Part shown: positions 1 through 64,000 of the stretch, piece after piece
Layout of the letters: each line of letters opens with the position of its first letter
How positions within the stretch are numbered: the stretch's first letter is position 1
The notes under the pieces: generated by a model
What the model was told of the DNA's origin: nothing
Database searches by the model: none
What the model saw: the letters and a program-made list of their open reading frames with translations, nothing else
Program-made: the position numbers and the translations under genes
Source: a virus
Taxonomy: Duplodnaviria; Caudoviricetes
IMG/VR virus record: IMGVR_UViG_3300020181_000012
Location: 2,058 to 66,057 of that record
Length of the DNA: 64,000 bases
Direction: 5' to 3' (one strand)

Positions 1-1812
1 ATATATTAGTCCTTGTTTTTTCCTTTCAGTGGTCATATTCATAAAATAACCTCTGTTCTTAGAATTAGTAGCTATCTCCCTATTATGAAGCATTTCAGGT
101 TCATGTTCTAACATGTCAAGAAATCCATGTTTTTTATTAGCTCTTGCATAATCTATAATACCTTGTCCACCGCCTCCAATTTCTGATTGTATTTTGGCAT
201 TATAATACTTTGCTAATGCAAATAAATTCCTATGGAAGGTTTCCAATGTTGGTCTAGCAGTATACCAAGCAACTGTTCTATTTCCTTGAGTACCCGTTAA
301 ATTATTATTCCTAAGTATAACTCTTACATCTCCGAGAGATGTTCTATCCTCTGCATCATCCTTATAGTATGGATCGACTACAATTATATATAAGTTTTCA
401 GGGACATGTCCATTTCTATCTTTAAATGGTCTTTCTATTACAGTAACGCAACCAGTTAAATCTTCATCATTCTTATGAGGAAATTTAAGTATAGGTTTAA
501 CTTCAGAAGATATTTGGAAATCATAACTTCCATCTTTGGGAACCATAATACCATGTTGTATAAGTCCTTGTATATCTCTATTAGCTTTAATTCTAGCTAT
601 CTGCTTATTAACTTCTGAGATCAAAAATATATTAGAGCTTACACGTTGAAATGCTTCACTTGGTTTTTTAGGTCTTTCAGCTACTAACCTATCTAAAGCT
701 TTAGGATCTGGATCTTTTTTCTTAATAGCTCTTTGTGCATCCCAATGTTCTTCAGCAGCCTTAACATCTGAATTACCATCTTCATCAATAAACTTATCTG
801 TAGCTAATGTACATGGTACAAAGAATCCGCAAGTGGTTCCTTCAAGTTCTTCACCATCCCATATATTTTCAAAAGCCATCATATTATATAGATCTGGCTT
901 ATAGAATATATCTTCTAATCCTTCAATAGATTCACCCTCTTCACCACCAGTACCAAATACAGATATTTGTCCTCTCATAAAACCTCCTTGTTCTACAAGT
1001 GGTCTTGCAATTTCTATTGCAGATTTAAGTTTCTTAAAAGAACCAGATTCTTCAAAAGATAGCTTCATACCCCTTTTACCACGGACTTTATTAGGATCAT
1101 CTACTATGACTCCCATTATCTCACTCTTGTATCCCTTCTCATTACCTTCCGTATCAAGATAAGATGCCTTCTTATGCATGTCAGTGTTCTTCTTTTGTCT
1201 ATTCTTTCTCCAGAAGTTCTGACTCTTATTATTTAACCATTCTAAATTATCCCAACACTTAGTAAGAATACCATCACCTGTTAGATAACCTTCTTGTGAT
1301 GCAAAATAGAATGATTTACTACCGGGAATAAAATTGTAATTGTATGTACCATCTGCACTCTCCATGTATGAGAATCCACAACCCCTAGTCTTAGCACAAG
1401 AAATATGTTTTCCACCTACAAGATATTTGTCAGGTATCTTAACAAGTAAGCCGAGTCTTTCGAACTCGGCTTTTTTAATTCCTTTCATTGCTATTTCCTT
1501 AGCCCACCACCAATTATATTGTATCTCCCAAAACCCAGGAAAATCTTGAACAGCTTCTACTTGTGCAGATATTTTATTTCTTTCCTTTAGAGCTTTATCT
1601 GGAATCCTAAGAATAGGTGTAAAGTTAAGGTAATAATAATATCTACCTGTAATAGATACATCACCAACAGTATAGCCTTCTCTACATCTACGATCTTGCT
1701 CTTGCCAGTATTCCATGAAATCCCTAGATTTGTATGGAGCATGAGTATACTCTCCACCATTCTTTTTGTAATCTAAGGCAGCCTCTCTAAAGTATTGCGT
1801 ATTTACTAACAT
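1..1812 (-). CDS. terL: Terminase large subunit, crAss-like (partial, runs off left edge)
   Basis: Hand-translated open frame from ATG at 1812 (MLVNTQYFREAA...) to base 1; ITGRYYYYLNF, KTRGCGFSY (Walker A region), SFEESGSF (Walker B), FGTGG, YIIVVDPYYKDD (RNase H-like nuclease motif). Missing from the ORF track because its stop is off-window. Confidence 0.9.
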   Translation of the reverse strand, partial: MLVNTQYFREAALDYKKNGGEYTHAPYKSRDFMEYWQEQDRRCREGYTVGDVSITGRYYYYLNFTPILRIPDKALKERNKISAQVEAVQDFPGFWEIQYNWWWAKEIAMKGIKKAEFERLGLLVKIPDKYLVGGKHISCAKTRGCGFSYMESADGTYNYNFIPGSKSFYFASQEGYLTGDGILTKCWDNLEWLNNKSQNFWRKNRQKKNTDMHKKASYLDTEGNEKGYKSEIMGVIVDDPNKVRGKRGMKLSFEESGSFKKLKSAIEIARPLVEQGGFMRGQISVFGTGGEEGESIEGLEDIFYKPDLYNMMAFENIWDGEELEGTTCGFFVPCTLATDKFIDEDGNSDVKAAEEHWDAQRAIKKKDPDPKALDRLVAERPKKPSEAFQRVSSNIFLISEVNKQIARIKANRDIQGLIQHGIMVPKDGSYDFQISSEVKPILKFPHKNDEDLTGCVTVIERPFKDRNGHVPENLYIIVVDPYYKDDAEDRTSLGDVRVILRNNNLTGTQGNRTVAWYTARPTLETFHRNLFALAKYYNAKIQSEIGGGGQGIIDYARANKKHGFLDMLEHEPEMLHNREIATNSKNRGYFMNMTTERKKQGLIY

Positions 1813-1813
1813 C

Positions 1814-2053
1814 TTACCATATATCCTTTAAACTAGGTGTTTTATATCTTAAATCTTTAACAATAAATTTAAGTTTAGTTTTCTCATATTTAGGTTTATA
1901 GAATACACCATTATATATTATTTTGTAGTAGTTAAATAGTTTAAATTCAAAACTATTAAATAATATAATACTAAAGCATATATAATCTTCAGGAATTTCT
2001 ACATCATGTAGATTTGGCTCCTTATGCATAATAAATCTAAAAAGTTTCTTCAT
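1814..2053 (-). CDS. Hypothetical protein
   Basis: Tightly packed ORF directly upstream of terL. Confidence 0.6.
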   Translation of the reverse strand: MKKLFRFIMHKEPNLHDVEIPEDYICFSIILFNSFEFKLFNYYKIIYNGVFYKPKYEKTKLKFIVKDLRYKTPSLKDIW

Positions 2054-2340
2054 ATCATAAATAATATTGGTTCATATGTTTGAGCAGCTGGTTTAACCTC
2101 TCCCCTCAACGTAAAATGGTACAAGTTTCCACACGTCCAGCATTTAGTATAGTTTGTATAGATCTTCTGTACAGAGCTATCTTGACAACCCTCACAGAAT
2201 CCATAACACATTCTACCTATTAAAGGCTCTTCTCCATTATTAGCTATTTCCTTGCGTATCTTCCTCTCTACAGCTTGTTCAGCTTTCTTAATAGAGCTTA
2301 CCTTCTTTTCCTTTACAGGAGTTCCTACTTTTGTTATCAT
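2050..2340 (-). CDS. Putative zinc-binding protein
   Basis: CYGFCEGC and CWTCG Cys pairs; overlapping stop/start with neighbours. Confidence 0.6.
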   Translation of the reverse strand: MITKVGTPVKEKKVSSIKKAEQAVERKIRKEIANNGEEPLIGRMCYGFCEGCQDSSVQKIYTNYTKCWTCGNLYHFTLRGEVKPAAQTYEPILFMI

Positions 2341-2453
2341 CTTTTTCTACAATCTGAACAGTTACATAATCTCTTTTCAATTGGATATGTAGGACACCAT
2401 TCTTTAGGTGAATCCAATTTTACTGTCATTTTTTCTTTTGGCTTTTTACCCAT
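2337..2453 (-). CDS. 38-aa Cys-rich peptide
   Basis: Hand-found ORF MGKKPKEK...LCNCSDCRKR that fills the gap between neighbours with overlapping junctions. Confidence 0.45.
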   Translation of the reverse strand: MGKKPKEKMTVKLDSPKEWCPTYPIEKRLCNCSDCRKR

Positions 2454-3252
2454 GTTTACCAGTAAAGTGATTTAACATTTTAACTACTTCATTTTTAAGA
2501 TATGGAACTTCTATCCATTTATCTTTAATAGTATGATATATCCTTAATCTCCTAACCTTTAAACCTTTCTGCTCAAGCATCCATCCATAAGTGGATAATT
2601 GTAGTGTATAATGACTTAAGTTACAATCCATCAAATTGTTGACGGGCTCCTTCATCATAGTGTGTCCTCTAATATAGTGATAAAAACTTTTTTCTTCAAT
2701 AACTTTTGAAGTTTTATAGTCGTCTATATCTACATACCCATTTTCTATTGTATCTTTGTCTGCTTGTCCTGCAATACCATACTCTTCATTCCATACTACG
2801 TGTTCTGCATATATACCATCTTTAGGCTTTTCAAATGATCTGTTACCTATTGGTATAGGTATTAAACCTGTAGCAGGACATATTAAAACACTATTTGTTT
2901 CATCCTCTTTTTTCTTATGAAATGAAGTACCCTTAGCACAAGCTTCTTCCTTCTTTATTCTCCACTCTTCCCTTATCTCTTCTATAGTATTTTGAAGAAG
3001 ATTAGGAGTTTGAATTTTTGGTAGAAAGTAAGGTATAATAAATTCATACCCTCCTGCTTGCTTCTTGGACTTATTAAAAAAGCCCTCTCCATATTTATTA
3101 ATAACTATTCTCTGTATAGCTTTATATAATAACCAATACTCAGTATCAAATGGTTGTTTATATTTACCTATAACAGTAGTTACAGAGGTGTACTGTTTAC
3201 CAGTTTCATCTCTGTAAATGTGTCCATCTTCTATAAAATCTACTTTAGCCAT
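2446..3252 (-). CDS. PD-(D/E)XK (RecB/Cas4-like) nuclease
   Basis: YTSVTT, GTSFH, E...GIAGQAD...IDDYKTS, YTLQLSTY motifs. Confidence 0.85.
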   Translation of the reverse strand: MAKVDFIEDGHIYRDETGKQYTSVTTVIGKYKQPFDTEYWLLYKAIQRIVINKYGEGFFNKSKKQAGGYEFIIPYFLPKIQTPNLLQNTIEEIREEWRIKKEEACAKGTSFHKKKEDETNSVLICPATGLIPIPIGNRSFEKPKDGIYAEHVVWNEEYGIAGQADKDTIENGYVDIDDYKTSKVIEEKSFYHYIRGHTMMKEPVNNLMDCNLSHYTLQLSTYGWMLEQKGLKVRRLRIYHTIKDKWIEVPYLKNEVVKMLNHFTGKHG

Positions 3253-3789
3253 TTAATCTGGATCTTCTGTTAAACCTTTTGTTTTATCTCCTCTTATACC
3301 TGCTTCTTCACTTAACTCTCTTTTAACTTGTTCTTCTAATTCTTTAATGGAACCCAATAATTTTCCTATACCCCCCAATGAAGTTATAAGACTTTTAGCT
3401 TCGTCAGCTTCTTTAACTTCAACCTTATCAAAGTAAACTGATAGCTTATCAATAGCACTATAAGAAGATCTAATAATTCTTAAGGATCTAGTTTCTCTTA
3501 ATTCCTTATACCTTATGATAGCTTCTACCAAATCTTTATCTTTATTAATAGCTAAAGCTTGATCTAAATCAGCATTTCTTAATGCTTCTTTTAATCTATC
3601 CGCATCTGGATAATTAGAGAATTGAGATCTAAAATCTAGATAATGATATATAAAAGTAAACTCTTTTTGAGCTTGCTTCTTATTTCTATCCTTATCTCTA
3701 ATTATTAGTTTCTTGAATTCCTTTATTGTGCTGATCCATTCCTTGTCCATTTCTACCAAGTAGTTCTGGCCTAGTTTGAATAATTCCAT
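3253..3789 (-). CDS. Helical phage protein, small-terminase candidate
   Basis: All-alpha, coiled-coil C-terminus, located near terL; function inferred from position only. Confidence 0.35.
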   Translation of the reverse strand: MELFKLGQNYLVEMDKEWISTIKEFKKLIIRDKDRNKKQAQKEFTFIYHYLDFRSQFSNYPDADRLKEALRNADLDQALAINKDKDLVEAIIRYKELRETRSLRIIRSSYSAIDKLSVYFDKVEVKEADEAKSLITSLGGIGKLLGSIKELEEQVKRELSEEAGIRGDKTKGLTEDPD

Positions 3790-4066
3790 CTCTTAATCTT
3801 TTAAGTTTTTTCTCATAATTAGGACTATCATAATCTCTTTCAAATACTACTCTTGCTCCTAGATCATTCTGGTATATATCTTGCGCTGTAATACTTAAAC
3901 AATATTTCGATGCTATTGGTGCTAGGAATGTTTGTAAACATCCAAAGTTACCGTAGAAATGTTCATCGTATTTCTGCTTTGATATAACTAAAACTATCTT
4001 TTCAGAGTTGGAGAAAATTTGAGGAATCAAAGATTCCTCAAACTCAACTCTTATCTCCGGAAGCAT
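3698..4066 (-). CDS. Hypothetical protein
   Basis: In-operon ORF; overlaps the downstream gene by about 90 nt. Confidence 0.55.
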   Translation of the reverse strand: MLPEIRVEFEESLIPQIFSNSEKIVLVISKQKYDEHFYGNFGCLQTFLAPIASKYCLSITAQDIYQNDLGARVVFERDYDSPNYEKKLKRLRDGIIQTRPELLGRNGQGMDQHNKGIQETNN

Positions 4067-5018
4067 CTTTCAATAGATTAAGACTTTCCTTGGCATCTAT
4101 AATCTGGATTTGACTAGCTATAGCAGATCCAATTAAATCAAACATAGCTGCTCTATATAGCTTTAAAGCCCAATCAAATTCAGCAGCATATTCTTCTTCG
4201 CTTCTATGACCGAATACCTTATTAAGTAATAGATGCGCTCCACCTTTATACCTCATAAGAAGTCCTACAGATCCTTTACCTATATAATCTGCATGAACCG
4301 TAGTTCTAGTCTTATTATAGGTAAGCTCCAGTTGAATTGTCTGAGTAGGATTAAGCTTATTATATTCTCTAGAGAATTCTAGTAAAGCTATTTTAATCTC
4401 ATCTCTAAGATACTCATATTCCTTATGTAGTTTCTTTTCATCCTCTTGCATCTGCCATGCAATCATAGTATTGTGTAATACTCTATTCCATCTAGCATCA
4501 GCTAAAGCATTATGAGAATCAACAGGATCTTTAGGTTTAAGATTATTAGGAAACTCAGTTATAATCATTTCCTGCTTTAAGTCCATGCACTGCATAGGCA
4601 TACCTTGAGGCAAATCCATCATTGTACCGAATAGCCAACAGAATACAACCCAATCGTAATCTGCAAAATAACCCCAAAATACTATTTCTCCCTTATTAAC
4701 TTCTATATAATGATTTTCATCTTGCTCTTTACCTCTTCTACCAAAGTAAGGTCTACCATCTTTGTTAGTAAGAAGTTTAATATCAGAACTAAATTCTAAG
4801 TATTTAATTAGTTCTTCTTTAATTTGAGCTAAGGATTTTCTTTCTACGTTTCCCAACTTAGAAATGACATTCTCTTTTACCCAATCGTTAGCATCAGCTT
4901 CATTAAACTCAGAAGAGACAGCATAAAAATCATTTCCCTTTTCATCTGTAATTCCAATAGATATTAACTGTATGGAACCAGGTTTTTCTATAAATTCTGT
5001 ATCTAAATAATAGTTCAT
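4044..5018 (-). CDS. DEDDh 3'-5' exoribonuclease (RNase AS/Rv2179c-like) with C-terminal extension
   Basis: YLDTEF, LISIG, YFADYDWVVFCWLFG.MM.LP.G.P, HNALADARWN motifs in the first ~185 aa. Confidence 0.8.
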   Translation of the reverse strand: MNYYLDTEFIEKPGSIQLISIGITDEKGNDFYAVSSEFNEADANDWVKENVISKLGNVERKSLAQIKEELIKYLEFSSDIKLLTNKDGRPYFGRRGKEQDENHYIEVNKGEIVFWGYFADYDWVVFCWLFGTMMDLPQGMPMQCMDLKQEMIITEFPNNLKPKDPVDSHNALADARWNRVLHNTMIAWQMQEDEKKLHKEYEYLRDEIKIALLEFSREYNKLNPTQTIQLELTYNKTRTTVHADYIGKGSVGLLMRYKGGAHLLLNKVFGHRSEEEYAAEFDWALKLYRAAMFDLIGSAIASQIQIIDAKESLNLLKDASGDKS

Positions 5019-5701
5019 GATTTAGCCTCCATATCTCTTACTCTTCCAAGTTCCATTCCTAACCACATTCCTGCCTTAATACATTCAGAAGTGCTTTCTA
5101 CTACATGTTGATGTAGCCAAATAGTTGTCCTATTTTCTAATCTACATGTTTCTTCATACAATAAATGTAGCCTATTTTCTATTCTCTCAATTTCACCACG
5201 TAGCCATTTTACCTTTTGAATATGAGTACTATCTACCCATCTGAAATGGTCGATTTCTCCTCCCTCTAATATCCATTTAGGATCTATATCTACGCCTTGT
5301 TCATTATTACTAGTAGCAGTATCAGCAGTAGGCTCAATTTTCTCATTAGCTATTTCTCCGATATAAGGAGTATCTATAGAGAATGATACATCTACTTCGT
5401 AACTAGCTCCTTCTCCTATAGTAAAAATAACATATCCATCCTTGACTTTATTGCTTTCTGTTCCTGCGAGAATTAATCCATGAGTACTTTCAATGTCTTG
5501 AATAGCTACATATTTAGTAGGGGTTTTACTTTCTGGATAAGGATTAGGAGTTCCTAATTCTTTAAGAACCTTACCTAACCACATCTTAGAAAGTTGTAGT
5601 GAAGTATAAGTAAGTGATACTTCTCTTGAAGGTGTTAAATGCTTTACTAATTGAGTTAGGCCATCCAACTCAACTCTTAGTTGTTTAATTTGTTGTTCCA
5701 T
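5015..5701 (-). CDS. Protein with two Acb2/Tad1-like helical-hairpin repeats
   Basis: SREVSLTYTSLQLSKMWLG and ESTSECIKAGMWLG resemble the RE.xxAITKLEEAxxWL hairpin motif of Tad1-type proteins. Confidence 0.5.
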   Translation of the reverse strand: MEQQIKQLRVELDGLTQLVKHLTPSREVSLTYTSLQLSKMWLGKVLKELGTPNPYPESKTPTKYVAIQDIESTHGLILAGTESNKVKDGYVIFTIGEGASYEVDVSFSIDTPYIGEIANEKIEPTADTATSNNEQGVDIDPKWILEGGEIDHFRWVDSTHIQKVKWLRGEIERIENRLHLLYEETCRLENRTTIWLHQHVVESTSECIKAGMWLGMELGRVRDMEAKS

Positions 5702-5706
5702 TAAAA

Positions 5707-5946
5707 AGTTGTTTAAGTTGTTAATTATTATTTGATGTTCAGAATCTGAAACATTCTCTTTTTGACTTTTTCCAATTCTGTTTCTGATAATATTGTTTCC
5801 TGAGTATGAAATACATGGGGACCGCCAGGTCCATCCTTTTGAATAGGTCTACACTTGGTAAGATTTGCTAAACTTCTTAGTGCTTCAAATTCTTTTTCTT
5901 CTTGTGCTGTCATTGGCATTGATATAGTTGTTTAAGTTGTTAATTA
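5707..5946 (-). repeat. 21-bp exact direct repeat (5707-5727 and 5926-5946) in gene leaders
   Basis: agttgtttaagttgttaatta twice; on the minus strand TAATTAACAACTTAAACAACT just before two consecutive ATGs. Confidence 0.9.
5728..5919 (-). CDS. Hypothetical protein
   Basis: ORF flanked by the two repeated leaders. Confidence 0.65.
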   Translation of the reverse strand: MPMTAQEEKEFEALRSLANLTKCRPIQKDGPGGPHVFHTQETILSETELEKVKKRMFQILNIK

Positions 5947-6183
5947 TAATTCTTTACCTTGAGCATCGTTCATCTGTTGAATCTTACGATGCCTTGCTTT
6001 AATTGCACCTAGATATACATATCTAATAGACTCAAAAGCTCCTTTTTTAATCTTATTTTTTGTGAATTCAGATTGAATAGAAGCTATATCTTCTACTAGT
6101 TCTTCAGAAACTTTACATTCTCTAGCAGTTTCTTTATACAATTCATCATTACAGTACTGGGACTTTAAATCTTGATTCTCCAT
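5944..6183 (-). CDS. IHF/HU-like DNA-binding protein
   Basis: ELYKETARECKVSEELVEDI...IKKGAFESIRYVYLGAI matches the HU/IHF helix-helix-beta pattern known from crAss-like late regions. Confidence 0.65.
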   Translation of the reverse strand: MENQDLKSQYCNDELYKETARECKVSEELVEDIASIQSEFTKNKIKKGAFESIRYVYLGAIKARHRKIQQMNDAQGKEL

Positions 6184-6343
6184 ATAAAAACATCTCGTTA
6201 AATATTCTTTTTCCTTCTTCTCTAGTTATCTTCTCAACAGCTTTATGTTCATAGGAACCTAGATAATAATAAATTCTATGAAGTAAATAAGGATCTATTA
6301 AGAAGTCCTGTATATCTCTTTGCTGATCTATAATACTATTCAT
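6149..6343 (-). CDS. Hypothetical protein
   Basis: In-operon ORF. Confidence 0.55.
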   Translation of the reverse strand: MNSIIDQQRDIQDFLIDPYLLHRIYYYLGSYEHKAVEKITREEGKRIFNEMFLYGESRFKVPVL

Positions 6344-6521
6344 CTTCTGTATAATCTTTTAGTATATCATTATGTTTTGTTCTCTGATACTTAGCTCCTC
6401 TAGGCGATCCTTGAACTTCCTCAAATCCGCATATTTCACATCTGTATCTTCTCATTCCTAATTTAGTAGTTCCTAGTTTCTTCATATCAGCACTACAATC
6501 TATACATCTAATATGATCCAT
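6336..6521 (-). CDS. Zinc-ribbon protein
   Basis: CIDC...RYRCEICG. Confidence 0.65.
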   Translation of the reverse strand: MDHIRCIDCSADMKKLGTTKLGMRRYRCEICGFEEVQGSPRGAKYQRTKHNDILKDYTEDE

Positions 6522-6523
6522 AC

Positions 6524-7030
6524 TTATAACTTTTCCATTTCTATGGTTATAGTATGTGGAGCAGTTTCATCTCCACCAAAATAAGGAAACAGTCTATACT
6601 TAAGAGAATATACTCCTGACTCTCTTCTACCTAAATTAGTACCGTATAGAGCATGCTCATTATCCTTAACTAGAAAGTTATAAGATGAATCACATATAGT
6701 TAGTCTCATTTCATATGTTCTATCTATATCTATATTAGTAATATGTTCTATTATTCTAGAACCATTAGAGTATACATAAGCCAAGATCTGTATCTTATCA
6801 GTAAATGGACTATATCTCCATCCAAATCTAGCACTATTCGTTTTATGATATGTCCACTTATCTGACAAGCCAAACAGCTTATTAACATCAAGCATGTTTG
6901 TAGTCTTTTCAGTTCTATACCTAGCAGTACCATTAAATCTTACCTTGTAAGATAATGTATTAGAGAATGTAAGTACAGGTATTCTATTACCTGTACTATG
7001 TTCTCCTTTCTTTATTGTGTAGAATTTCAT
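6524..7030 (-). CDS. Beta-rich protein, possible ConA/lectin or PL14-like fold
   Basis: DVNKLFGLS, NSARFGWRY, ILAYVY, LFPYFGG motifs; beta-strand pattern; fold is inference. Confidence 0.45.
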   Translation of the reverse strand: MKFYTIKKGEHSTGNRIPVLTFSNTLSYKVRFNGTARYRTEKTTNMLDVNKLFGLSDKWTYHKTNSARFGWRYSPFTDKIQILAYVYSNGSRIIEHITNIDIDRTYEMRLTICDSSYNFLVKDNEHALYGTNLGRRESGVYSLKYRLFPYFGGDETAPHTITIEMEKL

Positions 7031-7305
7031 TGATTGAATCCTTGTTTCCTTGGATCGTAAGTTGTTCCTTTAAAGGATTCCTCTTCTTTTATTTCTTGCT
7101 TCTTTCTTTCTTTCCACTCTGCATAGTCTATAGATATTACTATAACATATACAACTGTAAATCCACACCAAACCCAAAGACCAATACCCATTCCATTTAA
7201 GGCATCATACGTACAAGCAGCTAGAATAATTATGTATAATCCTAAGAATATTAAGAAACTCTTTCCCCAAGATTCTTTAATGTATTTAAATAAGTTAGTT
7301 TTCAT
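7027..7305 (-). CDS. Two-TM membrane protein
   Basis: Two hydrophobic segments followed by a charged tail. Confidence 0.65.
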   Translation of the reverse strand: MKTNLFKYIKESWGKSFLIFLGLYIIILAACTYDALNGMGIGLWVWCGFTVVYVIVISIDYAEWKERKKQEIKEEESFKGTTYDPRKQGFNQ

Positions 7306-7307
7306 AG

Positions 7308-7967
7308 TTATTTGGTTTTAAATATGTTTTCCAATTCATTAGTATCACAAACTACTCTTGTGCAATAGTAATATATGTATCTACCTTTTGTATAATCATA
7401 TTCTAATCTATGAGTACCAATGCTTACTCCTGCTTCTTCGTCAAACAGATAGATAGTAGCTTTGTTATTTTCTTTATGATGTTCTACTTTAACCTTAAGA
7501 TTAACCTTATACTTATCAATAAATTTATATGTTTCTCTTATTTTCTTAATGTGGAAGGATTCTGGCTGTGGTCTGCTTCTTACTATTTCATCTGCCAGTT
7601 TTTTGTTGTTAACAAATGTGAAGGATATTTGAGGAGCTTCTACGTCTTTGATAACATTAAGTAGTATTTCAGGATCTACTACTCTTGTATCTGATTTCTT
7701 ATAATCTTTATATATTGTATCAAAAGTATCTTCAGGAGATTTTGAACTTAGACTTCTATATACAAGTCTTTGTTCATGTATATCATATACATACCCTGCT
7801 ATTTTTCCCTCGCAAGGCATCACTACTATAAGGTATCTTTTTTCTTTGGGTTTAGGAATCCGGAAAACCTTTTCTACTATAGTGTTAGGGTTTGGGGCTA
7901 CTAAAACAATAGCTTGTTCCATAGCTGCTGCTTTAGCCTTCTGTTTGGTTTGTGCTTTAATTATCAT
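7308..7967 (-). CDS. Hypothetical protein
   Basis: 219-aa ORF with an A/C-rich leader. Confidence 0.75.
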   Translation of the reverse strand: MIIKAQTKQKAKAAAMEQAIVLVAPNPNTIVEKVFRIPKPKEKRYLIVVMPCEGKIAGYVYDIHEQRLVYRSLSSKSPEDTFDTIYKDYKKSDTRVVDPEILLNVIKDVEAPQISFTFVNNKKLADEIVRSRPQPESFHIKKIRETYKFIDKYKVNLKVKVEHHKENNKATIYLFDEEAGVSIGTHRLEYDYTKGRYIYYYCTRVVCDTNELENIFKTK

Positions 7968-8005
7968 GTTATAAGTTGGATTGAGTAAATTTATAAAAAT
8001 ATTTT

Positions 8006-8035
8006 AACTTATACGAAATAGGGTTCGTAAAAGTT
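8006..8035. terminator. Intergenic hairpin (terminator or processing site)
   Basis: AACTTaTACGAA-ataggg-TTCGTAaAAGTT, 11 bp with one mismatch. Confidence 0.45.
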
Positions 8036-8039
8036 ACAT

Positions 8040-8426
8040 TTAATCTTCTGATTTAACTATTCCCTTAAATGCTTCATCAGGTGTTAATGGTCTTTGTCTA
8101 TATAACTCAGGCATGGTTTCACATGCAATTCTTCTTACCTCTAAAGCGTTGTAAGTCATTTCTATTCCAGAAACTAGTAATTCACCTATCATAATTTTAT
8201 AGGCATTCTCTTCCATTATATCCTTTTCGCTTATCTCACAAGTTAATCTTTGCATAAAAGGATAATCAAAGATTCCTCTTTCTTCTCTTTGGATAGAAAT
8301 TATTGCTACATAATAATCATCTAGTATTCCTGAATCATATCTTATCTTATAAGATACTTCTTTACTAGGATTAATAGCCTTGTTAGCTCTTTCTACAAGT
8401 TCTAATAATAACTCTTTATTTGTCAT
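8040..8426 (-). CDS. Hypothetical protein
   Basis: In-operon ORF. Confidence 0.7.
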   Translation of the reverse strand: MTNKELLLELVERANKAINPSKEVSYKIRYDSGILDDYYVAIISIQREERGIFDYPFMQRLTCEISEKDIMEENAYKIMIGELLVSGIEMTYNALEVRRIACETMPELYRQRPLTPDEAFKGIVKSED

Positions 8427-8685
8427 TCTCTTTATTGTTTAAGTCTATAAATACCATTCTATAGGATTCTATTGGAAGTACTCTATTAGGAGTATCGTCA
8501 AATTGAGGAAAAGGTTTAATGCTAACCTCATATTCCACTTCTTTAAGATACTCACCTTTAGCTTTAAGTTCTTCTACATACTCAGCATGTCTTTTCCAGA
8601 ACTGTTCTCTTTCTTCAGGAGACATCCATTCTGTTACCTGATCTCCAACAACTCCTTGTGTAATTTTAATCTTATATTTTGTCAT
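8416..8685 (-). CDS. Hypothetical protein
   Basis: In-operon ORF. Confidence 0.65.
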   Translation of the reverse strand: MTKYKIKITQGVVGDQVTEWMSPEEREQFWKRHAEYVEELKAKGEYLKEVEYEVSIKPFPQFDDTPNRVLPIESYRMVFIDLNNKENDK

Positions 8686-8800
8686 AAAAATTTCCTCTTA
8701 CTATATTGATTCCTGTATATTTATAAATTATATAACCTAATATAAACATTACTATGCCAGTGATAATAGCAACTATAGCAACTTTAGTTTCCTTTCTCAT
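8672..8800 (-). CDS. 42-aa single-TM peptide
   Basis: Hand-found ORF MRKETKVAIVAIITGIVMFILGYIIYKY... filling the gap. Confidence 0.55.
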   Translation of the reverse strand: MRKETKVAIVAIITGIVMFILGYIIYKYTGINIVRGNFYDKI

Positions 8801-9036
8801 AATTTTCTAAATTGTAAATCTGCTTCTCCTCCTTTATGGTTGTCGGCATAAGATGAACGAACTATTCTACACATATGCATATCTATAATATGATAAGAAT
8901 CATAATATCTATTACTCTCTTGTACATGTCTTAATCGTTCTAGTAATGTAGGTATATCATCTGATACACTATCTATATCATGCATACCTCCAATAGGTTC
9001 ATATCTAGGATATATAAATAACCAATATCTTTTCAT
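8797..9036 (-). CDS. Hypothetical protein
   Basis: In-operon ORF, ATGA overlaps. Confidence 0.6.
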   Translation of the reverse strand: MKRYWLFIYPRYEPIGGMHDIDSVSDDIPTLLERLRHVQESNRYYDSYHIIDMHMCRIVRSSYADNHKGGEADLQFRKL

Positions 9037-9383
9037 TTTACATATCTCCTATATTCTCTATTCTTATAGAGATTACTTTTCTTTTTAATTTGAATCCTTA
9101 ATTTAAGTAAAGCTTTATCCAATCTTTCTTTTTCTAAAGCCTTCTTCTCCTCTTCAAAATATCTTAATATTTCTATAGCTAAGGGAGTACCTCTATTAGC
9201 TTCGTATTTAATAATTTTATCAGTTACCATAGTAGTACCTCTTTCATGTCGTATTTCATATACTATATCAGAAGGATTACTAAGATATTTTATACATTCA
9301 TAATGTTCTGTATTATATAAAGAATTATATTGTGGATTATCTATTAACATTCCAATTCTTATTACTGCTAATCTTTTACTCAT
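9033..9383 (-). CDS. Hypothetical protein
   Basis: In-operon ORF, ATGA overlaps. Confidence 0.65.
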   Translation of the reverse strand: MSKRLAVIRIGMLIDNPQYNSLYNTEHYECIKYLSNPSDIVYEIRHERGTTMVTDKIIKYEANRGTPLAIEILRYFEEEKKALEKERLDKALLKLRIQIKKKSNLYKNREYRRYVK

Positions 9384-9826
9384 TTTAATTTGTTTAAGTA
9401 ATTACTAATATCATTAAATGAATCTGATACAAATAATAATTCTGTACCTTTATACATATGGAGTTTAAACTGTAAATCCGATTTATGGTAAAACTTAAGC
9501 TTATACATTCCATGTTTCTCTAATAGGTTAAGATATATAAAATCTTTCTTTCTCTTGGATTCCATATAACCCCAATTTCTAGATCTAGGAGAAGTATCTC
9601 TAAAGAATTTAAATCTAATATCTCCTTTAACACCAGATGCAAGTATTATCATTTGGAAATCAAATTCTATCATTCCTTGATAACCTGTAAGCATAACAAA
9701 TTTTGCTTGAGATTTCATATACTTAGTATTCATATCTTTGAATACATTTGCAATATCATTATTACTTAAAGTACTTGCTTTAGCTTGTTCATCTTTTACA
9801 TACTCAACTATTCCTTTTCTAGTCAT
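9380..9826 (-). CDS. Hypothetical protein
   Basis: In-operon ORF. Confidence 0.7.
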   Translation of the reverse strand: MTRKGIVEYVKDEQAKASTLSNNDIANVFKDMNTKYMKSQAKFVMLTGYQGMIEFDFQMIILASGVKGDIRFKFFRDTSPRSRNWGYMESKRKKDFIYLNLLEKHGMYKLKFYHKSDLQFKLHMYKGTELLFVSDSFNDISNYLNKLK

Positions 9827-9994
9827 ATCAGTTGTTTAATCTTTAGCCTTCTTTGGTAAAGGGGAGGAATAGAACCTACATATTTTTTCCCATTCACTCC
9901 TTAATACATATCTTCTTTCTCTTTTATTAGTCTTAGGATTAGTGAATGTAATATATATATTCTGTCCTCCCCTTGAGCTAAACTGGAGCTATCT

Positions 9995-10267
9995 TTATAC
10001 TTCTTCATATCTTAATATAAATCCTACTCTTTCTGCAATCATTATTGCTTCTCTAACGTCATGGTATCTTTTACCTACTAGATCTGTTATTCTATTGAGA
10101 TTAAGAATAATAATCTCTTTATTAACTCCTCTTGTACTCGGCCTCCATCCTCTTAAATCATGTCCTGATAATACAGGCTTATACTGCTCTGTTTGTCGAG
10201 GTAGTTCTTTATCTTGTAGAAAGATATGATAATCTTGTAGATAAGGTGTAATTACTAGTGTTTTCAT
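9995..10267 (-). CDS. Hypothetical protein
   Basis: In-operon ORF. Confidence 0.6.
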   Translation of the reverse strand: MKTLVITPYLQDYHIFLQDKELPRQTEQYKPVLSGHDLRGWRPSTRGVNKEIIILNLNRITDLVGKRYHDVREAIMIAERVGFILRYEEV

Positions 10268-10461
10268 TTAGTACATATGTTATAGGTTGTCATAAAATTT
10301 TCTTTTGTTCTATATTTAATTCCTTTACCTATTGATCCTATAAGTAAGGACATACTATGATGAGTTATCTTAAATCCTAATCTATTCATCTCGTCACACC
10401 ATTCACTCTCTGTTTTATATCTAGGATCATTAGGATTTTCTTCATGTCTGATGGTGAACAT
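10264..10461 (-). CDS. Hypothetical protein
   Basis: In-operon ORF. Confidence 0.55.
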   Translation of the reverse strand: MFTIRHEENPNDPRYKTESEWCDEMNRLGFKITHHSMSLLIGSIGKGIKYRTKENFMTTYNICTK

Positions 10462-10611
10462 TTACTTATCTTTTAATGTATTCATTACTAGTACTCCTAG
10501 AAAATATATCCCTGTTTTTAATAACAGGTATTCTGATTGTTTTGTAAATATCATACCTATTAGTATAAGTGTTATTAGTACTCTAGTTAATGTATTATAT
10601 AAGTTCTTCAT
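10462..10611 (-). CDS. 49-aa two-TM peptide
   Basis: Hand-found ORF MKNLYNTLTRVLITLILIGMIF...YFLGVLVMNTLKDK that exactly fills the gap. Confidence 0.55.
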   Translation of the reverse strand: MKNLYNTLTRVLITLILIGMIFTKQSEYLLLKTGIYFLGVLVMNTLKDK

Positions 10612-10612
10612 A

Positions 10613-10816
10613 TTAATCTTCTATTCTTATTATGAATGCTTTAATACTTGGTAATTCTACCTTATGGCTAAAATCAGCTCTAGGTGGAAGTTCAGGCCAA
10701 TCTATTTCTTCACCATTAAGACCTATTAATTTAGCAGGTCTATTCTTTATTCTCTTTTCTCTTTCAGCATCATAATGATCCTGAAGAAATTTACCTACAG
10801 GTGTATACATTTTCAT
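10613..10816 (-). CDS. Hypothetical protein
   Basis: In-operon ORF. Confidence 0.6.
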   Translation of the reverse strand: MKMYTPVGKFLQDHYDAEREKRIKNRPAKLIGLNGEEIDWPELPPRADFSHKVELPSIKAFIIRIED

Positions 10817-11097
10817 ATAAACTGATTTACAAATTTAATTGCCTTCTCTCTATCAGAGACATAATAATCTAATATCCAAACTCCTTTACTATCCCTCTCC
10901 CAATCTTGCATTTCTCTTATATCATTAAGAGATTCAAGTTTAAATTTCTTTTCCGTATCTACTATTACAATAGTACAATTATCATTAGCTGATCCTCTTA
11001 ATGTTTTATATTTAGAAGGAATTCTTTTAAATAGTTCATTAAGTTCTATTTCTTCTCTATAAGCTTTACCTATAGCATTTTCTTTAATTGTTCTCAT
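10813..11097 (-). CDS. Hypothetical protein, first gene of the leftward arm
   Basis: Leader AATCCAACTTAT shared with the gene starting at 7967. Confidence 0.65.
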   Translation of the reverse strand: MRTIKENAIGKAYREEIELNELFKRIPSKYKTLRGSANDNCTIVIVDTEKKFKLESLNDIREMQDWERDSKGVWILDYYVSDREKAIKFVNQFI

Positions 11098-11234
11098 ATA
11101 AGTTGGATTAAGTTTAAATTAAAATTTGGTTATATACCGGGAGTAGGGAACCCCCTACTTTCAACACCCCTCCTAAGTTTTGGGGAAACAAGTACCCGTG
11201 TCACATTTTAAACATATCAAAACATTTATTTCAC
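11098..11234. promoter_or_regulatory. Divergent control region with GC-rich branched hairpin
   Basis: Strand switch; AGTAGGG-aacc-CCCTACT (11142-11159), CCCC...GGGG (11167-11185), closed by CGGG/CCCG (11138-11141/11195-11198). Confidence 0.6.
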
Positions 11235-11528
11235 ATGAAAGCAACAGTTCAAGCATTTCGTCCAACACAATTTGGTTTCCAAGTTAAAACTGACAAGGGA
11301 ACTTACTATGTACCTTCTCAACTATTTCCTGCTGGTATTGATACTGGTGTGCAAGTTGAATTCGAAGAGCATAAGAAAGGTCAACCATATCCTGCATCAT
11401 TTGGTAAAGCTGGTGAATTCAAGCAAGATGGTATTCATGACATATTCATCGTTAGCACTACTGATCGTTTAGTTGCTGCTAATGCTGTATATACAGCTAA
11501 GATGCAATCTGCATTATCTGAAGCATAA
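11235..11528 (+). CDS. Small beta-rich protein, possible OB fold; first gene of the rightward arm
   Basis: FGFQVKTDKGTYYVP...GVQVEFE beta pattern; biased codon use (GCT, GGT, ACT, TTC); own terminator. Confidence 0.7.
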   Translation: MKATVQAFRPTQFGFQVKTDKGTYYVPSQLFPAGIDTGVQVEFEEHKKGQPYPASFGKAGEFKQDGIHDIFIVSTTDRLVAANAVYTAKMQSALSEA

Positions 11529-11529
11529 T

Positions 11530-11558
11530 GAGTTGGAGCGTAAGCTCCTTCTCTTTTT
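11530..11558 (+). terminator. Rho-independent terminator
   Basis: GGAGC-GTAA-GCTCC (GNRA loop) followed by ttctcttttt. Confidence 0.75.
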
Positions 11559-11580
11559 AATACTCATACTAACACATTAC

Positions 11581-11673
11581 ATGACTGAACTAGAAATTAT
11601 CAATGAAACCTTTCAATGGCTGTTTATAATACTTGCACTTGGATGGTCACTAGTCAATATGTTTTACAATTAA
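11581..11673 (+). CDS. 30-aa TM peptide
   Basis: MTELEIINETFQWLFIILALGWSLVNMFYN; ATG at 11581 with A/C-rich leader. Confidence 0.5.
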   Translation: MTELEIINETFQWLFIILALGWSLVNMFYN

Positions 11674-11699
11674 TTCTCACACTATAACACATTACAACT

Positions 11700-11777
11700 A
11701 TGATTATCAACGGAATTTATTACTCAGTTAGATCTAGAAAGCAAATTGCTAACCTATTTGTTGATCTAAGAGACTAA
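11700..11777 (+). CDS. 25-aa peptide
   Basis: MIINGIYYSVRSRKQIANLFVDLRD; A/C-rich leader. Confidence 0.4.
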   Translation: MIINGIYYSVRSRKQIANLFVDLRD

Positions 11778-11850
11778 ACAACTGCTCTGTATCAGGAAAA
11801 AATCTTTAATTTTATGAGTTAATAGATGAGTAACTTGATGCAGAGCTGTT
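11777..11850 (+). other. Long intergenic stem-loop
   Basis: GCTCTGTATCA/TGATGCAGAGC 11-bp stem plus AACA/TGTT. Confidence 0.6.
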
Positions 11851-11973
11851 ACCCTGAATACCTTATTACCCTGTTATTCAACTTAAACTTCACACTCAAT
11901 ATAATATATCAATCTTATTGAGCATAACACTCAATAACCTCAAATATAACCAACATTTCAAACAACTATTATT

Positions 11974-12069
11974 ATGCAATCACAACTCAAACAATCAATC
12001 AGAATAGCTAAACAACGTCAAATCAAACAAGCTATTAACAATATCAAGCAGAATATCTTCATATTCTAA
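11974..12069 (+). CDS. 31-aa basic peptide (paralog of 23887-24015)
   Basis: MQSQLKQSIRIAKQRQIKQAINNIKQNIFIF; shares K..QIK.AI...K...(F/Y)IF with the antisense peptide. Confidence 0.6.
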   Translation: MQSQLKQSIRIAKQRQIKQAINNIKQNIFIF

Positions 12070-12329
12070 CCTTGCCAACAATCAGTCTTAGCAAGCTCTC
12101 TTGATTTAATTGTAATCCAATGTCTCTCATAAGATAATTGCTGCTTAATATATTCAAGATCTTTAAGATAATAATTAACAGCAAGCTTAACATACATCTC
12201 ATAAACATAACCACGATTAAGATTATGTTCTTTCATATTCTTAATCAGAGTGTTAATCAACTTTTTATTATCAGGCATTACCTTAATAGGAACAAATGTG
12301 AGATTGGTGAAGTTTAAATCATGCCACAA
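12066..12329 (-). CDS. Hypothetical protein, isolated antisense gene in the early region
   Basis: No competing plus-strand ORF here; the start may be the internal ATG (MPDNKK...). Confidence 0.5.
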   Translation of the reverse strand: MWHDLNFTNLTFVPIKVMPDNKKLINTLIKNMKEHNLNRGYVYEMYVKLAVNYYLKDLEYIKQQLSYERHWITIKSRELAKTDCWQG

Positions 12330-12465
12330 GTTCGGTTTATTTTATGAGATTATTCGAAGAATCGTACGTAATATTCCAAGAATATTGAGGCATTATACGC
12401 CTAATTTATAACAATTATATATAATATTTATAGTAATATCACAATATAATCAACACATTAATAAA

Positions 12466-12603
12466 ATGAATAAGTATTTAATAGTAAAAGCAAATGGTGA
12501 AATCATAGTATTAAATGCCTATTTTATTCAGGATTTAATTACAACACTAAAGAATGACTATAAATGGCTTGATACTGATATAACACATATAATCAAGCTA
12601 TAA
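12466..12603 (+). CDS. 45-aa hypothetical peptide
   Basis: Hand-found ORF downstream of a TATCACAATAT motif. Confidence 0.5.
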   Translation: MNKYLIVKANGEIIVLNAYFIQDLITTLKNDYKWLDTDITHIIKL

Positions 12604-12652
12604 AATTAATATTAACTTAAAAGCGTAAGACTACGATACAGTCAACAATACA

Positions 12653-12853
12653 ATGAGAATAATACTACAAAGAAGTCCTGACTCAGCTATACTTATAGAT
12701 ATTGGATATAATACTAAATTACATAGTTCTATGTATTGGTTATCTATTGATAGAGCGTATTATGAATATAATGAAAAAGATTATAGCCGAAGGCTAGTAC
12801 ATGCAAATAGTTTATTTACATGTTTTAAGCACTATAAGTATTGGAATAAATAA
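12653..12853 (+). CDS. Hypothetical protein
   Basis: Early-region ORF. Confidence 0.55.
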   Translation: MRIILQRSPDSAILIDIGYNTKLHSSMYWLSIDRAYYEYNEKDYSRRLVHANSLFTCFKHYKYWNK

Positions 12854-12862
12854 GAAATAATT

Positions 12863-13039
12863 ATGAAATACGCAATTATATTAAAGACTAAGAGAAATGT
12901 ATATCTAGTAGGCTTTACTAATGATCCAATAATACGAGATAATAAACATCCAATTGGAGAAAGATATACAATAGAACTAAAGGAGTTTGATAATTTGTTT
13001 ATTCCTTTAGAAGGAGATGCTGCTGTATACTTATCTTAA
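12863..13039 (+). CDS. 58-aa hypothetical protein
   Basis: Hand-found ORF MKYAIILKTKRNVYLVGF... Confidence 0.5.
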   Translation: MKYAIILKTKRNVYLVGFTNDPIIRDNKHPIGERYTIELKEFDNLFIPLEGDAAVYLS

Positions 13040-13047
13040 TAATCTTT

Positions 13048-13087
13048 TAAGTTAGCCCAATATCATTAATATGTGAGGGCTAACTTA
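13048..13087 (+). other. Stem-loop abutting the TATCACAATAT motif
   Basis: TAAGTTAGCCC/GGGCTAACTTA perfect 11-bp stem. Confidence 0.7.
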
Positions 13088-13122
13088 TATCACAATATAA
13101 ACTATAACTAAACTATAACAAC

Positions 13123-13590
13123 ATGGAAGCAATATATAAACTAATAGTAGCAGATACAAGTAAAGATGTAATTTCATTATACCTTAAACGTATAGTTTTA
13201 ACTATAACTGAGTTTGAGAATAATGCATTCAGAAGATTAGATACAATAATATCTTATGAAAGGTTCGGATATAAGTTAGTATATAATAAAGATATTATTG
13301 AATTATATGAGGCAGAATCATATACAGTATCTAAAGAAGAAAGGAAAGAAATATATAAATCGGCTTTACATCTAATTAATACAGGACAAAATAGATTCTG
13401 CTGTGATGCTATTGGAGTAGTAATACAAAAAGAATATCTACCAGTATTTCCGTTTGGAGCTGTAACCAAAGATTTATTTCCTGAGTTACATTCATTTAAA
13501 CCAGCAAATCATGGAATGGTATGGTGGTCAATGGAGGACAAGGATATTAGAATAAGAGTATTAACTAAATGTATAGAAATGTGTGAATGA
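13123..13590 (+). CDS. Hypothetical protein (FPEL..FKP/WW/CxEMC-type C-terminus)
   Basis: C-terminus resembles that of 14149-14403. Confidence 0.7.
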   Translation: MEAIYKLIVADTSKDVISLYLKRIVLTITEFENNAFRRLDTIISYERFGYKLVYNKDIIELYEAESYTVSKEERKEIYKSALHLINTGQNRFCCDAIGVVIQKEYLPVFPFGAVTKDLFPELHSFKPANHGMVWWSMEDKDIRIRVLTKCIEMCE

Positions 13591-13921
13591 TATGAAAAAG
13601 ATAATATTTATATTACTAATACTTACAGGTTGTAAATATAAAGAGCCAGAGACTAAATGGTTTGAATATGAAATAACTAATCTAAGAATAGATGATGATT
13701 CTGAATATCATTTTACATATACAAATCCAAGAACAGGATATGTAGAATCAGAAGATGATGTTTATACTGTAGAGGTATACAGAAATAATATATCTAAACC
13801 TATTTATAGAAAGCTATTACAAGAACTGACTCAATCAGGTAAGAAGTATTGGGTTAATACAGGAACAACACCTCAAATCATATTACCTATAAACTATAAA
13901 ATAGAAACATTTGATGATTAA
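13583..13921 (+). CDS. Putative lipoprotein
   Basis: MKKIIFILLILTG-C lipobox; likely start at the second Met. Confidence 0.7.
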   Translation: MNDMKKIIFILLILTGCKYKEPETKWFEYEITNLRIDDDSEYHFTYTNPRTGYVESEDDVYTVEVYRNNISKPIYRKLLQELTQSGKKYWVNTGTTPQIILPINYKIETFDD

Positions 13922-13924
13922 ACT

Positions 13925-14146
13925 ATGAGATGTAAACTAATATTACCACAAGATAATAGAGATCCTGATTCAATAAACGTATTTGAACAGAGATTTAAGA
14001 ATATAATGGGTAAAGAATTAACTGATTGGATGCTCATGTGTAAAATGCTAGATTTAGATGATTCTATTATATGGACAGATGGAGAATATAGATTAAGTAT
14101 AAGAGCAGATGATCCATTCTATAAGTTATATAAAATAGATAAATAA
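13925..14146 (+). CDS. Hypothetical protein
   Basis: Early-region ORF. Confidence 0.6.
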   Translation: MRCKLILPQDNRDPDSINVFEQRFKNIMGKELTDWMLMCKMLDLDDSIIWTDGEYRLSIRADDPFYKLYKIDK

Positions 14147-14148
14147 TT

Positions 14149-14403
14149 ATGACTAAAAAACAAACTATAAGTAAGTATAGAAAAAGATTTATATACTTAG
14201 TGTGGGCAAATAGGGTGTATAATGGTAGAAAAACATATTTAAGTACAGATACATTATCACAACTTAGTGAAGAGTTAGCACTATTTTGGCCACATAGATA
14301 TGGATCTATGAATGTAGATCTTTATACATCACAAGAACAAGCAGATAAGAATAGAGAAGCTAAAGTATTCTGCTTATTACTATGTGCAGAGATGTGTAAA
14401 TAA
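14149..14403 (+). CDS. Hypothetical protein
   Basis: Ends R...FCLLLCAEMCK, similar to 13123-13590. Confidence 0.6.
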   Translation: MTKKQTISKYRKRFIYLVWANRVYNGRKTYLSTDTLSQLSEELALFWPHRYGSMNVDLYTSQEQADKNREAKVFCLLLCAEMCK

Positions 14404-14432
14404 TTCTCCCCTTTACAAATAATAGTACAACT

Positions 14433-14663
14433 ATGATAACACTTATAAATATAAATGATAGTAGACTAGTAACACCTGGAGTAACTCTAGAATCAGTAGA
14501 GAGATCGGATATAAAATCTACTGATGTTATAGATCAACCTGATATGTTAATAGTATATGATTGTAAAAGCTTTAAGATATTAAAAAATAGGAGAACATAT
14601 CCTCTACCATTTGTAGTATATCCTATACATGTACTTGGTAGTATTGGATCATTAATTTATTAA
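14433..14663 (+). CDS. Hypothetical protein
   Basis: Early-region ORF. Confidence 0.55.
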   Translation: MITLININDSRLVTPGVTLESVERSDIKSTDVIDQPDMLIVYDCKSFKILKNRRTYPLPFVVYPIHVLGSIGSLIY

Positions 14664-14670
14664 CAATCTC

Positions 14671-14781
14671 AAGATCTATTTGGAGATAGATGTTAGGTAG
14701 ACATAAGTATAACATACTTTGAGAAATGTATATTATACGTCGTAATATATCCTAGCTATAACTATCTCCTTATTAGATCTT
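14671..14781 (+). ncRNA. Multibranch structured intergenic element
   Basis: AAGATCTA/TAGATCTT, GGAGATAG/CTATCTCC, TTAGG/CCTAG nested helices with two inner hairpins. Confidence 0.5.
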
Positions 14782-14810
14782 AAACTTATCACAATATAAA
14801 CTACAAATAA

Positions 14811-15095
14811 ATGGATCAACTTCAAAACACAAAGGACGATTTAAGAAATCTTCTATTATATGTTAGAGCTATATACGAAGTATGGAAAAGACCTCATTAT
14901 ATAACATTAGAGGTATTAATACAGAATATAATAGCAAGAATTAAAGAGCCAGATTTAGGAAGAGATGAAATACACAAATGTCTACAGGCTGTAGAAGCAT
15001 GGTATAATTTTAACCCAAAAGACCATGTTGGAGAGACAGTATATAAGGAATTAGATATGATAATTCAGGGTTATTATATGTCAAATAATTTATAA
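14811..15095 (+). CDS. Hypothetical protein
   Basis: Preceded by TATCACAATATAA. Confidence 0.65.
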   Translation: MDQLQNTKDDLRNLLLYVRAIYEVWKRPHYITLEVLIQNIIARIKEPDLGRDEIHKCLQAVEAWYNFNPKDHVGETVYKELDMIIQGYYMSNNL

Positions 15096-15105
15096 ATATC
15101 ACAAC

Positions 15106-15327
15106 ATGAAAATGATTAATAAAGAAATCAATTCTGATGGTACAACTACTATTAGTGTTGCATATGAAAAAACACATTGGCTATTCTTTAAAAAAGTAGT
15201 TGTAAAGAAATATAAAGCTACTAGAAGATTAGTAGCGGAGTATTGGGTTTGGGTAGAACTACCTGACTATACAAGGGTAGGAGATAGATTATCATTCCAA
15301 TTAGATGAATGGAATAGAATGAAGTAA
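15106..15327 (+). CDS. Hypothetical protein
   Basis: Preceded by TATCACAAC-ATG. Confidence 0.65.
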   Translation: MKMINKEINSDGTTTISVAYEKTHWLFFKKVVVKKYKATRRLVAEYWVWVELPDYTRVGDRLSFQLDEWNRMK

Positions 15328-15330
15328 AAT

Positions 15331-15408
15331 ATTAGTCCATATCCAATTAGGCAGGACAGCATGAGTATACTAGTGTTGGTCAAGGGTCTTAACCTTGTAT
15401 GGACTAAT
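15331..15408 (+). ncRNA. tRNA-like cloverleaf (non-canonical)
   Basis: 11-bp acceptor-like helix, D-like arm TCC-AATTAGGCA-GGA, extended middle arm, T-like arm CAAGG-GTCTTAA-CCTTG; no CCA. Confidence 0.5.
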
Positions 15409-15424
15409 TATTAAATATCACAAT

Positions 15425-15613
15425 ATGGAAAACAATAAGAAATATGTAGTATTAGAACATCTAACACTACCAGATAGAGGATTAAGATTCTGGTCCTGCA
15501 CTAATGAGAACATAAATCTAGAATGGTATAAGATTATACTATATACAGATGATGAAGAAGAAGCAATTAAGAATTGCACAGATCACAATTTAACACGGAT
15601 AATAAAAATATAA
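15425..15613 (+). CDS. Hypothetical protein
   Basis: ATG at 15425 embedded in TATCACAAT-ATG; the track start at 15395 lies inside the cloverleaf. Confidence 0.6.
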   Translation: MENNKKYVVLEHLTLPDRGLRFWSCTNENINLEWYKIILYTDDEEEAIKNCTDHNLTRIIKI

Positions 15614-15622
15614 GATAACTAT

Positions 15623-15799
15623 ATGAACTTAATAATCTATATATTTTTGATTTATGTCTTATGTATGCTATTCGTAGCCATTAAAATAAGAAACACGAGT
15701 GAATTGAAAAGATATTTTATTCTAATATTTCTAGCACCATTTACCATAATATTTATTATTTTTAGTAAGGTTATAATAGGTGATTGGTTAGATGAATAA
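15623..15799 (+). CDS. 58-aa two-TM peptide
   Basis: Hand-found ORF MNLIIYIFLIYVLCMLFVAIKIRN...FILIFLAPFTIIFIIF. Confidence 0.55.
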   Translation: MNLIIYIFLIYVLCMLFVAIKIRNTSELKRYFILIFLAPFTIIFIIFSKVIIGDWLDE

Positions 15800-15803
15800 G
15801 ATC

Positions 15804-15998
15804 TTTATCCTGCTTGAAGTCAAACGGTAACAATAGTAGGTGCGAGTCCTACACTTGAAGAAATTCCGCAAGATAAGTTACAGTTATTCCAGTAGCGTTG
15901 TTTGATGTATATAGGTAATAGTCCAAACGGTTAATGGTAAGGTAAGCTCTTACTATCTTAGTAGGTATTACTCCATGCTGGAACATGGACAGGATAAA
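15804..15998 (+). ncRNA. Candidate structured ncRNA with T-loop and pseudoknot
   Basis: TTTATCCTG/CAGGATAAA closing helix; GTAGG-TGCGAGT-CCTAC; TCCATG-CTGGAA-CATGGA loop complementary to TTCCAG at 15887; no ORF. Confidence 0.6.
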
Positions 15999-16009
15999 TT
16001 ATTAAAAAT

Positions 16010-16141
16010 ATACTAATAGTTGATACTATATAAGGAAGAACACTTATATAGTCAGCTCTGGCTTGAAAGACTGCTAGGCAGTAATAACAAGTAAGCTAAT
16101 AACCTGATAGTAGTGGCGTCCTATAAATCAACTATTAGTAT
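16010..16141 (+). ncRNA. Second structured RNA domain
   Basis: Perfect 14-bp ATACTAATAGTTGA/TCAACTATTAGTAT helix enclosing several hairpins; no ORF. Confidence 0.55.
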
Positions 16142-16160
16142 TTTAAATTAAATAAGATAT

Positions 16161-16358
16161 ATGAATATAAAAGAACAAAACTCATCATTATATTACTATC
16201 TATTAGATTGTAAAAATGAAATTATAATGGGACCTAATAATAAATTCGTTGAAGAATTAATATTCAAGAGAATAGAGGAATTAGATAAGGATACCTTACT
16301 AAAAATTATGGAAATAGCTACTGAAATACGTAAAGATCAATTAGCAAATATAGTATAG
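16161..16358 (+). CDS. Hypothetical protein
   Basis: Early-region ORF. Confidence 0.55.
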   Translation: MNIKEQNSSLYYYLLDCKNEIIMGPNNKFVEELIFKRIEELDKDTLLKIMEIATEIRKDQLANIV

Positions 16359-16361
16359 CAT

Positions 16362-16736
16362 ATGAAACCAATATCAGAAGAACTTAGAAATAGACTTAAA
16401 ACAGAAGATCCTAGTCCTGAATTAGTATTAGAACTTCTTAAAGAGACAAGTCCAGATGAGTATTGTACTCGTCATTGGTGTGAAGGAGAATTTGATAATC
16501 CGGATAAATGTTGTATATTAGGTAGAATAGGGTATGAAGTATCTAGAGATCCAGTATATAGTCTCAAGGCAGAACATTATAGATCTATGGCTAGATCGTA
16601 CAAGTGTAGTCTTTCATCTATTAATGATGGAACTTCTCCAAAATATCAACAAGCCACTCCTTATGAAAGAGTTAAAGCTGCAATGGAAGATTTAATTAAA
16701 CTAAAACAAGATGAAAACACTGAGAAAAGTAATTAA
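16362..16736 (+). CDS. Hypothetical phage protein
   Basis: HWCEG...KCCILGRIG...SINDG pattern typical of small phage Cys/His families. Confidence 0.65.
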   Translation: MKPISEELRNRLKTEDPSPELVLELLKETSPDEYCTRHWCEGEFDNPDKCCILGRIGYEVSRDPVYSLKAEHYRSMARSYKCSLSSINDGTSPKYQQATPYERVKAAMEDLIKLKQDENTEKSN

Positions 16737-17025
16737 TTGGATTATAACTCCCCCTTACAAAAGAATGTCCGAGCTTAATAGTAAAATACGTAGTATTATG
16801 TATTTACTTATATCTGAGGATATAACACCAACACATTTAGAAGTAGTAGATATAAGAGTGATTAAAAATACTAATACTAATATGATTATAAGAGTTAGTT
16901 TAGGTAGGCCTGAACTCCTAATAGGAGAAGAAGGTAAGACTATCAATAGACTTGTTAATCAACTAGCTAAGGTATTTAGAAAGAAAGTAGAAATACAGAT
17001 TAAGGAAGTAAATGTATGGCTGTAA
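16711..17025 (+). CDS. Type II KH-domain protein (ribosomal uS3-like)
   Basis: RPELLIGEEGKTINRL...KVEIQIKEV matches the uS3 KH pattern RPG.(L/V)IG..G..I..L. Confidence 0.75.
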   Translation: MKTLRKVINWIITPPYKRMSELNSKIRSIMYLLISEDITPTHLEVVDIRVIKNTNTNMIIRVSLGRPELLIGEEGKTINRLVNQLAKVFRKKVEIQIKEVNVWL

Positions 17026-17294
17026 GAACACCTAAAACTATTAATGGATTAGTAAAAGCTATTGAACAGCATGCTGCTATTAGTGGTGGAGTAATAAGAG
17101 AAATATGGAGATGTAATGCTGGATGGGGAATAATATATTCTCTAACTCCTATAGCTATGCAAAGAGCTAAATATGGAAATATAATAGTATATGGATATTA
17201 TCCTACTCTAGAACAATGTATTAAGGAAGAATATAAAAGAATAGTATTAAGGCAAAAAGTAAAAGGCGGTGAAGCCGAATGGGTAATTAAATAA
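17016..17294 (+). CDS. Hypothetical protein
   Basis: In-operon ORF. Confidence 0.6.
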   Translation: MAVRTPKTINGLVKAIEQHAAISGGVIREIWRCNAGWGIIYSLTPIAMQRAKYGNIIVYGYYPTLEQCIKEEYKRIVLRQKVKGGEAEWVIK

Positions 17295-17317
17295 TTTCAC
17301 AATATAAATATCACAAT

Positions 17318-17596
17318 ATGTCAGCATCAATAAATAGACTATCAAATAGTCTACAATCAGTTCAAGATATAATTATTGGTATATATGTAGATCCAACTAA
17401 AAGGATTGAACTTATAGTATCAAAAGGAGATTATACCTTTAAAACAGTTAGTGTTGGATCTCTATTTGGATTATCTATTAGTAATTATCCCTTAAATAGA
17501 GTCATACATTTATTTCCTGATAACAAAACACTATCGGAAATGATGCAAGATCCTATAGAGTTTGATAAATGGTGTAAAGAGAACATTAACATATAA
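17318..17596 (+). CDS. Hypothetical protein
   Basis: Preceded by a tandem TCACAATAT motif. Confidence 0.65.
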   Translation: MSASINRLSNSLQSVQDIIIGIYVDPTKRIELIVSKGDYTFKTVSVGSLFGLSISNYPLNRVIHLFPDNKTLSEMMQDPIEFDKWCKENINI

Positions 17597-17606
17597 TTAT
17601 CACAAT

Positions 17607-18431
17607 ATGAAAAACAATAACAAAGTAATTGGACAAGAGGTACTAATTAAAGAAGTTAATAAAATATTAGAAATATTTAAGGCTTCTAAATGTACTGTTA
17701 GACCACATTTTATATTAACTGGACCATCAGGTAGTGGTAAATCATTTACCATTAAGAATCTAGCTCAAGAGAATGAATTAGGATTCTTAGAAATTAATGC
17801 TGCACAGCTAACTAAAGAAGGTACATCAGGTAATAGTTTATCTAAGGCTCTATCTCCATTATCACAATTAGGTTCTAAACCATGTATTGTATTTGTAGAT
17901 GAATTTGATAAGCTATTTATATCTGGTAATTCTAATGATAGTGCTGCACATGAAAGTACAACAGGAGTTCAGAATGAATTCCTTAAAGTATTAGAGTCAG
18001 ATACAGCTAGTGTATTCGGTGATTATGGTAAATACATTAATGTGCCAATTAAGAATGTATTATTTATATTTGCTGGTGCATTTAATGGTGAAGAGAATAT
18101 AAGTCTTGATAGACTAAGAGAAATAGGTCTAAAGACTGAATTTCTTGGTAGAGTGGGATTAGTATATAATACTATGCCTTTAACTCTTGATTCATTGTAT
18201 GCTATTATAGATAAATCTGAACTTTTAAGCAAATATCTTGAATTATTTGAAGGTGTAGATAGAGAGCAAGTTACATACGAGCTTAAAGCCTATATTAAAA
18301 GAAATTATGAGATGAATACGCTAGGAGCTAGATTAATCAATACACTTATTCATCAGTATTTCATCAAAGGTGGAAAACTAGGTGAAGAAGAAGTAAAAGA
18401 TATGTCTTTTCAGAAGAAGCTAAAGATGTAA
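17607..18431 (+). CDS. ClpX/HslU-clade AAA+ ATPase, minimal form
   Basis: VIGQE, GPSGSGKS, FVDEFDK, GVQNEFLKVLE, FIFAGAF, GLKTEFLGRV, LGAR; start at 17607 (TATCACAAT-ATG). Confidence 0.85.
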   Translation: MKNNNKVIGQEVLIKEVNKILEIFKASKCTVRPHFILTGPSGSGKSFTIKNLAQENELGFLEINAAQLTKEGTSGNSLSKALSPLSQLGSKPCIVFVDEFDKLFISGNSNDSAAHESTTGVQNEFLKVLESDTASVFGDYGKYINVPIKNVLFIFAGAFNGEENISLDRLREIGLKTEFLGRVGLVYNTMPLTLDSLYAIIDKSELLSKYLELFEGVDREQVTYELKAYIKRNYEMNTLGARLINTLIHQYFIKGGKLGEEEVKDMSFQKKLKM

Positions 18432-18598
18432 TGAAAGAGGGATTATACATAAATGAGTATAATGAACTAATAGAAATCATCAACACCTTTGAAGATACTT
18501 ATGTAGAGTATGTAGTAAGAGGTGTTGATGAATATAAAGTTAATACAATAGTAAGCTATTTATTTTTTACTTATGCAATAGATTATGAAAACAGATAA
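18431..18598 (+). CDS. 55-aa hypothetical protein
   Basis: Hand-found ORF coupled to the AAA gene stop (TAATG). Confidence 0.5.
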   Translation: MKEGLYINEYNELIEIINTFEDTYVEYVVRGVDEYKVNTIVSYLFFTYAIDYENR

Positions 18599-19101
18599 AC
18601 AAAAATATAGATTAGGAAGAAAAGAATCTAGAGTAATTCTTACTAATGATGGAACAGTAGAAGTAGCTGCAGTATCATTTACGAAAGGTCATGAAGTATT
18701 AGCTAAGAAAGTAGTGGATATTCTAAATAGTGAAATTGTAGATAAGAAAGAATATTATATGTTCTGCTATATATTTCAATGATGGTAATAAATATCCTCA
18801 CCAACCTAAGAACATTAGTCATGGATTTGTAATTACTGGAAGAAGACATAACAATTGTTATGCTACTCTTCAATCAATTGGCACAACTCTTGGTATTGAA
18901 GGAATAGTGAAGAAGAAACTAGGAGATAGAATAGATAGAGATCGTCAAGGTTTTCTTACTAATCTCGATAGATTTGTTGATAGAAAAGAAGCTATGAAGA
19001 TAGCTAAAAGTGCTAATCAATTATTACGTCCTGAATTTCATGAGGATAATGATGATGCTATACTAACAAGTGAGGATCTTTATAGTGAAGATCTGTATTA
19101 G
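18585..19101 (+). pseudogene. Frameshifted two-part gene
   Basis: The frame of 18907-19101 is open back to 18742 (IICSAIYFNDG...HQPKNI...GRRHNNC) with no ATG, overlapping the end of 18585-18782. Confidence 0.55.
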
Positions 19102-19170
19102 CAATATAAGATATAACAAAATAAAAAATTAAGAAAATTATTTTACAACTTAAATAAACTATGTAATTTT

Positions 19171-19470
19171 ATGTGTCGAAAATCAAGAAACTTTAAAGGT
19201 CTTAAAGACCTAGACATTGATGCACTTACAATAGATAGAGGAATACCTATTCCTTATTGTAGAAAACCTCAAGATAGTAACTCAGCTAAATTAAGAGAAA
19301 AACTATCTAAACTAAAGGGTACAGGATCAATTTTTATACCTGTAAAACACAAAGAAGCTAGTTCTATAATAACTGCTGTATATGCACAGGCTAAGAAAGC
19401 TGAAATTAAAGTAACAATTAAAAGTGTAAAAGAAGGTAAGTCTGAAGGTATTCGTATCTGGAAGGCTTAA
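19171..19470 (+). CDS. Small phage DNA-binding-like protein (I.K.IP...GIRIW family)
   Basis: IDRGIPIP...GIRIWKA; paralog at 29215. Confidence 0.65.
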   Translation: MCRKSRNFKGLKDLDIDALTIDRGIPIPYCRKPQDSNSAKLREKLSKLKGTGSIFIPVKHKEASSIITAVYAQAKKAEIKVTIKSVKEGKSEGIRIWKA

Positions 19471-19472
19471 AC

Positions 19473-19522
19473 AATAGATAACTATTCTCGGTGATTAACA
19501 ACAAGTCGTTGGGTTATCTATT
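19473..19522 (+). other. Intergenic stem-loop
   Basis: AATAGATAAC/GTTATCTATT 10-bp stem. Confidence 0.6.
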
Positions 19523-19537
19523 TAAACTTAAACAAAT

Positions 19538-19903
19538 ATGACAAATATAAAGAAAAAGAAAAGGAGTATAACTATATTCCTAAACATAATGCTAGTTGTT
19601 ACTTTAACAACATCTCTACTTTTTGATCCTGTACTTAGACATTTTAATCTTCAGAATGAAATTAATGGTATTATGCATTATTTTATAATTGCATCAGAAT
19701 TATTAATAATAGTAATACTATCTTGTGAATACGGAAAGTATGCATATATATTAACTATTACTAGTGTTAATCTTACTAATAAGGTTAAAAGAATAGAGGC
19801 AGAAATAACTGATAAATACGGAGACAAAATAATTTTTCAGGTTAAGGATTATAATATAAATGTGGATACAGATGAATACGACGAAGAACTCTACAAAAAC
19901 TAA
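19538..19903 (+). CDS. Two-TM membrane protein
   Basis: Two hydrophobic segments, acidic tail. Confidence 0.65.
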   Translation: MTNIKKKKRSITIFLNIMLVVTLTTSLLFDPVLRHFNLQNEINGIMHYFIIASELLIIVILSCEYGKYAYILTITSVNLTNKVKRIEAEITDKYGDKIIFQVKDYNINVDTDEYDEELYKN

Positions 19904-20054
19904 TCTATATGTTATAGATTACTATTTAAATGGTAGAGTAAAAGAAACTATTAATCTTGATAAACCATGTAATATATTTATTACTCAATCCAAGATTAAG
20001 GAGTTATCTAACTCTACTCATAAATTAGGGAAACTAATTAAAAGAAAAATATGA
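19860..20054 (+). CDS. Hypothetical protein
   Basis: In-operon ORF. Confidence 0.5.
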   Translation: MWIQMNTTKNSTKTNLYVIDYYLNGRVKETINLDKPCNIFITQSKIKELSNSTHKLGKLIKRKI

Positions 20055-21175
20055 AAGATGAAGAAAAAGATTTATATGAAATAGGTACTAAGGTAGCTAT
20101 TCCTCTGACTAAAAGAGGGAAGAATATTGATGAAGATTGTACTTCTATTAAAGGAGCTAAAAACAAAGGACAAGATTTCTTATATTATAGAGGACAAGAT
20201 ACTGATTTTCATGGTATTAAGATTCATCTTCTATCTTTTGAAGAAAATGGAGGAGGGGATTTCTTTGATAGAGAAGAAGTAATAGATGCTAGAATAAGAT
20301 ATTTAGAAAGATTTGGTTCAATTCCTAGAAGTAAAAGCAAATCTCGAATCCAAAACAGGTCAGGAGTCTTATTATTTCCTTTTAATACTAAAGTAGCATT
20401 TCCTAAAACTAAAAAAGGAAAAAAGATAGATTCTCTAGGAAAGGATAAAGATGGTAATATAATATGTAATGGAATTAGAGACGCTTCCAAAAATGAACAA
20501 TATTTTCTTTATTATAAAGGAATAGATGAAGAGGGAGAACACATGTTGTGGCATATTAAAGAAAATAAATATGGTAATTATTACAGTATAGAAGAGATAA
20601 GAGAAGCCAGAGCTGAGTATCTTAAAAGAAGAGATCAAAGAGTAGATACAATTACTGAGGAACATTCTACAAAAGATAGTCCAATGATAGCATCTAATTA
20701 TTCTATACAAGCTGTTAATTCTCTATTTAATATGGAAGAAATTCAGAAAAGTATAGAGAGATTAAGTCCAGGTATATATAAAGATGTAAAAATACAGGAT
20801 CATTCTTATATAACCACAGGTAGATGTTCTGGTAAATCTTGGTATTACGAACAAGAGAAAAGAGTTCTGAAAGAGTACGGTGAAGAATTATATAAAATGT
20901 TATCAAAATATACTCATAAAGCTAAATCTCCTTGGGATTATGATTTAATACAGGAGATGGAAGATGAAGCAAAATGGTATAATAAATCTATGCCAGGAAA
21001 AGGATTATCAACTTTTAAGGTTAGATTTGATGAAGCTTATTTTCCTTATCAAGCTAATGTTCATTTTGCTTCTACTGGATCTGGTAAAAGCATGACTATT
21101 CACAATTATATCTTTGGATATGATCCATGTGATAAAACTAATGAATTAAACGAAGAATTATTACTAATTTACTAA
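20051..21175 (+). CDS. Mosaic protein with tandem N-terminal repeat
   Basis: TKVA.P.TK.GK.I...FLYY.G.D...EE...AR..YL.R occurs twice; the C-terminus has P-loop-like fragments. Confidence 0.75.
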   Translation: MKDEEKDLYEIGTKVAIPLTKRGKNIDEDCTSIKGAKNKGQDFLYYRGQDTDFHGIKIHLLSFEENGGGDFFDREEVIDARIRYLERFGSIPRSKSKSRIQNRSGVLLFPFNTKVAFPKTKKGKKIDSLGKDKDGNIICNGIRDASKNEQYFLYYKGIDEEGEHMLWHIKENKYGNYYSIEEIREARAEYLKRRDQRVDTITEEHSTKDSPMIASNYSIQAVNSLFNMEEIQKSIERLSPGIYKDVKIQDHSYITTGRCSGKSWYYEQEKRVLKEYGEELYKMLSKYTHKAKSPWDYDLIQEMEDEAKWYNKSMPGKGLSTFKVRFDEAYFPYQANVHFASTGSGKSMTIHNYIFGYDPCDKTNELNEELLLIY

Positions 21176-21192
21176 CTTAAACAAAATAAAAC

Positions 21193-21456
21193 ATGAAGTA
21201 CATTGAAAGACTAGCACAAGATAAAGATCAAATTAAAAAAGAAACAAGAGAATTTGATAATAAGATAGCTAAAGCTGATGCTGAAAAAGAAATAGCGGGT
21301 CTTGAACTTGATATTATTACTCTTGAACAAGAAATTAATGGAATAATGAAGGCAAAACCTTTCATTCTTCTTAATGTAGTTAAGGCTCAGGAAAAACTAA
21401 AAATCCTTAAAGGAAGATTAGAAAGAGCTAATGAAGTAATGACTGAATTGTTCTAA
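21193..21456 (+). CDS. Coiled-coil protein
   Basis: Heptad-rich E/K/L sequence. Confidence 0.7.
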   Translation: MKYIERLAQDKDQIKKETREFDNKIAKADAEKEIAGLELDIITLEQEINGIMKAKPFILLNVVKAQEKLKILKGRLERANEVMTELF

Positions 21457-21473
21457 TGATACTCCTTCTCATA

Positions 21474-21519
21474 TGTAAAACAGTAGTGCTATTTATAGCA
21501 TTACTGTTTACTTTACATG
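21474..21519. terminator. Long hairpin, terminator or processing site
   Basis: AAACAGTAGTGCTA-ttt-ATAGCATTACTGTTT, about 14 bp. Confidence 0.6.
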
Positions 21520-21533
21520 GTATCTTGGAAATA

Positions 21534-21629
21534 ATGTCAGATAGAATAAGATACAAAAAATTACTGTTTACAGGAATTATGTGGGTATCTATATCTTGGG
21601 CATTATTTTACTTCTTAAGTAACTTATAG
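21534..21629 (+). CDS. 31-aa single-TM peptide
   Basis: MSDRIRYKKLLFTGIMWVSISWALFYFLSNL. Confidence 0.5.
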   Translation: MSDRIRYKKLLFTGIMWVSISWALFYFLSNL

Positions 21630-21632
21630 TTA

Positions 21633-21663
21633 TTGCATTTTACAACATAAAGTAATATATTTT
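21633..21663 (+). promoter_or_regulatory. Possible Bacteroidota-type promoter (variant)
   Basis: TTG-N20-TATATTTT versus the consensus TTTG-N19-21-TAnnTTTG. Confidence 0.3.
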
Positions 21664-21680
21664 CACAAAATTATAAAACT

Positions 21681-21959
21681 ATGAAAAAGACAAAAAATCT
21701 TACAATTGGAGTAGCTATATTACTTCTATGTATATTTACTACCGTAGCTTTAGGTACAACAAGAGTTATAGATAAGAATCTATTTATGGGTTTATTTATG
21801 TCTCTACTAATGATTAGTATAGTATATGGATCTTATGTGATAAGAATACTCATTACTAATTCAATACTAGAAGGTAAAAGAGGAGAAAGAAGATTGAAGA
21901 AGTATTATGAGGAAGGATATACTCATGTAAGTGAATACAATGAATATCAAATATTTTAA
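21681..21959 (+). CDS. Two-TM membrane protein
   Basis: Two hydrophobic helices. Confidence 0.65.
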   Translation: MKKTKNLTIGVAILLLCIFTTVALGTTRVIDKNLFMGLFMSLLMISIVYGSYVIRILITNSILEGKRGERRLKKYYEEGYTHVSEYNEYQIF

Positions 21960-21968
21960 ATAACTATT

Positions 21969-22313
21969 ATGAAAAATCTACTAGAGGAAACAATAAGGAT
22001 ATTAAAAAGTAATAATAAATCAGAAGAAGATGTACTATGGGTTGGAAATACTAAGATTAAAACTACATGGGAAAACTTTAAGGATATTTCTGATATGGAA
22101 TATGATAGTGGATTTGGAGGTCAAGAAGTCGCTACTGATTTACTAATTGTTGGTAAAGATTGGTGGCTTGAGAGACATGAATATGATGGTTCTGAATAGT
22201 GGGAGTTTAAACAACTTCCAGTAGAGCCTATAGAATCAGTAGAACTTAAAACAGTAATGGGAGGTTCGTGGGATTCTTTAGGAAGATTAAATAATTTGGA
22301 TCTCAATGACTAG
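21969..22313 (+). pseudogene. Phage protein interrupted by in-frame TAG at 22197-22199
   Basis: ...WWLERHEYDGSE-TAG-WEFKQLP... the frame continues for 37 codons. Confidence 0.6.
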
Positions 22314-22338
22314 TGTTATGAAAAGGTAAAATTAATAT

Positions 22339-22605
22339 ATGCTTAAGACAGATAATAAAAAAGGGATCTCCTTCGTAAGGGTGATCCCTTTTTTGAATAT
22401 AGAATTTAAGGTAAAGTTGGCTAATGAAGAACTAGATATAAGAGATCACTTTGATCTACACACAGAGAATGCTTATACTACATTTCTATCTTTAATAAAA
22501 GATGATGTAAAACAATATTATAAAAATAAAGGTATAGATATACCTAAAAAGAAAGTGCAGCCTAAAGGAGATTCTGGCTGGATAAATAGAATCTTCAAAA
22601 AGTAA
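22339..22605 (+). CDS. Hypothetical protein
   Basis: In-operon ORF. Confidence 0.6.
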   Translation: MLKTDNKKGISFVRVIPFLNIEFKVKLANEELDIRDHFDLHTENAYTTFLSLIKDDVKQYYKNKGIDIPKKKVQPKGDSGWINRIFKK

Positions 22606-22641
22606 ATCAATTAATGTTTAACAATTTAAATTTTTAACAAA

Positions 22642-23145
22642 ATGAAAAAAGTAATTAGAGTAACCAAAGTAAGTGAAGTAAAACAAGACAATGGTGCAAA
22701 ACAAGAACACAGGAATTACAAAACTATTTCCTTTTCTACCCCAAGTGTAGAAGCAGTTCCAGATGGTTTTGGTGGTGTTATCCAAGCTGCTGTTAAACCA
22801 AGGGAAACATCTATTAATGTATATGAGAAATCATATCTTGACAATAAGATGGAATTTGGTTACGATGCTAAAGTAGGAGATGCATTCCTTGGAGATATTG
22901 TAACTCGTATGGTAACTCCTTATGCTATTCCTTCTAATAAGGAGGGAGAAGAGGATAAAATAGTAAATGCTTATACTACTATTGTTCTTGGAGATACTTC
23001 CAGTCCAAATTGGGAATCTATTGTTAAGGCTACTTTCAGAGCTAAAGGACATGAGCTACGTACTCCTGCACCTACTAATTTCTCTATTGCTAGAGATAGT
23101 GAAGCAGATCTAGCTAATTTTGAAAGTAAAAAGATAGTATTCTAA
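22642..23145 (+). CDS. Hypothetical beta-rich protein, likely abundant
   Basis: Strong A-rich leader, biased codons, own terminator. Confidence 0.75.
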   Translation: MKKVIRVTKVSEVKQDNGAKQEHRNYKTISFSTPSVEAVPDGFGGVIQAAVKPRETSINVYEKSYLDNKMEFGYDAKVGDAFLGDIVTRMVTPYAIPSNKEGEEDKIVNAYTTIVLGDTSSPNWESIVKATFRAKGHELRTPAPTNFSIARDSEADLANFESKKIVF

Positions 23146-23164
23146 ATACTAATCAATCAGTTCA

Positions 23165-23197
23165 CCCCTCTAGGCTTAACGGCTTAGAGGGTTATTT
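23165..23197 (+). terminator. Rho-independent terminator
   Basis: CCCCTCTAGGC-ttaacg-GCTTAGAGGGG then ttattt. Confidence 0.7.
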
Positions 23198-23226
23198 AAA
23201 ATTTCACACTTTAAAAGGATACAAAT

Positions 23227-23814
23227 ATGATAACCGAAAAAGTTAAAAACTTCTCTATAGCTAGAGGAGAAATGCGATTCAAAGCTAATGAGCTTACTTT
23301 TGATACAACAGGCAAGAAATCTAAGCCTATGATTGGTCTTTCTCATGGAGAAAAAATCAATCAAGTACATAAAAGACAAAGACAATTTGTAGAGAATATA
23401 AAACTTATTTTTGGCCTTACAAAAAAGAAGAAATTTGTTTCCGAAGAAAGAGCTGAAGATTTAGATAAAGTAATTGAGAGAACTAGAGTTAGGAATAGAA
23501 TCCTACTCGTAGAAATTGCTAAATTTAGAACTTCTGCAAAATTGGAAAATCAGCCTGAAATAGAAGATGCAAAAGAGTATACTGAATTCTTATCTGAGAA
23601 GGTAGATAAAGGTATAGATACACTAGTTAAAAGTAATGCATTAGAAATGGTATATTCTGATCTAATGAATTATGTACTATTGGAAAATCCGGAATTTTTT
23701 AGTAGGTTTATGAGGCAAGCACTTATACAGAGTACAACAGATACACTTGTAGGTTTTGTTACTCCTATACTTGCAGATCATGGATTCAAGGTATCAAGAG
23801 TAGAACAAGATTAA
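23227..23814 (+). CDS. Hypothetical helical protein
   Basis: 195-aa ORF. Confidence 0.75.
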   Translation: MITEKVKNFSIARGEMRFKANELTFDTTGKKSKPMIGLSHGEKINQVHKRQRQFVENIKLIFGLTKKKKFVSEERAEDLDKVIERTRVRNRILLVEIAKFRTSAKLENQPEIEDAKEYTEFLSEKVDKGIDTLVKSNALEMVYSDLMNYVLLENPEFFSRFMRQALIQSTTDTLVGFVTPILADHGFKVSRVEQD

Positions 23815-23817
23815 GAA

Positions 23818-23866
23818 TATGTAAGAGTAACTGATAGATCAATGCTATCAGTTACTTTCTTACATA
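23818..23866. terminator. Bidirectional hairpin terminator
   Basis: TATGTAAGA-GTAACTGATAG-loop-CTATCAGTTAC-tt-TCTTACATA, 20 bp, between convergent genes. Confidence 0.7.
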
Positions 23867-23886
23867 GATAGCTAGTTGGAAAAGAG

Positions 23887-24015
23887 TTAAAAGATGTAGA
23901 AGCCTTTCTTAGAAAGAAAGATAGCATTTTTTATCTGCTTCATTTTAGACTGCTTCACAGTAATATCCTTATTGCTGTTAGCTTTGATTGCAGGTTTTGT
24001 TAGAGTTGTTTCCAT
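23887..24015 (-). CDS. 42-aa antisense basic peptide (paralog of 11974-12069)
   Basis: METTLTKPAIKANSNKDITVKQSKMKQIKNAIFLSKKGFYIF; has its own promoter and terminator. Confidence 0.65.
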   Translation of the reverse strand: METTLTKPAIKANSNKDITVKQSKMKQIKNAIFLSKKGFYIF

Positions 24016-24060
24016 ATATTGTTAACTTATGAGTTCCGAAATTGTTTCTGATTACTTAAA

Positions 24061-24091
24061 CAAATTTAGAACATTTTTTACAGCTTGCAAA
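24061..24091 (-). promoter_or_regulatory. Consensus Bacteroidota housekeeping-sigma promoter
   Basis: Minus strand TTTG (24091-24088), 19 nt, TAAATTTG (24068-24061): exact TTTG-N19-TAnnTTTG. Confidence 0.75.
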
Positions 24092-24174
24092 GAAATAGAA
24101 TAAAAACTTTCATTAAAAGGTAAGGAATGTGTTAAATTCTTAATAAAGTGCTAATACATATTTAAAATATAATA

Positions 24175-26373
24175 ATGGAAATTAAGTTTATAACGGGCCG
24201 GGAGAATCACCAAGTAAGTTATCCAAGGGTAGAATTAGAGGAATGTAAAGAATTTCTCAGGAAGTTGGACATTATTTGTTTGGACACTGAAAATAGTAGC
24301 CTGTTTCCTCTTCATGCAGTACATCTATTATTACAGGTAGGAAATACAGAGACATGTTATGTTATAGATAGAACATCTGTAGAAATAGATTGGTTAAAGG
24401 AGTTTCAATCTAAGACAATAATAGGAGCTAACCTTAAATATGATTATGAAATTCTAAAGACAGCAGGAATTGAATTTAGAAACATGATAGATGTTATGGT
24501 AACTGAACAGACTAGTGGTATGGGTACTACTAGGAAGAATAGTTTAGATGCTATAATAGAGAGGAGACTAAATACAAAAGCTAGATTTGATAAGTCATTA
24601 AGAAATGAATTTATCAATGGTACAAAGAGCTTTGTATTTCATGATAGACATATAGAATACGCTGCTGATGATATACAGTATCTACTTGGAATAAGAAAGA
24701 TACAAAAGGAACTAATTATAGATAAATTAGGTTTAGGATTCTTATTAGATAATATTGAGTTTCCTTTAATGCCTATATTAGGGGATGCTGAGTTGAGAGG
24801 TATCAACTTTAATATACCTAAGTGGAGAGAAAATATAATTAAGAATAAGAAAAAGAAGTATGAGATAGAACTTAAACTTGATGAACAGTTAACCTTGTTA
24901 TCTGAAGGGGAGAACACGTCAATAAAAGCAATAGATGAAATGAAGCCTATTGATGCTTTTAAGGTAATAAAGGGAGGTAGATTTTCACGTAAACGTAATG
25001 ATTTACATAATGCTATCCAACCAGATATATTTGGGAATGAAAAGATAATTAAAGTTAAGAATAAAGCTAATGTTAATTGGGGTTCCCCTACACAAGTTAA
25101 GGATATATTTAGGAAGCTAGGACAACCACTACCAATAGGTAAAGAGAAGAAGGAAAGTATAGGTGTGGAGTATCTTAAGCAATATCTTATAGATTATCCT
25201 AAGAGTAAGATGTATAGGCTCGTTGAGCTTTTAATTGAATATAGCGATGTTACTCAGAAGATAAGCGCATTTGGTCAGGGACATATAGATATAGTAAGTC
25301 CTGTATCTGGTAGAATACATACTATATATACTCAAGCAGGAAGTGCAACAGGTAGATTTAGATCTGGTAATATGGAGCATGGTATGTTTAATTCACAACA
25401 GATACCTGCTGATAATGATTATAGAGATTGTTTCTATGCAACTCCTGGATATAAAATATTAACAATAGATTTATCTTCTGCTGAGTTAATTATATTAGGA
25501 TCACTAGCAAAAGATCCAAAACTATTAGAATTACAATCTAAAGATATACATAGTTATCTTGCTATTGCAGCTTATAATAATATACTTCTTGATATTAGAA
25601 AGACAATACTTGCCAGAAAAGAAGGTATTAAAGAACATCATATTAAGCAAGTACAAGATTTGTTATCTGGACATAAAGACGATGAAAAGATTACTTTTGA
25701 AAGAGCTAAGGTAATACTTGAAAACTTTATGGAAGGAGAACAGCTTACTATTTCTAAGAAAAAAGATAGTGATAAACCTGATGCTAAATATATAGAATTT
25801 GGATGGTTAAGAGATGCATTTAAGAACGTTGTATATGGTCTTATATATGGTGCTACTGCTAAGAGAATATCTGAAGTATTAGGAATAAATACATCTTGGG
25901 CAACTGTAGTTCTCAAAACTCTTAGAGCTGAGCTTCCAGTTACATTTGCCTATCTAGATGGAGTAGCAGCACAAGCTGTTAATGAAGGGTATGTAATATT
26001 ATCCGAGAGAACTAAAGCTAGAAGATGGTTCCAGAATGTACTAGATGCTAAAAAGAATAGAATTCCTTTATCTAATACAGAGAAAGGAGATGTTGAAAGA
26101 GAAGCTAAAAATGCACCTATTCAATCAACTAATGCATGGATTGTTAAAGAAGCTATTGTGAGAATTGCTAATGAATATATCAGACCAAATAATTTAGATG
26201 CACATTTAATAATGCAGGTTCATGATGAACTTGTATATGAGTTCAAAGAAGAGTTAGAAGGAACATTTGATAAAGAAGTCCATCGTATATTAACTGATAC
26301 AGCATCTAGATATCTTGCAGAAGGTGTATCTATGGGAGCAAGTTATCATGTTATGGATACATGGCATAAATAA
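24175..26373 (+). CDS. polA: DNA polymerase family A with 3'-5' exonuclease
   Basis: ExoI CLDTEN, ExoII GANLKYD, ExoIII YAADD; motif A DLSSAEL, motif B R.AFKNVVYGLIYG, motif C QVHDEL. Confidence 0.95.
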   Translation: MEIKFITGRENHQVSYPRVELEECKEFLRKLDIICLDTENSSLFPLHAVHLLLQVGNTETCYVIDRTSVEIDWLKEFQSKTIIGANLKYDYEILKTAGIEFRNMIDVMVTEQTSGMGTTRKNSLDAIIERRLNTKARFDKSLRNEFINGTKSFVFHDRHIEYAADDIQYLLGIRKIQKELIIDKLGLGFLLDNIEFPLMPILGDAELRGINFNIPKWRENIIKNKKKKYEIELKLDEQLTLLSEGENTSIKAIDEMKPIDAFKVIKGGRFSRKRNDLHNAIQPDIFGNEKIIKVKNKANVNWGSPTQVKDIFRKLGQPLPIGKEKKESIGVEYLKQYLIDYPKSKMYRLVELLIEYSDVTQKISAFGQGHIDIVSPVSGRIHTIYTQAGSATGRFRSGNMEHGMFNSQQIPADNDYRDCFYATPGYKILTIDLSSAELIILGSLAKDPKLLELQSKDIHSYLAIAAYNNILLDIRKTILARKEGIKEHHIKQVQDLLSGHKDDEKITFERAKVILENFMEGEQLTISKKKDSDKPDAKYIEFGWLRDAFKNVVYGLIYGATAKRISEVLGINTSWATVVLKTLRAELPVTFAYLDGVAAQAVNEGYVILSERTKARRWFQNVLDAKKNRIPLSNTEKGDVEREAKNAPIQSTNAWIVKEAIVRIANEYIRPNNLDAHLIMQVHDELVYEFKEELEGTFDKEVHRILTDTASRYLAEGVSMGASYHVMDTWHK

Positions 26374-26374
26374 A

Positions 26375-26674
26375 ATGAAGAAATCAGATAAATTAAAATT
26401 AGAATCACAACAAGAAGAAAATGATCTTAAAGCTCTAGGAATAGGTAAAAAGGTTTTAAGAGAAGAGAGAAATGAAAGGTTTGAAGATAAGTATTTAGAA
26501 CAAATCAAATCTAAATATGAAGTATATGGAGATGCAAATTCTGGAAAATATACTATTGATGATACAGAATTTGGAGTTATTGATTTCTTTCCTAAAGCTA
26601 ATAAGATATTAATTAGGAAAGAGAATAAGTGGATGACTGGAGGATTAAAATGGATAAAAGAGAATTTACTATAA
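26375..26674 (+). CDS. Hypothetical protein
   Basis: Start taken at ATG 26375 just after the polA stop. Confidence 0.65.
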   Translation: MKKSDKLKLESQQEENDLKALGIGKKVLREERNERFEDKYLEQIKSKYEVYGDANSGKYTIDDTEFGVIDFFPKANKILIRKENKWMTGGLKWIKENLL

Positions 26675-26683
26675 ATCTAAATT

Positions 26684-26932
26684 ATGACTAAGAATAAACT
26701 TAAAATATTAATTGTAGGTGAAACAGCTACGGGTAAAACTACTATTGCAAATTTAATTTATAAATCTTTAAAAGATAAAAAATTAGATGTAGTAGAATTA
26801 ATAGATCCTGATCTAGAAAATCTTATGTCTGATAGAAAATTAGAAAAAAATATTTTATCTTTAATAGATAAAGAAACTATTATAGAGATAGAACAGATAC
26901 AACTTAATAGAAAAACAGGTGATAGATTATGA
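26684..26932 (+). CDS. Small P-loop-containing protein
   Basis: KILIVGETATGKTT Walker A in an 82-aa ORF. Confidence 0.6.
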   Translation: MTKNKLKILIVGETATGKTTIANLIYKSLKDKKLDVVELIDPDLENLMSDRKLEKNILSLIDKETIIEIEQIQLNRKTGDRL

Positions 26933-27128
26933 CATATTAAATGCTGATACATATAAAAATATGAAAGCCTTTATTAAAGAATTTTATACACTTGGATATG
27001 ATCCTATAGGTGGAATATCTGTTGTATATGATTCTAAAGGAAAGAAAGAATATTATCAGTCAATTATAAAGAAAAGAAATCCAAGAATTAAAAATAGAAA
27101 ATATGTTATCTCTAGCAGAGGATATTAG
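26919..27128 (+). CDS. DUF1737-like small protein
   Basis: YDIL...GY.PIGGIS...YYQSIIK pattern. Confidence 0.5.
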   Translation: MIDYDILNADTYKNMKAFIKEFYTLGYDPIGGISVVYDSKGKKEYYQSIIKKRNPRIKNRKYVISSRGY

Positions 27129-27308
27129 TAAGAATTGTGCAAATAATGGAGGATCTTTAGCTAGATCCTATAAAGATTGTATTACTAATGAATATGATAG
27201 AATCTGGATTAAAGAGATATATAAAGTTGGCAGTAGATGTAGATTTAAACATTATTGTTTTAGTCATATAACTATAGTGGTTGTGGAAAACTGAAAAATT
27301 ACGTACCT

Positions 27309-27554
27309 TTGTATCTTAACCTAAAAGAAGAGATGCCTAGAATAGTATGTAATGATGGATATTTGAGAAGAATCATGCCTTCTCAAGGAGTCGGAAAACA
27401 TTTAAAAGTTAGCATAGCTAATACAACAAAAGCATATTGTGAAGAGTGTGGACAAGAGTTTAGAGCAGTTGAATCTGCTTTACAAATGGAAGATTGGAAA
27501 GCACATGTATGTGACACTTCAAAACTAAAAAAGTATCAACCAAAAGAAAAATAG
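27309..27554 (+). CDS. Putative zinc-finger protein
   Basis: CEECG...HVC; likely start at MPRIVC. Confidence 0.6.
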   Translation: MYLNLKEEMPRIVCNDGYLRRIMPSQGVGKHLKVSIANTTKAYCEECGQEFRAVESALQMEDWKAHVCDTSKLKKYQPKEK

Positions 27555-27555
27555 T

Positions 27556-27810
27556 ATGAATATAGATGATGAATATCTAGAAGATGATTTTGATGAGGAA
27601 TTTGAAGAATTAGAAGAACAAATTCCCGAACTAAGTACTAAGGAAATCTTAGAAGAGAAGAAGGAATCCTTTATTAAGGATTTAATAAAGATATATAGAA
27701 ATCATGGATTATCTCTAGCTCATGAGGATCATCAAGGAGCTTTTATAGTAAGAAACTTAGAAGATGATGATATTGAATGGCTAAAGGATGCATTTAATGA
27801 AATTAAATAA
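27556..27810 (+). CDS. Acidic hypothetical protein
   Basis: D/E-rich N-terminus. Confidence 0.65.
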   Translation: MNIDDEYLEDDFDEEFEELEEQIPELSTKEILEEKKESFIKDLIKIYRNHGLSLAHEDHQGAFIVRNLEDDDIEWLKDAFNEIK

Positions 27811-27812
27811 TT

Positions 27813-27902
27813 ATGGAAATAGAAATTGGAGAAAACTTAGCTCAAATGATATTAGGAGTAATATCAATTTTAGCATTTGCATTTATAATGCTTAGAGCAT
27901 GA
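27813..27902 (+). CDS. 29-aa TM peptide
   Basis: MEIEIGENLAQMILGVISILAFAFIMLRA, ATGA-coupled to the helicase. Confidence 0.5.
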   Translation: MEIEIGENLAQMILGVISILAFAFIMLRA

Positions 27903-29218
27903 CAAGAGATGAAAGACAAGATCTAGCTATAAGTCTTTACAGAAAGTCTAATGGTCGTGGTACTTTTAATCATTGTACAGGTTTTGGTAAAACTACTGAA
28001 GCTAAGAAGATTGTTAATAAAATAAAAGAAGTACATGGAGATATAGATTATATTGTATGTGTTCCTACCTCTCCCCTCAAGGATCAATGGGAAGATAGAT
28101 TAGATAAAGATAATCATAAAGTTATAACAATACAATGGCTTCTATATCAAATTAAACATGGAATCATACCTAAAGATACAAAGATAAAGTGTCACTTTCT
28201 TGTAATAGATGAAATTCATAAGTTTGCAGCAGATCAGTTTAGTTTAATATTTGAGTACATTGAATATAAATTTATACTTGGTCTTACAGCTACTTATGAA
28301 AGACTAGATGGAAAGCAAGAAATAATTGATAGATTTTGTCCAGTTATAGATATAGTAACATTAGAGGAAGCTAGAAGAAATGGATGGGTAGCTGACTTTA
28401 CTGAATATAATTGGGGAATTGAACTATCAGAAGAAGAAAGAAAAGAATATAATGAGCTTAATGAAAGAATAGATAAACACTTTCCATTCTTTAATACTGA
28501 TTATCAATTAATGATTAGTTGTTGTAGTGCTTATGGAGCTAATAACTTTATACGTATATATGATCCTGAAGTAATAATAGAAGGTAAACAACTAGTTGAT
28601 AAAAGCCTCGTAGAATATGTAACTTCAAAAGCTAATGTTGGTAAGGAATTATTTGATAGAAGATCTAAAATATTAAATGATTCGCCTACTAAGATAGATG
28701 CTGTTATTGAGGCCGTACATTACCTTAAAATGAAAACTGTTACATTTGGATTAACTATTAATACAGCAGATGTAATAACAGATAAGCTTAAACCCATAGC
28801 AGTTAGTTATCATAGTTCTATACCTACTGAGGTAATGATGTTACCTAATAAGAAAGGTATTATCAAACCTAAGAAAGTAGGAGGTAAGACTAGACAGAAA
28901 ATGGTGCTTGATGATTTTGATAAAGATAAATATCAAGTAATGAATACTGCTAAAAAGGCTGATCTGGGTTTAGATGTAGCTGGACTTAGAGCTGCTATAG
29001 TCTATGCTGCTACAGAAGATTCAGGTGTTCACGATCAAAGAAGAGGTAGAATAACTAGAAAGGAAGAAATAACAGTTGATGGGCAAGTTGTTTGGAAAGA
29101 GGCTATAATAGTTAATATTTACTTTAAGAATACTAAAGATGAATATAAACTTAAACATAGACAAAAGAACAGCTTCAGAATAAGAAATATTAGTAGAATA
29201 GATCAGATTGAAATATGA
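27899..29218 (+). CDS. Superfamily 2 (DExH) helicase
   Basis: TGFGKT, VIDEIH, GLTAT, LGLDV, QRRGR motifs. Confidence 0.9.
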   Translation: MTRDERQDLAISLYRKSNGRGTFNHCTGFGKTTEAKKIVNKIKEVHGDIDYIVCVPTSPLKDQWEDRLDKDNHKVITIQWLLYQIKHGIIPKDTKIKCHFLVIDEIHKFAADQFSLIFEYIEYKFILGLTATYERLDGKQEIIDRFCPVIDIVTLEEARRNGWVADFTEYNWGIELSEEERKEYNELNERIDKHFPFFNTDYQLMISCCSAYGANNFIRIYDPEVIIEGKQLVDKSLVEYVTSKANVGKELFDRRSKILNDSPTKIDAVIEAVHYLKMKTVTFGLTINTADVITDKLKPIAVSYHSSIPTEVMMLPNKKGIIKPKKVGGKTRQKMVLDDFDKDKYQVMNTAKKADLGLDVAGLRAAIVYAATEDSGVHDQRRGRITRKEEITVDGQVVWKEAIIVNIYFKNTKDEYKLKHRQKNSFRIRNISRIDQIEI

Positions 29219-29562
29219 TTAATAAAAGCGAAGTAAAACATACTAATAAGAAGAAGGTAAAGAGGAAAAAGCAAAAATTAATTAGTCCTGAAAAGATAGT
29301 AATTGAAAAGAATATACCTAGATCTAATTTAAATTCATTAAAGAAGAACAATAGAGATAAAATTCTAATAGAAAATGAATATAGAAAGATTATTGCTACT
29401 ATGGAAGTTAAAGATTCATTCTTCTTAGAAGGACATTTTACTGAATTAAGCAGTATGTTGAGTAGATTAAGAACTGCTTCTAAAGGGTTAGGATATAAAA
29501 TAATTTGTAGAAGCGTTATAGAAAAAGATATAATAGGAGTAAGAATTTGGAGAACTAAATAA
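29215..29562 (+). CDS. Small DNA-binding-like protein (paralog of 19171)
   Basis: IEKNIP...MEVKDSF...GVRIWRTK. Confidence 0.65.
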   Translation: MINKSEVKHTNKKKVKRKKQKLISPEKIVIEKNIPRSNLNSLKKNNRDKILIENEYRKIIATMEVKDSFFLEGHFTELSSMLSRLRTASKGLGYKIICRSVIEKDIIGVRIWRTK

Positions 29563-29846
29563 TGGCAAAGCTTAGACCATCAAAAGATAATATGCTTACT
29601 AATGCTCTCTATAGAAAAGGAGATTTAGTAGAATGTATAGATAGTAATCTTCTCTCTGAAGATGCTACAAAGTTTATTAAAGCTAGAAAATTTCATCCAA
29701 TTAGACATGTATATAGTGCTTTAACTGAGCCTATATTAATATTAGAACCTATAGAAGGAGTAGAATATCCAATGTTAGGAGGTAAACCTTATCCTTTTAT
29801 GAGTGATAGATTTAGAAAAATAGAAAATGGTCAATTACATATATGA
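29562..29846 (+). CDS. Small SH3/KOW-like protein
   Basis: KGDLVECI...F.SDRFRK; resembles 36180. Confidence 0.55.
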   Translation: MAKLRPSKDNMLTNALYRKGDLVECIDSNLLSEDATKFIKARKFHPIRHVYSALTEPILILEPIEGVEYPMLGGKPYPFMSDRFRKIENGQLHI

Positions 29847-30298
29847 AAACACCTACATTTGAAGAACAATATCAGAAGATAGTTTCTGCCTATTACAAGA
29901 ATGAATTAAATCCGCTACAAAGTTGTGCATGTTTTATAGGTAATATGTTAAATAATAATGAGACTTGGAGTAGGGGTAGAGATTTTTATAATAGATCTCA
30001 TGGTTGGAATATAATGGAAGAATGTGATAAATCACAGGTAGAATCAGCTTTGGAGTGTCTTAAACAAGAATCTAATTCTTTTTATACAATAGCAGATATA
30101 ATTAAATTAGAACAAAATTTTCTAAGAATATCAATTCCAATTAATTGCATTATTAATGCACATGGACATAAGATTAGAGAGGATAATTTATTTAAGGCAA
30201 TGGAATCCACTTTAGAGATGTTAAGAGAAATTCATGAATCAAAAGGAGAAATAGTAAAAGATTATAACTTTGTAAAACGAGAGGTAGTTAATGTATAA
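29843..30298 (+). CDS. Hypothetical protein
   Basis: In-operon ORF. Confidence 0.7.
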   Translation: MKTPTFEEQYQKIVSAYYKNELNPLQSCACFIGNMLNNNETWSRGRDFYNRSHGWNIMEECDKSQVESALECLKQESNSFYTIADIIKLEQNFLRISIPINCIINAHGHKIREDNLFKAMESTLEMLREIHESKGEIVKDYNFVKREVVNV

Positions 30299-30914
30299 TG
30301 CAGAGAAGCTGACAAATATATATGTGAAGTATGGTATAACTCCTAATCAATTCTATGTATTATATTTAATATATAGTAAGGATTGGAACAATTTATACAG
30401 ATATAAGGAAAATGTTATAAGTAAAGTAACAAAGAATGATAAAGGTGAATCTATCAATTTACATGGTTTTGATGTTGAAGAAGAACTACAACCATTAATT
30501 GATAAAGGTTATTTAGAAGATCCATTTACAAGAGGAGTTAGTAGAAGTAATTTTGAAATAGTTGACCTTATGGTTACACCTACTTTTTCTAGTAAAATAT
30601 TTATTGATTCATGGCAAGCAGGAGAAGAACTATGGAAGCTATATCCCCACTTTCTAGAAATTAATGGACAGAAAGTAGTAGCTAAAAAAGGTGGAGAAAT
30701 GAATGGTAAATATTATGGTAAAGAAGAACTAATAGAGTTATATTCAAAGAAAATTGGTAATTCAAGAGATAAACATGACTGGATTCTAAGAAAAACTAAA
30801 TTAGCTATAGATCAGAAGGTTATTAACTTCCCTATAAGAAACTTCATTTATGATGAAATGTGGGAAGCATTTGAAGAATTAGAAGATACAGGAAACAAAA
30901 ATGTCTTTATTTGA
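30291..30914 (+). CDS. Putative replication initiator/helicase-associated protein
   Basis: wHTH-like N-terminus (GITPNQFYVLYLI...LIDKGYL), ELWKLYP helix, adjacent to dnaB; function by position. Confidence 0.45.
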   Translation: MYNAEKLTNIYVKYGITPNQFYVLYLIYSKDWNNLYRYKENVISKVTKNDKGESINLHGFDVEEELQPLIDKGYLEDPFTRGVSRSNFEIVDLMVTPTFSSKIFIDSWQAGEELWKLYPHFLEINGQKVVAKKGGEMNGKYYGKEELIELYSKKIGNSRDKHDWILRKTKLAIDQKVINFPIRNFIYDEMWEAFEELEDTGNKNVFI

Positions 30915-32073
30915 TGAAGGTTTAAATAGAATTGAAGATGGTCTTAGAGGTGAAAACGTAGGACTACCTCATGGATTTACTCGTCTGATGGAATATATTC
31001 CAAATACTCAGCAAGCTACTTATTATTTATTAGGTGGTGAAACTGGTAGTGGGAAGACTAGCCTTACAGATGATATGTTCATGTATAATCCTTATGATTA
31101 TCTATATGATCCTAAGCAATATGTTATAAATACTAATGGACTTTTTGGAATAAAACTAAATAAAGATCAAGAAAATAGAGTTGAATTAGAAGCAGAGAAG
31201 ATTAAGGGGGAAATAGACAGACTAAAATTGGAACTCTCCCTTGTATATTACTCCTTTGAGATTGAAAAGATTATTAAAATAATTAAAGGAGTATGTAGAA
31301 GATTATACTATAAATATAATATAATTGTTGACGTTAATTATGTATTAAGTAGAGGTAAAAATAGAATAGCAACTGAAATATATGAAAAAGTAAAAGAAAC
31401 AAGAGATTATTTTGAAAGACTAGAAACTGTATTAGATATTCATGATATTCCTACTAATCCAACAGGAATAAGTAAACATCTTAAATCTTATTTCATGAAG
31501 TGTGGAACTATCCACAAGGTAGATGATTATAGATTTAGATATTTACCTAGAAACAAGAATAGGTATAACATTGTTATTGTAGATCACATTGCATTATCAA
31601 AGAAGGAGCAAGGCTTCACTACTAAGGAGAATATAGATAAGCTCTCTGAATATCTCGTATTGTATAGGAATAAGTTTAGCGCAATACCTGTAGTTATAAG
31701 TCAGTTTAACAGGTCAATATCATCTACTGATAGATTTAAATTAGAGATGGTGAAACCTCAACTAAGTGACTTTAAAGATACAGGTAATCCTCAACAGGAT
31801 GCTAATACTATTATGGGTATATTCAGTCCTAACAGGTATAGTATACCTAAATATGGAGGTTATAATGTAAGTGCATTAGGAGACAGATTCAGAGGATTAT
31901 CTATACTTAAGAACCGGGACGGTACTCCTGATATTAGTGTAGGCTTAGGATATATAGGAGAAGTAGGTGTGTTTAGAGAGTTGCCACCTGCTACTAAATT
32001 AGTATCTGAAGATCATTACCAAAATTTATTAAAAGCAATAGAGGATAAAAAGTTTAAAGACAGTTCAATATGA
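30901..32073 (+). CDS. dnaB: DnaB-like replicative helicase
   Basis: GETGSGKT, IVIVDHI, ISQFNR, DFKDTG...QDAN, LKNRDG. Confidence 0.9.
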   Translation: MSLFDEGLNRIEDGLRGENVGLPHGFTRLMEYIPNTQQATYYLLGGETGSGKTSLTDDMFMYNPYDYLYDPKQYVINTNGLFGIKLNKDQENRVELEAEKIKGEIDRLKLELSLVYYSFEIEKIIKIIKGVCRRLYYKYNIIVDVNYVLSRGKNRIATEIYEKVKETRDYFERLETVLDIHDIPTNPTGISKHLKSYFMKCGTIHKVDDYRFRYLPRNKNRYNIVIVDHIALSKKEQGFTTKENIDKLSEYLVLYRNKFSAIPVVISQFNRSISSTDRFKLEMVKPQLSDFKDTGNPQQDANTIMGIFSPNRYSIPKYGGYNVSALGDRFRGLSILKNRDGTPDISVGLGYIGEVGVFRELPPATKLVSEDHYQNLLKAIEDKKFKDSSI

Positions 32074-32882
32074 CAGAAGAAAAAGATCAACCTAAGAAAC
32101 AAGAGGATCTTAAAATAGAAGCAAATGAGACTTCTAATGAAAGAAAAGTAGTACAAGAAGCTGAAGTAGTTGAAGAATCAAAAGCTAAAACTGACGATTT
32201 TAAACAGAAAGTAGAGCTTGCAAAGCTTGACAATTTCCACAATGTAGGAGATATGCTAGGATTTGCAGAAGTATTACTTAGAAGTAGATTATTACCTGAC
32301 GCATTCACATCGCCTGAAAAGGTTATTGTAGCTATGCAACAAGGTAGAGAGCTAGGTTTAGGTGCAGTTGCATCTCTTAATAACATACACGTTATTGAGG
32401 GTAGACCAGCTCTATCAGTTCATGCCATAGGTGCTTTGCTTAGAAGAGTAGGAGTAGCTTATCAAACTATTAGGAATTATGAGCCTGAATATGAAATAGA
32501 CTCTTTAACAGGAGATCTAGTTCTATATAATCCTAATAAGAAGGATGCTAACGGTAAACCTGTTAAAGCTACTAAAGAAGAAGGGGGTAGACCACGTAGA
32601 GTAGACATTGTTACATCAATAAAATTCTTTAGAAGATGGGAAGATAGAGTTATAGAAGAAGTAGTTGACTTTAGATGGAGTGAAGCACAAGCTCAGAATT
32701 TGGTTGAGAAATCAAATTGGGTGAAAATGCCGAGAATTATGATGTGGAATAGATGTTTAGCAATAGGTGGTAGAAGGGTAGCTCCTGATGCATTACTTGG
32801 TATGTTAGAAATTTCAGAAGTTGCCGACATGACAGGTATTACAATAGATCTAGATGAACAAGGAAATCCTCTTAAAAAATAA
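32070..32882 (+). CDS. Single-strand annealing protein (RecT/Redbeta-like)
   Basis: QGRELGLG...IHVIEGRP, W.KMPRIMMWNRC...R..PD.L.G motifs. Confidence 0.7.
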   Translation: MTEEKDQPKKQEDLKIEANETSNERKVVQEAEVVEESKAKTDDFKQKVELAKLDNFHNVGDMLGFAEVLLRSRLLPDAFTSPEKVIVAMQQGRELGLGAVASLNNIHVIEGRPALSVHAIGALLRRVGVAYQTIRNYEPEYEIDSLTGDLVLYNPNKKDANGKPVKATKEEGGRPRRVDIVTSIKFFRRWEDRVIEEVVDFRWSEAQAQNLVEKSNWVKMPRIMMWNRCLAIGGRRVAPDALLGMLEISEVADMTGITIDLDEQGNPLKK

Positions 32883-32889
32883 TTAATAA

Positions 32890-32921
32890 TTTGGAAATGA
32901 TGTTCGGAAGTATTAATTTTA
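32890..32921 (+). promoter_or_regulatory. Probable host-sigma promoter (variant)
   Basis: TTTG-N20-TAATTTTA upstream of 32997. Confidence 0.4.
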
Positions 32922-32996
32922 CTCTATCAAAAGAACATAAGTCAACTCACTGATGTTATATTTTTAAACAATTTAAACAACAAAAACAATTTAATT

Positions 32997-33497
32997 ATGG
33001 CTATTATTAAAGCAACAAACAAAAAGCAGTATGCAATCGAGCAAAAATCTTTAGTTAGAATTCTTGCTAGTGGTATCAAGTTAACAGAGGCTTCTATGAA
33101 GGCTATGGATTTGAAAAAAGGAGATAAAGTTAACTATGGTACAGACGATACCGATGGTACTTTGGTTCTTTACAAATCAGAAGAAGGTGCAGTAATTGGT
33201 GGTAACAAAACCTTTACTAGCCAAGGCTTTAAGTCTGAGCTTCTTGCTCTTGCTAATGGTGCTGCTATTATGCAAGACGGGAAAGCTACTACTGAAAAAG
33301 TATCTCTTGATACTAAAGTAAAAGGTGGACTTCAAATCAGATTTGATGTTTCTACTACTCCTAGAGAAGAAGGTGGAGAGAAATTCTTCCCTGTAACTTT
33401 CAAAGAAGCAGTTCTAGAATCTTCTACTGAAGAAGATGAAGATGAAACTACTGATGCTGCTCCTGCAACAAAAACTGAAAAAGAAGATAACTTCTAA
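32997..33497 (+). CDS. Hypothetical protein, possible AbrB-like swapped hairpin, acidic tail
   Basis: IKLTEASMKAMDLKKGDKVNY; high-expression codon bias. Confidence 0.65.
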   Translation: MAIIKATNKKQYAIEQKSLVRILASGIKLTEASMKAMDLKKGDKVNYGTDDTDGTLVLYKSEEGAVIGGNKTFTSQGFKSELLALANGAAIMQDGKATTEKVSLDTKVKGGLQIRFDVSTTPREEGGEKFFPVTFKEAVLESSTEEDEDETTDAAPATKTEKEDNF

Positions 33498-33521
33498 TTC
33501 AAACAATTAACACTTAAATAC

Positions 33522-33556
33522 ATAGGGATATAGAGAGGTCTATATCCCTATTTTTA
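33522..33556 (+). terminator. Rho-independent terminator
   Basis: ATAGGGATATAGA-gagg-TCTATATCCCTAT plus T tract. Confidence 0.85.
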
Positions 33557-33599
33557 CATTCACCTATTTCAAATTTAAAATCTAAACAAAAATATAACA

Positions 33600-34229
33600 A
33601 TGGGATACGGAAGTAAATCCAGTGACATAAGAGAAGGTGCATCACTAGGTCATGGTGTACATAAGAAAGTAAATCTTGTAGAAGTTAAGAAACATATAAC
33701 TGAGCCTAAAAAAGGAGCAGATGCAGGATATGACGTACTAGATTATATCTTTAAGAACAAAAAAGGAGATCAATATGTTTACAGAATCTTTAATCCAGAG
33801 GGGGGAGATGATGAAACTAAAGTAGCAAAAGCTCAAAAAGATGCTTCTGATAAAGTAGTTTATATAGCTAGTAAAATTTCTAATAAAGAAGTTGAATTAA
33901 ACGGAGATAAAATCAATTCTTGGGATGATTTTACGACTGAAGCTATAGCACTTCTTCCTGAAGGATTTGAGAAAATTGATCTTGATATTAAACTAGTTGG
34001 TAGTGTATATCAAGGTAAAGCTAATGTAGGCGCACCTAATATCTATCAAGGTGGATGGATTGGTGGAGGATGGATTAAAAGATCTGACTCTAAAGACGAA
34101 CTTACATTATCTGAACAAGATAAGAAAAGTATTGCTCAATATGAAGAGACTATCAAAAAGTCTAGTAACTCAGCACCAGCAGGAGCTGCACCAGCAATGG
34201 GCAGTGGAGATGGTGATGTAGTATTCTAA
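33600..34229 (+). CDS. Putative single-stranded DNA-binding protein
   Basis: Beta-rich core, flexible linker, acidic tail ending DGDVVF; upstream of primase. Confidence 0.55.
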   Translation: MGYGSKSSDIREGASLGHGVHKKVNLVEVKKHITEPKKGADAGYDVLDYIFKNKKGDQYVYRIFNPEGGDDETKVAKAQKDASDKVVYIASKISNKEVELNGDKINSWDDFTTEAIALLPEGFEKIDLDIKLVGSVYQGKANVGAPNIYQGGWIGGGWIKRSDSKDELTLSEQDKKSIAQYEETIKKSSNSAPAGAAPAMGSGDGDVVF

Positions 34230-34249
34230 GTTTAACAAACTAAAAATAA

Positions 34250-34282
34250 AAAGCCTGTTAGAATTTCTAGCAGGCTTTTATC
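34250..34282 (+). terminator. Rho-independent terminator
   Basis: AAAGCCTGTTAGA-att-TCTAGCAGGCTTT plus T. Confidence 0.75.
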
Positions 34283-34286
34283 TTAT

Positions 34287-35345
34287 ATGGCTTACGGAAA
34301 CACGGTAAGACTAACAAAAGAAACTATCCTCAATAAAGTTTCTCAATCACAAATATTTCAATATTATCTAGGATATACTCCCGAAGAGGGTAAAAGATAT
34401 ACTAATCCAGGTAGAACAGATAAAAAACCCGATTGCTATTTTTATGTTAAGAATGGTAAGATAAGGTTCAGAGATCCTGCTATGCCTTTGGATGAAGATT
34501 GTTTTGGCATAGTAATGTATATGGAAAGATGTAATTTCCCTGTAGCATTAGAAACCATAGCAAAAGATTTTGGATTATATGGATGGAGTAATAGAGTTAT
34601 TGTAAATCTAGATAATATAGCTAATGAAACAATTAAGGAGAAACAAAGAACTAGGTTTACAGTTAGATTCAGGAAATGGAATTTATTAGATGCTGAATAT
34701 TGGAAAAGTTTCTATATAACAAGTGAAATACTTAATCTATTTAATGTTAAACCTGTTAAAGTAGTATGGATAGATGATAGAGAATTACCATCATATATTT
34801 ATACAGAGAATGATCCTTGTTATGCTTATATATTTCCAGATAAGACTATAAAATTGTACTTCCCCTTAAGAGAGAAGGGACAAACGCGTTTTTGGAATAA
34901 TTCTTCATATGTACAAGGTCTAAACCTTTTACCTGATAGGGGAGAGGAAGTTATAATAACTAAATCATATAAAGACGTACTTGCATTAAGAATATTTGAT
35001 ATATATGCAATTGCGCCTCAAGCAGAAACTAATATAATAGATATAGAACTTATTAATGATTTAAAGAGAAGATTTAATACTATTTATTCATTATATGATT
35101 GGGATAGAGCAGGGTTGAGAGGTGCATATACTCTTAAGAAAGATCATGGTATTACTCCCTTATTTTTTACTAGATCTGAAGCTTGTGAATTTCTAGGAGC
35201 TAAAGTAAGATATAATTACGAGAAGAAAGATTTTACAGATAACCTCAAGGCATATGGTTATCAAGATATGATTAGTATAATTAATCATACAAAAATGACA
35301 TTACAAATACAACAAATAATTAAACAAGAAATTATACCGTTTTAA
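34287..35345 (+). CDS. dnaG: DNA primase (TOPRIM)
   Basis: Degenerate Zn-finger-like N-terminus (NPGR.D..PDC), IITKSYKDV, YDWDRAG, KDFTD. Confidence 0.8.
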   Translation: MAYGNTVRLTKETILNKVSQSQIFQYYLGYTPEEGKRYTNPGRTDKKPDCYFYVKNGKIRFRDPAMPLDEDCFGIVMYMERCNFPVALETIAKDFGLYGWSNRVIVNLDNIANETIKEKQRTRFTVRFRKWNLLDAEYWKSFYITSEILNLFNVKPVKVVWIDDRELPSYIYTENDPCYAYIFPDKTIKLYFPLREKGQTRFWNNSSYVQGLNLLPDRGEEVIITKSYKDVLALRIFDIYAIAPQAETNIIDIELINDLKRRFNTIYSLYDWDRAGLRGAYTLKKDHGITPLFFTRSEACEFLGAKVRYNYEKKDFTDNLKAYGYQDMISIINHTKMTLQIQQIIKQEIIPF

Positions 35346-35346
35346 T

Positions 35347-35643
35347 ATGAAAAAATATGATCCAGCCTTTAATAGGATTAAAATTAGACAAAATGATTTA
35401 ATAATAAGTAATACTCAAATACAATCTATGGTGTTGTTATTTGGAGAGGATACTAAATTTACTATAACGCCTAAAATAAGAATAGAAGCTGAGGAGATTG
35501 GTATAAGTGAAGATAAGCTAAAAGATATAATACTCTTATTAAGATTTGCATATACATTGGATTCATATTTTTATATATCTTCCGGTAAACTTAGAATTAA
35601 GAAGATGGAAGTATTTGAAGCTAAAGATATAGAAGAAAAGTAA
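35347..35643 (+). CDS. Hypothetical protein
   Basis: In-operon ORF. Confidence 0.6.
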   Translation: MKKYDPAFNRIKIRQNDLIISNTQIQSMVLLFGEDTKFTITPKIRIEAEEIGISEDKLKDIILLLRFAYTLDSYFYISSGKLRIKKMEVFEAKDIEEK

Positions 35644-35742
35644 AGCCTTTAGAATTCAACGGTTGAAATCAATCTGTACAGTACTCTGAGATTTTTGATT
35701 CTAGGAGCTTTTGATTTTCCTGAATTCTATGTAAATTGATAT

Positions 35743-36171
35743 ATGATACAGAAAACAATAGAATTTAACGAATCCAACTGGTACAGTGATTGGTATGTTC
35801 TTGATATAACCCCGCAAACATCTCCAAGACCAAGACTAGGGAAATTTGGAGCTTATATGCCAGAAAAATATAAAGCTTATCAAGATGTTATGATGTATGA
35901 AATGAAAAAACATAAAATAACTCCTGATGATTATGGTATAATAGAAGTTATAGCTTTATTTCCATTTCCTAAGAGTACTCCTAAAAAAAGACTTATAAAT
36001 AATTCTCCTATGAGAGTTAAGCCAGATTATGATAATACAGCTAAGACTATTACCGATTGTTTAGAAAAGTTAGGAATTATAGCTAATGATAGTCAAATAT
36101 GGAAAGCTAGTATAGAGAAAAGGTACACTACAGACAAAGAGGGAAAAATATTATTTAAATTATTAAAGTAA
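35743..36171 (+). CDS. rusA: RusA-like Holliday junction resolvase
   Basis: PRPR, KPDYDNTAKTITDCL, NDSQI. Confidence 0.85.
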   Translation: MIQKTIEFNESNWYSDWYVLDITPQTSPRPRLGKFGAYMPEKYKAYQDVMMYEMKKHKITPDDYGIIEVIALFPFPKSTPKKRLINNSPMRVKPDYDNTAKTITDCLEKLGIIANDSQIWKASIEKRYTTDKEGKILFKLLK

Positions 36172-36179
36172 AAATTGTT

Positions 36180-36470
36180 ATGAAAGTAGGATCAATAGTT
36201 GAATGTATAAATAATCAATTTCCTCTACATAATAAATTTCCATTTATCAAGGTGCCTAAATATAAAGGAATATATACAGTAAGAGATATAGGTGTAAGAT
36301 ATGATGGTAATGTGTTTATTAGATTGGAGGAGTTAATTAATCCAATAATGAGTTGGCCTGATGGAGATTATGGAGAAGTGCAATTTGATATAAATAGATT
36401 TAAAGAAGTGGATTATAATATAGCAGAACTTAAAGAAATTTTGAATGAAACAATTCCCTGCTCTATATAA
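36180..36470 (+). CDS. Small SH3/KOW-like protein
   Basis: MKVGSIVECI...FDINRFKEV. Confidence 0.55.
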   Translation: MKVGSIVECINNQFPLHNKFPFIKVPKYKGIYTVRDIGVRYDGNVFIRLEELINPIMSWPDGDYGEVQFDINRFKEVDYNIAELKEILNETIPCSI

Positions 36471-37674
36471 AAGAGCTAAAACAGGTAAAATCCAAGAATG
36501 GATTATAGAAGTAGAAGATGCTACTGATAACATAGATGGATATGTTAATATATTAATACATCAAGGACAGCTTGGAGGTAAAAAGCAGACTTATGTTGAG
36601 CAAGTGCTTGAAGGTAAGCAGAGAAGAGATAGATTCCAACAAGGGGTATCACAAGCTGAAAGTAGATGGAAAAAGAAAAAAGATGAAGGTTATAAAAGTT
36701 TACAAGATTTAGGTTACGATGAAAAAGGTATTAAGTACTGGCAAGAAGAAAAAGATAATAAAATCAGTGAATTTACTAATGCGATTGATTTACTGTTACC
36801 TACTTATAACACTGATTCATCAGGTAATATTAAACCTATGCTAGCTCAAAAATATGAAGATTGTAAACATAAGCTAAGATTTCCTTGTTTAGAACAACCT
36901 AAACTTAATGGTGTTAGATGTTTAGCCTTTCTTGAAGAAGAAAATGATGGTTTATTTGTTACAACCAAAGTTAAACTTCTCAGTAGAGATGGTAAGGAGT
37001 ATAAAGTAGACCATATACAGAAGGATCTATTAAGGATGTTTGAGAAGTTGGATAGTAGTATAGTATTTGATGGAGAAATATATTCTCATAACATGCCTCT
37101 TAATCAAATAGTAGCTGCTGTTAAAAAACCAAATGAAAATACACCCAAATTAGGATATTATATTTATGATTTAGCTATTGAGAATGTTAAGCAGTGGGAT
37201 AGAAATCAAATGATTTTGATGTTTACTCAGGAAGTATTAACTCATTTGAAGCCTAATTCTATTAATAATATAAGAACTACTATAATAAATTCTGAAGAAG
37301 AAATTATACCAACTCAAATATCTCATATAAAAAATGGATATGAAGGAATGATGCTTAGAAATTATGAAGGTAGATATGCTTTTGGATCTAGATCTAAAGA
37401 TTTACTTAAAGTTAAATCTTGGAAGGAAGAAGAGTTCGAAATAATAGGATATAGAGTTGGAAGTAGAGGAGTACAAGATTTAATATTTAAATGCAGAACT
37501 CAAGATGGAGTAGAATTTGACCCAGTAGCTACTGGAACTATTCAGGAGAAACAAGAGTTATATGATAATATAGATGACTTAATTGGTAAGAAGGCTACTG
37601 TAAAATTCTTTGAGTATACCGAATATGGAACCCCATTTCATGGACATGTAACTGTAATACGAGATTATGATTAA
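36445..37674 (+). CDS. lig: ATP-dependent DNA ligase
   Basis: QPKLNGVR, FDGEIY, YIYDL, EGMMLR, LLKVK; WGR-like N-terminus. Confidence 0.9.
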   Translation: MKQFPALYKRAKTGKIQEWIIEVEDATDNIDGYVNILIHQGQLGGKKQTYVEQVLEGKQRRDRFQQGVSQAESRWKKKKDEGYKSLQDLGYDEKGIKYWQEEKDNKISEFTNAIDLLLPTYNTDSSGNIKPMLAQKYEDCKHKLRFPCLEQPKLNGVRCLAFLEEENDGLFVTTKVKLLSRDGKEYKVDHIQKDLLRMFEKLDSSIVFDGEIYSHNMPLNQIVAAVKKPNENTPKLGYYIYDLAIENVKQWDRNQMILMFTQEVLTHLKPNSINNIRTTIINSEEEIIPTQISHIKNGYEGMMLRNYEGRYAFGSRSKDLLKVKSWKEEEFEIIGYRVGSRGVQDLIFKCRTQDGVEFDPVATGTIQEKQELYDNIDDLIGKKATVKFFEYTEYGTPFHGHVTVIRDYD

Positions 37675-37909
37675 TAAATTTTATAAAGTAGGTAATATCT
37701 ACTATAGATTAGGAGAATATGCAAATCTAGCAGTTACATATAAGAAATCTAATATTGCGGTTCATGATATAAGTTTGGCAATATATCTACCTTCTGCTGA
37801 AGAGTTTGCTAGAGTTCAACAAGGTATATTAAAAAATGTAATTACTGAAATATCAAGAGAAGAGTTTGAAAGTAATTTAAAAATAGTAAGTTCTATACTA
37901 GGTTTATGA
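37667..37909 (+). CDS. Hypothetical protein
   Basis: In-operon ORF. Confidence 0.6.
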   Translation: MINKFYKVGNIYYRLGEYANLAVTYKKSNIAVHDISLAIYLPSAEEFARVQQGILKNVITEISREEFESNLKIVSSILGL

Positions 37910-38208
37910 TAGAAATAGTAGAAGATTTAGACCAGGTTCTAGATATAATAAATTCCTTGGAAGAAGAGAATAAGAATTATGTATTTAGAGAATTTTCTGA
38001 TGATAAAGATAAAAGTATTGTATTTTATAGAATACAAGAGAAAAGGCTTTTACTTTTACATAAAGAAAAAGGAGAATTATCTGCTATATTTTCTCTTACA
38101 TCTAATGAACTAATAAGTTATATACAATATGCTTTCTTTTATCCTCAAGAAAATAAGGATTCCTTAATTAAACAAATAAGAAATTCATTTGAAGGATATG
38201 ATATATGA
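37906..38208 (+). CDS. Hypothetical protein
   Basis: In-operon ORF. Confidence 0.6.
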   Translation: MIEIVEDLDQVLDIINSLEEENKNYVFREFSDDKDKSIVFYRIQEKRLLLLHKEKGELSAIFSLTSNELISYIQYAFFYPQENKDSLIKQIRNSFEGYDI

Positions 38209-38462
38209 TTCCTACTATAAAAACTCATGGATATAAATGGTTAACTTCTGATATAAAGAATAGACCTAGAACTAGAGTTAAGAGAAAGAAGAAAGATGAT
38301 AGACTTTATATCTATATGCCCGATGAAAGAGAAAGAAGAAATGAGATGGCTAAGATCAGATATAAACTTAAAAAGATGAAACCTCTATTGGAAAATCAAA
38401 TAGAGAAGGAAAAAAATAAATTAATTGACCAACTTAAACAACTTAAAAAGAAAGATGAATAG
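38205..38462 (+). CDS. Basic hypothetical protein
   Basis: K/R-rich, in operon. Confidence 0.55.
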   Translation: MIPTIKTHGYKWLTSDIKNRPRTRVKRKKKDDRLYIYMPDERERRNEMAKIRYKLKKMKPLLENQIEKEKNKLIDQLKQLKKKDE

Positions 38463-39081
38463 TTTATATAACATTGCAGAAGAGTATTTAACATTAATAT
38501 CAGAATTAGAAGAGAATGGTGGTGAATTAACACCAGAATTAGAAGAAGCATTAAAAATAAATGCTAATGAATTAGAAAGAAAGTGTACTAATTATCATTA
38601 TATAATTAATATGCTTAAAACTAATGTGGAAATGGCTGATAGAGAAATTGCAAGAATTCAAAATTTTAAGAATACAAAGTTAAAAAATATAGAGAAGTTA
38701 GAGGAAAATCTATTACAAGCTCTATTGATCTTTGGTAAGGAAGATAAGCTCTCCCCTAAAGATAAAGAGGCTGGAAAGAAGCCTGTTAAAAGACTTGAAT
38801 TTGGAACTCTAAGATTATCTACTAGAAGATCTACATCTACAGAGATATATAATGCTGCACTTGTAGATGATAAATATAAGTATTGTAGTTTAACTGTTAA
38901 GAAGATTTCTACTAAAAGACTTAATGCATTATTAGAGCTTGTAAGAAAGGAAACAGAAACTCATGAAAATATTGTTACTGAGCAGGAACCTTCTAAAACT
39001 CTTATAAGAGAAGACTTAGATCAAGGTAAGGAAGTTCAAGGAGCTATGTTAAAAGATTCATACAGTTTAGTTATTAAATAA
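38455..39081 (+). CDS. Siphovirus Gp157-family protein
   Basis: MNSLYNIAEEYL...EIARIQ..K....KNIEKL...GTLRLSTRRS...EVQGA.L...SLVIK. Confidence 0.8.
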   Translation: MNSLYNIAEEYLTLISELEENGGELTPELEEALKINANELERKCTNYHYIINMLKTNVEMADREIARIQNFKNTKLKNIEKLEENLLQALLIFGKEDKLSPKDKEAGKKPVKRLEFGTLRLSTRRSTSTEIYNAALVDDKYKYCSLTVKKISTKRLNALLELVRKETETHENIVTEQEPSKTLIREDLDQGKEVQGAMLKDSYSLVIK

Positions 39082-39082
39082 T

Positions 39083-39325
39083 ATGAGTTGGATTCCAATA
39101 TCAAATAAAAGATTAGCTAGAGAACTTAGTTTCTCTAGCTTTGAATTTAAGGAAGGAGATCGTCAAAAGGTTATAGATTTATCAGACTATACAACTAGAC
39201 AAATCATAACTATAATTGCAGAAGATAATAAATATAAATCATTAGAATCTATATTTCTAATACATAAATCTCAAACATTGTTAGAAATAGCAGAATTAAT
39301 TTTTGAATATGAGTTTAACCAATGA
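39083..39325 (+). CDS. Hypothetical protein
   Basis: In-operon ORF. Confidence 0.55.
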   Translation: MSWIPISNKRLARELSFSSFEFKEGDRQKVIDLSDYTTRQIITIIAEDNKYKSLESIFLIHKSQTLLEIAELIFEYEFNQ

Positions 39326-41012
39326 AGATATTCAATTAGTTCATTCAGGTATTAAAATAGTAGCAGGTAAATGTGATGGAGCAGCACAACTAGATGGAAG
39401 TGGATTTAATAGACAGGATACGGATTTTGGACATAATTTAGCTAATCTAGAAAGAATAAGTGAACTCCAGGCTATGATGGGAGTTAAGATGATAAGGAAA
39501 TATCATAGACAATTACCCGAAGAAATGGTGGTAGAGTTTGATAGAATTTTGAAATTAATACCAATGGATGAACCTAAAAATGAAATAGAGAATACACTAG
39601 TAAAGCAAGAAGAAGTTATAAATGAGGCTGAAGTTACATTATCAAATGGTAAGAAAATCATTTTAAATGAACAACAAGTAGGAGCCTTAAAAGATATAAA
39701 AGATTGGCTGTTAAGCAAGAGTGAACTATTTTACACATTAGCTGGATTTGCAGGTACAGGTAAAACTACTATTGCAAAAGAAGCTGTTAAGCATTTAAGG
39801 TTTGGAGTAGGAGTTTCTGCTCCTACTCATAAGGCTAAGAAGGTAATAGCTAGAAGTGTAGGTAGACCTGCTAATACAATTCAATCTTTGTTAGGACTTC
39901 AGCCTAACACTGATTTAGATAATTTTAATATAAATAAACCTCAATTTGATTCATTAAGAGAACCAGCAATAGGAGACTATGATTTAATTCTTATAGATGA
40001 AGCTTCAATGTTAAACACAGATCTATTTACATTGTTAATACAAGAAGCTGCTAATTATAAAACTAAGATATTATTTATGGGTGATCCTGCACAGTTACCA
40101 CCTGTTAAAGAAGATATATCTCAAGTCTTTGTAAGTGAGAAAATCAATAGAACTTATCAATTAACTAAAGTTGAGAGACAAGCTGACGGTAATCCTCTAA
40201 TGTTATTCTATGATGCTATAAGAAATGATATTTCTTCTTCAATTGATAGATTTGAGCATAAAACTCAAGTAAATGATAAGGGAGAGGGTATTGAATTTCA
40301 TAAAGATTTAGATCCTTTTAAAGCAAGAGTTATTGATGTATTTACAAGTGGTGAATATAGAGAAGATAAGGACTATGCTAAATTACTAAGCTGGACTAAT
40401 GAACAAGTTAAAGCTTGGAATAAGATAATAAGAAATGCTATCTTTACTGAAGAAGGTAAGAGAGTATTAGAAATAGGAGACTTATTATTATCTTACAATA
40501 GTGTAACTGGTAGTTATGGTCAACCTCTGATTGAAAATTCTACCGAGTTCATAGTAAAGGGGGTTAGAGAAGCTACAAATGAATATCATATTGAAGGTTA
40601 TAGAGTAGCATTACAAGATCTAGATGGATTTAATGTAAATGAAGAAATATTTATAGTTAAACCTCAACTAGATAATTATGTTAGATTTTTAGCTGAATTT
40701 AATGATAAGCTAGCCTATGCTAAAAGAGTTAAAGGTGGAGCATGGAGAGAATATTATCATTTTAAAGAAAGAAATCTTCTTGTTGAAGATTTAAGAGATA
40801 AATACAAAAAGCTAATAGTTAAGAAGGATTTTGATTATGGTTATGCTATAACTGTACATAAATCTCAAGGATCTACTTATAATACTGTATTTGTTACTGA
40901 AAATGTTATAGATTTAAATCCTATAGCAGAAGAAAGAAATAAGTTAAAATATGTAGCATTTAGTAGACCTACTAAACTAGTAGTATCATTATCACAAAAA
41001 ACAATATTATAA
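39303..41012 (+). CDS. Dda/RecD-like SF1B helicase with extra N-terminal domain
   Basis: GFAGTGKT, APTHKA, IDEASM, GDPAQLPPV, YAITVHKSQGSTY, YVAFSR. Confidence 0.9.
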   Translation: MNMSLTNEDIQLVHSGIKIVAGKCDGAAQLDGSGFNRQDTDFGHNLANLERISELQAMMGVKMIRKYHRQLPEEMVVEFDRILKLIPMDEPKNEIENTLVKQEEVINEAEVTLSNGKKIILNEQQVGALKDIKDWLLSKSELFYTLAGFAGTGKTTIAKEAVKHLRFGVGVSAPTHKAKKVIARSVGRPANTIQSLLGLQPNTDLDNFNINKPQFDSLREPAIGDYDLILIDEASMLNTDLFTLLIQEAANYKTKILFMGDPAQLPPVKEDISQVFVSEKINRTYQLTKVERQADGNPLMLFYDAIRNDISSSIDRFEHKTQVNDKGEGIEFHKDLDPFKARVIDVFTSGEYREDKDYAKLLSWTNEQVKAWNKIIRNAIFTEEGKRVLEIGDLLLSYNSVTGSYGQPLIENSTEFIVKGVREATNEYHIEGYRVALQDLDGFNVNEEIFIVKPQLDNYVRFLAEFNDKLAYAKRVKGGAWREYYHFKERNLLVEDLRDKYKKLIVKKDFDYGYAITVHKSQGSTYNTVFVTENVIDLNPIAEERNKLKYVAFSRPTKLVVSLSQKTIL

Positions 41013-41380
41013 TGGATTATACAAACATGGAGTCTGTTAAAGGTACAGTTACGATACAAGTCTCAGATTATGAGAGACTACAAGCTAAAATTCAGGAATT
41101 AAGAGAAGATCAAGCTACTATTCAAAAAGAAATAGAAAAGATTGCTAATTCAGATAAACCTCTTATTATTTTAAGAGAGAATAGATATGATGGTAGAGTT
41201 GCTATAGTTAGTAAAAATCTTGAAAATATACCAGAATACAAATCATTATTAATTGAAGAAAAAGTTAAAGTTAAGGAAATAGAAATTTCTAAATTACTTC
41301 AAAGGCAAGAAGAATTTAAGAAAGAAATAAATAAATTAAAATCAAGAGGGTTCTGGTCAAGATTATTTAATATAAAATGA
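41012..41380 (+). CDS. Coiled-coil protein
   Basis: Heptads, ends RGFWSRLF. Confidence 0.65.
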   Translation: MDYTNMESVKGTVTIQVSDYERLQAKIQELREDQATIQKEIEKIANSDKPLIILRENRYDGRVAIVSKNLENIPEYKSLLIEEKVKVKEIEISKLLQRQEEFKKEINKLKSRGFWSRLFNIK

Positions 41381-42096
41381 GTACACTTAATCTATTTGAT
41401 GATCCTGCCAAACTAGAGAAGAAGAAAGCTCAAGTAACAGGACTTATTGGAGAAGATTGGTACCGACAAATAGGAGATTTGTTTGATAGACCTTATATGC
41501 TGAGTTTGATCTCTTTCCTCTCTCAAAGAAGAAAACTCGCAAAGGTCTATCCTTCATCTCCTAATGTGTTTAGAGCTTTCAAAAGTACTCCATATAAAGA
41601 TGTAAAAGTAATAATACTTGGACAAGATCCCTACCATAACGGGGCTGCTGATGGTTTAGCCTTTTCATCAGGTGGTAAAGGAACTCCAAAATCATTACAA
41701 GTAATATTTGAAGAGATAGCTAGAACTCATAAGGACTTTAATAAGCTAAGATTAGCTGATCTTAGTGATTGGGCAAGTCAAGGTGTATTACTTCTTAATA
41801 CTATATTAACAGTTGAAGAAGGAAATGCAGGTGCGCATGAAGGAAAAGGATGGGAACAATTTACTATAGAAGTAATAAGAAGATTAAACAAGCATACCTT
41901 TCCTTTAGTATTTGTATTATGGGGATCTAAAGCTAAACAATACGATAGATATATCGATAAAGGTTATCATTTAGTATTAGAAGGCGTTCATCCTGCTTCT
42001 CAATTAAGAGGTACAGGTGTATTTGTAGGTAATGATCACTTCAAATTAATAGACGAACATATAAAGAAAACATATAGTTCTAAAATAAACTGGTAG
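41377..42096 (+). CDS. ung: Uracil-DNA glycosylase family 1
   Basis: ILGQDPYH, GLAFS, GVLLLN, LWGS.A, HPAS. Confidence 0.95.
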   Translation: MSTLNLFDDPAKLEKKKAQVTGLIGEDWYRQIGDLFDRPYMLSLISFLSQRRKLAKVYPSSPNVFRAFKSTPYKDVKVIILGQDPYHNGAADGLAFSSGGKGTPKSLQVIFEEIARTHKDFNKLRLADLSDWASQGVLLLNTILTVEEGNAGAHEGKGWEQFTIEVIRRLNKHTFPLVFVLWGSKAKQYDRYIDKGYHLVLEGVHPASQLRGTGVFVGNDHFKLIDEHIKKTYSSKINW

Positions 42097-42100
42097 TAAT

Positions 42101-42349
42101 ATGACAAATCAAGAAGAAAAACCAAAAGTAGAAATTAATACTCATAATATTAAAGCATGTAGATACTATAAACATTATAAAGGTGGAACATACTTTGTAA
42201 ATGGATTTGTTATACATGAGAAATCAGGTAAAACTGCGGTTATATATACTGATGGTTTTAACTCTTTATCTTTTGTTAGATTTGCCGAAGAGTTTGTAGA
42301 GAAAGTTGAAGGAGGTCAATTAAGATTTACATTAATGGAAAAGAAATGA
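42101..42349 (+). CDS. DUF1653-like protein
   Basis: YKHYKGGTY...E......VIY...FVR...EF....RF. Confidence 0.7.
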   Translation: MTNQEEKPKVEINTHNIKACRYYKHYKGGTYFVNGFVIHEKSGKTAVIYTDGFNSLSFVRFAEEFVEKVEGGQLRFTLMEKK

Positions 42350-44625
42350 AAATAGAAAATCCAAAGCACTTAGAAGTTAAGAGTGTAGGAGAACTTGCTG
42401 ATAGTAAGAAAGCTGGTATAGCTGAAAACAGTTTACCATTTGTTTTCGATATTCTATCAAAACAACTATACTCTAATCCTATAGGGTCTATTGTTAGGGA
42501 GATAACATCTAACTGCTTTGATAGCCATAAAGAAGCTAAGGTTGATGATCCTGTAATAATAAGAAAAGTATGGGATAAAGAAGATAAACAATATTATATT
42601 GAATTTGAAGATTTTGGTGTAGGTCTTTCTCCTGAAAGAATGGAAAGTATTTATATGAATTACTTTTCATCTACAAAGAGAGAAAGCAACGAACAAATAG
42701 GTGGATTTGGACTAGGTAGTAAAACTCCTTTATCATATAGTGATATGTTTTATATTACTACTAGATATGAAGCTATTGAATATCAGTATATTTTCCATAA
42801 GGGGGAAAATACACCTACTTTAGAAACACTATCTGAAGAAGAAACTCTTGAAAGAAATGGTACAATCATTAGGATACCTATTAAGAATACAAGGAATTAT
42901 CCTTATGACGATGAATGTCATTTATTTGAAAAGGAGTTAAAAAGTCAACTATTATATTTCGACGATGTTTACTTTGAAGGATGGAATATTAATAATGAGT
43001 ATACAATATATGAAGGTCAATACTTTAAGTTTAGATCTGATATATTCCAGGAAAAACTTATGCATATATGTATAGGAAAAGTTACATACCCTATAAACTT
43101 TAATGAAGTTAAAGTATATAATAACAAACTTCCTATAGGTATTAAATTTGAAATAGGTGAATTACCTGTAACTCCATCTAGAGAAGAAATTAGATACACT
43201 GATGCATCTAAGAAACTAATCGCTGAAAGAATAGATTTGGCTATTAAGGAAATAATAGAAAAATACGATTCTCAGAATCCAGAAATTAGTGATATAACAG
43301 AGTTCTTAAAATTAAGAAATACTAGACCAAGAATCATATTTGATGAAGAATCAAAGCATGTACTGTTTATAGATAAATTTATACAGGAAAGCAAATATAG
43401 ATTCTCCCCTATAGTGAACATAGGAGCTAAGAAAACTCCTAAGAATCTATTCTTTGAATGGGGAATACTTGGTTACATATATGATGGTAAGTTTAGAGAG
43501 TCAAAAGAAGATTTTCTTGATGATTATATAGAACGAAAGTGTGTAATCCTAGAACATGGAGAACATGTATCTAAATATGCAGCTATTTATATATGGGAAA
43601 CTTTAGGTAAGACGTATATAATTAAAAGGAAGAATATAGATTATAATGATAAGTATAAAATACTAGGATTATCTACTAAACAATTAGGCAAAGCAAGAGT
43701 AATGTCTAATTATAGCAAGATAATGAATAGTATAATACAAACTCGTAATATTCATTACTCTAGCGTCAAACCTACAGATGAGTGGATAGCTGAATATAGA
43801 AAAAGTATATATACTAATACTAATGCTTATTTAAGGAAAGCAGCTAAGAAAGTGTTTATAAGACATTATCTATGGGGAAATGAAGGAGATGAAGTTCCTG
43901 AGACTGATCTAATGAATAGGACTGGTATTACTATATATGGATTCAGAGAAGATAAAGATCTTCTACAAAAAGTGGCAGATATTGCTAAATGTAAAGCTTC
44001 TTTTCATAAAGGAAGAAGAAAAGCTATAATAGTAATACAAGTATCAAAATCTGTTGAAAAGATATTTGATGAAAATCCTAAAGCTATTCATTGTTCTAAA
44101 TTCTTTAAAACTAAAGTATTTAAAAAGATAGCTACTGCTCATTTACTTCATAAGTCATTATCTTTCTATAATTATACTACTTATTCAGATTTTATAAAGT
44201 CTTTCAAGGATAAAGAGGATAAAGTAAGATACGCAAAAGAATTTATAGCTAAACATAGAAAATATGATAGTGATTATGTTTTACCTATTGCCAAGGAGAA
44301 TAATGCTTTTATTCCTGAAGTAGCTAAATTAGTAGAAGATTTAAAATTTGATGATGTTGAAATACCAAAGTTAATAAGAGCATTAGATTTAGCTTTTCCT
44401 AGTAGAAGAGATTTTCTAAGAGATGAAGTTATAGAATATTTAAAACTAAAGAAAATAAGATTAAATAACATTTTTTATTTAAAACCTAAACAAGAAGAAA
44501 ATGGGAACCCAGAACAACAAGAAGAATCAACCTGCGAAGAAAGTAGCACAGAAACAACCAACGACCAAGTCGAAGTTCAAGCAACTAGTAGCGAAGAAGA
44601 TAGGAGCGAACATGATAGTGACTAA
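42346..44625 (+). CDS. rIIA: rIIA-like GHKL ATPase protein
   Basis: LYSN....VREITSNCFDSH, DFGVGLS, IGGFGLGSK, NGT GHKL motifs; GELPVTPSRE. Confidence 0.8.
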   Translation: MKIENPKHLEVKSVGELADSKKAGIAENSLPFVFDILSKQLYSNPIGSIVREITSNCFDSHKEAKVDDPVIIRKVWDKEDKQYYIEFEDFGVGLSPERMESIYMNYFSSTKRESNEQIGGFGLGSKTPLSYSDMFYITTRYEAIEYQYIFHKGENTPTLETLSEEETLERNGTIIRIPIKNTRNYPYDDECHLFEKELKSQLLYFDDVYFEGWNINNEYTIYEGQYFKFRSDIFQEKLMHICIGKVTYPINFNEVKVYNNKLPIGIKFEIGELPVTPSREEIRYTDASKKLIAERIDLAIKEIIEKYDSQNPEISDITEFLKLRNTRPRIIFDEESKHVLFIDKFIQESKYRFSPIVNIGAKKTPKNLFFEWGILGYIYDGKFRESKEDFLDDYIERKCVILEHGEHVSKYAAIYIWETLGKTYIIKRKNIDYNDKYKILGLSTKQLGKARVMSNYSKIMNSIIQTRNIHYSSVKPTDEWIAEYRKSIYTNTNAYLRKAAKKVFIRHYLWGNEGDEVPETDLMNRTGITIYGFREDKDLLQKVADIAKCKASFHKGRRKAIIVIQVSKSVEKIFDENPKAIHCSKFFKTKVFKKIATAHLLHKSLSFYNYTTYSDFIKSFKDKEDKVRYAKEFIAKHRKYDSDYVLPIAKENNAFIPEVAKLVEDLKFDDVEIPKLIRALDLAFPSRRDFLRDEVIEYLKLKKIRLNNIFYLKPKQEENGNPEQQEESTCEESSTETTNDQVEVQATSSEEDRSEHDSD

Positions 44626-45091
44626 CGGATCTGAAAGATTTGCTAGAAAAGTATCTATGGAAGAAGGAGAGATGATTTTAAAGAAAGTAGCTGCCTATAA
44701 TAAAAGCGGATCAGAAAAGACTCTTTCTGCTATAGTTAAATCTATGACTCCTGAAGCTGTAAAAGCTAAAGAAGCTAAAGAAAAAGAAAAGGCTAAACTT
44801 AAAGGTAAGAAGAAGTTAGTTAAGAAGGAGATTAAAGAAAATGCTAAGTCAGAAAAGACTAAGAAGAGAATTATTAATAATATAGTTGAAACCGTAGAGA
44901 AAATTATTTCTCCTACTCCTGAAGAACCTCAATCTGAGAATGCTCCAACTACCGAAAATGTAGAATCTAAAGATGAAAAGAAAGTAGATCTAGGTGATGT
45001 AGTTAAGGCAGTAGAGGAATCTAAAAAAGTAGAAGAGCCTAAAGTCTCTCAAGGTTTCACAAGCAGTTTCGGAAGAGAAAGATATAGATAA
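44501..45091 (+). CDS. Lys/Glu-rich hypothetical protein
   Basis: Overlaps the rIIA 3' end by 125 nt. Confidence 0.65.
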   Translation: MGTQNNKKNQPAKKVAQKQPTTKSKFKQLVAKKIGANMIVTNGSERFARKVSMEEGEMILKKVAAYNKSGSEKTLSAIVKSMTPEAVKAKEAKEKEKAKLKGKKKLVKKEIKENAKSEKTKKRIINNIVETVEKIISPTPEEPQSENAPTTENVESKDEKKVDLGDVVKAVEESKKVEEPKVSQGFTSSFGRERYR

Positions 45092-45093
45092 AA

Positions 45094-45894
45094 ATGCAGA
45101 TTAATAAGGAGTTATTAGAGGAGATCATATATCGATCTCCTCTTGCACTATTAAAAATAAAAGATAAAAATGTCATTAGACAAATAAATAGTTATTTGCC
45201 ATATAGTGTAGGAATGGAATTTGAATGTTATAAGAAAGAGGGATTTTTAGAATCTAATTTCACTAATATTCCTTATATAATGGCAGTGGATACTGATTCT
45301 AATGAACAAAGATATAGAATACCTCCGGGTATAAAAGGTCTTATATGTCTATACAATATATCTATTCAGCTAAAACTAAATTCTGATATTGATATGGGCA
45401 GTTCTGTACATTATCATACAGACATGACCCATCTTTGGAGTAAAGTTTCTGGTAAATTTATAGACGAAGTTAATCCCTTTATTATTGAAAAACTAACAGA
45501 ATGGAAAACTGCTCTAGATATGACATATGCTGTTCGAGGTTCTTGGTATAAATTTAATGATTGGAAAACACTAGAAGTAAGAATAGGTGAACCAACCTTT
45601 GATTATTCTATATTAGTTAAAAGAGCTATACAATGTGCAGAAATTGTAAGACATTTACAATTTCTATTAAATGTAGAATATCATAAAATTGAGCCAGAAA
45701 TTCTAGATGGAAAAGACTTATTAAACTATATAAGAGGATGCAAATTTCCAAAAGATAATAAACTTAAGGAGTTAAATGCTAAACTAGAAGAGTTAAATAA
45801 TACTGAAGAAGAACAGCCCGAGGAGGAAGAAAAATCTCTTAAACTTGAAGAGATTAAAAAATTAATGAAAAATAGGAACAAACAAGTAAGATAA
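45094..45894 (+). CDS. Putative amidoligase (COOH-NH2 ligase, GCS/glutamine synthetase-like fold)
   Basis: VGMEFE, E.RYR, SVHYHTD, TLEVR motifs. Confidence 0.65.
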   Translation: MQINKELLEEIIYRSPLALLKIKDKNVIRQINSYLPYSVGMEFECYKKEGFLESNFTNIPYIMAVDTDSNEQRYRIPPGIKGLICLYNISIQLKLNSDIDMGSSVHYHTDMTHLWSKVSGKFIDEVNPFIIEKLTEWKTALDMTYAVRGSWYKFNDWKTLEVRIGEPTFDYSILVKRAIQCAEIVRHLQFLLNVEYHKIEPEILDGKDLLNYIRGCKFPKDNKLKELNAKLEELNNTEEEQPEEEEKSLKLEEIKKLMKNRNKQVR

Positions 45895-45898
45895 AACC

Positions 45899-46690
45899 TT
45901 GACTGTTATAGGGGAATTTCATAATTTGTATTCCCCTTTACAGCTAATAGCTAAAGATATGACATTTGAAGAATGGAAAGAGAAGTATAAGCCTACCAAG
46001 GAACTTATAATAACAAGGAAAGCAAGAACTCAGATATATCAAGAAATATCTACTATATATGAATACTATATATGGACAAAGAAATTTATAAATGATGAAC
46101 TCTTTATAATTCCAGGAAAATTTGTAGGTACAGGAGAAAGTATATTTATATGTGAAAATGCTCATATTTTTGAAACTAATGATAACGTACAATTAAACAT
46201 AACAAGAAAAATGGATAGATCTATTGAATTAGTAGAAGAGTTTATGAAAACCTTCAAACAACCAGTACTAATAATACCCACAATACCTTCTCAAGAAAGG
46301 TGTAATTTAAGAGTTAATCTTCTTAAAGAAGAACTAAAGGAATTTGAAACTGCTATTGAAAAAGGAGACATAGTAGAAATTTTTGATGCATTATTAGATC
46401 TTAAATATGTCCTTAATGGAGCTTTTAGTGAATTTGGACTTAGTGGAGCCTATCCAGAAGGATTTAAAGAAGTTCATAGGTCTAATATGACAAAAGTTCA
46501 TGCAACTGAAGAATTAGCTAAATCGACTCAAGATCATTACCTTAAGGAAGGTATACCTTGTGATATTGAATTACACTTGGAATCTTATTTAGTAATTAGA
46601 AAATCAGATAAAAAGATTCTTAAATCGATATATTATTCTCCAGCTCAATTAGCTCCTATAATTAAAAAATATCAAGATAAAGTAAAATGA
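45899..46690 (+). CDS. MazG-like all-alpha NTP pyrophosphatase (dUTPase-type) with N-terminal extension
   Basis: LLKEELKEF, EIFDALLDLKYV, EVHRSNMTK; the true start is probably an internal ATG. Confidence 0.8.
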   Translation: MTVIGEFHNLYSPLQLIAKDMTFEEWKEKYKPTKELIITRKARTQIYQEISTIYEYYIWTKKFINDELFIIPGKFVGTGESIFICENAHIFETNDNVQLNITRKMDRSIELVEEFMKTFKQPVLIIPTIPSQERCNLRVNLLKEELKEFETAIEKGDIVEIFDALLDLKYVLNGAFSEFGLSGAYPEGFKEVHRSNMTKVHATEELAKSTQDHYLKEGIPCDIELHLESYLVIRKSDKKILKSIYYSPAQLAPIIKKYQDKVK

Positions 46691-47670
46691 TAATAGCTTT
46701 TAGTGGTAAAATTCACAGTGGTAAGGATACTGCTGCAAGGATAGTACAATATCTTACAGCCTCCTATCATGGAGAATTAGTCAGAGATCACGAAACTTTT
46801 GAACAATATATTTCAAATATAGGTTATCAAGAAGAATGGGAAGTTAAAAGATTTGCTGGTAAACTTAAACAGATAATTTCTATATTAACTGGTATTCCGG
46901 TAGAAGATCTAGAAAAGGAAGAAATTAAGAATAGTTTTTTACCAGAAGAATGGAGTAGATGGTATATATCTATAAATGGTGAAAGACATAATGTTGTTTA
47001 TGCTTCTAAAGAACAAGCTGAACCAGATTATAAAATTTTTCGAGCTATAGATGGTAAAATAGAGCTTTTAGAAGAAAGGCTTACTGTGCGTAAATTACTT
47101 CAATTATTAGGTACAGAAGCTATGAGAGATGTAATACATCCTAATGTTCATATCAATGCTTTGTTTTCTGATTATAAGGCTACTTCAAATACTATTGTTA
47201 AAGGAGAATTTTGGGAAGGAGAAGTTGGAAATAGCAGAATTTTAAACCTAGAATTATCTACTAATTCTTCTGAGTATTGGAATAAATACAGAGGTAGAGA
47301 GAAAAATGTGAATCACTTTACCACCTCTGGAATATATCCAAAGTGGCTTATAACTGATCTTAGATTTCCTAATGAAAATACTGCTTGTGGAATAAGAAAA
47401 GCTACAAGAATAAGAATCAATAGACCTATCAAGCATAGATTCCCTGAGCTTTGGAATACATTAATGTCTAATGAGAAGGAGTTGACAGAATATGTATTTT
47501 TGCAGAAGCTTAAAGAATATGATATTGAATTTTATAAAAAGTTAACTCATTATTCAGAAACTGCTCTTGATGATTGTAAAGATCTAGAGTATGATGTAGA
47601 TAATGATGGAACTCTAGAAGATTTAGTTAATAAGATAAAAGAAATACTTAAAGAAATTAAAGTAATATAA
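46687..47670 (+). CDS. Deoxynucleoside monophosphate kinase
   Basis: IAFSGKIHSGKDT, FAGKLK, RKLLQLLGTE, ITDLRFPNE, HYSETALD. Confidence 0.9.
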   Translation: MIIAFSGKIHSGKDTAARIVQYLTASYHGELVRDHETFEQYISNIGYQEEWEVKRFAGKLKQIISILTGIPVEDLEKEEIKNSFLPEEWSRWYISINGERHNVVYASKEQAEPDYKIFRAIDGKIELLEERLTVRKLLQLLGTEAMRDVIHPNVHINALFSDYKATSNTIVKGEFWEGEVGNSRILNLELSTNSSEYWNKYRGREKNVNHFTTSGIYPKWLITDLRFPNENTACGIRKATRIRINRPIKHRFPELWNTLMSNEKELTEYVFLQKLKEYDIEFYKKLTHYSETALDDCKDLEYDVDNDGTLEDLVNKIKEILKEIKVI

Positions 47671-48068
47671 TGCAAACGAAAGCACAAAGTATCAAAGAAA
47701 CTATTACAGATGTAATAACTGGATATATAATTTCAGTGGCTATTACTTTTATAATAAATTATTTTCATGATATAGAGATAGCAACATGGAAAAATTTTAG
47801 TATGACAGCATGTTACACTGTAGTTTCTATGATAAGAAAGTATATCAGGAGATACTTTAATAATAAAGAGCAATGGGTGTATAGTTTTTCTAAAGCTTAT
47901 GATTGTCATTGTTGGACAAATGTTAAGAAAGGTGAAACACATACATTCCATGCATCTTTTTATGATAAGCATGAATCATGGAAGTTAATAGAAAAGAAAC
48001 AAAATGAAGATGAATATAACAAAAGAATTTATTCAGAAAAGAATAAAAGAGCAGTCGGAGTATATTGA
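47670..48068 (+). CDS. Small phage membrane protein (MQTK.QS..E...V family)
   Basis: MQTKAQSIKETITDVITGY...SMIRKYIRRYFN, two hydrophobic helices. Confidence 0.65.
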   Translation: MQTKAQSIKETITDVITGYIISVAITFIINYFHDIEIATWKNFSMTACYTVVSMIRKYIRRYFNNKEQWVYSFSKAYDCHCWTNVKKGETHTFHASFYDKHESWKLIEKKQNEDEYNKRIYSEKNKRAVGVY

Positions 48069-48237
48069 GGATAAGAAAGATGAAAGCCTTACTATACTAA
48101 CTGCTTATCAAGATAAACACATAACCTTTGAAGAGTTTAAAGAGAAGTCAGATCGGTATAGTTTAATTATAGAATCTGCACTAGCTCAAAAGACATACTT
48201 TGAAGTATTACTAATTCAGAAAAATAACGGAAACTAA
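48004..48237 (+). CDS. Hypothetical protein
   Basis: In-operon ORF coupled to thyA. Confidence 0.55.
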   Translation: MKMNITKEFIQKRIKEQSEYIEDKKDESLTILTAYQDKHITFEEFKEKSDRYSLIIESALAQKTYFEVLLIQKNNGN

Positions 48238-49343
48238 TGAGACAATACCACGAACATTTAAAATATATATTAGCTAACGGTACAAAGAAACCACCTGAAA
48301 GAGGACAATCTAATGGAACTCTATCAGTATTTGGTTATCAAGATAGATATAATTTAACAGAAGGATTTCCTATACTAACTACTAAGAAAGTTAATTTTAG
48401 GAACATTGTAGTCGAACTCCTATGGTTTCTAAAGGGGGATACTAATATTAAATACTTAATAGATAATGATCTTCATATATGGAATGAAGATGCTTATAAT
48501 TATTATGTTAAACTTTGTCAATCTAAAGACTTACCTCCTATGGATTTTAAGACTTTTGTTTACATGATTATGGAAGGAGAGCTGGAATATCCTGAATCAG
48601 AAAAGTTTGGAATAGGCTATAGACTAGGAGATTGTGGATTTCAATATGGTAAAGTATGGAGAAATTTTGGAATTACAAATACATTTGACAATAATTACGG
48701 AGTAGATCAAATATCTAAACTTATTACTAAACTTAAATCTAGTCCCAATAGTAGGAGACATATAGTTACTGCTGTAGATCCAGCTAATGATGAAAATCTA
48801 GCTTTGTATTGGTGTCATGCATTGTTTCAATTTTATACAAGAGAGCTTACTGTACGTCAAAGAGGAATGTTCTTTGATAAAGAAATTCATACTGTTGTTG
48901 ATGCATCTTCTAGATCAACAGAAGAATGGCATAAATACTTTGATGAAAAAGGCTATCCTAAATATTATTTGGATTGTAAACTTTATCAGAGATCTGCTGA
49001 TATGTTCTTAGGTGTACCTTACAATATATCTTCTTATTGTTTGTTAATACATATTGTAGCTGAAATGTGTAATATGATTCCAGGAGAATTTATACATTCT
49101 TTTGGAGATAGTCATATCTATGATAATCATAGAGAACAGGTTGATTTACTTTTGAGTAGAGATTATAATAAATATAATAAACCTAAATTAGCTATAAATC
49201 CTCAGTTTTATTTCAATATAATGGATACCCCTGATAATGTTCCTGCTCTATTAGAAGCTTTAGAACCAGATTGGTTTACATTAGATAACTATGAGAGCTA
49301 TCCCTTTATAAAGGCTGATCTTGATACAGGAATGAAAAAGTAA
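48237..49343 (+). CDS. thyA: Thymidylate synthase
   Basis: FPILTTKK, ELLWFLKG, SRRHIV, CH..FQF, YQRSADMFLGVPYN, GDSHIY. Confidence 0.95.
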   Translation: MRQYHEHLKYILANGTKKPPERGQSNGTLSVFGYQDRYNLTEGFPILTTKKVNFRNIVVELLWFLKGDTNIKYLIDNDLHIWNEDAYNYYVKLCQSKDLPPMDFKTFVYMIMEGELEYPESEKFGIGYRLGDCGFQYGKVWRNFGITNTFDNNYGVDQISKLITKLKSSPNSRRHIVTAVDPANDENLALYWCHALFQFYTRELTVRQRGMFFDKEIHTVVDASSRSTEEWHKYFDEKGYPKYYLDCKLYQRSADMFLGVPYNISSYCLLIHIVAEMCNMIPGEFIHSFGDSHIYDNHREQVDLLLSRDYNKYNKPKLAINPQFYFNIMDTPDNVPALLEALEPDWFTLDNYESYPFIKADLDTGMKK

Positions 49344-49347
49344 TATT

Positions 49348-49770
49348 ATGATAGGAATATATAAGACAATTCGTAGGATTTTTGAGATAAATAAACATAA
49401 GTGGTCTGCTGAGAAAGTAGAAGGCTTTAGAGATTGTCTATATCTATTAGTTACTGCTATTGAAAAACATCCTGCTTTTAATGCTCATCTAGAAAATGAT
49501 GAGTTGAAGAAAGAAAACTATGAGCTTAAATGGAAAGTTAAAAAATCCTTAGAGAATAAAGAAAATCAGGATCTAAAGAGACAGCTTGCTGAAGCTAAAG
49601 AAAAACATATTGAATATAAGAGACATTTAACTCATGCACAGGCATCAATTGAAACTAAAAATAAGTTAATAAAGGCTTATAGAGAGTTAGCTAGAAAGCA
49701 TGGATTAATGGGTCAATTAAGTAAAGAATTATTTGAAGTAACTGAATTAGAAAAACTAAACAAAGAATAG
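49348..49770 (+). CDS. Coiled-coil hypothetical protein
   Basis: In-operon ORF. Confidence 0.65.
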   Translation: MIGIYKTIRRIFEINKHKWSAEKVEGFRDCLYLLVTAIEKHPAFNAHLENDELKKENYELKWKVKKSLENKENQDLKRQLAEAKEKHIEYKRHLTHAQASIETKNKLIKAYRELARKHGLMGQLSKELFEVTELEKLNKE

Positions 49771-49771
49771 T

Positions 49772-49966
49772 ATGCCACTAAAGAGATACCTAGTTAGAAC
49801 AGAATTTGGAGATTATTATCAACATGATAATTTATCAGATGATATGATTGAGCAATGTAAGGATGGAATTGTTGATATTGTAGATACTCATGAAGGTAAA
49901 GAGATGTTTACAAATGGAGAATGGGAGCCAGTTGAAGAATGGGAAGAAGATAGTGAAAATGATTAA
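49772..49966 (+). CDS. Acidic hypothetical protein
   Basis: Last gene of the plus arm. Confidence 0.65.
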   Translation: MPLKRYLVRTEFGDYYQHDNLSDDMIEQCKDGIVDIVDTHEGKEMFTNGEWEPVEEWEEDSEND

Positions 49967-49967
49967 G

Positions 49968-50009
49968 AATAAAAGCCTAGTAGAGAGTATCTACTAGGCT
50001 TATTTTTTT
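49968..50009. terminator. Bidirectional terminator between convergent arms
   Basis: AAGCCTAGTAGA-gagta-TCTACTAGGCTT with A tract on the left and T tract on the right. Confidence 0.9.
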
Positions 50010-53000
50010 ATTCTGTTTCTATTAATATTGTGAATTCCATTCCATGCATAATAAATTCCTCTGTTCCGTCTGTTAGAGTTAATTCTACAGTTATGTTATT
50101 CGCTATTGTATGATCTATAGTACCAGTAGCAGGTTCAGTAGTTAAAGCTCCTCCTTGGTCACTAGTACCACTTATAATTCTGTAGAAGTTATTATTTGCA
50201 CCTGTTAAGGCTTTAACATATACGGTCTGTTCTCTATAATAACTATCATTAGTAGTTGCAGCAGCTACAGTAAACTCTAAAAGTGTTACTCCTCCAAGTT
50301 TAACTCTAACTACAGATCCAGCTAAAGAACTATCAGGAGCTGACCAGCTAAAATAAGGAGCAAATCTAATAATACTTCCAACCTTTATGGTATTTGCAGG
50401 CACAGTTTTTGTATATAGTGTTTGAGTAGATGTAGTATTTGTGCTAATTGTCTCACCTGCTATATATCTTACGAACTTTTTAGATTCTGCTAATGCATTA
50501 TTTATCTGATTTTCTATATATGTAGTAAGCTCAACATTTAACGTTGGTGATCCTAGTACATTAGCAAATGAAACTGATCCTCCTATAAGAGGTATACGTA
50601 CCCAGTAATTATTTTTCATACATACTGCTAACTGAGTTCCATCATCAGACATCCTAAAATCACCTTCTTTTCCTGGAAATACTGCATCATCAGGAAATTC
50701 TTCTAATGTATTATCCTCAATAACTCTAAAGGTTTCTCTAGTTCTTATACTGGATGGTATTGCATTTAATGTTCTTGCAAAACCCGTAACAGTTTCTTGA
50801 GCTTCAGTATAAGCATACATTATACCTAATGGTGAAGCTTCTGTATCTGTTGTGACAGTAAGTTCATTACTAGGTAAAGAATCACCAACACTATTAGTAG
50901 CTATTATTCTTAATACATAAATTGTAGAAGCAGTTAAATTAATTAGTGTATCTTGGAATGTTCCGGCTGTTACTACTTTAAACTCAGTCCAAACTCCTCC
51001 TATATATCTCTCTATTATTACTTCAGCTTCGTTAGTAGAATTTAATATCCAACTAATAGTAAGACTTGTATCAGACTTTGTTATTAGTGTTAAATTACTT
51101 GGAGCAGTTGGAATAACAAGAGGAGCTGTTCCAGTAGTAGCATTAGTTGTAGTATAACTAGAACTACCTGCCAAGTTAGTAGCCTTAACTCTGAAATTAT
51201 AAAGAGTATTAGCAATTAATCCTGTAATACTTCTACCTGTAATACCAGCTTCTAATGTAGCATGAACCGTCCATGAACTACTAGCATTAGTTTTATATTC
51301 AACTACAATATTCTCTTCATCAGTAGAATTAATAGTCCAAGTTAAATCAACTCTTGAATCTGATATAACATTTGCACTCAATCCAGATGGAGCAAGTGGA
51401 GTATTTGGAGCTAAATTTAACGCTGCAAGTCTCTCAAATCGATAAGCTAATGGAGTACCACCTACCTGTAAAGCTCCTGCATCTACATCATTCCAATCAA
51501 TAGTATTACCATAATAATCTTTAGTAATTCCATAAGCTGATAAATCAACTCCTGCGCCTTCTGCTGGAGATCCTTCTAATGGAGTATAGTCCCAATTAAC
51601 TGGATCTCTAAACATAGCTAAATCCATTGATCCTAGTACAACATTAGGTTCAATAGTTTTAGAAACTTTTGAAGCTACGTTTATACTAGTTGGTCCTCCA
51701 GGTCTAACTACAAATAGATTGTTTCTTAAATCTACATGATCTAATGGACAATTTAAATCAACTAGAACATCAGCAATATTTGGATCAGCTACATATAAGA
51801 ATGAGTTATTAAAAACCCTAGCATATTGAGAAGATCCCGGAATATTAGACAATGCAGGATCATCTGTACGGCCTCTCAAAGCTCCAAAAATAGCCCTGTT
51901 ATTGAAACTAAAGAAAATATTATGATGTACGCTACAGTTACCAGAAGGTCCAAACCAGATGCATTGTTGTCCACCCTCAATTATTACATTATATCTAAAC
52001 TCACCTGAAAAACCCTCTGCTAAATTAGCTCCTTCATTTTGTCCATTTCTTCTATCTCTAGAACTTTTGTAAGAGAAGTTTCTTTCAACTAAACTATCAG
52101 AAACGTTATTTTTAAGCTGAAATGCATCCCATCCATTAGTATAGCATTCATTATCATGTATATGTATGTGTCTAATATCATGAGGATATACAGTAGTAGA
52201 GTTAGGTCCAAGTGGTTTACCATTATGATAAAATCCATAACCACAATAAATTGCTTCTCCATCAGTAGCTGTAACTAAACAGTGATGTACACAAACATAT
52301 CTCATATCATGAGTATGCCTATAATACCCATCATCAAGTTGATTCTTAATAGATATACCTGCGAAACTAGCTGTATTTACATATACATAAGCTATTTCAA
52401 TTCCATCATAATTACCATTATTATATTGAATAGCTGAAGAAGCACCTGTTCCACTTCCTATACTCAATCCACAAGGATTTTCATATGTTCCTTGACCAAA
52501 AATAACTAAGTGATTATTATTCTGAGGTTTTAAACAAAATCCTGTATTTGTTCCTGCTTTATATAAAGTAACTGGTCCATCTACATTTGTAAGATATATA
52601 GGTGCACCAGGAAGACCTTGAACACCTTTAAGTGAAATTTTACCTGCTATTACACCCTCATCTGTTTTAAGTCCAATTGTATCTCCAGGTTGTAAATCTA
52701 ACATAACAGTAGTAGCTCCTGTTCCTATTGTAGTAATTGAAGCTTGTTCAAAATTAATAGCTAAGTCTCCACTATCAACGTTATTTACATAACCTGAAGC
52801 AACACCATTATCATATAATCTTACCTTACCTCCAGCTTCCCATCTAAACACATATCTACAATCAGCACTAGTCTTACCCATTGGTTGTCCTACATTTTCA
52901 GTAGATCCTAATGTAATTACAAATCCTGCATAAGCTTCACTTCCATCATCTCCAGTAGCCTTAACAAATATTTGATAACTCTTAGTTTTCATTGATCGGA

Positions 53001-54483
53001 AATCCTCTGGATCATAATCACCAGTAAATGTCCTTGTTGTAGGATTAAAATTAATCCAAGGATGCATATAACTAAGAGGAACTTCTATTCCTATTGGAGT
53101 AACAGCTACAGCTTCATAAGTAATAGTGCCTCCCCCAGTAATACTAAATGTATCAGATGCAAAGGTGTAATTTAATGATTCATCTATCTGTAGATATATA
53201 TTGTCAATTGGATTATCATTAGTTACTATCTTAGTAGGAATCGGGCCTATAGTTATAGTAAATGAATTATCTACATAACCTAATGAATCACTTACCCTAA
53301 CAGTTACAACAGTTACTTCACCTGTATTAGCATTAGAAGGACTTATTATAAATCTTCTCTTGTTGGTATCAAAAGCAATATAAGAAGGTAAAGTTGTTAT
53401 TACTGCATAGCTTAATTCTTCTCCACCAGAACTAGTAAACATTCCTTGTCTAGGAATTATATATCTTTTTCTACGTCCCGGTATGACTGTAATATCAGGT
53501 ATTCCTCCTGTTACACTAGGTACTGCATAAGCTTGAACTGTAATAGTTAATATAGCACTAGAAAATTTTCCACCCGTATCAGTAGCTGTTATCTTAATAT
53601 TTATAGTTCCTTCATCTCCACTATCAGGAGTTCCAACTAATGTACCACTCAACATTGCAATCCAACTAGGTAGAGGGGAGTCATCTTCTAATGTAGCACT
53701 ATAAACTAAACTACCTCCATCTGCATCTGGATCAGTAAACATATCAGATGGTATTGGATATGTAAATTCTTGATTTGTATAAGCAGTTACAGGTAAAGGA
53801 TTATAGTTAGTTATTACTTGTTGATTATATTGTTCTACAGTAATAGTAAATTCATCAAATATTGTTGCAAGACCATCTGTAGCATATACTCTAATAGTAT
53901 GAACTCCTGCACTTCCTTCTAGTTCATTAGCTTGTCCTGTAAACTTCCTAGCACCTGGACTAAAAGTAATTCCAGTTGGAAGATCTACATCATTATCATC
54001 TACCCTTGCAAATGCACTATAAGCATTAGTGGGAAAGTCATTATCTGGATCATCTGAAAAATCACCTGCTCCAAATTGGTAAGGCTGTGAACTAGGCGCA
54101 CCTACACCAAAATAGAATATTTGATCTACAAGGAGAGCTACTAATACAGGAACAGTATTCTCATATAATGTAAACGTCTTTGTTTGAGAAGCAGTAAGTC
54201 CTCCAGAATCTGTAGCAGTAATTCTAATACTATATACTCCTACAACTCCAGTAGTTCTTGGAACTGTAAAACTAGCATTATGCCATACACCTCCACCATC
54301 TCTATATCCTGCTACAAAATTCCACCAAGAAGGTAGAGCAGATCCATCTGAATATGTAGCTGTTACTGATACAATATCATTATCAACATCAGTAAATCTA
54401 TTTTCAGTTATAATCAAAGAAAAATCCTTATTAAATCTAAGGATTTGATTTGATATAGTACTACCTATTTGTGGAGCTGCCAT
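50008..54483 (-). CDS. Large virion adhesin/depolymerase: about 5 cadherin/Ig-like repeats, parallel beta-helix, 2 FN3, C-terminal fibre module
   Basis: Repeated F.D.D...L.Y.A...LPSW..F units; DGEAIY...IHDN...ERN...RYN...HHN beta-helix; APSGL...LTW/PSNL...ISW FN3. Confidence 0.8.
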   Translation of the reverse strand: MAAPQIGSTISNQILRFNKDFSLIITENRFTDVDNDIVSVTATYSDGSALPSWWNFVAGYRDGGGVWHNASFTVPRTTGVVGVYSIRITATDSGGLTASQTKTFTLYENTVPVLVALLVDQIFYFGVGAPSSQPYQFGAGDFSDDPDNDFPTNAYSAFARVDDNDVDLPTGITFSPGARKFTGQANELEGSAGVHTIRVYATDGLATIFDEFTITVEQYNQQVITNYNPLPVTAYTNQEFTYPIPSDMFTDPDADGGSLVYSATLEDDSPLPSWIAMLSGTLVGTPDSGDEGTINIKITATDTGGKFSSAILTITVQAYAVPSVTGGIPDITVIPGRRKRYIIPRQGMFTSSGGEELSYAVITTLPSYIAFDTNKRRFIISPSNANTGEVTVVTVRVSDSLGYVDNSFTITIGPIPTKIVTNDNPIDNIYLQIDESLNYTFASDTFSITGGGTITYEAVAVTPIGIEVPLSYMHPWINFNPTTRTFTGDYDPEDFRSMKTKSYQIFVKATGDDGSEAYAGFVITLGSTENVGQPMGKTSADCRYVFRWEAGGKVRLYDNGVASGYVNNVDSGDLAINFEQASITTIGTGATTVMLDLQPGDTIGLKTDEGVIAGKISLKGVQGLPGAPIYLTNVDGPVTLYKAGTNTGFCLKPQNNNHLVIFGQGTYENPCGLSIGSGTGASSAIQYNNGNYDGIEIAYVYVNTASFAGISIKNQLDDGYYRHTHDMRYVCVHHCLVTATDGEAIYCGYGFYHNGKPLGPNSTTVYPHDIRHIHIHDNECYTNGWDAFQLKNNVSDSLVERNFSYKSSRDRRNGQNEGANLAEGFSGEFRYNVIIEGGQQCIWFGPSGNCSVHHNIFFSFNNRAIFGALRGRTDDPALSNIPGSSQYARVFNNSFLYVADPNIADVLVDLNCPLDHVDLRNNLFVVRPGGPTSINVASKVSKTIEPNVVLGSMDLAMFRDPVNWDYTPLEGSPAEGAGVDLSAYGITKDYYGNTIDWNDVDAGALQVGGTPLAYRFERLAALNLAPNTPLAPSGLSANVISDSRVDLTWTINSTDEENIVVEYKTNASSSWTVHATLEAGITGRSITGLIANTLYNFRVKATNLAGSSSYTTTNATTGTAPLVIPTAPSNLTLITKSDTSLTISWILNSTNEAEVIIERYIGGVWTEFKVVTAGTFQDTLINLTASTIYVLRIIATNSVGDSLPSNELTVTTDTEASPLGIMYAYTEAQETVTGFARTLNAIPSSIRTRETFRVIEDNTLEEFPDDAVFPGKEGDFRMSDDGTQLAVCMKNNYWVRIPLIGGSVSFANVLGSPTLNVELTTYIENQINNALAESKKFVRYIAGETISTNTTSTQTLYTKTVPANTIKVGSIIRFAPYFSWSAPDSSLAGSVVRVKLGGVTLLEFTVAAATTNDSYYREQTVYVKALTGANNNFYRIISGTSDQGGALTTEPATGTIDHTIANNITVELTLTDGTEEFIMHGMEFTILIETE

Positions 54484-54487
54484 TCTA

Positions 54488-54901
54488 CTAAGCTATTAAT
54501 ATAATATTCTTAAACGTAATGTTTATTGGACTTTTAACCCATACTTCTATATCACAATTAGAAGCAGGTACACTAGTTAATACAAAATCATAAGGTATTG
54601 CATTTCTTTCTGCTATATAAGCCTTCTCTACAAGTGTTTCACTATTGTTATATTCGTGCATAGGTAACACTGTTTCATCTAATAATTTCTCCCCTTTAGA
54701 ACTGAAGACTTTGAATGTACTATTAGTACTATTATCTAGATTAAGATATACAAATCTAACAGCTCTTAGCTTACTATTCCTCTTTATAAATTGAAAACTA
54801 GCTACACGTTTATAATCAGATGGTAAGGCTCTATAAAATATATTAGTAGCTTGATAAGCGTTAACAATTCTTACAGGTTTATTAAATAATGTTATTCCCA
54901 T
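54488..54901 (-). CDS. Hypothetical (tail module) protein
   Basis: In the tail operon. Confidence 0.65.
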   Translation of the reverse strand: MGITLFNKPVRIVNAYQATNIFYRALPSDYKRVASFQFIKRNSKLRAVRFVYLNLDNSTNSTFKVFSSKGEKLLDETVLPMHEYNNSETLVEKAYIAERNAIPYDFVLTSVPASNCDIEVWVKSPINITFKNIILIA

Positions 54902-54903
54902 AT

Positions 54904-55278
54904 TTAGGCTGATAATTCAAATACTACATAATTCATACTAGTTCCATCACAAGTTACAGCTCCTTTATAATTATCTATACCAATACCTTCACCTGGTTCA
55001 AGTCTTTTATGATATACTGTACTTGAAGCTGCTTCAGAAGAATATCTCACATAAAGATCATTATCTCCTTCATTGAATATAGTAATAGATATTCTATTAG
55101 GATTAGCCTCAGCAGCATCTGAAGTAGTTTTAATTTCAGGAGTATTAGCTGTACCACTTGCACTATATACAGTTACACTACTTTCATCTTTACTTAATAC
55201 CGAACCAGAGGTATCCTGAGATAGAATACCATCTAGTAGTTCGAATAGTCTCTGTTTACTTTTAGGATCAAGTGTCAT
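54904..55278 (-). CDS. Small jelly-roll-like structural protein
   Basis: NPNR..ITIFNEG...LYV....RLEPG pattern. Confidence 0.55.
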   Translation of the reverse strand: MTLDPKSKQRLFELLDGILSQDTSGSVLSKDESSVTVYSASGTANTPEIKTTSDAAEANPNRISITIFNEGDNDLYVRYSSEAASSTVYHKRLEPGEGIGIDNYKGAVTCDGTSMNYVVFELSA

Positions 55279-55288
55279 AATTTATTCA

Positions 55289-56152
55289 TTAAATTCCAGC
55301 ACTTACTAATGCAGTTGATAGCAAGCTTCCTTTTGCACATTGAACTGCTCTATCTTCATGTACTCCATCTGTTCCTGGAGCAAGAGCGTCCTTAGATACT
55401 AGTAATCCGTTAAAAGTAGTTACTACATTTTGTTGTGCTGTTCTTACTTGGCTGTAATATGTTCTATTAGCAATATTAGTATAAAGTGGACCTCCTGTAT
55501 GTATTATTACTACTTTAATATCAGCAAAGCTATCACTATATGGAGTTACACCTTCTATAAGCTTGTTATAAAATGCAGTACATACTGTTTGATAGTTGTT
55601 AGCTCTAGTAGAATCTAACATATCTGTTTCTCCTTGATCTTGTATAATTGCCTTAAAATTTAGTTCTATACCTCTAGCTCTGAATCTATTAATTGAAGCA
55701 ATTATATATAAATCTCTTAATACTTGAAAGTAACTAACACCAGAAGGTAAATTAGCAGGATTTGCATCCCATTGCCATAATCCACTTGGAGTAGGACTTC
55801 CATTATCAACCATTGCACTACCTCCACTAGAAAACTTTATTAATACTATATTCTTACCTGTAGCAGTAGTATAATCTTTAGCAAAGGCTAGCTCAGGTCC
55901 ACAATAAGTAGTACGTACTGGTGTATTCCAATTTTGATTAATACCAAATCTTAGGTAATTTAATTCATAGTTATTTAAGTTAGTAACATTAGCTCTATTT
56001 ATAGGAGCGTAACAAGTATTAATAGATCCTTGATACTCAGCAGGTATTGTACCAGTATTATCTCCACCTTCCATGTTAGACTGACCAAACATAATATAAG
56101 CATCCAATACCCTTGGCTCTGGTTTCTTACCTTGTGGACTAGCTATTAACAT
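55289..56152 (-). CDS. SGNH carbohydrate esterase (sialate O-acetylesterase/SASA-like)
   Basis: FGQSNMEG, GPELAF, SGGS, QGETD, DGVH. Confidence 0.85.
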   Translation of the reverse strand: MLIASPQGKKPEPRVLDAYIMFGQSNMEGGDNTGTIPAEYQGSINTCYAPINRANVTNLNNYELNYLRFGINQNWNTPVRTTYCGPELAFAKDYTTATGKNIVLIKFSSGGSAMVDNGSPTPSGLWQWDANPANLPSGVSYFQVLRDLYIIASINRFRARGIELNFKAIIQDQGETDMLDSTRANNYQTVCTAFYNKLIEGVTPYSDSFADIKVVIIHTGGPLYTNIANRTYYSQVRTAQQNVVTTFNGLLVSKDALAPGTDGVHEDRAVQCAKGSLLSTALVSAGI

Positions 56153-56155
56153 ATA

Positions 56156-56833
56156 TTAAAGTATTTTTCTAATTATCCAATATGTACCAAGTCTTTCTAT
56201 CTCTATACCTGTACCTATTCCTTTAACTAAAGGAACAAATGCTCCTACAGTACTTGAAGTTTTAAACATTCCATTTATATGTACCCAATAATTATCTGAA
56301 TTTCCAGGTGCAAAAGTTGTAGAACTATAAGTATCTAGAGCAAATAATCTGTTATCAGTAGTTGCAGCACCTGTACCAATTTGGAGTTTAGCATAAAATG
56401 TACCTCCTGCTGGACCTGTCATTGCAAATACACCTCCACCACTTGCATTACCATTAGGTCTAATAAACAATTCAAATACATATAAACTATCAGCTTCAGG
56501 TGTAAAGCTCATTCCAGATAAAGGAACTCCATTTACTGTATCAGTAATTGATTGAAGATCTACTCCTAAAGCTTGAATAGGTGGTCCTAAAAGTACTGAT
56601 AAAGCAGCATTATCAGTAGGATCGCCAGTTAGCTCTGCAAAAGTTGAAGCTCCTCCACCTCCACCTCCAGCTATCTCATCAAGTTGTTCTTTAATTACAA
56701 CATCATTAGGGTTTATTCCTCTACCTATATTACTAATTATAGGCTTTTCTGTTAATAGCCTATCAGCTCCTTCTAGGAAAAAGAGAATATTCTTACCATC
56801 TCTTATAAGCGATAAATTCTTTAATTTAGTCAT
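56156..56833 (-). CDS. Tail fibre/spike adaptor-like protein
   Basis: GGGGG hinge, FAELTGDPTDNAAL motif, beta-sandwich C-terminus. Confidence 0.6.
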   Translation of the reverse strand: MTKLKNLSLIRDGKNILFFLEGADRLLTEKPIISNIGRGINPNDVVIKEQLDEIAGGGGGGASTFAELTGDPTDNAALSVLLGPPIQALGVDLQSITDTVNGVPLSGMSFTPEADSLYVFELFIRPNGNASGGGVFAMTGPAGGTFYAKLQIGTGAATTDNRLFALDTYSSTTFAPGNSDNYWVHINGMFKTSSTVGAFVPLVKGIGTGIEIERLGTYWIIRKIL

Positions 56834-56835
56834 TA

Positions 56836-58305
56836 TTAGTTGATATTAAATTTTACATTATCAATATAGAACTGTGTATCATTTGCAACATTAGTTCCAT
56901 CAGTATCTATCACTTGTATTTCTCCATTAGCGTTTATAACTAATACAAAAAGCCCTCCACCTGTAGCATATCCTACTACTGGAAATACCTTTGGATTAGC
57001 AGGTCTATATTCAACTGGTAATGTTGCTACTAAATTGCTACCTATTGCAGAATCTCCTATTACTTGTCCTCTAAACTCTATATTACCTAAATTATCTTTT
57101 CTATATTGAGCTTTTGAGGTAGAGCTAGTATTAGCTACAGTACTAAAATCAGAACCAAATGAAAAGTCTTGCCATGAATCAAATGTATAATTACCTCCTA
57201 AGTTTATATTCCAGCTAGAGATTGAACCTGATCCACTTATTTTGTCTGCATTAATAGTAAGAACACCTCCAGAATATGATATTACATGTCCTTCTGCAAA
57301 ATTAGAACCACTAGCTGAATCTGTTGCTCTTATTCTATTACCCACGGCATAAGCATATCCAGAACCTACCTCAAAAGATATAACACCTAAAGCAAGTGAA
57401 CTTTCTGTAGTCGATGTAGATTTATATCTATCTCCAGAAATACCTGCTACACCTCCTATATTAATAAGCCAATCATTAAATGTTCCAGAACCTCCTATTG
57501 TATCAACAGTAACTACTAAGGCTCCTGTACCAGAATTATAACTAGCTACATTACCTTCCATATAATTTCCAGTACCGGCAGCAGAAGATAATCTAATTCT
57601 TACTCCAATACTATAAGATAATCCAGTATTAGCTGTAAAAGATTTATTTCCTGTCCCTATGGTATTACTTGTCGTAGAAGTTCCTACATATCTATCTTTA
57701 GATCCTAAGCTAGTAACACTACTCTGAAGAGAAGTTATATTAGTATTAATTGTACCTATACTTGTAGTATGGCCAGCTACAATAGCAACTAAATCATCTA
57801 CACTTTCTATAAGTGTTGCAAATTGTGCTGAAATCTCATTCAGTATATTTATAAACCACGTTTTAAATTCTGTAGTTAAGGTAACTATATAGTTGTTTCT
57901 AGTTGTAACAGAAGGGTCAACAGTTACATCTAAAGCTGCTCCTACAAAGTTATCCATTAAATTAGTCATAGAATCCTCATTAGCTGCCCCGCCTTGAACT
58001 GTAGGTAGTTGTGAAGGTTTTGTCAATATCATACCTAAACCATCTCCTAATGGTGTGTTATTACCAGCTTTAGCTCTAGCATCACTAGCAGCTATAGCCA
58101 GTCCTTGTTTATTAATAATATCAGTAGCAGTATCAGTCTGTGCTGCACTACTTGATTCTGCATGGAAAGCAGCAGACTCACAAAGATTTTCAAATGTTTG
58201 CTGATTAGGTTTAGAACCATTTCTAAGCCTCTTAAAAAATCCTCCTACTGGTGTATCTCCTGTAGTAGAAAAGAACCACGATCTTAACTTTCTTATTCCT
58301 GCCAT
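56836..58305 (-). CDS. Tail fibre / receptor-binding protein
   Basis: Coiled coil, two DRY.(S/G)TSTT...W.IN.GG repeats, C-terminal YRKD..G..EFRG...TLP..YRP head domain. Confidence 0.8.
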   Translation of the reverse strand: MAGIRKLRSWFFSTTGDTPVGGFFKRLRNGSKPNQQTFENLCESAAFHAESSSAAQTDTATDIINKQGLAIAASDARAKAGNNTPLGDGLGMILTKPSQLPTVQGGAANEDSMTNLMDNFVGAALDVTVDPSVTTRNNYIVTLTTEFKTWFINILNEISAQFATLIESVDDLVAIVAGHTTSIGTINTNITSLQSSVTSLGSKDRYVGTSTTSNTIGTGNKSFTANTGLSYSIGVRIRLSSAAGTGNYMEGNVASYNSGTGALVVTVDTIGGSGTFNDWLINIGGVAGISGDRYKSTSTTESSLALGVISFEVGSGYAYAVGNRIRATDSASGSNFAEGHVISYSGGVLTINADKISGSGSISSWNINLGGNYTFDSWQDFSFGSDFSTVANTSSTSKAQYRKDNLGNIEFRGQVIGDSAIGSNLVATLPVEYRPANPKVFPVVGYATGGGLFVLVINANGEIQVIDTDGTNVANDTQFYIDNVKFNIN

Positions 58306-58306
58306 A

Positions 58307-59134
58307 TTAATTTATTATAAAGGGATTAGCATTTATATCACAAACATCTAATGAGTTTGATGTATTAATAGATAAGTTATCTATTGAGAAATCATCATTA
58401 CCTACTAATCTTAATGTAGGAGCTGGACCACTTACTGTAATATCATGACTAAATGTTCCATTTCCAGTTATAGGAACACTATTAGCGGTAGAATATGTTA
58501 AACTAATATACGAAGTTCCTAAAACTTGTGTATAATTAGTAATAGTAAATGTAATAGTGTAAGTTACACCAGCATCAAATGTTACACTTTGCACAAGCTC
58601 TCTAATTAAAGGAGTTCCTCCATTATATGAAGTAGTAGCTACACCTCCTGATATAACCCATCCTCCTAAATTTCCCCATCCAGTTGAATCATCAAATCCT
58701 CCATTTGTAACCTTCTCAGTACTTGTATCCTGTAAACACCCTATCTGCATGAAATCTATACCATCTTGTTTAAGATTAGCCATTTGAATTAGCTTATCAA
58801 ATATATGTGTATTCTTAAATCTACAGAATAGATATTTTCTCACACAAGATAACTTATAACTTAATTCCAATTCTTCTTGATCTTCATCAACAGACTTTAA
58901 ATAAGCTGTTCTAAGATTTACTATATAGTCTACTAACAGTTTATAGAAATACAATTCTTCATATACTTTAATATCATCTCTACCTATACTTCTTAGCTTC
59001 TTTCCTTTATCAGTAAGTTCTTTAAACTTTCCTATAGAATATATATAATCATATAACTCATTAATTAAAACATCTTTCCATGTCTTACTATAAAGAGTTG
59101 AATCTAATATTCTATATTTCTGTCTTATACTCAT
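58307..59134 (-). CDS. Structural protein with C-terminal CBM-like domain
   Basis: Helical N-half; VTNGGFDD..GW...FSIDNLSI jelly-roll; start taken at MSIRQK (59134). Confidence 0.65.
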   Translation of the reverse strand: MSIRQKYRILDSTLYSKTWKDVLINELYDYIYSIGKFKELTDKGKKLRSIGRDDIKVYEELYFYKLLVDYIVNLRTAYLKSVDEDQEELELSYKLSCVRKYLFCRFKNTHIFDKLIQMANLKQDGIDFMQIGCLQDTSTEKVTNGGFDDSTGWGNLGGWVISGGVATTSYNGGTPLIRELVQSVTFDAGVTYTITFTITNYTQVLGTSYISLTYSTANSVPITGNGTFSHDITVSGPAPTLRLVGNDDFSIDNLSINTSNSLDVCDINANPFIIN

Positions 59135-59135
59135 A

Positions 59136-59678
59136 TTAATGACAACCACAATCCTCATTAGGAGAGGAATGAGAAGATTGATAACAATTATCACATATTT
59201 TACTTAGCTGACTTAGTAAATCACTCCAGTAAAATACTTCACTATCATCTGGATCTATAAAATCAACTGTAGATTGATCTTGGTAATATTTATTAGCTAT
59301 ATAATAAAATCTATCTCTTAACGAATAGAACCTTAGAAGATCTCTCATATAAGGAATATCCATTTCATCACATGGGTCACATGTCCTGCATAGAACTTTC
59401 TGTAGATAGTTCTTCTCACATGATCTCAAATCCTTATCTAAAAAGAAATAGCTTTCACCATCTGATGTTATGAACTTATAAATACCGTCATTCACTAAAT
59501 CTATTACAACAGAAGTATCAGGATCTAATGAAGTAGTAGGAGTATCTGGATAAGTATCTACAGCTTCAAACTCATTATTATTTCCTAATACATGAATAGT
59601 ATATAAAAGAGGATCGCTTACATGTTCATTTGTAAGCGTTATCTTATTAGCATTAAAATTATCTACAGTAAATGACAT
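59136..59678 (-). CDS. Tail-associated structural protein (Cys-rich)
   Basis: DGIYK beta domain, Cys clusters, in the tail operon. Confidence 0.55.
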   Translation of the reverse strand: MSFTVDNFNANKITLTNEHVSDPLLYTIHVLGNNNEFEAVDTYPDTPTTSLDPDTSVVIDLVNDGIYKFITSDGESYFFLDKDLRSCEKNYLQKVLCRTCDPCDEMDIPYMRDLLRFYSLRDRFYYIANKYYQDQSTVDFIDPDDSEVFYWSDLLSQLSKICDNCYQSSHSSPNEDCGCH

Positions 59679-59679
59679 A

Positions 59680-60159
59680 TTATTTTCTAAAGAAAACTAT
59701 AAGTATTATAATAATCAATGCCAAAATTATAGCTATTAACCCCCCTATAAGCAGCTTGATCCAAAATGGTAATTCTCTTTTAGGAACTTCTTTAACTACT
59801 TCTTTAACTATTGTCTCTTTTGTATGAATAACTTTTTCGGGATATGAAAAAGTATTATTAACCTCATGACATTTACCAGTAATAGTTATTCTTCCTAAGC
59901 TATCTTTTATAAATCTCAATTCAGCTCTACGTAAAGAATCAAAGTAACTATATACTTTACCTATAATCATACTATCATATGCACCTTTTCCAAAGGTTTT
60001 ATCCACCTCAGATGCAGGAGTAGTAAAGGAAGTATCTTTCATAGTAATAGTAGTTGTACTATCCTTTGTAATAGATGTGCTTGTATGTACTCTTTTACAT
60101 GAGGTAAGTATTCCCAATACTAGGAGTACTAAAACTACTATTCCTATAATAAATCTCAT
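59680..60159 (-). CDS. Unimolecular spanin candidate
   Basis: N-terminal lipobox LTS-C and C-terminal TM (FWIKLLIGGLIAIILALIIIILIVFFRK), within the lysis cassette. Confidence 0.65.
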   Translation of the reverse strand: MRFIIGIVVLVLLVLGILTSCKRVHTSTSITKDSTTTITMKDTSFTTPASEVDKTFGKGAYDSMIIGKVYSYFDSLRRAELRFIKDSLGRITITGKCHEVNNTFSYPEKVIHTKETIVKEVVKEVPKRELPFWIKLLIGGLIAIILALIIIILIVFFRK

Positions 60160-60407
60160 TTCTCTAATTCTTTTTTAAGCTCTTCTTTACTTGCAACAGT
60201 AAATTTAGGTATAAGAATACCTAGAGTTATCAGTGTACCTACTATACTTTTAATCCAAACAGGTATATAACCTTCAGGAATATAATTTAGAAGTTCAGCC
60301 AGCTCTCCAGTACTAGGTATAACTATAGCCATGATTATACATAGTCTTTGAAATCTTTTCCAAAAATCACTCATTGGTAACTTTAATCTTGTAATTAGTT
60401 CTTTCAT
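60156..60407 (-). CDS. Holin candidate
   Basis: Two TM segments, charged C-tail, next to the endolysin. Confidence 0.6.
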   Translation of the reverse strand: MKELITRLKLPMSDFWKRFQRLCIIMAIVIPSTGELAELLNYIPEGYIPVWIKSIVGTLITLGILIPKFTVASKEELKKELEK

Positions 60408-60408
60408 A

Positions 60409-60696
60409 TTATTTAAATAATTGAATTAAACCATATACTGCTGATCCTACACACATAAAGAATCCTATTAGGATTCCTGCTGCAAATTCATACTTTTTAT
60501 ACTTTTGTACAAACTTAACAACTTCACTTAGTTCTGATCTAAGTCCTTCCAATCCTTTTTTAGGATTGCCGTGTATAGTTTCCTTAATATCCTCTGTTAC
60601 TTCTTCTAATTGAAGAACTTTAGAGTATATCTTTAACATCAGTTCTCTATCGGATAATTCCTCAAGACTCTGAAGATCTTCAATTAATGTTTTCAT
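60409..60696 (-). CDS. Membrane protein of the lysis cassette (holin/antiholin-like)
   Basis: Coiled coil plus C-terminal TM. Confidence 0.55.
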   Translation of the reverse strand: MKTLIEDLQSLEELSDRELMLKIYSKVLQLEEVTEDIKETIHGNPKKGLEGLRSELSEVVKFVQKYKKYEFAAGILIGFFMCVGSAVYGLIQLFK

Positions 60697-61243
60697 TAAT
60701 AGTCTTAGCTAGATTTGTGATTAGTTCATTGAAGTTAAAAAAGTACAACTTCATGTCATTACGATTGCTAATAAAACAAATCTCTATTAAGATGTTATTA
60801 GCCGAAGATAACTTGTGATTGCTTAGTATTCCTAACTTTGAATGTTGAGAATCTGCTTCTGTTTTTACACCTCTATTTTTAATAGACAATGTAGATGCAA
60901 TTTCATTAACTATCTTAGTTGCGAAAAGTTTCTCTTTAGGAGTATGAGTATTAGATATTAATACTTCAGCACCATTAGCTGCTTCATTAGCTGAAGCGTT
61001 AAAGTGTACATCAATTGTATAATCAGAGGACTTTACTTTACTTCCAACCCAAGTTATAACTCCGGATAATGTCCAAGAATCATTATCAGTATAAGCCATA
61101 ATCTTATATTTACTCCAAAGCTCTTTAGCTAAAGCTGTAACAAATTTTCTTGCTTCTACAGCTTCATCTCCAAATTGAGATATTGCACCAGTACCTTTAC
61201 CATTCTTTATTTCATGTCCAGATGTAAGATATATTATTCTCAT
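60680..61243 (-). CDS. Endolysin, N-acetylmuramoyl-L-alanine amidase (Amidase_3)
   Basis: SGH...E, DVHFNA, GAEV, ILIEICFISN zinc-amidase motifs. Confidence 0.9.
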   Translation of the reverse strand: MRIIYLTSGHEIKNGKGTGAISQFGDEAVEARKFVTALAKELWSKYKIMAYTDNDSWTLSGVITWVGSKVKSSDYTIDVHFNASANEAANGAEVLISNTHTPKEKLFATKIVNEIASTLSIKNRGVKTEADSQHSKLGILSNHKLSSANNILIEICFISNRNDMKLYFFNFNELITNLAKTINENIN

Positions 61244-61260
61244 ACCTTATAAAGATACCG

Positions 61261-61296
61261 AAAAAAAAAGACTCTTACCTGACATTCAGGTAAGAG
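61261..61296 (-). terminator. Rho-independent terminator
   Basis: CTCTTACCTGA-cat-TCAGGTAAGAG with a 9-nt U tract on the minus strand. Confidence 0.85.
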
Positions 61297-61423
61297 CCTT
61301 AATTTCTATCTATCTTTTTGAGGACTTTATTGGTAGACTATACCAGTAAGTTCATAAGTAAGTCGCAGCAGAAGATTATAGGGATCACAAACACTACTTG
61401 TTTTTTCATATGTTATAGTTTAT

Positions 61424-64000
61424 TTAGTTTTTAATTTTATTTAGAACTGATATTGCATACTCTGGATTAGAAGATTCTACTATGTTATTATAGACAGGTA
61501 TCAACTTCTCTGCTCTAGATATTACTTTATAATCTCCTTCCTTATTCAAACCTGAATCTCTCTTATAAGTTTCAAGAAGTCCAAGCTCACCAGTTTCAAA
61601 CTCTACACTAAATATCTGACTTAAAAGTTTAACTCCTTTATCTACAGTTCCAGCTACAGCAGTTGGAGTTCTTAATACTCTAAACTGATCATTAAATCCT
61701 ATTCCTGGCATATAGAAGGATATATCACCATGTAGTCTCATTGCTTGATATAATAAGAAGTTATCTACTGCTGTTGGTTCTTCATCATCTTCTCCTTTTG
61801 TTAATGCAAGTACTAATACAAAGGTAGTAGTTAAAGTAATCAAATCAACCATAGATCTTTTTACTCCTTCTCTTTCATATTCAGACATATCTTTCCATTT
61901 GAACATAACAGCTATAGATCTCTCATTATATGCTTGAATTAACTTCTTAGCAAAGCTTTTATAATACCCTTGATTAACTAGTCCAGATTCATAATCAATA
62001 CTTAGTCCACCAAATCTAGCTCTTACTGTAGGAGCAATAAATTTTCTAAACATAAGAGCCATTCTACCAAGTGTATATTGTTGCATTGGTAGTGAATCAA
62101 ACTTATTATAAACTCCGTTATTTTTCTTATTAGCAGAATGTATTCTATCTCTTAGATCTTCTTTATCTTGTTTAGTAAATTCGTACTCTTTAGGTAGTCC
62201 TATAGTTTTATTCTCTTTATAGTTTTCCTTGTAAGCATCATATAAGCTAATCTCTTTACCAGATTTATCCTTAACCTTTTTACCTTTAAGGAATGCTATA
62301 AAAGTAGTAATTTGAATTTGATGTTCAGTACCATTCTGCAAGAAGAATATACTATCTGTTTCCATTAAATTATAGAATCTACTAGAAGTTATATTCGTAC
62401 CCTTATTATCTTTAAACTGTCCTTGAATAGCATCATACTCTCTAGCTAGTTTGGATATAAAAGATCTTTTACCAGATCCTACTTCACCTAATAACTCAGC
62501 ACTATTAGCAAAATATTCTGTATTTGCAGACCACCAATCTTTAGTACTATAATTTCTACCTCCTAATCCTTCAGCAAATGAAGTTAGATTACCAATAGTA
62601 ACGTTATTGAATGCTTGAAGTGCGTCACCTGCTAAAGCATTAATAGCTGTAAATCCAGTTAATCTATCACCCCACTTTCCATAATTAATTTCTTTACCAA
62701 ATATAGTTGTCTTTTCAGTCTTTCTATCTATACCATAGAAAATCATATCTATAAAAGTATTTAACTTCTCAGCTCTGTTATTAGTTTCAGATTTTAAGAA
62801 GTTATTATTTCCTATAGCTTTTGATAAACTATCAGTTATATTATCTCCTTTATCATCTACTGACAAAGGTTGATTTTTATTAACTAAATTCTGAATAGTA
62901 TTTACATGGGCTTGAATTTCATTATAAGCCTTGTACTTGTTAATCTCAGAAGTATAAGAAAGAACTGCTTCAACAATATTATAAGATTGTTCAGAAGGAT
63001 CTATATAATGAGTATAATAAATAGGAACTCTCTTAAGATTTTTACCTTCTAATGTCTGAAGACTATTTCTTATCTCTTGTTCTTTAGCCTTATCTACTAT
63101 CTTAACTTTACCTTCTTCTACTAAATACTCCTTGCTTGTTTTACTTAGAGCAGGTAGAAAGTATCCTAATCTATTAGCTTCCGGTATTCCTTTTTGAGAA
63201 TTCAAATGTAATTTAATTAATTCATCATAAAATTCTCTATCTTCCTTAGATAATGCTTTATAAGAATCTGAATCTACTTCTATAAATTTAAGTCTATCTT
63301 TTCCAAAATCATCTACCTTAGTAATAAATTTACCAAATAATTTCTTATTGTTATCTCTGCTAGATTGAGTTTTGATCCATTTATTAAATTTATCTTCAAT
63401 CTCTTCCTGATTTATTATATCTAATCTATTTGCCTCATAGAGCTGTTTCTTAACAGATTTAGCAAACAGACCTAATATAGCATCATCAAGATTAGAAGTA
63501 GCTACTAACCAAGACTCTAATTTAGATATATCTTTCTTAGACTGTCTAAGTTCTTCTTCTAATAATTCTCTAGTAAGAACTTTATCCTTATTTCCAGATT
63601 TTATTAACTGTTGATTAATACCTTTATTATAGAAATCAAACAGATAGTCAGCCATCAATGGTATAGCAAGATCATTATATAAATTAGCTATAAATTTATG
63701 TCCAGTCTCAGCTTCAGCAAATAATTGTTTACCTTCTAGAGCAAGAAGCTTATTAATTTCTTCAACTACTCTTAGACTTTCATTGAATTCATTAATTTCA
63801 TTTAAATCCCTAATTACAGAATCTCTTTTATATTTATCTTTAAAGTCTCTTTTATCAGTATAGCTTTTAATCTCTATTATTCTTTTCTGTAATCCTTTAA
63901 CTAACTTAGTAGCCTTATCAGAGAATAATTCTATACCTTCAAGGATATTAACCTTATCTAAAGTTTCTTCTAATTCTCTAAGACTATCAAGAGCTTTAAC
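61424..64000 (-). CDS. C-terminal part of a giant helical virion (cargo/ejection-like) protein, partial
   Basis: The frame of the 744-aa track ORF stays open for another 114 codons to 64000; all-alpha with a hydrophobic helix near the C-terminus; role inferred from crAss-like layout. Confidence 0.65.
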   Translation of the reverse strand, partial: VKALDSLRELEETLDKVNILEGIELFSDKATKLVKGLQKRIIEIKSYTDKRDFKDKYKRDSVIRDLNEINEFNESLRVVEEINKLLALEGKQLFAEAETGHKFIANLYNDLAIPLMADYLFDFYNKGINQQLIKSGNKDKVLTRELLEEELRQSKKDISKLESWLVATSNLDDAILGLFAKSVKKQLYEANRLDIINQEEIEDKFNKWIKTQSSRDNNKKLFGKFITKVDDFGKDRLKFIEVDSDSYKALSKEDREFYDELIKLHLNSQKGIPEANRLGYFLPALSKTSKEYLVEEGKVKIVDKAKEQEIRNSLQTLEGKNLKRVPIYYTHYIDPSEQSYNIVEAVLSYTSEINKYKAYNEIQAHVNTIQNLVNKNQPLSVDDKGDNITDSLSKAIGNNNFLKSETNNRAEKLNTFIDMIFYGIDRKTEKTTIFGKEINYGKWGDRLTGFTAINALAGDALQAFNNVTIGNLTSFAEGLGGRNYSTKDWWSANTEYFANSAELLGEVGSGKRSFISKLAREYDAIQGQFKDNKGTNITSSRFYNLMETDSIFFLQNGTEHQIQITTFIAFLKGKKVKDKSGKEISLYDAYKENYKENKTIGLPKEYEFTKQDKEDLRDRIHSANKKNNGVYNKFDSLPMQQYTLGRMALMFRKFIAPTVRARFGGLSIDYESGLVNQGYYKSFAKKLIQAYNERSIAVMFKWKDMSEYEREGVKRSMVDLITLTTTFVLVLALTKGEDDEEPTAVDNFLLYQAMRLHGDISFYMPGIGFNDQFRVLRTPTAVAGTVDKGVKLLSQIFSVEFETGELGLLETYKRDSGLNKEGDYKVISRAEKLIPVYNNIVESSNPEYAISVLNKIKN

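Follow-up and report, generated by a model that had tools for sequence, protein, structure and literature searches.

A candidate array of short early transcription units and large sense-strand stem-loops in a soil crAss-like phage

The region from 11.5 to 17.6 kb of the window, by which we mean the whole 64,000-nucleotide stretch of virus record IMGVR_UViG_3300020181_000012 analyzed here, is tentatively best explained as the early region of a phage, next to a strand switch and arranged as an array of about nine short units with a phage-specific promoter, sense-strand 3' hairpins and often leaderless genes. Taken as a whole, we give this explanation slightly less than even confidence. To judge by its encoded proteins, the window derives from an uncultured soil crAss-like phage: the terminase shares 36% identity with crAss-like phages over its full length, and the top matches to PolA are also crAss-like. 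The G+C content is about 30%, and the host is probably a member of the Bacteroidota. Shine-Dalgarno signals are not enriched (14 of 112, versus 11% at random), the early block contains no correctly oriented promoters of the host type (TTG..TAnnTTTG), and no single upstream promoter was found that would drive one long early transcript. The left edge of the block is marked by a canonical terminator on the + strand (11535..11558), a GGAGC/GCTCC stem followed by TTCTCTTTTT, downstream of an ORF at 11235-11528.

A recurrent word in the early block

The word TATCACAATAT, referred to here as motif I, is present in six exact copies and two with one mismatch, while its degenerate form TAWCACAWYAY occurs nine times against 1.04 expected, exclusively on the + strand between 11570 and 17608. 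Positions T1, C4, A5, C6, A7 and A10 are invariant, a pyrimidine precedes A10, and the upstream flank is composed only of A and T. The two leftmost copies are of the variant TAACACATTAC: one (11570..11580) abuts the ATG of a 30-aa ORF (11581-11673), and the 12-mer recurs at 11685, where the second copy (11685..11695) is followed 4 nt downstream by the ATG of a 25-aa ORF (11700-11777). The copy at 12437..12447 heads a three-ORF unit (45, 66 and 58 aa) with its ATG 18 nt downstream at 12466, that at 13088..13098 precedes a five-ORF unit (155, 109, 73, 84 and 76 aa) by 24 nt (ATG 13123), and that at 14787..14797 lies 13 nt from ATG 14811. Directly after a stop codon at 15095, the final two bases of the copy TATCACAACAT (15097..15107) form the AT of ATG 15106. 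Overlap with the ATG is also seen at 15416..15426 (ATG 15425) and at 17598..17608 (ATG 17607, which begins a ClpX-like AAA ATPase gene). A tandem arrangement occupies 17295..17319, with TTTCACAATAT starting at 17295 and then TATCACAATAT, starting at 17309 and overlapping ATG 17318. Overall, the spacing between word and ATG covers 0-24 nt: four copies overlap the ATG, one abuts it and four lie at 4-24 nt. No copy was found before the internal genes of multi-gene groups. A second motif, ACTTAAACAA, is located at 19526-19535 on the + strand, 3 nt after a stem-loop (H6) described below.

The original prediction was right that this word is real, but the leader role that it proposed does not fit as well. 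Given its fixed strand, its confinement to a 6-kb block, its variable distance to the ATG, its absence before internal genes and its tandem copy, motif I appears to behave as the promoter of one temporal class, and this distribution therefore points to many short units instead of one long T7-like precursor. If, as is likely, transcription starts at the invariant A at position 10, four genes would therefore be leaderless and the others would have leaders of 2-26 nt; leaderless translation of these four early genes is assumed.

An alternative, to which we give a low probability, starts from one or a few long early transcripts. A nuclease specific for double strands (host RNase III, by analogy with early T7 RNA) would cleave these at the stems, yielding mRNAs with protective 3' hairpins and released structured pieces; TATCACAATAT would then be an RNA leader or translation signal and not a promoter. 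The overlap of the word with the AUG in four genes suits such an RNA-level role, whereas the 0-24 nt scatter in its distance to the ATG, its restriction to the 6-kb block with none at internal genes, and the missing upstream promoter for a long transcript are better matched by a promoter class. In T7, the early region has three promoters at its left end and none between the RNase III sites, in contrast to the present block with its promoter-like word behind most boundaries.

Stem-loops behind early genes

Seven of the eight folds listed in the original prediction exceed shuffled sequence (200 shuffles per element, z -2.6 to -6.8). H1 (11780..11850, +) is a bulged stem-loop without a U tract, 3 nt past the stop codon that ends the 25-aa ORF; it has four G-U pairs and an energy of -26.7 kcal/mol on the + strand versus -13.9 kcal/mol on the - strand (z -5.96 for 11777-11850). 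H2 (13048..13087, +; z -6.75) has a stem of 11 bp plus 4 bp, begins 9 nt past a stop at 13039, and adjoins motif I with its last base. H3 (14671..14781, +; z -5.12), a branched 111-nt element with two closing 8-bp helices, runs from 8 nt past a stop at 14663 to 5 nt before motif I. H6 (19473..19522, +) has a stem of 11 bp plus 8 bp with five G-U pairs on the + strand and lies 3 nt past a stop at 19470. H7 (21474..21519, +; z -5.10), a near-perfect 14-bp hairpin, is probably of a different class from the other elements, being located inside an ORF (21456-21629) for a hydrophobic protein of 57 aa. No shuffle out of 200 folded as well as 11777-11850, 13048-13087, 14671-14781, 16010-16141 or 21474-21519; significance is weaker for 15331-15408 (z -2.60, 4 of 200 shuffles) and 19473-19522 (z -3.06, 1 of 200), and 15800-16000 as a whole is not significantly folded (z -1.44, 18 of 200). 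The claim that most gaps hold self-contained folds is partly upheld, the exceptions being 15804-15998 (z -1.4) and the fold at 21474-21519, which is not in a gap. The stretch from 12.6 to 19.6 kb has eight gaps of at least 40 nt, and folding is significant in five of them; no significant fold was found in 12604-12652, 19102-19170 or 18783-18906, the last of which is probably coding via a frameshift.

A count of perfect inverted repeats (arms of at least 10, loops of 15-140) in the 1,534 nt of early gaps gave four, versus 0.25 in dinucleotide shuffles, none of 500 of which reached four, a roughly tenfold excess. The density is 2.6 per kb in early gaps versus 0.45 per kb in coding DNA. Closing helices are perfectly Watson-Crick paired over 11-15 bp, with loops of 18-102 nt. 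The early-block stems start 3-9 nt past stop codons, and, as predicted, a U tract is absent (after six of seven), with only 2-5 scattered T within the next 10 nt. T runs do follow hairpins outside the block, at 11535, 22357, 33522, 34249 and 49973. A stem stands directly before motif I at three of ten copies (13087|13088, 14781/14787 and 15408/15416, spacing 0-7 nt), and H1, H5 and H6 follow stops with no motif I after them. We found no sequence common to the elements, and no paralogues or homologues in 1.1 Mb of related phage DNA. A repeated cassette of structure, leader and micro-ORF thus overstates the arrangement, because only three hairpins abut the word, inner genes lack it, and most ORFs are of 45-155 aa; micro-ORFs number just three (25-31 aa, 11581-12069), the remaining ORFs being of 45-274 aa.

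These stems share several properties with the T7 sites R0.3 to R1.3: they are intergenic stem-loops on the sense strand of an early block, lack U tracts and could leave protective 3' hairpins. In T7 RNase III sites, an internal loop lies between two helices, an architecture also seen in H1, H3 and H6, and H5 lies inside a unit, where it would be transcribed through. Unlike the T7 sites, the helices here are shorter (11-15 bp is short for RNase III), the loops are much larger and branched, and the host is probably a member of the Bacteroidota. RNase III-type processing of the early RNA is possible, but nothing in the results points specifically to that enzyme.

It is very improbable that the stems work instead as DNA, in the form of cruciforms or extruded hairpins. 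In that capacity they would be promoter elements of a virion polymerase, like those of N4, or sites of replication or recombination. The hairpins recognized by the N4 virion RNA polymerase have 5-7-bp stems and 3-nt loops and are obligatory. The resemblance is that three stems with perfect Watson-Crick closing helices end 0-7 nt upstream of the early start word in a phage expected to inject its polymerase. Moreover, the virion polymerase of the crAss-like Cellulophaga phage phi14:2 accepts no template in vitro other than single-stranded or denatured DNA (bioRxiv 10.1101/2020.03.07.982082). Against a DNA role, the present stems are large (11-15 bp, loops of 18-102 nt) and optional, seven of ten motif copies having none, and they occur after stop codons even where no motif follows (H1, H5 and H6). 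All eight elements also fold better on the + strand, clearly so for H1, H6 and H7 because of G-U pairs, which supports action as sense RNA, as the original prediction supposed, over action as DNA cruciforms.

tRNA-like features of the larger elements

Two elements are tRNA-shaped, one of them carrying an exact T arm of phage tRNA-Tyr. H4 (15331..15408, +), a 78-nt element extending from 4 nt past a stop at 15327 to 7 nt before motif I, comprises a closing helix with perfect 11-bp arms, a D-like loop containing GG, a middle arm, and a T-like arm of 5 bp with a 7-nt loop, stacked on the closing helix. Its cloverleaf has the minimum free energy (-24.2), yet neither ARAGORN nor Rfam matched it as a tRNA. 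H5a (15804..15998, +) is an ORF-free stretch with stops in all six frames. Its hairpin at 15836-15852 is identical, letter for letter, to the phage tRNA-Tyr T arm; the 17-mer occurs at 57 viral loci, 36 of them called tRNAs and 27 of these Tyr. The hairpin is flanked by an acceptor-like pairing of 7-8 bp with one G-G mismatch, although pairing at six of seven acceptor positions is common by chance. H5b (16010..16141, +; z -4.60) is a three-way 132-nt element with a perfect 15-bp closing helix flanked by an A-run and a T-run, and it lies within a unit whose downstream genes (16161-17294) lack a motif I of their own. The 361-nt gap holding the H5 region is closed in all frames.

H4 and H5 have, by these structural models, features of stable RNAs. 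It is nevertheless rather unlikely that H3, H4, H5a and H5b are primarily stable non-coding RNA genes within early operons, tRNA-like and excised by RNase P/Z. Such RNAs would serve as decoys, regulators or punctuation, and their genes would parallel the tRNA, tmRNA and ribozyme genes of relatives. tRNA-like processing signals are familiar from mitochondrial tRNA punctuation and from the mascRNA element of MALAT1, and H4 (cloverleaf order, T-like arm stacked on the closing helix) and H5a (a true T arm) recall them. Relatives hold tmRNA, permuted tmRNA, tRNA and pistol ribozyme genes in comparable slots near the same ATPase gene, and the fully closed 361-nt gap would accommodate an RNA gene. 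In phi14:2, long ORF-free early stretches yield abundant stable non-coding RNAs (bioRxiv 10.1101/2020.03.07.982082), and one such region holds a tmRNA. On the other hand, every tRNA and tmRNA model and all Rfam models fail on the larger elements, alignment to the permuted tmRNAs of relatives is unconvincing, and the elements lack an anticodon arm of tRNA geometry and CCA, the T loop of H4 being off-consensus. The H5a fold does not exceed shuffles, its acceptor pairing is of a kind frequent by chance, homologues and paralogues are absent from the 1.1 Mb of related phage DNA, and no TROVE/Ro partner was found in the contig.

Less probable still is that the elements are decaying tRNA or tmRNA relics together with incidental palindromes, with at most weak termination activity today. 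In favor of this reading, the window has zero tRNA genes, compared with as many as 12, and tmRNAs besides, in relatives; a T arm is the only tRNA part of H5; the 361-nt gap agrees with the tmRNA length of relatives (359-408 nt); and every element is unique. However, perfect helices of 11-15 bp at 30% G+C would decay quickly without selection, and decay accounts poorly for the tenfold enrichment over shuffles, the exact placement between stop codon and next motif, and the consistent sense-strand bias.

A possible mechanism and its relation to known phage systems

In the favored explanation, each unit would begin at the phage-specific promoter word TAWCACAWY-A, and four units would close with a large sense-strand stem-loop that lacks a U tract, 3-9 nt past the last stop. 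The stem-loops may form or protect, or both, the 3' ends of early RNAs. They could do so by stopping a polymerase that ignores hairpin-plus-U terminators or, once the RNA has been cut, by keeping exonucleases out, and they may insulate the next promoter, which is within 0-7 nt in three cases. H4 and H5a/H5b, by their modeled structures, are probably also kept as stable tRNA-like RNAs. Because of its membership in the crAss-like family, the phage would use a crAss-type virion RNA polymerase; the 66-kb contig lacks a DFDxD motif and yielded no such gene, which may lie in the missing third of the genome. Several observations run counter to this explanation, among them these: the elements, at 78-340 nt, are far bigger than a terminator requires; a hairpin is missing from five unit boundaries; and H5 lies upstream of four genes without their own motif, so read-through must be at least partial. 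As in intrinsic terminators, a stem-loop directly follows a unit's last gene, and H5b has the flanking A-run and T-run; unlike them, six of seven lack a U tract and the loops are of 18-102 nt instead of 3-8. Ordinary hairpin-plus-U terminators occur in this genome only outside the early block.

That this is not a described system, as originally suggested, is too strong, since promoter-genes-hairpin units, the units of P23-45 and the early non-coding RNAs of phi14:2 have all been described. In the Thermus phage P23-45, pre-early units are transcribed by a virion RNA polymerase from a promoter motif of their own and end at an unusual terminator motif, a conserved 26-nt sequence that the terminators have in common (bioRxiv 10.1101/2022.12.01.518664). 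Common to P23-45 and, putatively, the present phage are a cluster of short units, a promoter motif particular to them, and termination signals that are non-canonical and unlike those of the rest of the genome. The hairpins here, however, have no common sequence, and the polymerases are unrelated in detail. phi14:2, of the same phage order by terminase, transcribes its early genes with a rifampicin-resistant virion polymerase (Drobysheva et al., bioRxiv 10.1101/2020.03.07.982082). The ORF-free stretch of phi14:2 spans 1.7 kb, and neither sequence nor models relate it to the present elements. Since no shared motif was found upstream of its early transcripts (bioRxiv 10.1101/2020.03.07.982082), a strong early motif would not be the norm of the family. 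The layout in the present phage is real and non-random, but we read it as ordinary promoter-genes-hairpin units in an unusual form.

Units of the early block and the words that begin them

Gene calls combined with the copies of an 11-letter promoter-like word (degenerate form TAWCACAWYAY) divide the block into about nine units. The word at 11570 precedes a 30-aa ORF, and that at 11685 a 25-aa ORF followed by hairpin H1 (11780-11850). The copy at 12437 leads into three ORFs and hairpin H2 (13048-13087), the copy at 13088 into five ORFs and H3 (14671-14781), and the copy at 14787 into one ORF. From 15097 there is one ORF and then H4 (15331-15408), and from 15416 two ORFs, the double element H5a/H5b (15804-15998 and 16010-16141) and four further ORFs without a word of their own. 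Tandem copies at 17295/17309 serve one ORF, and the last copy, at 17598, stands before the ATPase gene and beyond. H2, H3 and H4 end 0, 5 and 7 nt from the next word, respectively. The original prediction had described repeated cassettes of fold, leader and micro-ORF; this order of stem and then word holds at three of the ten copies, while five boundaries have no stem and the micro-ORFs are the first three only.

The exact word TATCACAATAT occurs six times, with two further copies at one mismatch, and the degenerate form occurs nine times against 1.04 expected, always on the plus strand, between 11570 and 17608. In an alignment of the copies with that at 17295, little or no variation is seen at T1, C4, A5, C6, A7 and A10; a pyrimidine occupies position 9 and a purine position 12, and each of the five bases before the word is A or T. 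In four copies (15097, 15416, 17309 and 17598) the final two letters are the AT of the ATG start codon; the copy at 11570 abuts its ATG, and others lie 4, 13, 18 and 24 nt upstream. Internal genes of multi-gene groups have no copy. The fixed strand, the confinement to a single block beside a strand switch, the variable distance to the ATG and the absence at internal genes argue for a promoter class over a leader or ribosome signal. Over-represented, oriented, limited to one block, placed at the first genes of units and variably spaced, the word has the sequence properties of a phage-specific early promoter class, and we infer that it is one. If the invariant A10 were the start point, four of the mRNAs would be leaderless.

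Positions 3 and 8 of the word differ in concert, T..A in most copies and A..T at 11570-11580 and 11685-11695, so that TAW and WTA could still pair as a 3-bp stem with CACA as its loop. Both A..T copies belong to one repeated 12-mer and thus represent a single event, and the copies at 15097 and 17295 break the middle pair. A 17-mer of the extended motif gave only single, chance-like matches in IMG/VR.

A second word, ACTTAAACAA, takes over from 19148 onward. Its 10 exact copies are oriented with the genes of both arms and stand 4-16 nt ahead of ATGs; allowing one mismatch raises the count to 29, against 13 expected (for example at 5709, 5928, 8435 and 9390 on the minus strand and 19526, 21175, 24054 and 38432 on the plus strand). 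Hairpin H6 (19473-19522) ends 3 nt before a copy. This word probably marks the next temporal class, as a promoter or a start signal. Promoters of the Bacteroidota host type (TTG..TAnnTTTG) were not enriched, none being correctly oriented in the block, and a sigma-70 scan fell below shuffle expectation.

The phage comes from a soil sample, the source of the 66-kb IMG/VR contig most of which the window covers, and it is also present on a 94.4-kb contig in a public assembly of the same sample. Over its full length, the large terminase, encoded on the minus strand at 1-1812, has 35-36% identity to those of gut crAss-like phages, and it also matches Flavobacterium and Cellulophaga crAss-like phages; the top matches of the PolA-type DNA polymerase are likewise crAss-like. 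By the ClpX-like ATPase (17607-18431), the closest cultured phages are those of Chryseobacterium and Tenacibaculum, and Flavobacteriia, the hosts of those phages, are candidate hosts here too. The window has a G+C content of about 30% and strand switches near 12.0 and 50.0 kb. Shine-Dalgarno words precede 14 of 112 genes, against 11% at random, and this background frequency is consistent with a Bacteroidota-type host. No DFDxD polymerase motif was found in the window, so the presence of a virion RNA polymerase would follow from family membership only; a TROVE/Ro protein was not found in the contig.

About 30 early ORFs received no assignment from Pfam or PHROGs, as is common for early phage genes. 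A 31-aa peptide (11974-12069, plus strand) and a minus-strand ORF of 42 aa from the gap ahead of polA (23887-24015) have nine of 24 C-terminal residues in common (E = 3e-4, in a single comparison), which hints at a small paralogous pair. Beyond the ATPase gene, the plus-strand ORF 18585-18782 ends in TGA at 18780-18782, and the +1 frame is open from GAT 18781 to 19101, with its first ATG at 18994. Either a sequencing error or a +1 frameshift, for which CAA-TGA-T is the candidate site, would join parts of 65 and 106 aa, which have no Pfam match. The apparent gap at 18783-18906 is thus likely to be coding sequence.

Two styles of hairpin

In an intrinsic terminator, a U tract comes after a G+C-rich stem whose loop is short. 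Outside the block, ordinary terminators of this form, short-loop G+C-rich hairpins followed by T runs, are found at 11535, 22357, 33522, 34249 and 49973, and weaker examples at 23166 and 45910. The stems of the block begin 3-9 nt past a stop codon, enclose 18-102 nt of further structure within closing helices of 8-15 perfect pairs, and lack a trailing T run, with only two to five scattered T in the 10-nt tail. With such tails and loops they were rejected as intrinsic terminators, and a scan with the intrinsic-terminator consensus returned no sites other than those at 11535 and 22377 and a weak one within H6. It is in this contrast between U-less block stems and U-tailed terminators elsewhere that the finding is firmest.

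The plus-strand ORF 11235-11528 ends in a canonical terminator immediately ahead of the first motif copy; to its left, the gap between the divergent arms (11098-11283) is weakly folded (z -1.75 on the plus strand, 0.0 on the minus strand). The called ORF 22339-22605 includes the bidirectional terminator at 22357-22394, and ATG 22424 is the likelier start of that ORF. In addition, ORF 21969-22199 stops at a TAG followed by 36 open codons (22197-22310) to the next TAG, a possible case of read-through or recoding.

When each stretch was compared with 200 shuffles, no shuffle folded as well as 11777-11850 (z -5.96), 13048-13087 (z -6.75), 14671-14781 (z -5.12), 16010-16141 (z -4.60) or 21474-21519 (z -5.10), one did for 19473-19522 (z -3.06), four for 15331-15408 (z -2.60), and 18 for 15800-16000 (z -1.44), which as a whole stretch is not significant. 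On a simple gene map, five of the eight gaps of at least 40 nt between 12.6 and 19.6 kb fold significantly. The element at 21474-21519 (H7) is not intergenic, since it sits within a hydrophobic 57-aa ORF that overlaps the preceding stop in ATGA fashion. Perfect inverted repeats with arms of at least 10 number 46 in the window, 11 of them in non-coding DNA (10% of the total). The early gaps, 1534 nt in total, contain four with long loops (15-140 nt); dinucleotide shuffles give 0.25, and four was not reached in any of 500. Their density is 2.6 per kb in early gaps versus 0.45 per kb in coding DNA. The pattern described in the original prediction is non-random and confirmed in part.

For all eight elements the plus (sense) strand is at least as stable as its complement. 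H1 (-26.7 versus -13.9 kcal/mol), H6 and H7 show a clear bias, which G-U pairs cause; given this bias, the structures look like RNA features, not DNA cruciforms. A role of the stems at the DNA level is further disfavored by the word copies that have no stem, and we consider it highly improbable. In the N4 type of hairpin promoter, each early start has a short hairpin, with a 5-7-bp stem and a 3-nt loop, at a constant upstream spacing; this type was rejected here, as a stem lies upstream of only three of ten word copies and the stems have 11-15 bp and long loops. With no word in common, the hairpins are not copies of a mobile element. Searches with covariance models built on H4 and H5b recovered only the two elements themselves, with no paralogue in the window and no match in 1.1 Mb of relatives' loci. 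Miniature mobile palindromic elements, which occur as several similar copies with common inverted repeats at their ends, were likewise rejected.

Processing sites of the T7 RNase III type are intergenic stem-loops on the sense strand; they span roughly two turns of helix, lack a U tract, frequently contain an internal loop, and are cut by RNase III to leave discrete 5' monophosphate and 3' hydroxyl ends. H1, H3 and H6 have 16-19 bp spread over two helices, and H2, H4 and H5b have closing helices of 11-15 bp with large loops. Cutting of the early transcript by RNase III would account for the U-less stems and for read-through at H5, but not for the distribution of the word: T7-type sites all belong to a single long transcript and are not separated by promoters, whereas here the putative promoter precedes most units and follows H2-H4 by 0-7 nt. 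We regard such processing as unlikely. Of the original prediction, which had an early transcript cut in this manner and structured RNAs released, the RNA-level punctuation is supported, and the single long RNase III-cut transcript is probably not correct.

An array of short early units is the reading that we prefer, tentatively and with somewhat less than even confidence, as it explains most features: the word statistics, the positions, the greater stability of the sense strand and the contrast to U-tailed terminators. In this arrangement, the word would be a phage-specific promoter starting each unit, and the sense-strand hairpins would form or protect the 3' ends. The virion-polymerase units of phage P23-45 offer a precedent for short early units (bioRxiv 10.1101/2022.12.01.518664). 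The short-unit arrangement does not explain the size of the elements or the position of H5 in the middle of a unit.

The larger elements

H4 (78 nt, 15331-15408) can be drawn as a cloverleaf whose energy equals the minimum free energy exactly. Its closing helix has 11 bp, and a 5-bp/7-nt arm stacks on this helix; the other parts are a D-like loop that contains GG and a middle arm. A tRNA has a 7-bp acceptor, a D arm, a 5-bp/7-nt anticodon arm and a T arm; the middle arm and the T-like loop of H4 differ from these. Within H5a, the hairpin at 15836-15852 (GTAGGTGCGAGTCCTAC) is identical at every letter to the T arm seen in many tRNA genes of phages, with the T loop TGCGAGT instead of TTCGAAT. 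The 17-mer is present in 57 viral loci of IMG/VR, where ARAGORN called 36 tRNAs, 27 of them tRNA-Tyr, and in the called tRNAs it is always at the T-arm position. The hairpin is flanked by 7-8 bp of acceptor-like pairing with one G-G mismatch, which is not significant alone, as 6-of-7 pairings are frequent by chance. H5b is a three-way element with 15 perfect closing pairs and flanks of an A run and a T run.

ARAGORN found no tRNA or tmRNA in the window, and at relaxed thresholds returned noise scattered through coding DNA. No match at gathering score was found with 4227 Rfam models over the whole window, and at E up to 5-10 there were chance-level matches only in 11000-22500 and 15700-16250. 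Membership in the tRNA family was rejected on the ARAGORN result, the lack of a RF00005 match at E up to 5-10 and the non-tRNA middle arm of H4. A tmRNA combines a tRNA-like domain (GGGG-type acceptor, T arm and CCA end) with a tag reading frame. H5 was considered as a permuted tmRNA, as relatives have such genes, and was rejected because their conserved blocks were absent in the alignment; neither RF00023 nor RF04321 matched 15700-16250 at E up to 10. Self-cleaving ribozymes and other Rfam families were set aside as well, no model fitting any element. That the elements are relics of tRNA or tmRNA genes is quite improbable, being disfavored by their long perfect helices and their placement. 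The 361-nt gap that holds H5 contains all three kinds of stop in all six frames, and the gaps that contain the H elements were rejected as coding sequence under reassigned stops.

Structured RNAs in the early regions of relatives

Sixty-five IMG/VR loci have the ATPase gene, at 41-82% protein identity. The ATPase gene alone is alike in DNA, and these loci have neither a homologue of the early ORFs nor the word. A megablast of the region against the phage collection gave no match, nor did a search of IMG/VR with the 374-aa protein, and the 155-aa ORF has no protein homologue. The 124-aa ORF is the sole early ORF with homologues, two proteins (P0003, encoded on a 6.5-kb Logan contig, and P0004, encoded on a 63.8-kb JGI contig) that are 54-61% identical to it; their alignment found no match among viral and metagenome contigs. 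Contigs of two soil DNA runs carry identical phage sequence with zero variants, leaving no microdiversity with which to test base pairs, and the phage was found in none of the runs recorded as RNA.

RNAs of the relatives were sought within 10 kb on either side of the ATPase gene, not at fixed syntenic positions. Standard tmRNAs were found in two of these loci (L004, 4927-5313; L011, 15436-15843), permuted tmRNAs in L037 (2530-2919) and in Chryseobacterium phage MA9V-3 (L067, 13667-13891), and a pistol ribozyme in L037 (7409-7463); tRNAs number up to 12 (in L010). The tmRNAs and the ribozyme sit among small early ORFs, and the window has none of these RNAs. In L002, L008/L010, L011, L037, L053, L067 and L095 there are many intergenic elements of 50-135 nt that resemble those of the block, with 10-13 perfect closing pairs and long purine-rich interiors, and that are not tRNAs. 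One of them, at 4755-4829 in L008, is identical to 9523-9597 in L010 and lies 3 nt ahead of a tRNA-Met gene. These may be a recurrent, unclassified type of element in this phage group.

In Cellulophaga phage phi14:2 (L095), two long early intergenic regions are transcribed above most genes, and no early promoter motif was detected (bioRxiv 10.1101/2020.03.07.982082). We found by ARAGORN that a 1.7-kb ORF-free stretch of this genome holds a tmRNA at 4031-4502 with the tag GSSVQKLAMVA. Its match to RF00023 (46.0 bits, E = 2.6e-16) is 1 bit under the gathering score, and its 5' and 3' ends are canonical. The tmRNA gene thus lies under one of the unexplained abundant early RNAs of that phage. No similarity was found between the non-coding regions of phi14:2 and the block elements.

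The structured RNAs kept near the ATPase gene of relatives favor the possibility that H3-H5 are stable tRNA-like RNAs, which is compatible with the short-unit arrangement; we judge it unlikely. More speculative still is a joint reading, in which the word would be the first sequence-defined promoter of a crAss-type virion polymerase, with an A start and leaderless mRNAs, and H4 and H5a would act as punctuation at which host RNase P/Z cleaves, releasing stable tRNA-like decoys or regulators. If true, it would mean a tRNA-punctuated early transcriptome in a phage. If the elements are terminators only, the early genes have an ordinary layout, though one unusual in look.

Few phages known are as abundant as the crAss-like phages. 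The sharp repeated word, its copies overlapping start codons and the U-less hairpins at unit ends provide a set of templates for in-vitro promoter and terminator tests of the crAss-type polymerase. Together with the tmRNAs, tRNAs and ribozyme of relatives, the tRNA-shaped elements point to the early region as a routine home of structured RNAs.

Follow-up and report, generated by a model that had tools for sequence, protein, structure and literature searches.

Comparative evidence for an uncatalogued family of structured phage RNAs with a CUUGAAG core and a kissing loop

The locus described here raises the question whether a gap in an otherwise densely coding part of an uncultured phage genome encodes a structured RNA, to which class such an RNA would belong, and how it might act. 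The window analysed, a stretch of 64,000 nt, makes up most of the 66-kb IMG/VR virus record IMGVR_UViG_3300020181_000012, which is about 50% complete and has a G+C content of 30%. Genes of the window phage code for terminase, PolA, a Dda-like helicase, ligase, RIIA, and a ClpX-like ATPase, and the best named relatives of this ATPase are found in Chryseobacterium phage MA9V-3, Tenacibaculum phage Gundel_1, and N4-like phages. The plus strand carries a tightly packed run of small ORFs, and one of its two largest non-coding gaps (361 nt, positions 15800-16160) harbors the element under study. For this element, the original prediction, made from the letters of the window only, had proposed a novel pseudoknotted, tertiary-folded non-coding RNA of about 195 nt. 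Our analysis supports this proposal, as the fold, with compensatory changes, is encountered in about 19 phage-derived sequences. Throughout, we use the name CUUGAAG-core RNA for this kissing-loop phage RNA family, of which the window copy occupies positions 15804-15998 of the plus strand.

All helices of the original prediction are present in the window sequence. The closing helix of 9 bp (P1) is confirmed and covaries among homologues, as does the pairing of TCAAAC (15820-15825) with GTTTGA (15900-15905), which is part of the longer helix P2; the GGTAATA/TATTACT helix is also found as it had been described. The two strands of the proposed pseudoknot, CTGGAA and TTCCAG, are complementary in the window and correspond to a covarying kissing loop between the hairpins P4 and P6 across members. 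An extension of this pseudoknot to 8 bp, which had been considered feasible, is not supported, since it would unzip the P6 stem and is without covariation. The CTTG/CAAG hairpin exists in the window, but it is unsupported family-wide and lies within a hypervariable insert (insert 1). That the element contains no ORF is true for the coding strand, but the minus strand has an ATG frame of 45 aa, which opposes the strand bias of its ORF block.

The nested structure initially drawn has a folding energy of -45.1 kcal/mol, within 1.5 kcal/mol of the minimum free energy structure (-46.6 kcal/mol). Pairing probabilities amount to 0.76-1.0 for P1, P2, the T-loop hairpin, and the CTTG/CAAG hairpin, with values of 0.4-0.5 for the terminal pairs of P1, and to 0.2-0.4 for P5 and P6. 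The folding energy of the element is unremarkable (plus strand, z = -1.2, a stability matched by 25 of 200 shuffles; minus strand, z = -2.2), 9-bp inverted repeats are frequent in the AT-rich DNA of the window, and an internal duplication within the element is not significant (p = 0.09). By themselves, the window helices are no more than what is expected by chance, and it is because of covariation across about 18 homologues that the window fold is lifted above chance. Two further features of this DNA may be recorded. The motif TAGGT-N5-TCC, chosen post hoc, is present in three copies within 140 nt (15837-15849, 15912-15924, and 15962-15974), two of which make up the P5 stem, and in seven copies in the whole window as compared to 1.65 expected. 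A sigma-70-like promoter match (10/12) at 15986-16014 reaches from the 3' terminus of the element into a second structured domain; sigma-70-like sites are rarer in this region than in shuffles, and the match may be due to chance.

This second domain (Table 1) consists of an outer helix of 15-18 bp that encloses two hairpins, one of them a perfect hairpin of 10 bp. No counterpart of it was found after the element in other members and, because it is absent there, we place it outside the CUUGAAG-core family. It might serve in termination or processing of the transcript, or constitute an RNA of its own.

For all covariance-model searches a single-sequence model (R1) was employed, built from the window sequence alone with the structure of the original prediction, and therefore biased towards window-like members. 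In a search of 36 whole related phage records, R1 identified a single match (23 bits, E = 4e-5 per genome), with a tmRNA gene on one side and two tRNA genes on the other, in whose alignment the closing helix is fully compensated, the CUUGAAG sequence is identical, and further blocks are conserved. A first core pattern, combining two blocks common to the window copy and this match, retrieved nine true and three false loci from IMG/VR and eight true loci from metagenome contigs, while its search of bacterial genomes gave one false match and no true member. A second core pattern, derived from the central block only, re-found every IMG/VR member other than the window copy and added four loci. In the window this central block (P4 3' strand, linker, P2 return strand, and GUAGAGA-type junction) is diverged yet alignable, and it scores with all members in one model. 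A blastn lead pointed to a further member (L208; 43 bits) in LR756501, a 735-kb uncultured huge phage, and a marine TARA scaffold contributes a longer one of about 310 nt (L161). In total, the family comprises about 19 distinct sequences from viral contigs, metagenome contigs, and the huge phage LR756501.

The CUUGAAG-core RNA family is rare. Searches of the INPHARED phages by blastn, with the window region and member L139 as queries, gave nothing, a third query supplied the lead to LR756501, and none of the cultured phages covered in this way was found to carry such an RNA. A pattern that combined the T-loop and the pseudoknot of the original prediction yielded a single chance match in GC-rich coding DNA, and a pattern for window-like members (P1 end plus P3) returned 11 loci without any member among them. 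When the ClpX-like ATPase was used as a synteny anchor, neither the small ORFs of the window nor similar DNA was found at 65 related loci. For the small early ORFs of the window (12000-17600), no homologue occurs within 6 kb of the ATPase gene in these 65 phage loci, and the early region has been wholly replaced between relatives, though their ATPases are 60-82% identical. The 124-aa ORF beside the element has only two distant homologues. In the corresponding early region, the uncultured relatives with ATPases in this range of identity possess tRNA genes along with genes for canonical tmRNAs; tmRNAs that specify unusual tag peptides are located at L060:948-1332, L068:11475-11880, L084:1643-2063, and L143:1045-1480, the last of which scores 80.6 bits with the Rfam model and is missed by ARAGORN. 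A lesson from these searches is that, with a z-score that is unremarkable and closest relatives that are devoid of the element, only a structure-aware search exposed the family.

Members of the family are built from the same parts in the same order, namely P1, the CUUGAAG strand, P2, P3 with variable insert 1, P4, the P2 return strand, GUAGAGA, P5 with variable insert 2, and P6, and the positions of these parts in the window are given in Table 1. The variable arm on P3 and the P4 hairpin are carried by a three-way junction, and a linker of 2-4 nt separates P4 from the P2 return strand. P6 varies in length from 3 to 6 bp, and its 3' strand runs directly into P1. An almost invariant core of about 45 nt is thereby accompanied by two hypervariable inserts: insert 1, of 44-74 nt, cannot be aligned between members, and insert 2 measures 30-83 nt in aligned members and more than 150 nt in L161. 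Across the family the length of the RNA ranges from 170 to 310 nt.

Table 1. Positions in the window of the parts of the CUUGAAG-core RNA and of the adjacent structured domain.
Feature	Position	Strand	Remarks
P1, 5' strand (9-bp closing helix)	15804-15812	+	pairs with 15990-15998
J1/2, most of the invariant single strand CUUGAAG	15813-15818	+	identical in every member; final G (15819) opens P2
P2, 5' strand (8 bp, first pair G-U)	15819-15826	+	pairs with 15899-15906; 100% paired in 14 sequences
P3 with variable insert 1	15827-15881	+	P3 is 15827-15831/15877-15881; all 5 pairs covary
T-loop-like hairpin (5 bp, 7-nt loop)	15836-15852	+	inside variable insert 1
CTTG/CAAG hairpin	15854-15872	+	inside variable insert 1
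P4 hairpin	15883-15896	+	4-bp stem 15883-15886/15893-15896; covaries
P4 loop UUCCAG (6 nt), first kissing-loop strand	15887-15892	+	pairs with 15978-15983
P2, 3' strand	15899-15906	+	within the near-invariant central block; this block alone retrieves the family
J2/5 junction strand	15907-15914	+	GUAGAGA in most members, GUAUAUAG in the window; conserved in alignments
P5 with variable insert 2	15915-15971	+	P5 is 15915-15920/15966-15971
P6 hairpin	15972-15989	+	stem 15972-15977/15984-15989; adjoins P1 with zero linker
P6 loop CUGGAA, second kissing-loop strand	15978-15983	+	complementary to the P4 loop
P1, 3' strand	15990-15998	+	pairs with 15804-15812
Second structured domain	16007-16144	+	z = -4.4; 0/200 shuffles

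Support for this fold comes from covariation. In a 14-sequence alignment, fitted to the window structure so that agreement is somewhat inflated, standard pairs occupy 94.1% of the cells, as compared to 37-45% when partners are slid by one to three columns. Both sides have changed in 25 of the 44 pairs, and values as high as those observed are reached by none of 500 shuffles. P1 is fully paired in all 15 aligned members, where it comes in four sequence types plus a fifth in L161, with seven of its nine pairs doubly changed; 11 of the 15 aligned sequences have the same P1 sequence, and independent events are fewer than cells. All six pairs of P5 have changed on both sides and 95% of their cells pair, the P4 stem covaries (for example from G-C to A-U in the window, L151, and L208), and P6 keeps four conserved inner pairs (87-100% per pair; 85% over all six pairs). 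RNAalifold predicts all six helices, P1-P6, independently in its consensus. Despite the overcounting of events, the slid controls and the independent RNAalifold consensus leave little doubt about the P1-P6 fold.

Members of the family also agree on the strand that folds. The G-U pair at the base of P2 is found in all members and G-U pairs occur in P1 and P4 as well; because these would be A-C on the opposite strand, the plus strand is the one that is folded, and the RNA is consequently read in the same direction as the neighboring genes. As to the kissing loop, its central pair is C-G in eight members, U-A in six, and a mismatch in one, 14 of 15 members are able to form the four inner pairs (27 of 20,000 shuffles), and a second position has changed on both sides in L161. 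The P4-P6 kissing loop thus covaries at two positions.

To which class does this RNA belong? No family of Rfam 15 matches the element in the whole window, neither at the gathering threshold nor in two E-value scans, nor does any match it in ten member loci at the gathering threshold or the LR756501 copy in E-value mode. The original prediction had set the element apart from tmRNA, RNase P, and group I introns, and this view is upheld, as the window has no Rfam 15 match to them at E<=10. For tmRNA (RF00023 and permuted forms), the same tools that give no match in the window find tmRNAs in relatives, which serves as positive control, and for group I introns and RNase P RNA this role falls to an intron beside the LR756501 member, which is detected by the search. 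ARAGORN calls neither tRNA nor tmRNA in the window, and tRNA (RF00005) was discarded with no Rfam match at E<=10 either, the resemblance being limited to a T-arm 17-mer. There is no gathering-level Rfam match to phi29 pRNA (RF00044), ROOL, or GOLLD in the window or in ten member loci, and none to YrlA or other bacterial Y RNAs, for which it also matters that the T-loop is not conserved among CUUGAAG-core RNAs. A permuted tmRNA, a tRNA half, attP, a MITE, and a split-gene intron were dropped as candidates in the absence of any supporting feature. Judged by sequence comparison, the CUUGAAG-core RNA is a real and uncatalogued family of structured phage RNAs that is absent from Rfam 15.

The original prediction had taken the T-loop as a mark of a tertiary-folded RNA. 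Such a fold is supported and the hairpin is indeed present in the window, but it is no feature of the family: it sits in a hypervariable insert, and in insert 1 it is kept only in the window and in L208 (LR756501), where it has a UGCRA-type loop and a compensated stem. Its 17 nt recur without a mismatch in the T-arms of more than 50 phage tRNA genes, chiefly those for tRNA-Tyr, and an exact scan with this 17-mer gave 57 loci, almost all of which are tRNA T-arms and none of which is a homologue of the element. Member L223 (793-993, reverse strand) has a canonical T-arm-like hairpin in insert 2 with a 5-bp stem and a UUCAACU loop. Hairpins of this kind are not enriched in the family (4 versus 2.0 expected; 72 of 500 shuffles have as many). 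As far as the members can be compared, the T-loop hairpin is a clade-specific peripheral element and no family hallmark. Perhaps it acts as a tertiary brace in the window clade, and T-arm modules may have been swapped into the variable arms, that is into insert 1 in the window and LR756501 and into insert 2 in L223.

Beyond this identity of a hairpin in the window insert with phage tRNA T-arms, the CUUGAAG-core RNA resembles tRNA in its four-way junction, whose first and last branches touch through their loops and whose last branch is stacked on the closing helix. In contrast to tRNA, it has no anticodon arm and no CCA end, and its loop-loop contact consists of six Watson-Crick pairs instead of a D-loop/T-loop interaction. 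By context, the nearest analogues are T4 rnaC and rnaD, the species 1 and 2 RNAs (NC_000866 70908-71171), which are small structured RNAs beside phage tRNA genes as well and are presumably released by the tRNA-processing machinery. However, rnaC has a canonical T-arm stacked on the closing helix at its end, whereas the CUUGAAG-core RNA ends in a kissing hairpin, and rnaC and rnaD lie within tRNA clusters, whereas most CUUGAAG-core members lie outside of them. At the T4 locus, R1 matches only tRNA T-arms and noise, with nothing at rnaC or rnaD.

The carriers are phages of about 90 kb to 735 kb. Each of eight carrier records compared contains one copy per genome; no protein family common to all eight was found, six of them have some genes in common, and two have almost nothing in common with the rest. 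A search of eight other carrier records did not reveal the ClpX-like ATPase of the window phage group. ORFs flanking the members are unrelated orphans with no Pfam match. Among the about 19 members, six directly adjoin tRNA or tmRNA genes, and the window copy is not one of them. One of the six has a tmRNA 7 nt upstream and a tRNA-Leu gene 41 nt downstream, another is located inside an array of 24 tRNAs, a third 5 nt after tRNA-Val, and a fourth 35 nt before a tRNA; the member in LR756501 follows at a distance of about 7 nt a tRNA-Leu interrupted by a group I intron, and the last has as its upstream neighbor, at about 22 nt, a tRNA-like 3' end that was read by eye and is not called by ARAGORN. 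Most members, the window copy included, start 4-10 nt past the stop codon of an ORF and not beside a tRNA, a U-rich tract often occurs 3' of P1, and in several members an ORF begins close downstream, often after 11-45 nt. The complete carrier genome G042 contains no tRNA gene.

The split tRNA-Leu of LR756501.1 is encoded at about 190243-190532 on the minus strand (L208:2115-2404); its group I intron (RF00028, 56.6 bits) covers L208:2138-2328, and the split tRNA is missed by ARAGORN and by the Rfam tRNA model. In L167, L151, L140, L135, and L222 the RNA is bordered by short conserved flanks, a GATTTA-like sequence upstream of P1 and TATTAA downstream, and the same flanks are present in weaker form at 15797-15803 and 15999-16005 of the window. 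These conserved flanks suggest that the RNA gene is mobile as a short cassette whose ends are defined.

As to the mode of action, we favor, with moderate confidence, the reading that the CUUGAAG-core RNA is a stable trans-acting RNA that would be released by tRNA nucleases where it adjoins tRNA or tmRNA genes, whose P4 and P6 loops would pair within the molecule, and whose junction would provide a functional surface. The RNA would be transcribed together with its neighboring genes and, beside tRNA or tmRNA genes, would be excised by RNase Z or RNase P. Release as a discrete species is a prediction from gene arrangement, and most members follow an ORF stop and not a tRNA. Formed within one molecule, the kissing loop would create a continuous P1-P6-kiss-P4 stack beside a P2-P3 stack; such continuity is to be expected from the zero linker between P6 and P1 and from a 6-nt P4 loop that would be fully paired. 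The junction strand leading from P4 to P2 is longer than that from P3 to P4, as if P4 were folded back along P2, and the invariant junction strands of 6-7 nt would have the reach required for ring closure, bridging both stacks. Lining a pocket between the parallel stacks, these strands would constitute the functional surface, and in the window clade the T-loop hairpin might contribute an extra peripheral brace. Possible targets would be a conserved host component, such as the translation, tRNA, or RNA-processing machinery, or a small ligand. Because the carriers have no protein in common and the core of about 45 nt is near-invariant in unrelated phages, we infer that a conserved host component or a small ligand is most likely the target, rather than a partner encoded by the phage.

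A bolder possibility, which we regard as tentative, is that the family represents a compact, horizontally mobile RNA-only machine, either a loop-assembled unit similar to pRNA or ROOL or a new catalytic or ligand-binding core. If this were true, its 45-nt pocket would act on a universal host target, which would explain how the RNA functions in unrelated phages without a protein partner.

Rather unlikely, in our opinion, is that self-assembly is the purpose of the kissing loop, with P4 and P6 loops pairing 'hand in hand' between molecules to form dimers or closed rings, as in pRNA and in the nanocages of ROOL and GOLLD. The pRNA of phi29 is a phage RNA of similar size with a junction core and two complementary, covarying hairpin loops, through which pRNA molecules pair with one another at the portal of small protein-primed phages. 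The CUUGAAG-core RNA differs in residing in carriers of 90-735 kb, and here covariation cannot separate intramolecular from intermolecular pairing of the P4 and P6 loops. Two perfectly complementary hairpin loops that covary, and carriers among which no protein partner was found, are what self-assembly would lead one to expect. ROOL and GOLLD are RNAs of phages and prophages, often near tRNA islands, that have no protein partner and whose covarying 'tertiary' kissing loops turned out to bridge separate chains, providing a precedent for intermolecular covarying loops in phage RNAs (PMC12286853). However, they are 3-5 times larger than the CUUGAAG-core RNA and unrelated to it in sequence and secondary structure. 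Moreover, by helix arithmetic the P4 and P6 loops could meet within one molecule, and the long invariant junction strands would be best explained by ring closure in a monomer; on this geometry, pairing of the two loops would most likely be intramolecular.

It seems improbable that the element is a new catalytic RNA, self-cleaving or of another kind, that assists in the maturation of adjacent tRNA or tmRNA transcripts. The model for such a role would be the HDV-like theta ribozymes of gut phages, which lie directly downstream of phage tRNA genes (PMC10879173), and five CUUGAAG-core members similarly begin about 5-25 nt past a tRNA or tmRNA 3' end; in addition, a near-invariant junction of about 45 nt held by a pseudoknot is typical of ribozyme cores. 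Most members are not adjacent to tRNAs, though, and the lack of tRNA genes in G042 speaks against this role as well. In contrast to the nested double pseudoknot of theta ribozymes, the CUUGAAG-core RNA combines a four-way and a three-way junction with a kissing loop, and at 170-310 nt it is much larger than theta ribozymes and large for a self-cleaver. Homology to theta ribozymes was dismissed, given this different order of helices and no match to any Rfam ribozyme family.

Still more doubtful is that the element acts in cis on a flanking mRNA, be it as a 3' stabilizer or terminator for the upstream ORF or as a riboswitch-like leader for the downstream ORF. The start of several members only 4-10 nt past an ORF stop, the U-rich tract after P1 in many of them, and the ORF that is closely downstream in several would suit such an element. 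Yet the upstream and downstream ORFs are mutually unrelated and without known domains, in several members the neighbors are tRNAs or tmRNA, and a stabilizer or terminator needs neither an invariant junction core nor a kissing loop. A conserved class of downstream genes, as is typical for riboswitches, was not found, the downstream ORFs being unrelated, without Pfam match, or replaced by tRNAs. We argue against cis-regulation, as the flanking ORFs show neither relatedness nor any match in Pfam. That the element is a decayed tRNA or tmRNA remnant, or a set of chance hairpins in an intergenic spacer, is hardly credible: the 17-nt hairpin that many phage tRNA-Tyr genes have as their T-arm, the tRNA and tmRNA genes of relatives in this early region, and the unremarkable thermodynamic z-score would fit, but it is contradicted by the homologues in unrelated phages, in which the core is conserved and compensatory changes occur, and likeness to tRNA or tmRNA ends with the T-arm.

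Phages harbor a growing set of structured RNAs beside tRNA genes, such as T4 rnaC and rnaD, ROOL, and GOLLD, to which the CUUGAAG-core RNA adds a small family with a clear consensus, strong covariation, a kissing loop backed by covariation, and an unusually invariant junction core. One of its carriers, LR756501 with 735 kb, is what we take to be the largest phage genome on record. At 170-310 nt, the RNA is of a size tractable for chemical probing, crystallography or cryo-EM, and pull-downs, and it could be a convenient way into the role of tRNA-adjacent phage RNAs.

Follow-up and report, generated by a model that had tools for sequence, protein, structure and literature searches.

ORF42, a 42-residue open reading frame on the minus strand just upstream of the DNA polymerase gene polA of a soil phage, appears from sequence comparison to be a member of a rare, previously unnamed micro-protein family that is linked to polA in a small clade of uncultured phages. 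Judged on the same comparisons, ORF42 is very probably a real, conserved coding gene. An earlier note on this DNA had suspected an undescribed peptide family here, and the homologues that we found next to polA in two or more further phage lineages bear this suspicion out.

The micro-gene and its relatives beside polA

The window, by which we mean the whole stretch of 64,000 nucleotides that was analysed, covers most of a 66-kb IMG/VR record that is ~50% complete and hence a fragment. The same phage is present on a 94.4-kb contig of a soil metagenome run, and a second soil study contains sequence-identical pieces at low depth, with no variants between the two soil DNA runs (X1, X2). The window has a G+C content of ~30% and encodes a large terminase subunit, tail proteins, a primase, DnaB-like and SF1/SF2 helicases, a ligase, UDG, ThyA, an RIIA-like protein and a family A polymerase; from ~12.4 to 49.8 kb it forms a gene array in which all called genes lie on the plus strand. 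A megablast search of the region against deposited phages returned no match, and the top deposited-phage matches of the window PolA are crAss-like phages at ~25% identity; we regard the source as an uncultured soil phage that is distantly crAss-like. Its host is probably a Bacteroidota bacterium, since Shine-Dalgarno usage is lacking (Shine-Dalgarno-like 4-mers precede 13 of 109 window genes, which equals the background of 12%), A is enriched at position -3 of the gene starts (59%) as in Bacteroidota translation initiation, and the PolA is nearest to crAss-like phages. The features on which the analysis turns are as follows.

11974 to 12069, plus strand: ORF31, 31 aa, ending ...QIKQAINNIKQNIFIF
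22642 to 23145, plus strand: gene for a 167-aa protein, two genes upstream of polA, ending ...ANFESKKIVF
23227 to 23814, plus strand: 195-aa gene without a family match, convergent with ORF42, the hairpin being common to both
23818 to 23866, both strands: hairpin with arms 23818-23837 and 23845-23866, 20 pairs, a 2-nt bulge and a 7-nt loop
24015 to 23887, minus strand: ORF42, 42 aa with a TAA stop, reading METTLTKPAIKANSNKDITVKQSKMKQIKNAIFLSKKGFYIF, tail ...IKNAIFLSKKGFYIF
24061 to 24091, minus strand: sigma-A-type promoter-like site, with TTTG at 24091-24088, a 19-nt spacer and TAAATTTG at 24068-24061
24175 to 26373, plus strand: polA, 732 aa, 3'-5' exonuclease and family A polymerase (PF01612, PF00476)
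Locus L006, a complete 91.9-kb genome: micro-gene of 43 aa, 26 nt between the starts of micro-gene and polA, PolA 28% identical to that of the window
Locus L085: micro-gene of 52 aa, 71 nt between the starts of micro-gene and polA, PolA 35% identical

ORF42 is present in the sequence as had been claimed, and the proteins collected for this contig do not include it, in keeping with the remark that the ORF track had missed it. Its reading frame spans only 44 codons from stop to stop, and its start lies 159 nt from that of polA in divergent orientation. Single-sequence searches were unproductive: a word-index protein search with ORF42 alone found nothing, phmmer against 1.84 billion representative proteins gave 0 hits, and in 50,697 phage records tblastn matched neither ORF42 nor the protein P0036. 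We gathered ~180 loci around relatives of the window PolA and searched them by tblastn with ORF42 and ORF31, and for each query the best match was a minus-strand small ORF just upstream of polA in L006 and L085, although the pairwise E-values were 0.2-0.3. The position by polA is established at three loci (the window, L006 and L085), and at all three the micro-gene is the sole reverse-oriented gene among same-direction genes, placed immediately 5' of polA and divergent from it. By a rough estimate, such a match in position and strand has odds of about 1 in 100 at each locus, and it was seen at two.

The three peptides have a common ending, IK-x-A-x4-[KE][KR]-G-x-F-[IL]-F-stop, and a regular expression for this tail matched 3 of 37,659 stop-bounded segments, which were exactly the three polA-upstream ORFs. 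When profiles were built with one member left out, the held-out member was the top non-self hit among 38,023 six-frame segments (E = 6.8e-4, 7.3e-3 and 5.7e-2), the first of these values being that at which a profile from L006 and L085 alone retrieved ORF42 as its first non-self hit. L006 and L085 had been chosen for their resemblance to the window peptides, which makes this profile evidence circular in part; position and strand constitute the independent evidence. When 5.8 billion predicted proteins were searched with a profile, five called proteins were recovered at E = 3e-8 to 6e-19. Two of them are the L006 and L085 ORFs; the other three had been called by gene finders in other metagenomes, P0039, from a 71-kb contig, having 72% identity with the L006 ORF, and P0037 and P0038 being variants of that in L085. 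The family thus comprises seven sequences from three lineages. The homologue search by tblastn or profile that the earlier note had proposed, with a lack of conserved homologues named as the outcome that would speak against its reading, has therefore found family members in the L006 and L085 lineages.

Variation within the family follows a coding pattern. Identity within subgroups is 72-87%; start, stop and length are kept in all five independently assembled variants, and substitutions are concentrated in the N-terminal half, with the tail invariant within subgroups. The last 17 codons were compared in the DNA of the three distant members: nucleotide identity is 45-61%, and most identical residues are encoded by different codons, in 5 of 8 and 5 of 6 cases at a nucleotide identity of 45-53%. 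The micro-gene appears, on this codon evidence, to be constrained at the amino-acid rather than the nucleotide level.

The distribution of the family is sporadic. In IMG/VR, a degenerate DNA pattern that covers the tail and the stop codon matched only the L006 contig, and the same pattern in 596 Gb of prokaryote genomes (GTDB) matched 7 sites, all of them short non-ORF chance matches. Scans of IMG/VR with the window PolA, with P0002, P0006 and P0037, and with the alignments A3 and A4 yielded no closer relative, and the L006 contig was again the only family member; PolA proteins closer to that of the window do exist (P0002-P0006, 52-67% identical). The four IMG/VR relatives nearest by PolA (L003, L004, L005 and L026, 33-35% identity) have no such ORF, and the L006 genome has a single family copy. 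The L006 phage shares 51% identity with the window in its terminase and 28% in PolA. This distribution fits vertical inheritance in one clade, and mosaicism is also possible. In two other related genomes, G003 and G004, PolA is 33% and terminase 34-37% identical to the window, in contrast to the genome of L006 (G001), a difference that reflects either uneven rates or an exchange of replication and packaging modules.

A possible second copy in the window

The 31-aa peptide encoded at 11974 had been put forward as a paralog of ORF42. The C-termini of the two peptides are identical at 9 of 19 positions without gaps, which is the best value among 16,836 C-terminal pairs drawn from 184 small ORFs; in windows simulated with a second-order Markov model, 9.5% give a pair matching at 9/19 or better. 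Against profiles built without it, ORF31 comes next after the true members (E = 0.016-0.046) with a score that 0 of 5000 shuffles reach, but an unrelated long ORF scores equally well against the same profiles. The ORF31 match has no gaps and runs right up to the stop codon, and with each of ORF42, L006 and L085 the peptide has 8 of 17 residues in common, encoded by mostly different codons. No counterpart of ORF31 was found in the relatives, including the complete L006 genome, and no host-type promoter was seen upstream of it. The profile score, the 8 of 17 residues in common and the anchoring at the stop codon stand on one side of the proposal, and the equal-scoring unrelated segment, the missing counterpart and the missing promoter-like site on the other; from these comparisons we lean towards ORF31 being a paralog of ORF42.

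The stop codon of ORF31 overlaps by 4 nt (CTAA) that of a convergent 87-aa ORF (12066 to 12329, minus strand) at the switch between gene arms. In L085, too, the micro-gene and the gene upstream of it are convergent and overlap at their stops by 4 nt (L085 629-632).

The flanking promoter-like site and hairpin

An exact Bacteroidota promoter had been described in front of ORF42. The -7 box of Bacteroidota sigma-A promoters has the consensus TAnnTTTG at position -12 to -5 (PMC9723704), and the site in the window contains both boxes at a spacing of ~19 nt and at a plausible distance from the start codon, its 3' end lying 45 nt ahead of the ORF42 ATG. As a pattern, however, the two blocks are not rare in the window: TTTG-N17-21-TAnnTTTG occurs 3 times against 2.06 expected, a count reached by 33 of 100 shuffles, and for TAnnTTTG alone the count is 97 where 84 are expected. 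Each of the three two-block matches runs antisense to the gene array. Upstream of the L006 and L085 micro-genes the -7 box is matched only nearly (TTAGTTTG and TTAATTTG, respectively), and neither has a -33 TTTG at the right spacing. The promoter is thus exact in the window, as the earlier note had it, but occurs at chance frequency and is not conserved in the two relatives. If ORF42 is taken as real, an exact two-block match within 100 nt upstream and on the right strand is expected ~0.002 times by chance, and for this reason the site is probably functional as far as its sequence indicates. [quoted passage not shown]

The claim of a 20-bp hairpin beside ORF42 proved accurate, and the structure is strongly non-random. 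It folds with -22.6 kcal/mol in the minus-strand RNA and -25.2 kcal/mol in the plus-strand RNA, and on either strand z is ~ -5.6, with 0 of 200 shuffles folding as well. It begins 4 nt past the stop of the convergent plus-strand gene at 23227 to 23814, which is not conserved in relatives, and lies 20 nt past the stop of ORF42. The minus-strand sequence that follows it is UUCUUAAU, with 5 U in 8, whereas the plus strand has no U run; a simple terminator scan did not call the hairpin because of the 2-nt bulge, and an Rfam scan returned sub-threshold snoRNA noise only. Stable 3' hairpins are present at all three loci (z -3.4 to -5.6), so that the cassette-like layout that had been noted in the window, with a lone reverse gene followed by a stable hairpin, recurs at L006 and L085. 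The hairpin of the window lies wholly outside ORF42, whereas in L006 and L085 it overlaps the last codons of the micro-gene, its 5' arm being formed by the KKG-I-F and RG-R-F codons. Because of this overlap with the KKG/RG codons, part of the nucleotide conservation at the L006 and L085 tail codons could serve RNA structure.

These elements bear on the possibility that ORF42 is incidental, in which case the 360-nt gap would be a regulatory boundary made up of a terminator hairpin serving the upstream genes and the polA promoter region, and the likeness between the peptides would arise from AT-rich composition and from RNA or DNA structure. Such an account draws on the near-chance values of the promoter pattern and of the 9/19 identity, on the coincidence of the L006 and L085 hairpin arm with the KKG/RG-x-F codons, and on the lack of a significant match in single-sequence searches and of the ORF in the nearest IMG/VR PolA relatives. 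It does not explain why the likeness reaches IK-x-A, which lies outside the hairpin, why the identical residues are mostly encoded by different codons, or why five independently assembled variants retain the same start, stop and length; moreover, the tail pattern is confined to polA-upstream ORFs, and the window hairpin is clear of ORF42. We consider an incidental ORF unlikely.

Other repeated elements were recorded elsewhere in the window. The sequence TATCACAAYAT has 7 exact copies, all on the plus strand within the 5-kb early block 12437-17608 and several of them joined to, or just ahead of, start codons; with one mismatch it occurs 16 times against 6.9 expected, a count that no shuffle reaches. 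A phage-specific promoter or leader element is the probable explanation. Two long inverted repeats lie at 49955-50019 and 61245-61323, with arms of 30 and 38 nt, and the one at 49955-50019, where the plus and minus gene arrays meet, is probably a bidirectional terminator. Two plus-strand genes of the array were also assigned: 42346-44625, inside the replication block, encodes a 759-aa RIIA-like protein (phrog_612, E = 7e-63), and 17562-18431 a ClpX-like AAA+ ATPase (phrog_5534 at E = 1e-123), the latter having no homolog in G001, G003 and G004, the related complete or near-complete genomes compared.

Predicted product and a candidate docking tail

The family peptides carry a net charge of +6 to +8 across 31-52 residues, so that the description of ORF42 as basic holds, whereas the description as amphipathic does not: the helical hydrophobic moment exceeds that of shuffles in only 1 of 7 members. 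AlphaFold2, run on the seven-sequence alignment, models residues 9-36 as a helix and residues 37-42 as a free tail (mean pLDDT 71), and the product is accordingly predicted to be one long helix followed by an unstructured hydrophobic C-terminal tail. It is this hydrophobic C-terminus, a seven-residue free end, and not the basic helix, that is the most conserved part of the family, with the tails reading GFYIF, GIFLF, GRFIF and NIFIF. The longest apolar run is 3-5 residues, which leaves no transmembrane segment, and no signal peptide was found in any family peptide. Searches of Pfam, PHROGs, PADLOC, PDB sequences and the ESM Atlas with the family peptides gave nothing usable, the nearest being a faint match of one member to a PHROG repressor family (E = 0.14). 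Two candidate readings of parts of ORF42 were set aside. The tail as a degron for the ClpX-like ATPase was rejected, as L006 keeps the micro-gene and has no homolog of the ATPase (E <= 1e-3), and so was a by-eye resemblance of AIFLSKK to the FtsZ C-terminal peptide, as the other family members do not have AIFLSKK.

The high charge would suit a small nucleic-acid-binding regulator, one that would bind DNA or RNA through its basic helix, either in the polA 5' region or where the modules meet, so as to adjust polA expression or the switch from early to middle, with the tail used for oligomerisation. Micro-gene and polA point away from each other, their control regions overlap (the starts are 26, 71 and 159 nt apart), this pairing is conserved, and the repressor match of one member points the same way. 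The peptides have no helix-turn-helix or ribbon-helix-helix signature, however, and no weighty Pfam or PHROG match; conservation peaks in the hydrophobic C-terminus instead of the basic helix, and ORF31, if a paralog, lies far from polA. A regulator of this kind is, in our judgement, improbable.

Were the product a toxic or membrane-active peptide aimed at the host, for instance a division or envelope inhibitor or a superinfection exclusion factor, its polybasic stretch and a hydrophobic C-terminal anchor would hold it on the inner membrane. The peptides are small and cationic with a hydrophobic end, the promoter-gene-terminator layout is like that of phage morons, and KKGF is also present in the membrane-targeting sequence of E. 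coli MinD. Against a membrane role are the short apolar runs, with neither a transmembrane segment nor a signal peptide, amphipathic moments that are not above shuffles in 6 of 7 members, and the lack of a match to any defence or toxin model, and a fixed place by polA in lytic-type genomes is atypical of exchangeable morons. We regard this explanation as very unlikely.

The explanation that we favour, and that as a whole we hold to be probably right, is a polA-linked coding micro-gene with a docking tail for a replication partner. The micro-gene would be kept as the only reverse gene in a long same-direction replication block, ending at a stable hairpin; the C-terminal tail would serve as a short docking motif, fitting into a hydrophobic pocket on its partner, a replication protein of the phage or the host, and the basic helix would contact nucleic acid or the partner surface. 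A docking role is favoured because a free hydrophobic C-terminus with basic residues ahead of it is the most conserved part of a protein too small to fold, and a replication partner is the most likely one because the linkage to polA is conserved. Taken separately, the proposal that the family tail acts as a docking motif is a tentative one by analogy, and the identification of that partner as a component of the replisome is doubtful. A single complex prediction of ORF42 with the window PolA scored 0.02, which weighs neither way on binding.

The closest parallel for such a tail is in phage T4, in which the polymerase gp43 and the proteins gp33 and gp55 have interchangeable C-terminal tails that bind the sliding clamp (PMC2988020). 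The family resembles these proteins in its short hydrophobic motif at the extreme C-terminus, its poorly conserved linker, the presence of several such proteins per phage, the linkage to replication or transcription genes and the small size of the carrier (T4 gp33 has 112 aa). In contrast, the T4 epitopes are hydrophobic and acidic, whereas the family tails are hydrophobic and basic and thus do not fit an acidic epitope of the T4 type, and there is no sequence homology. No sliding clamp gene was found among the 20 replication-block proteins scanned, in a record that is part of the genome only.

Bacterial beta-clamp-binding motifs, QL[SD]LF or QLxLxL and often C-terminal, offer a second comparison, and small phage polypeptides, with examples from Twort and G1, bind DnaN and can block host replication. 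The family tails are likewise hydrophobic penta- or hexapeptides with a terminal Phe, but have Gly or Asn in place of Gln and an aromatic residue instead of Ser or Asp at position 3, so that only the last two positions fit QL[SD]LF. A third comparison is with the C-terminal tails of SSB proteins (E. coli SSB ...DDDIPF; the terminal Phe of T7 gp2.5), which are protein-docking hubs. These also have a free C-terminal end, hydrophobic residues with Phe, and docking on replisome partners; the known ones are acidic, unlike those of the family.

The last comparison acquires a counterpart within the window itself. Endings of the form [KR][KRQ]-x0-3-hydrophobic-hydrophobic-Phe are found there in three ORFs only, ORF42, ORF31 and the 167-aa protein, and the model of the latter is all-beta (pLDDT 50) with sub-threshold Foldseek matches mostly to SSB/OB-folds (E >= 0.04). 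The basic-hydrophobic tail might then be a docking code common to an SSB-like 167-aa protein (...FESKKIVF), ORF42 (...SKKGFYIF) and ORF31 (...KQNIFIF), with the micro-proteins as tail-only mimics, either competing for the same pocket on a polymerase or replisome hub or pre-loading it. This idea is weakened by the sole homolog of the 167-aa protein (L003 1803-2342), from which the tail is absent, and by the lack of such a tail in any other L006-phage ORF of at least 60 aa, and we give it little credence. If true, it would parallel the T4 gp43/gp33/gp55 tails in the clamp-less PolA replisome of a crAss-like phage, and a shared docking code would show how such a replisome is organised or regulated; if not, the finding adds one more small phage protein family, from a handful of metagenomic contigs.

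By analogy, the family may be akin to small phage accessory proteins in moron-like cassettes that carry a C-terminal docking motif. It has in common with morons a small, self-contained gene with a promoter-like site and a hairpin, oriented independently of the surrounding operon. Morons, however, are typically sporadic, exchangeable and found in temperate phages, whereas here the position by polA is kept at 28-35% PolA identity, and the L006 micro-gene is only 26 nt from the polA start codon.

Annotation routinely misses tiny phage genes, and the unannotated ORF42 appears, from its sequence, to be one that is under selection. Environmental crAss-like phages are little studied, with almost no accessory functions known, and in this group a micro-gene is tied to polA across phages whose polymerases have diverged to 28-35% identity. 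Its conserved tail gives a concrete hypothesis for what such a gene may do, namely tail-dependent binding to a replication protein or a host hub protein.
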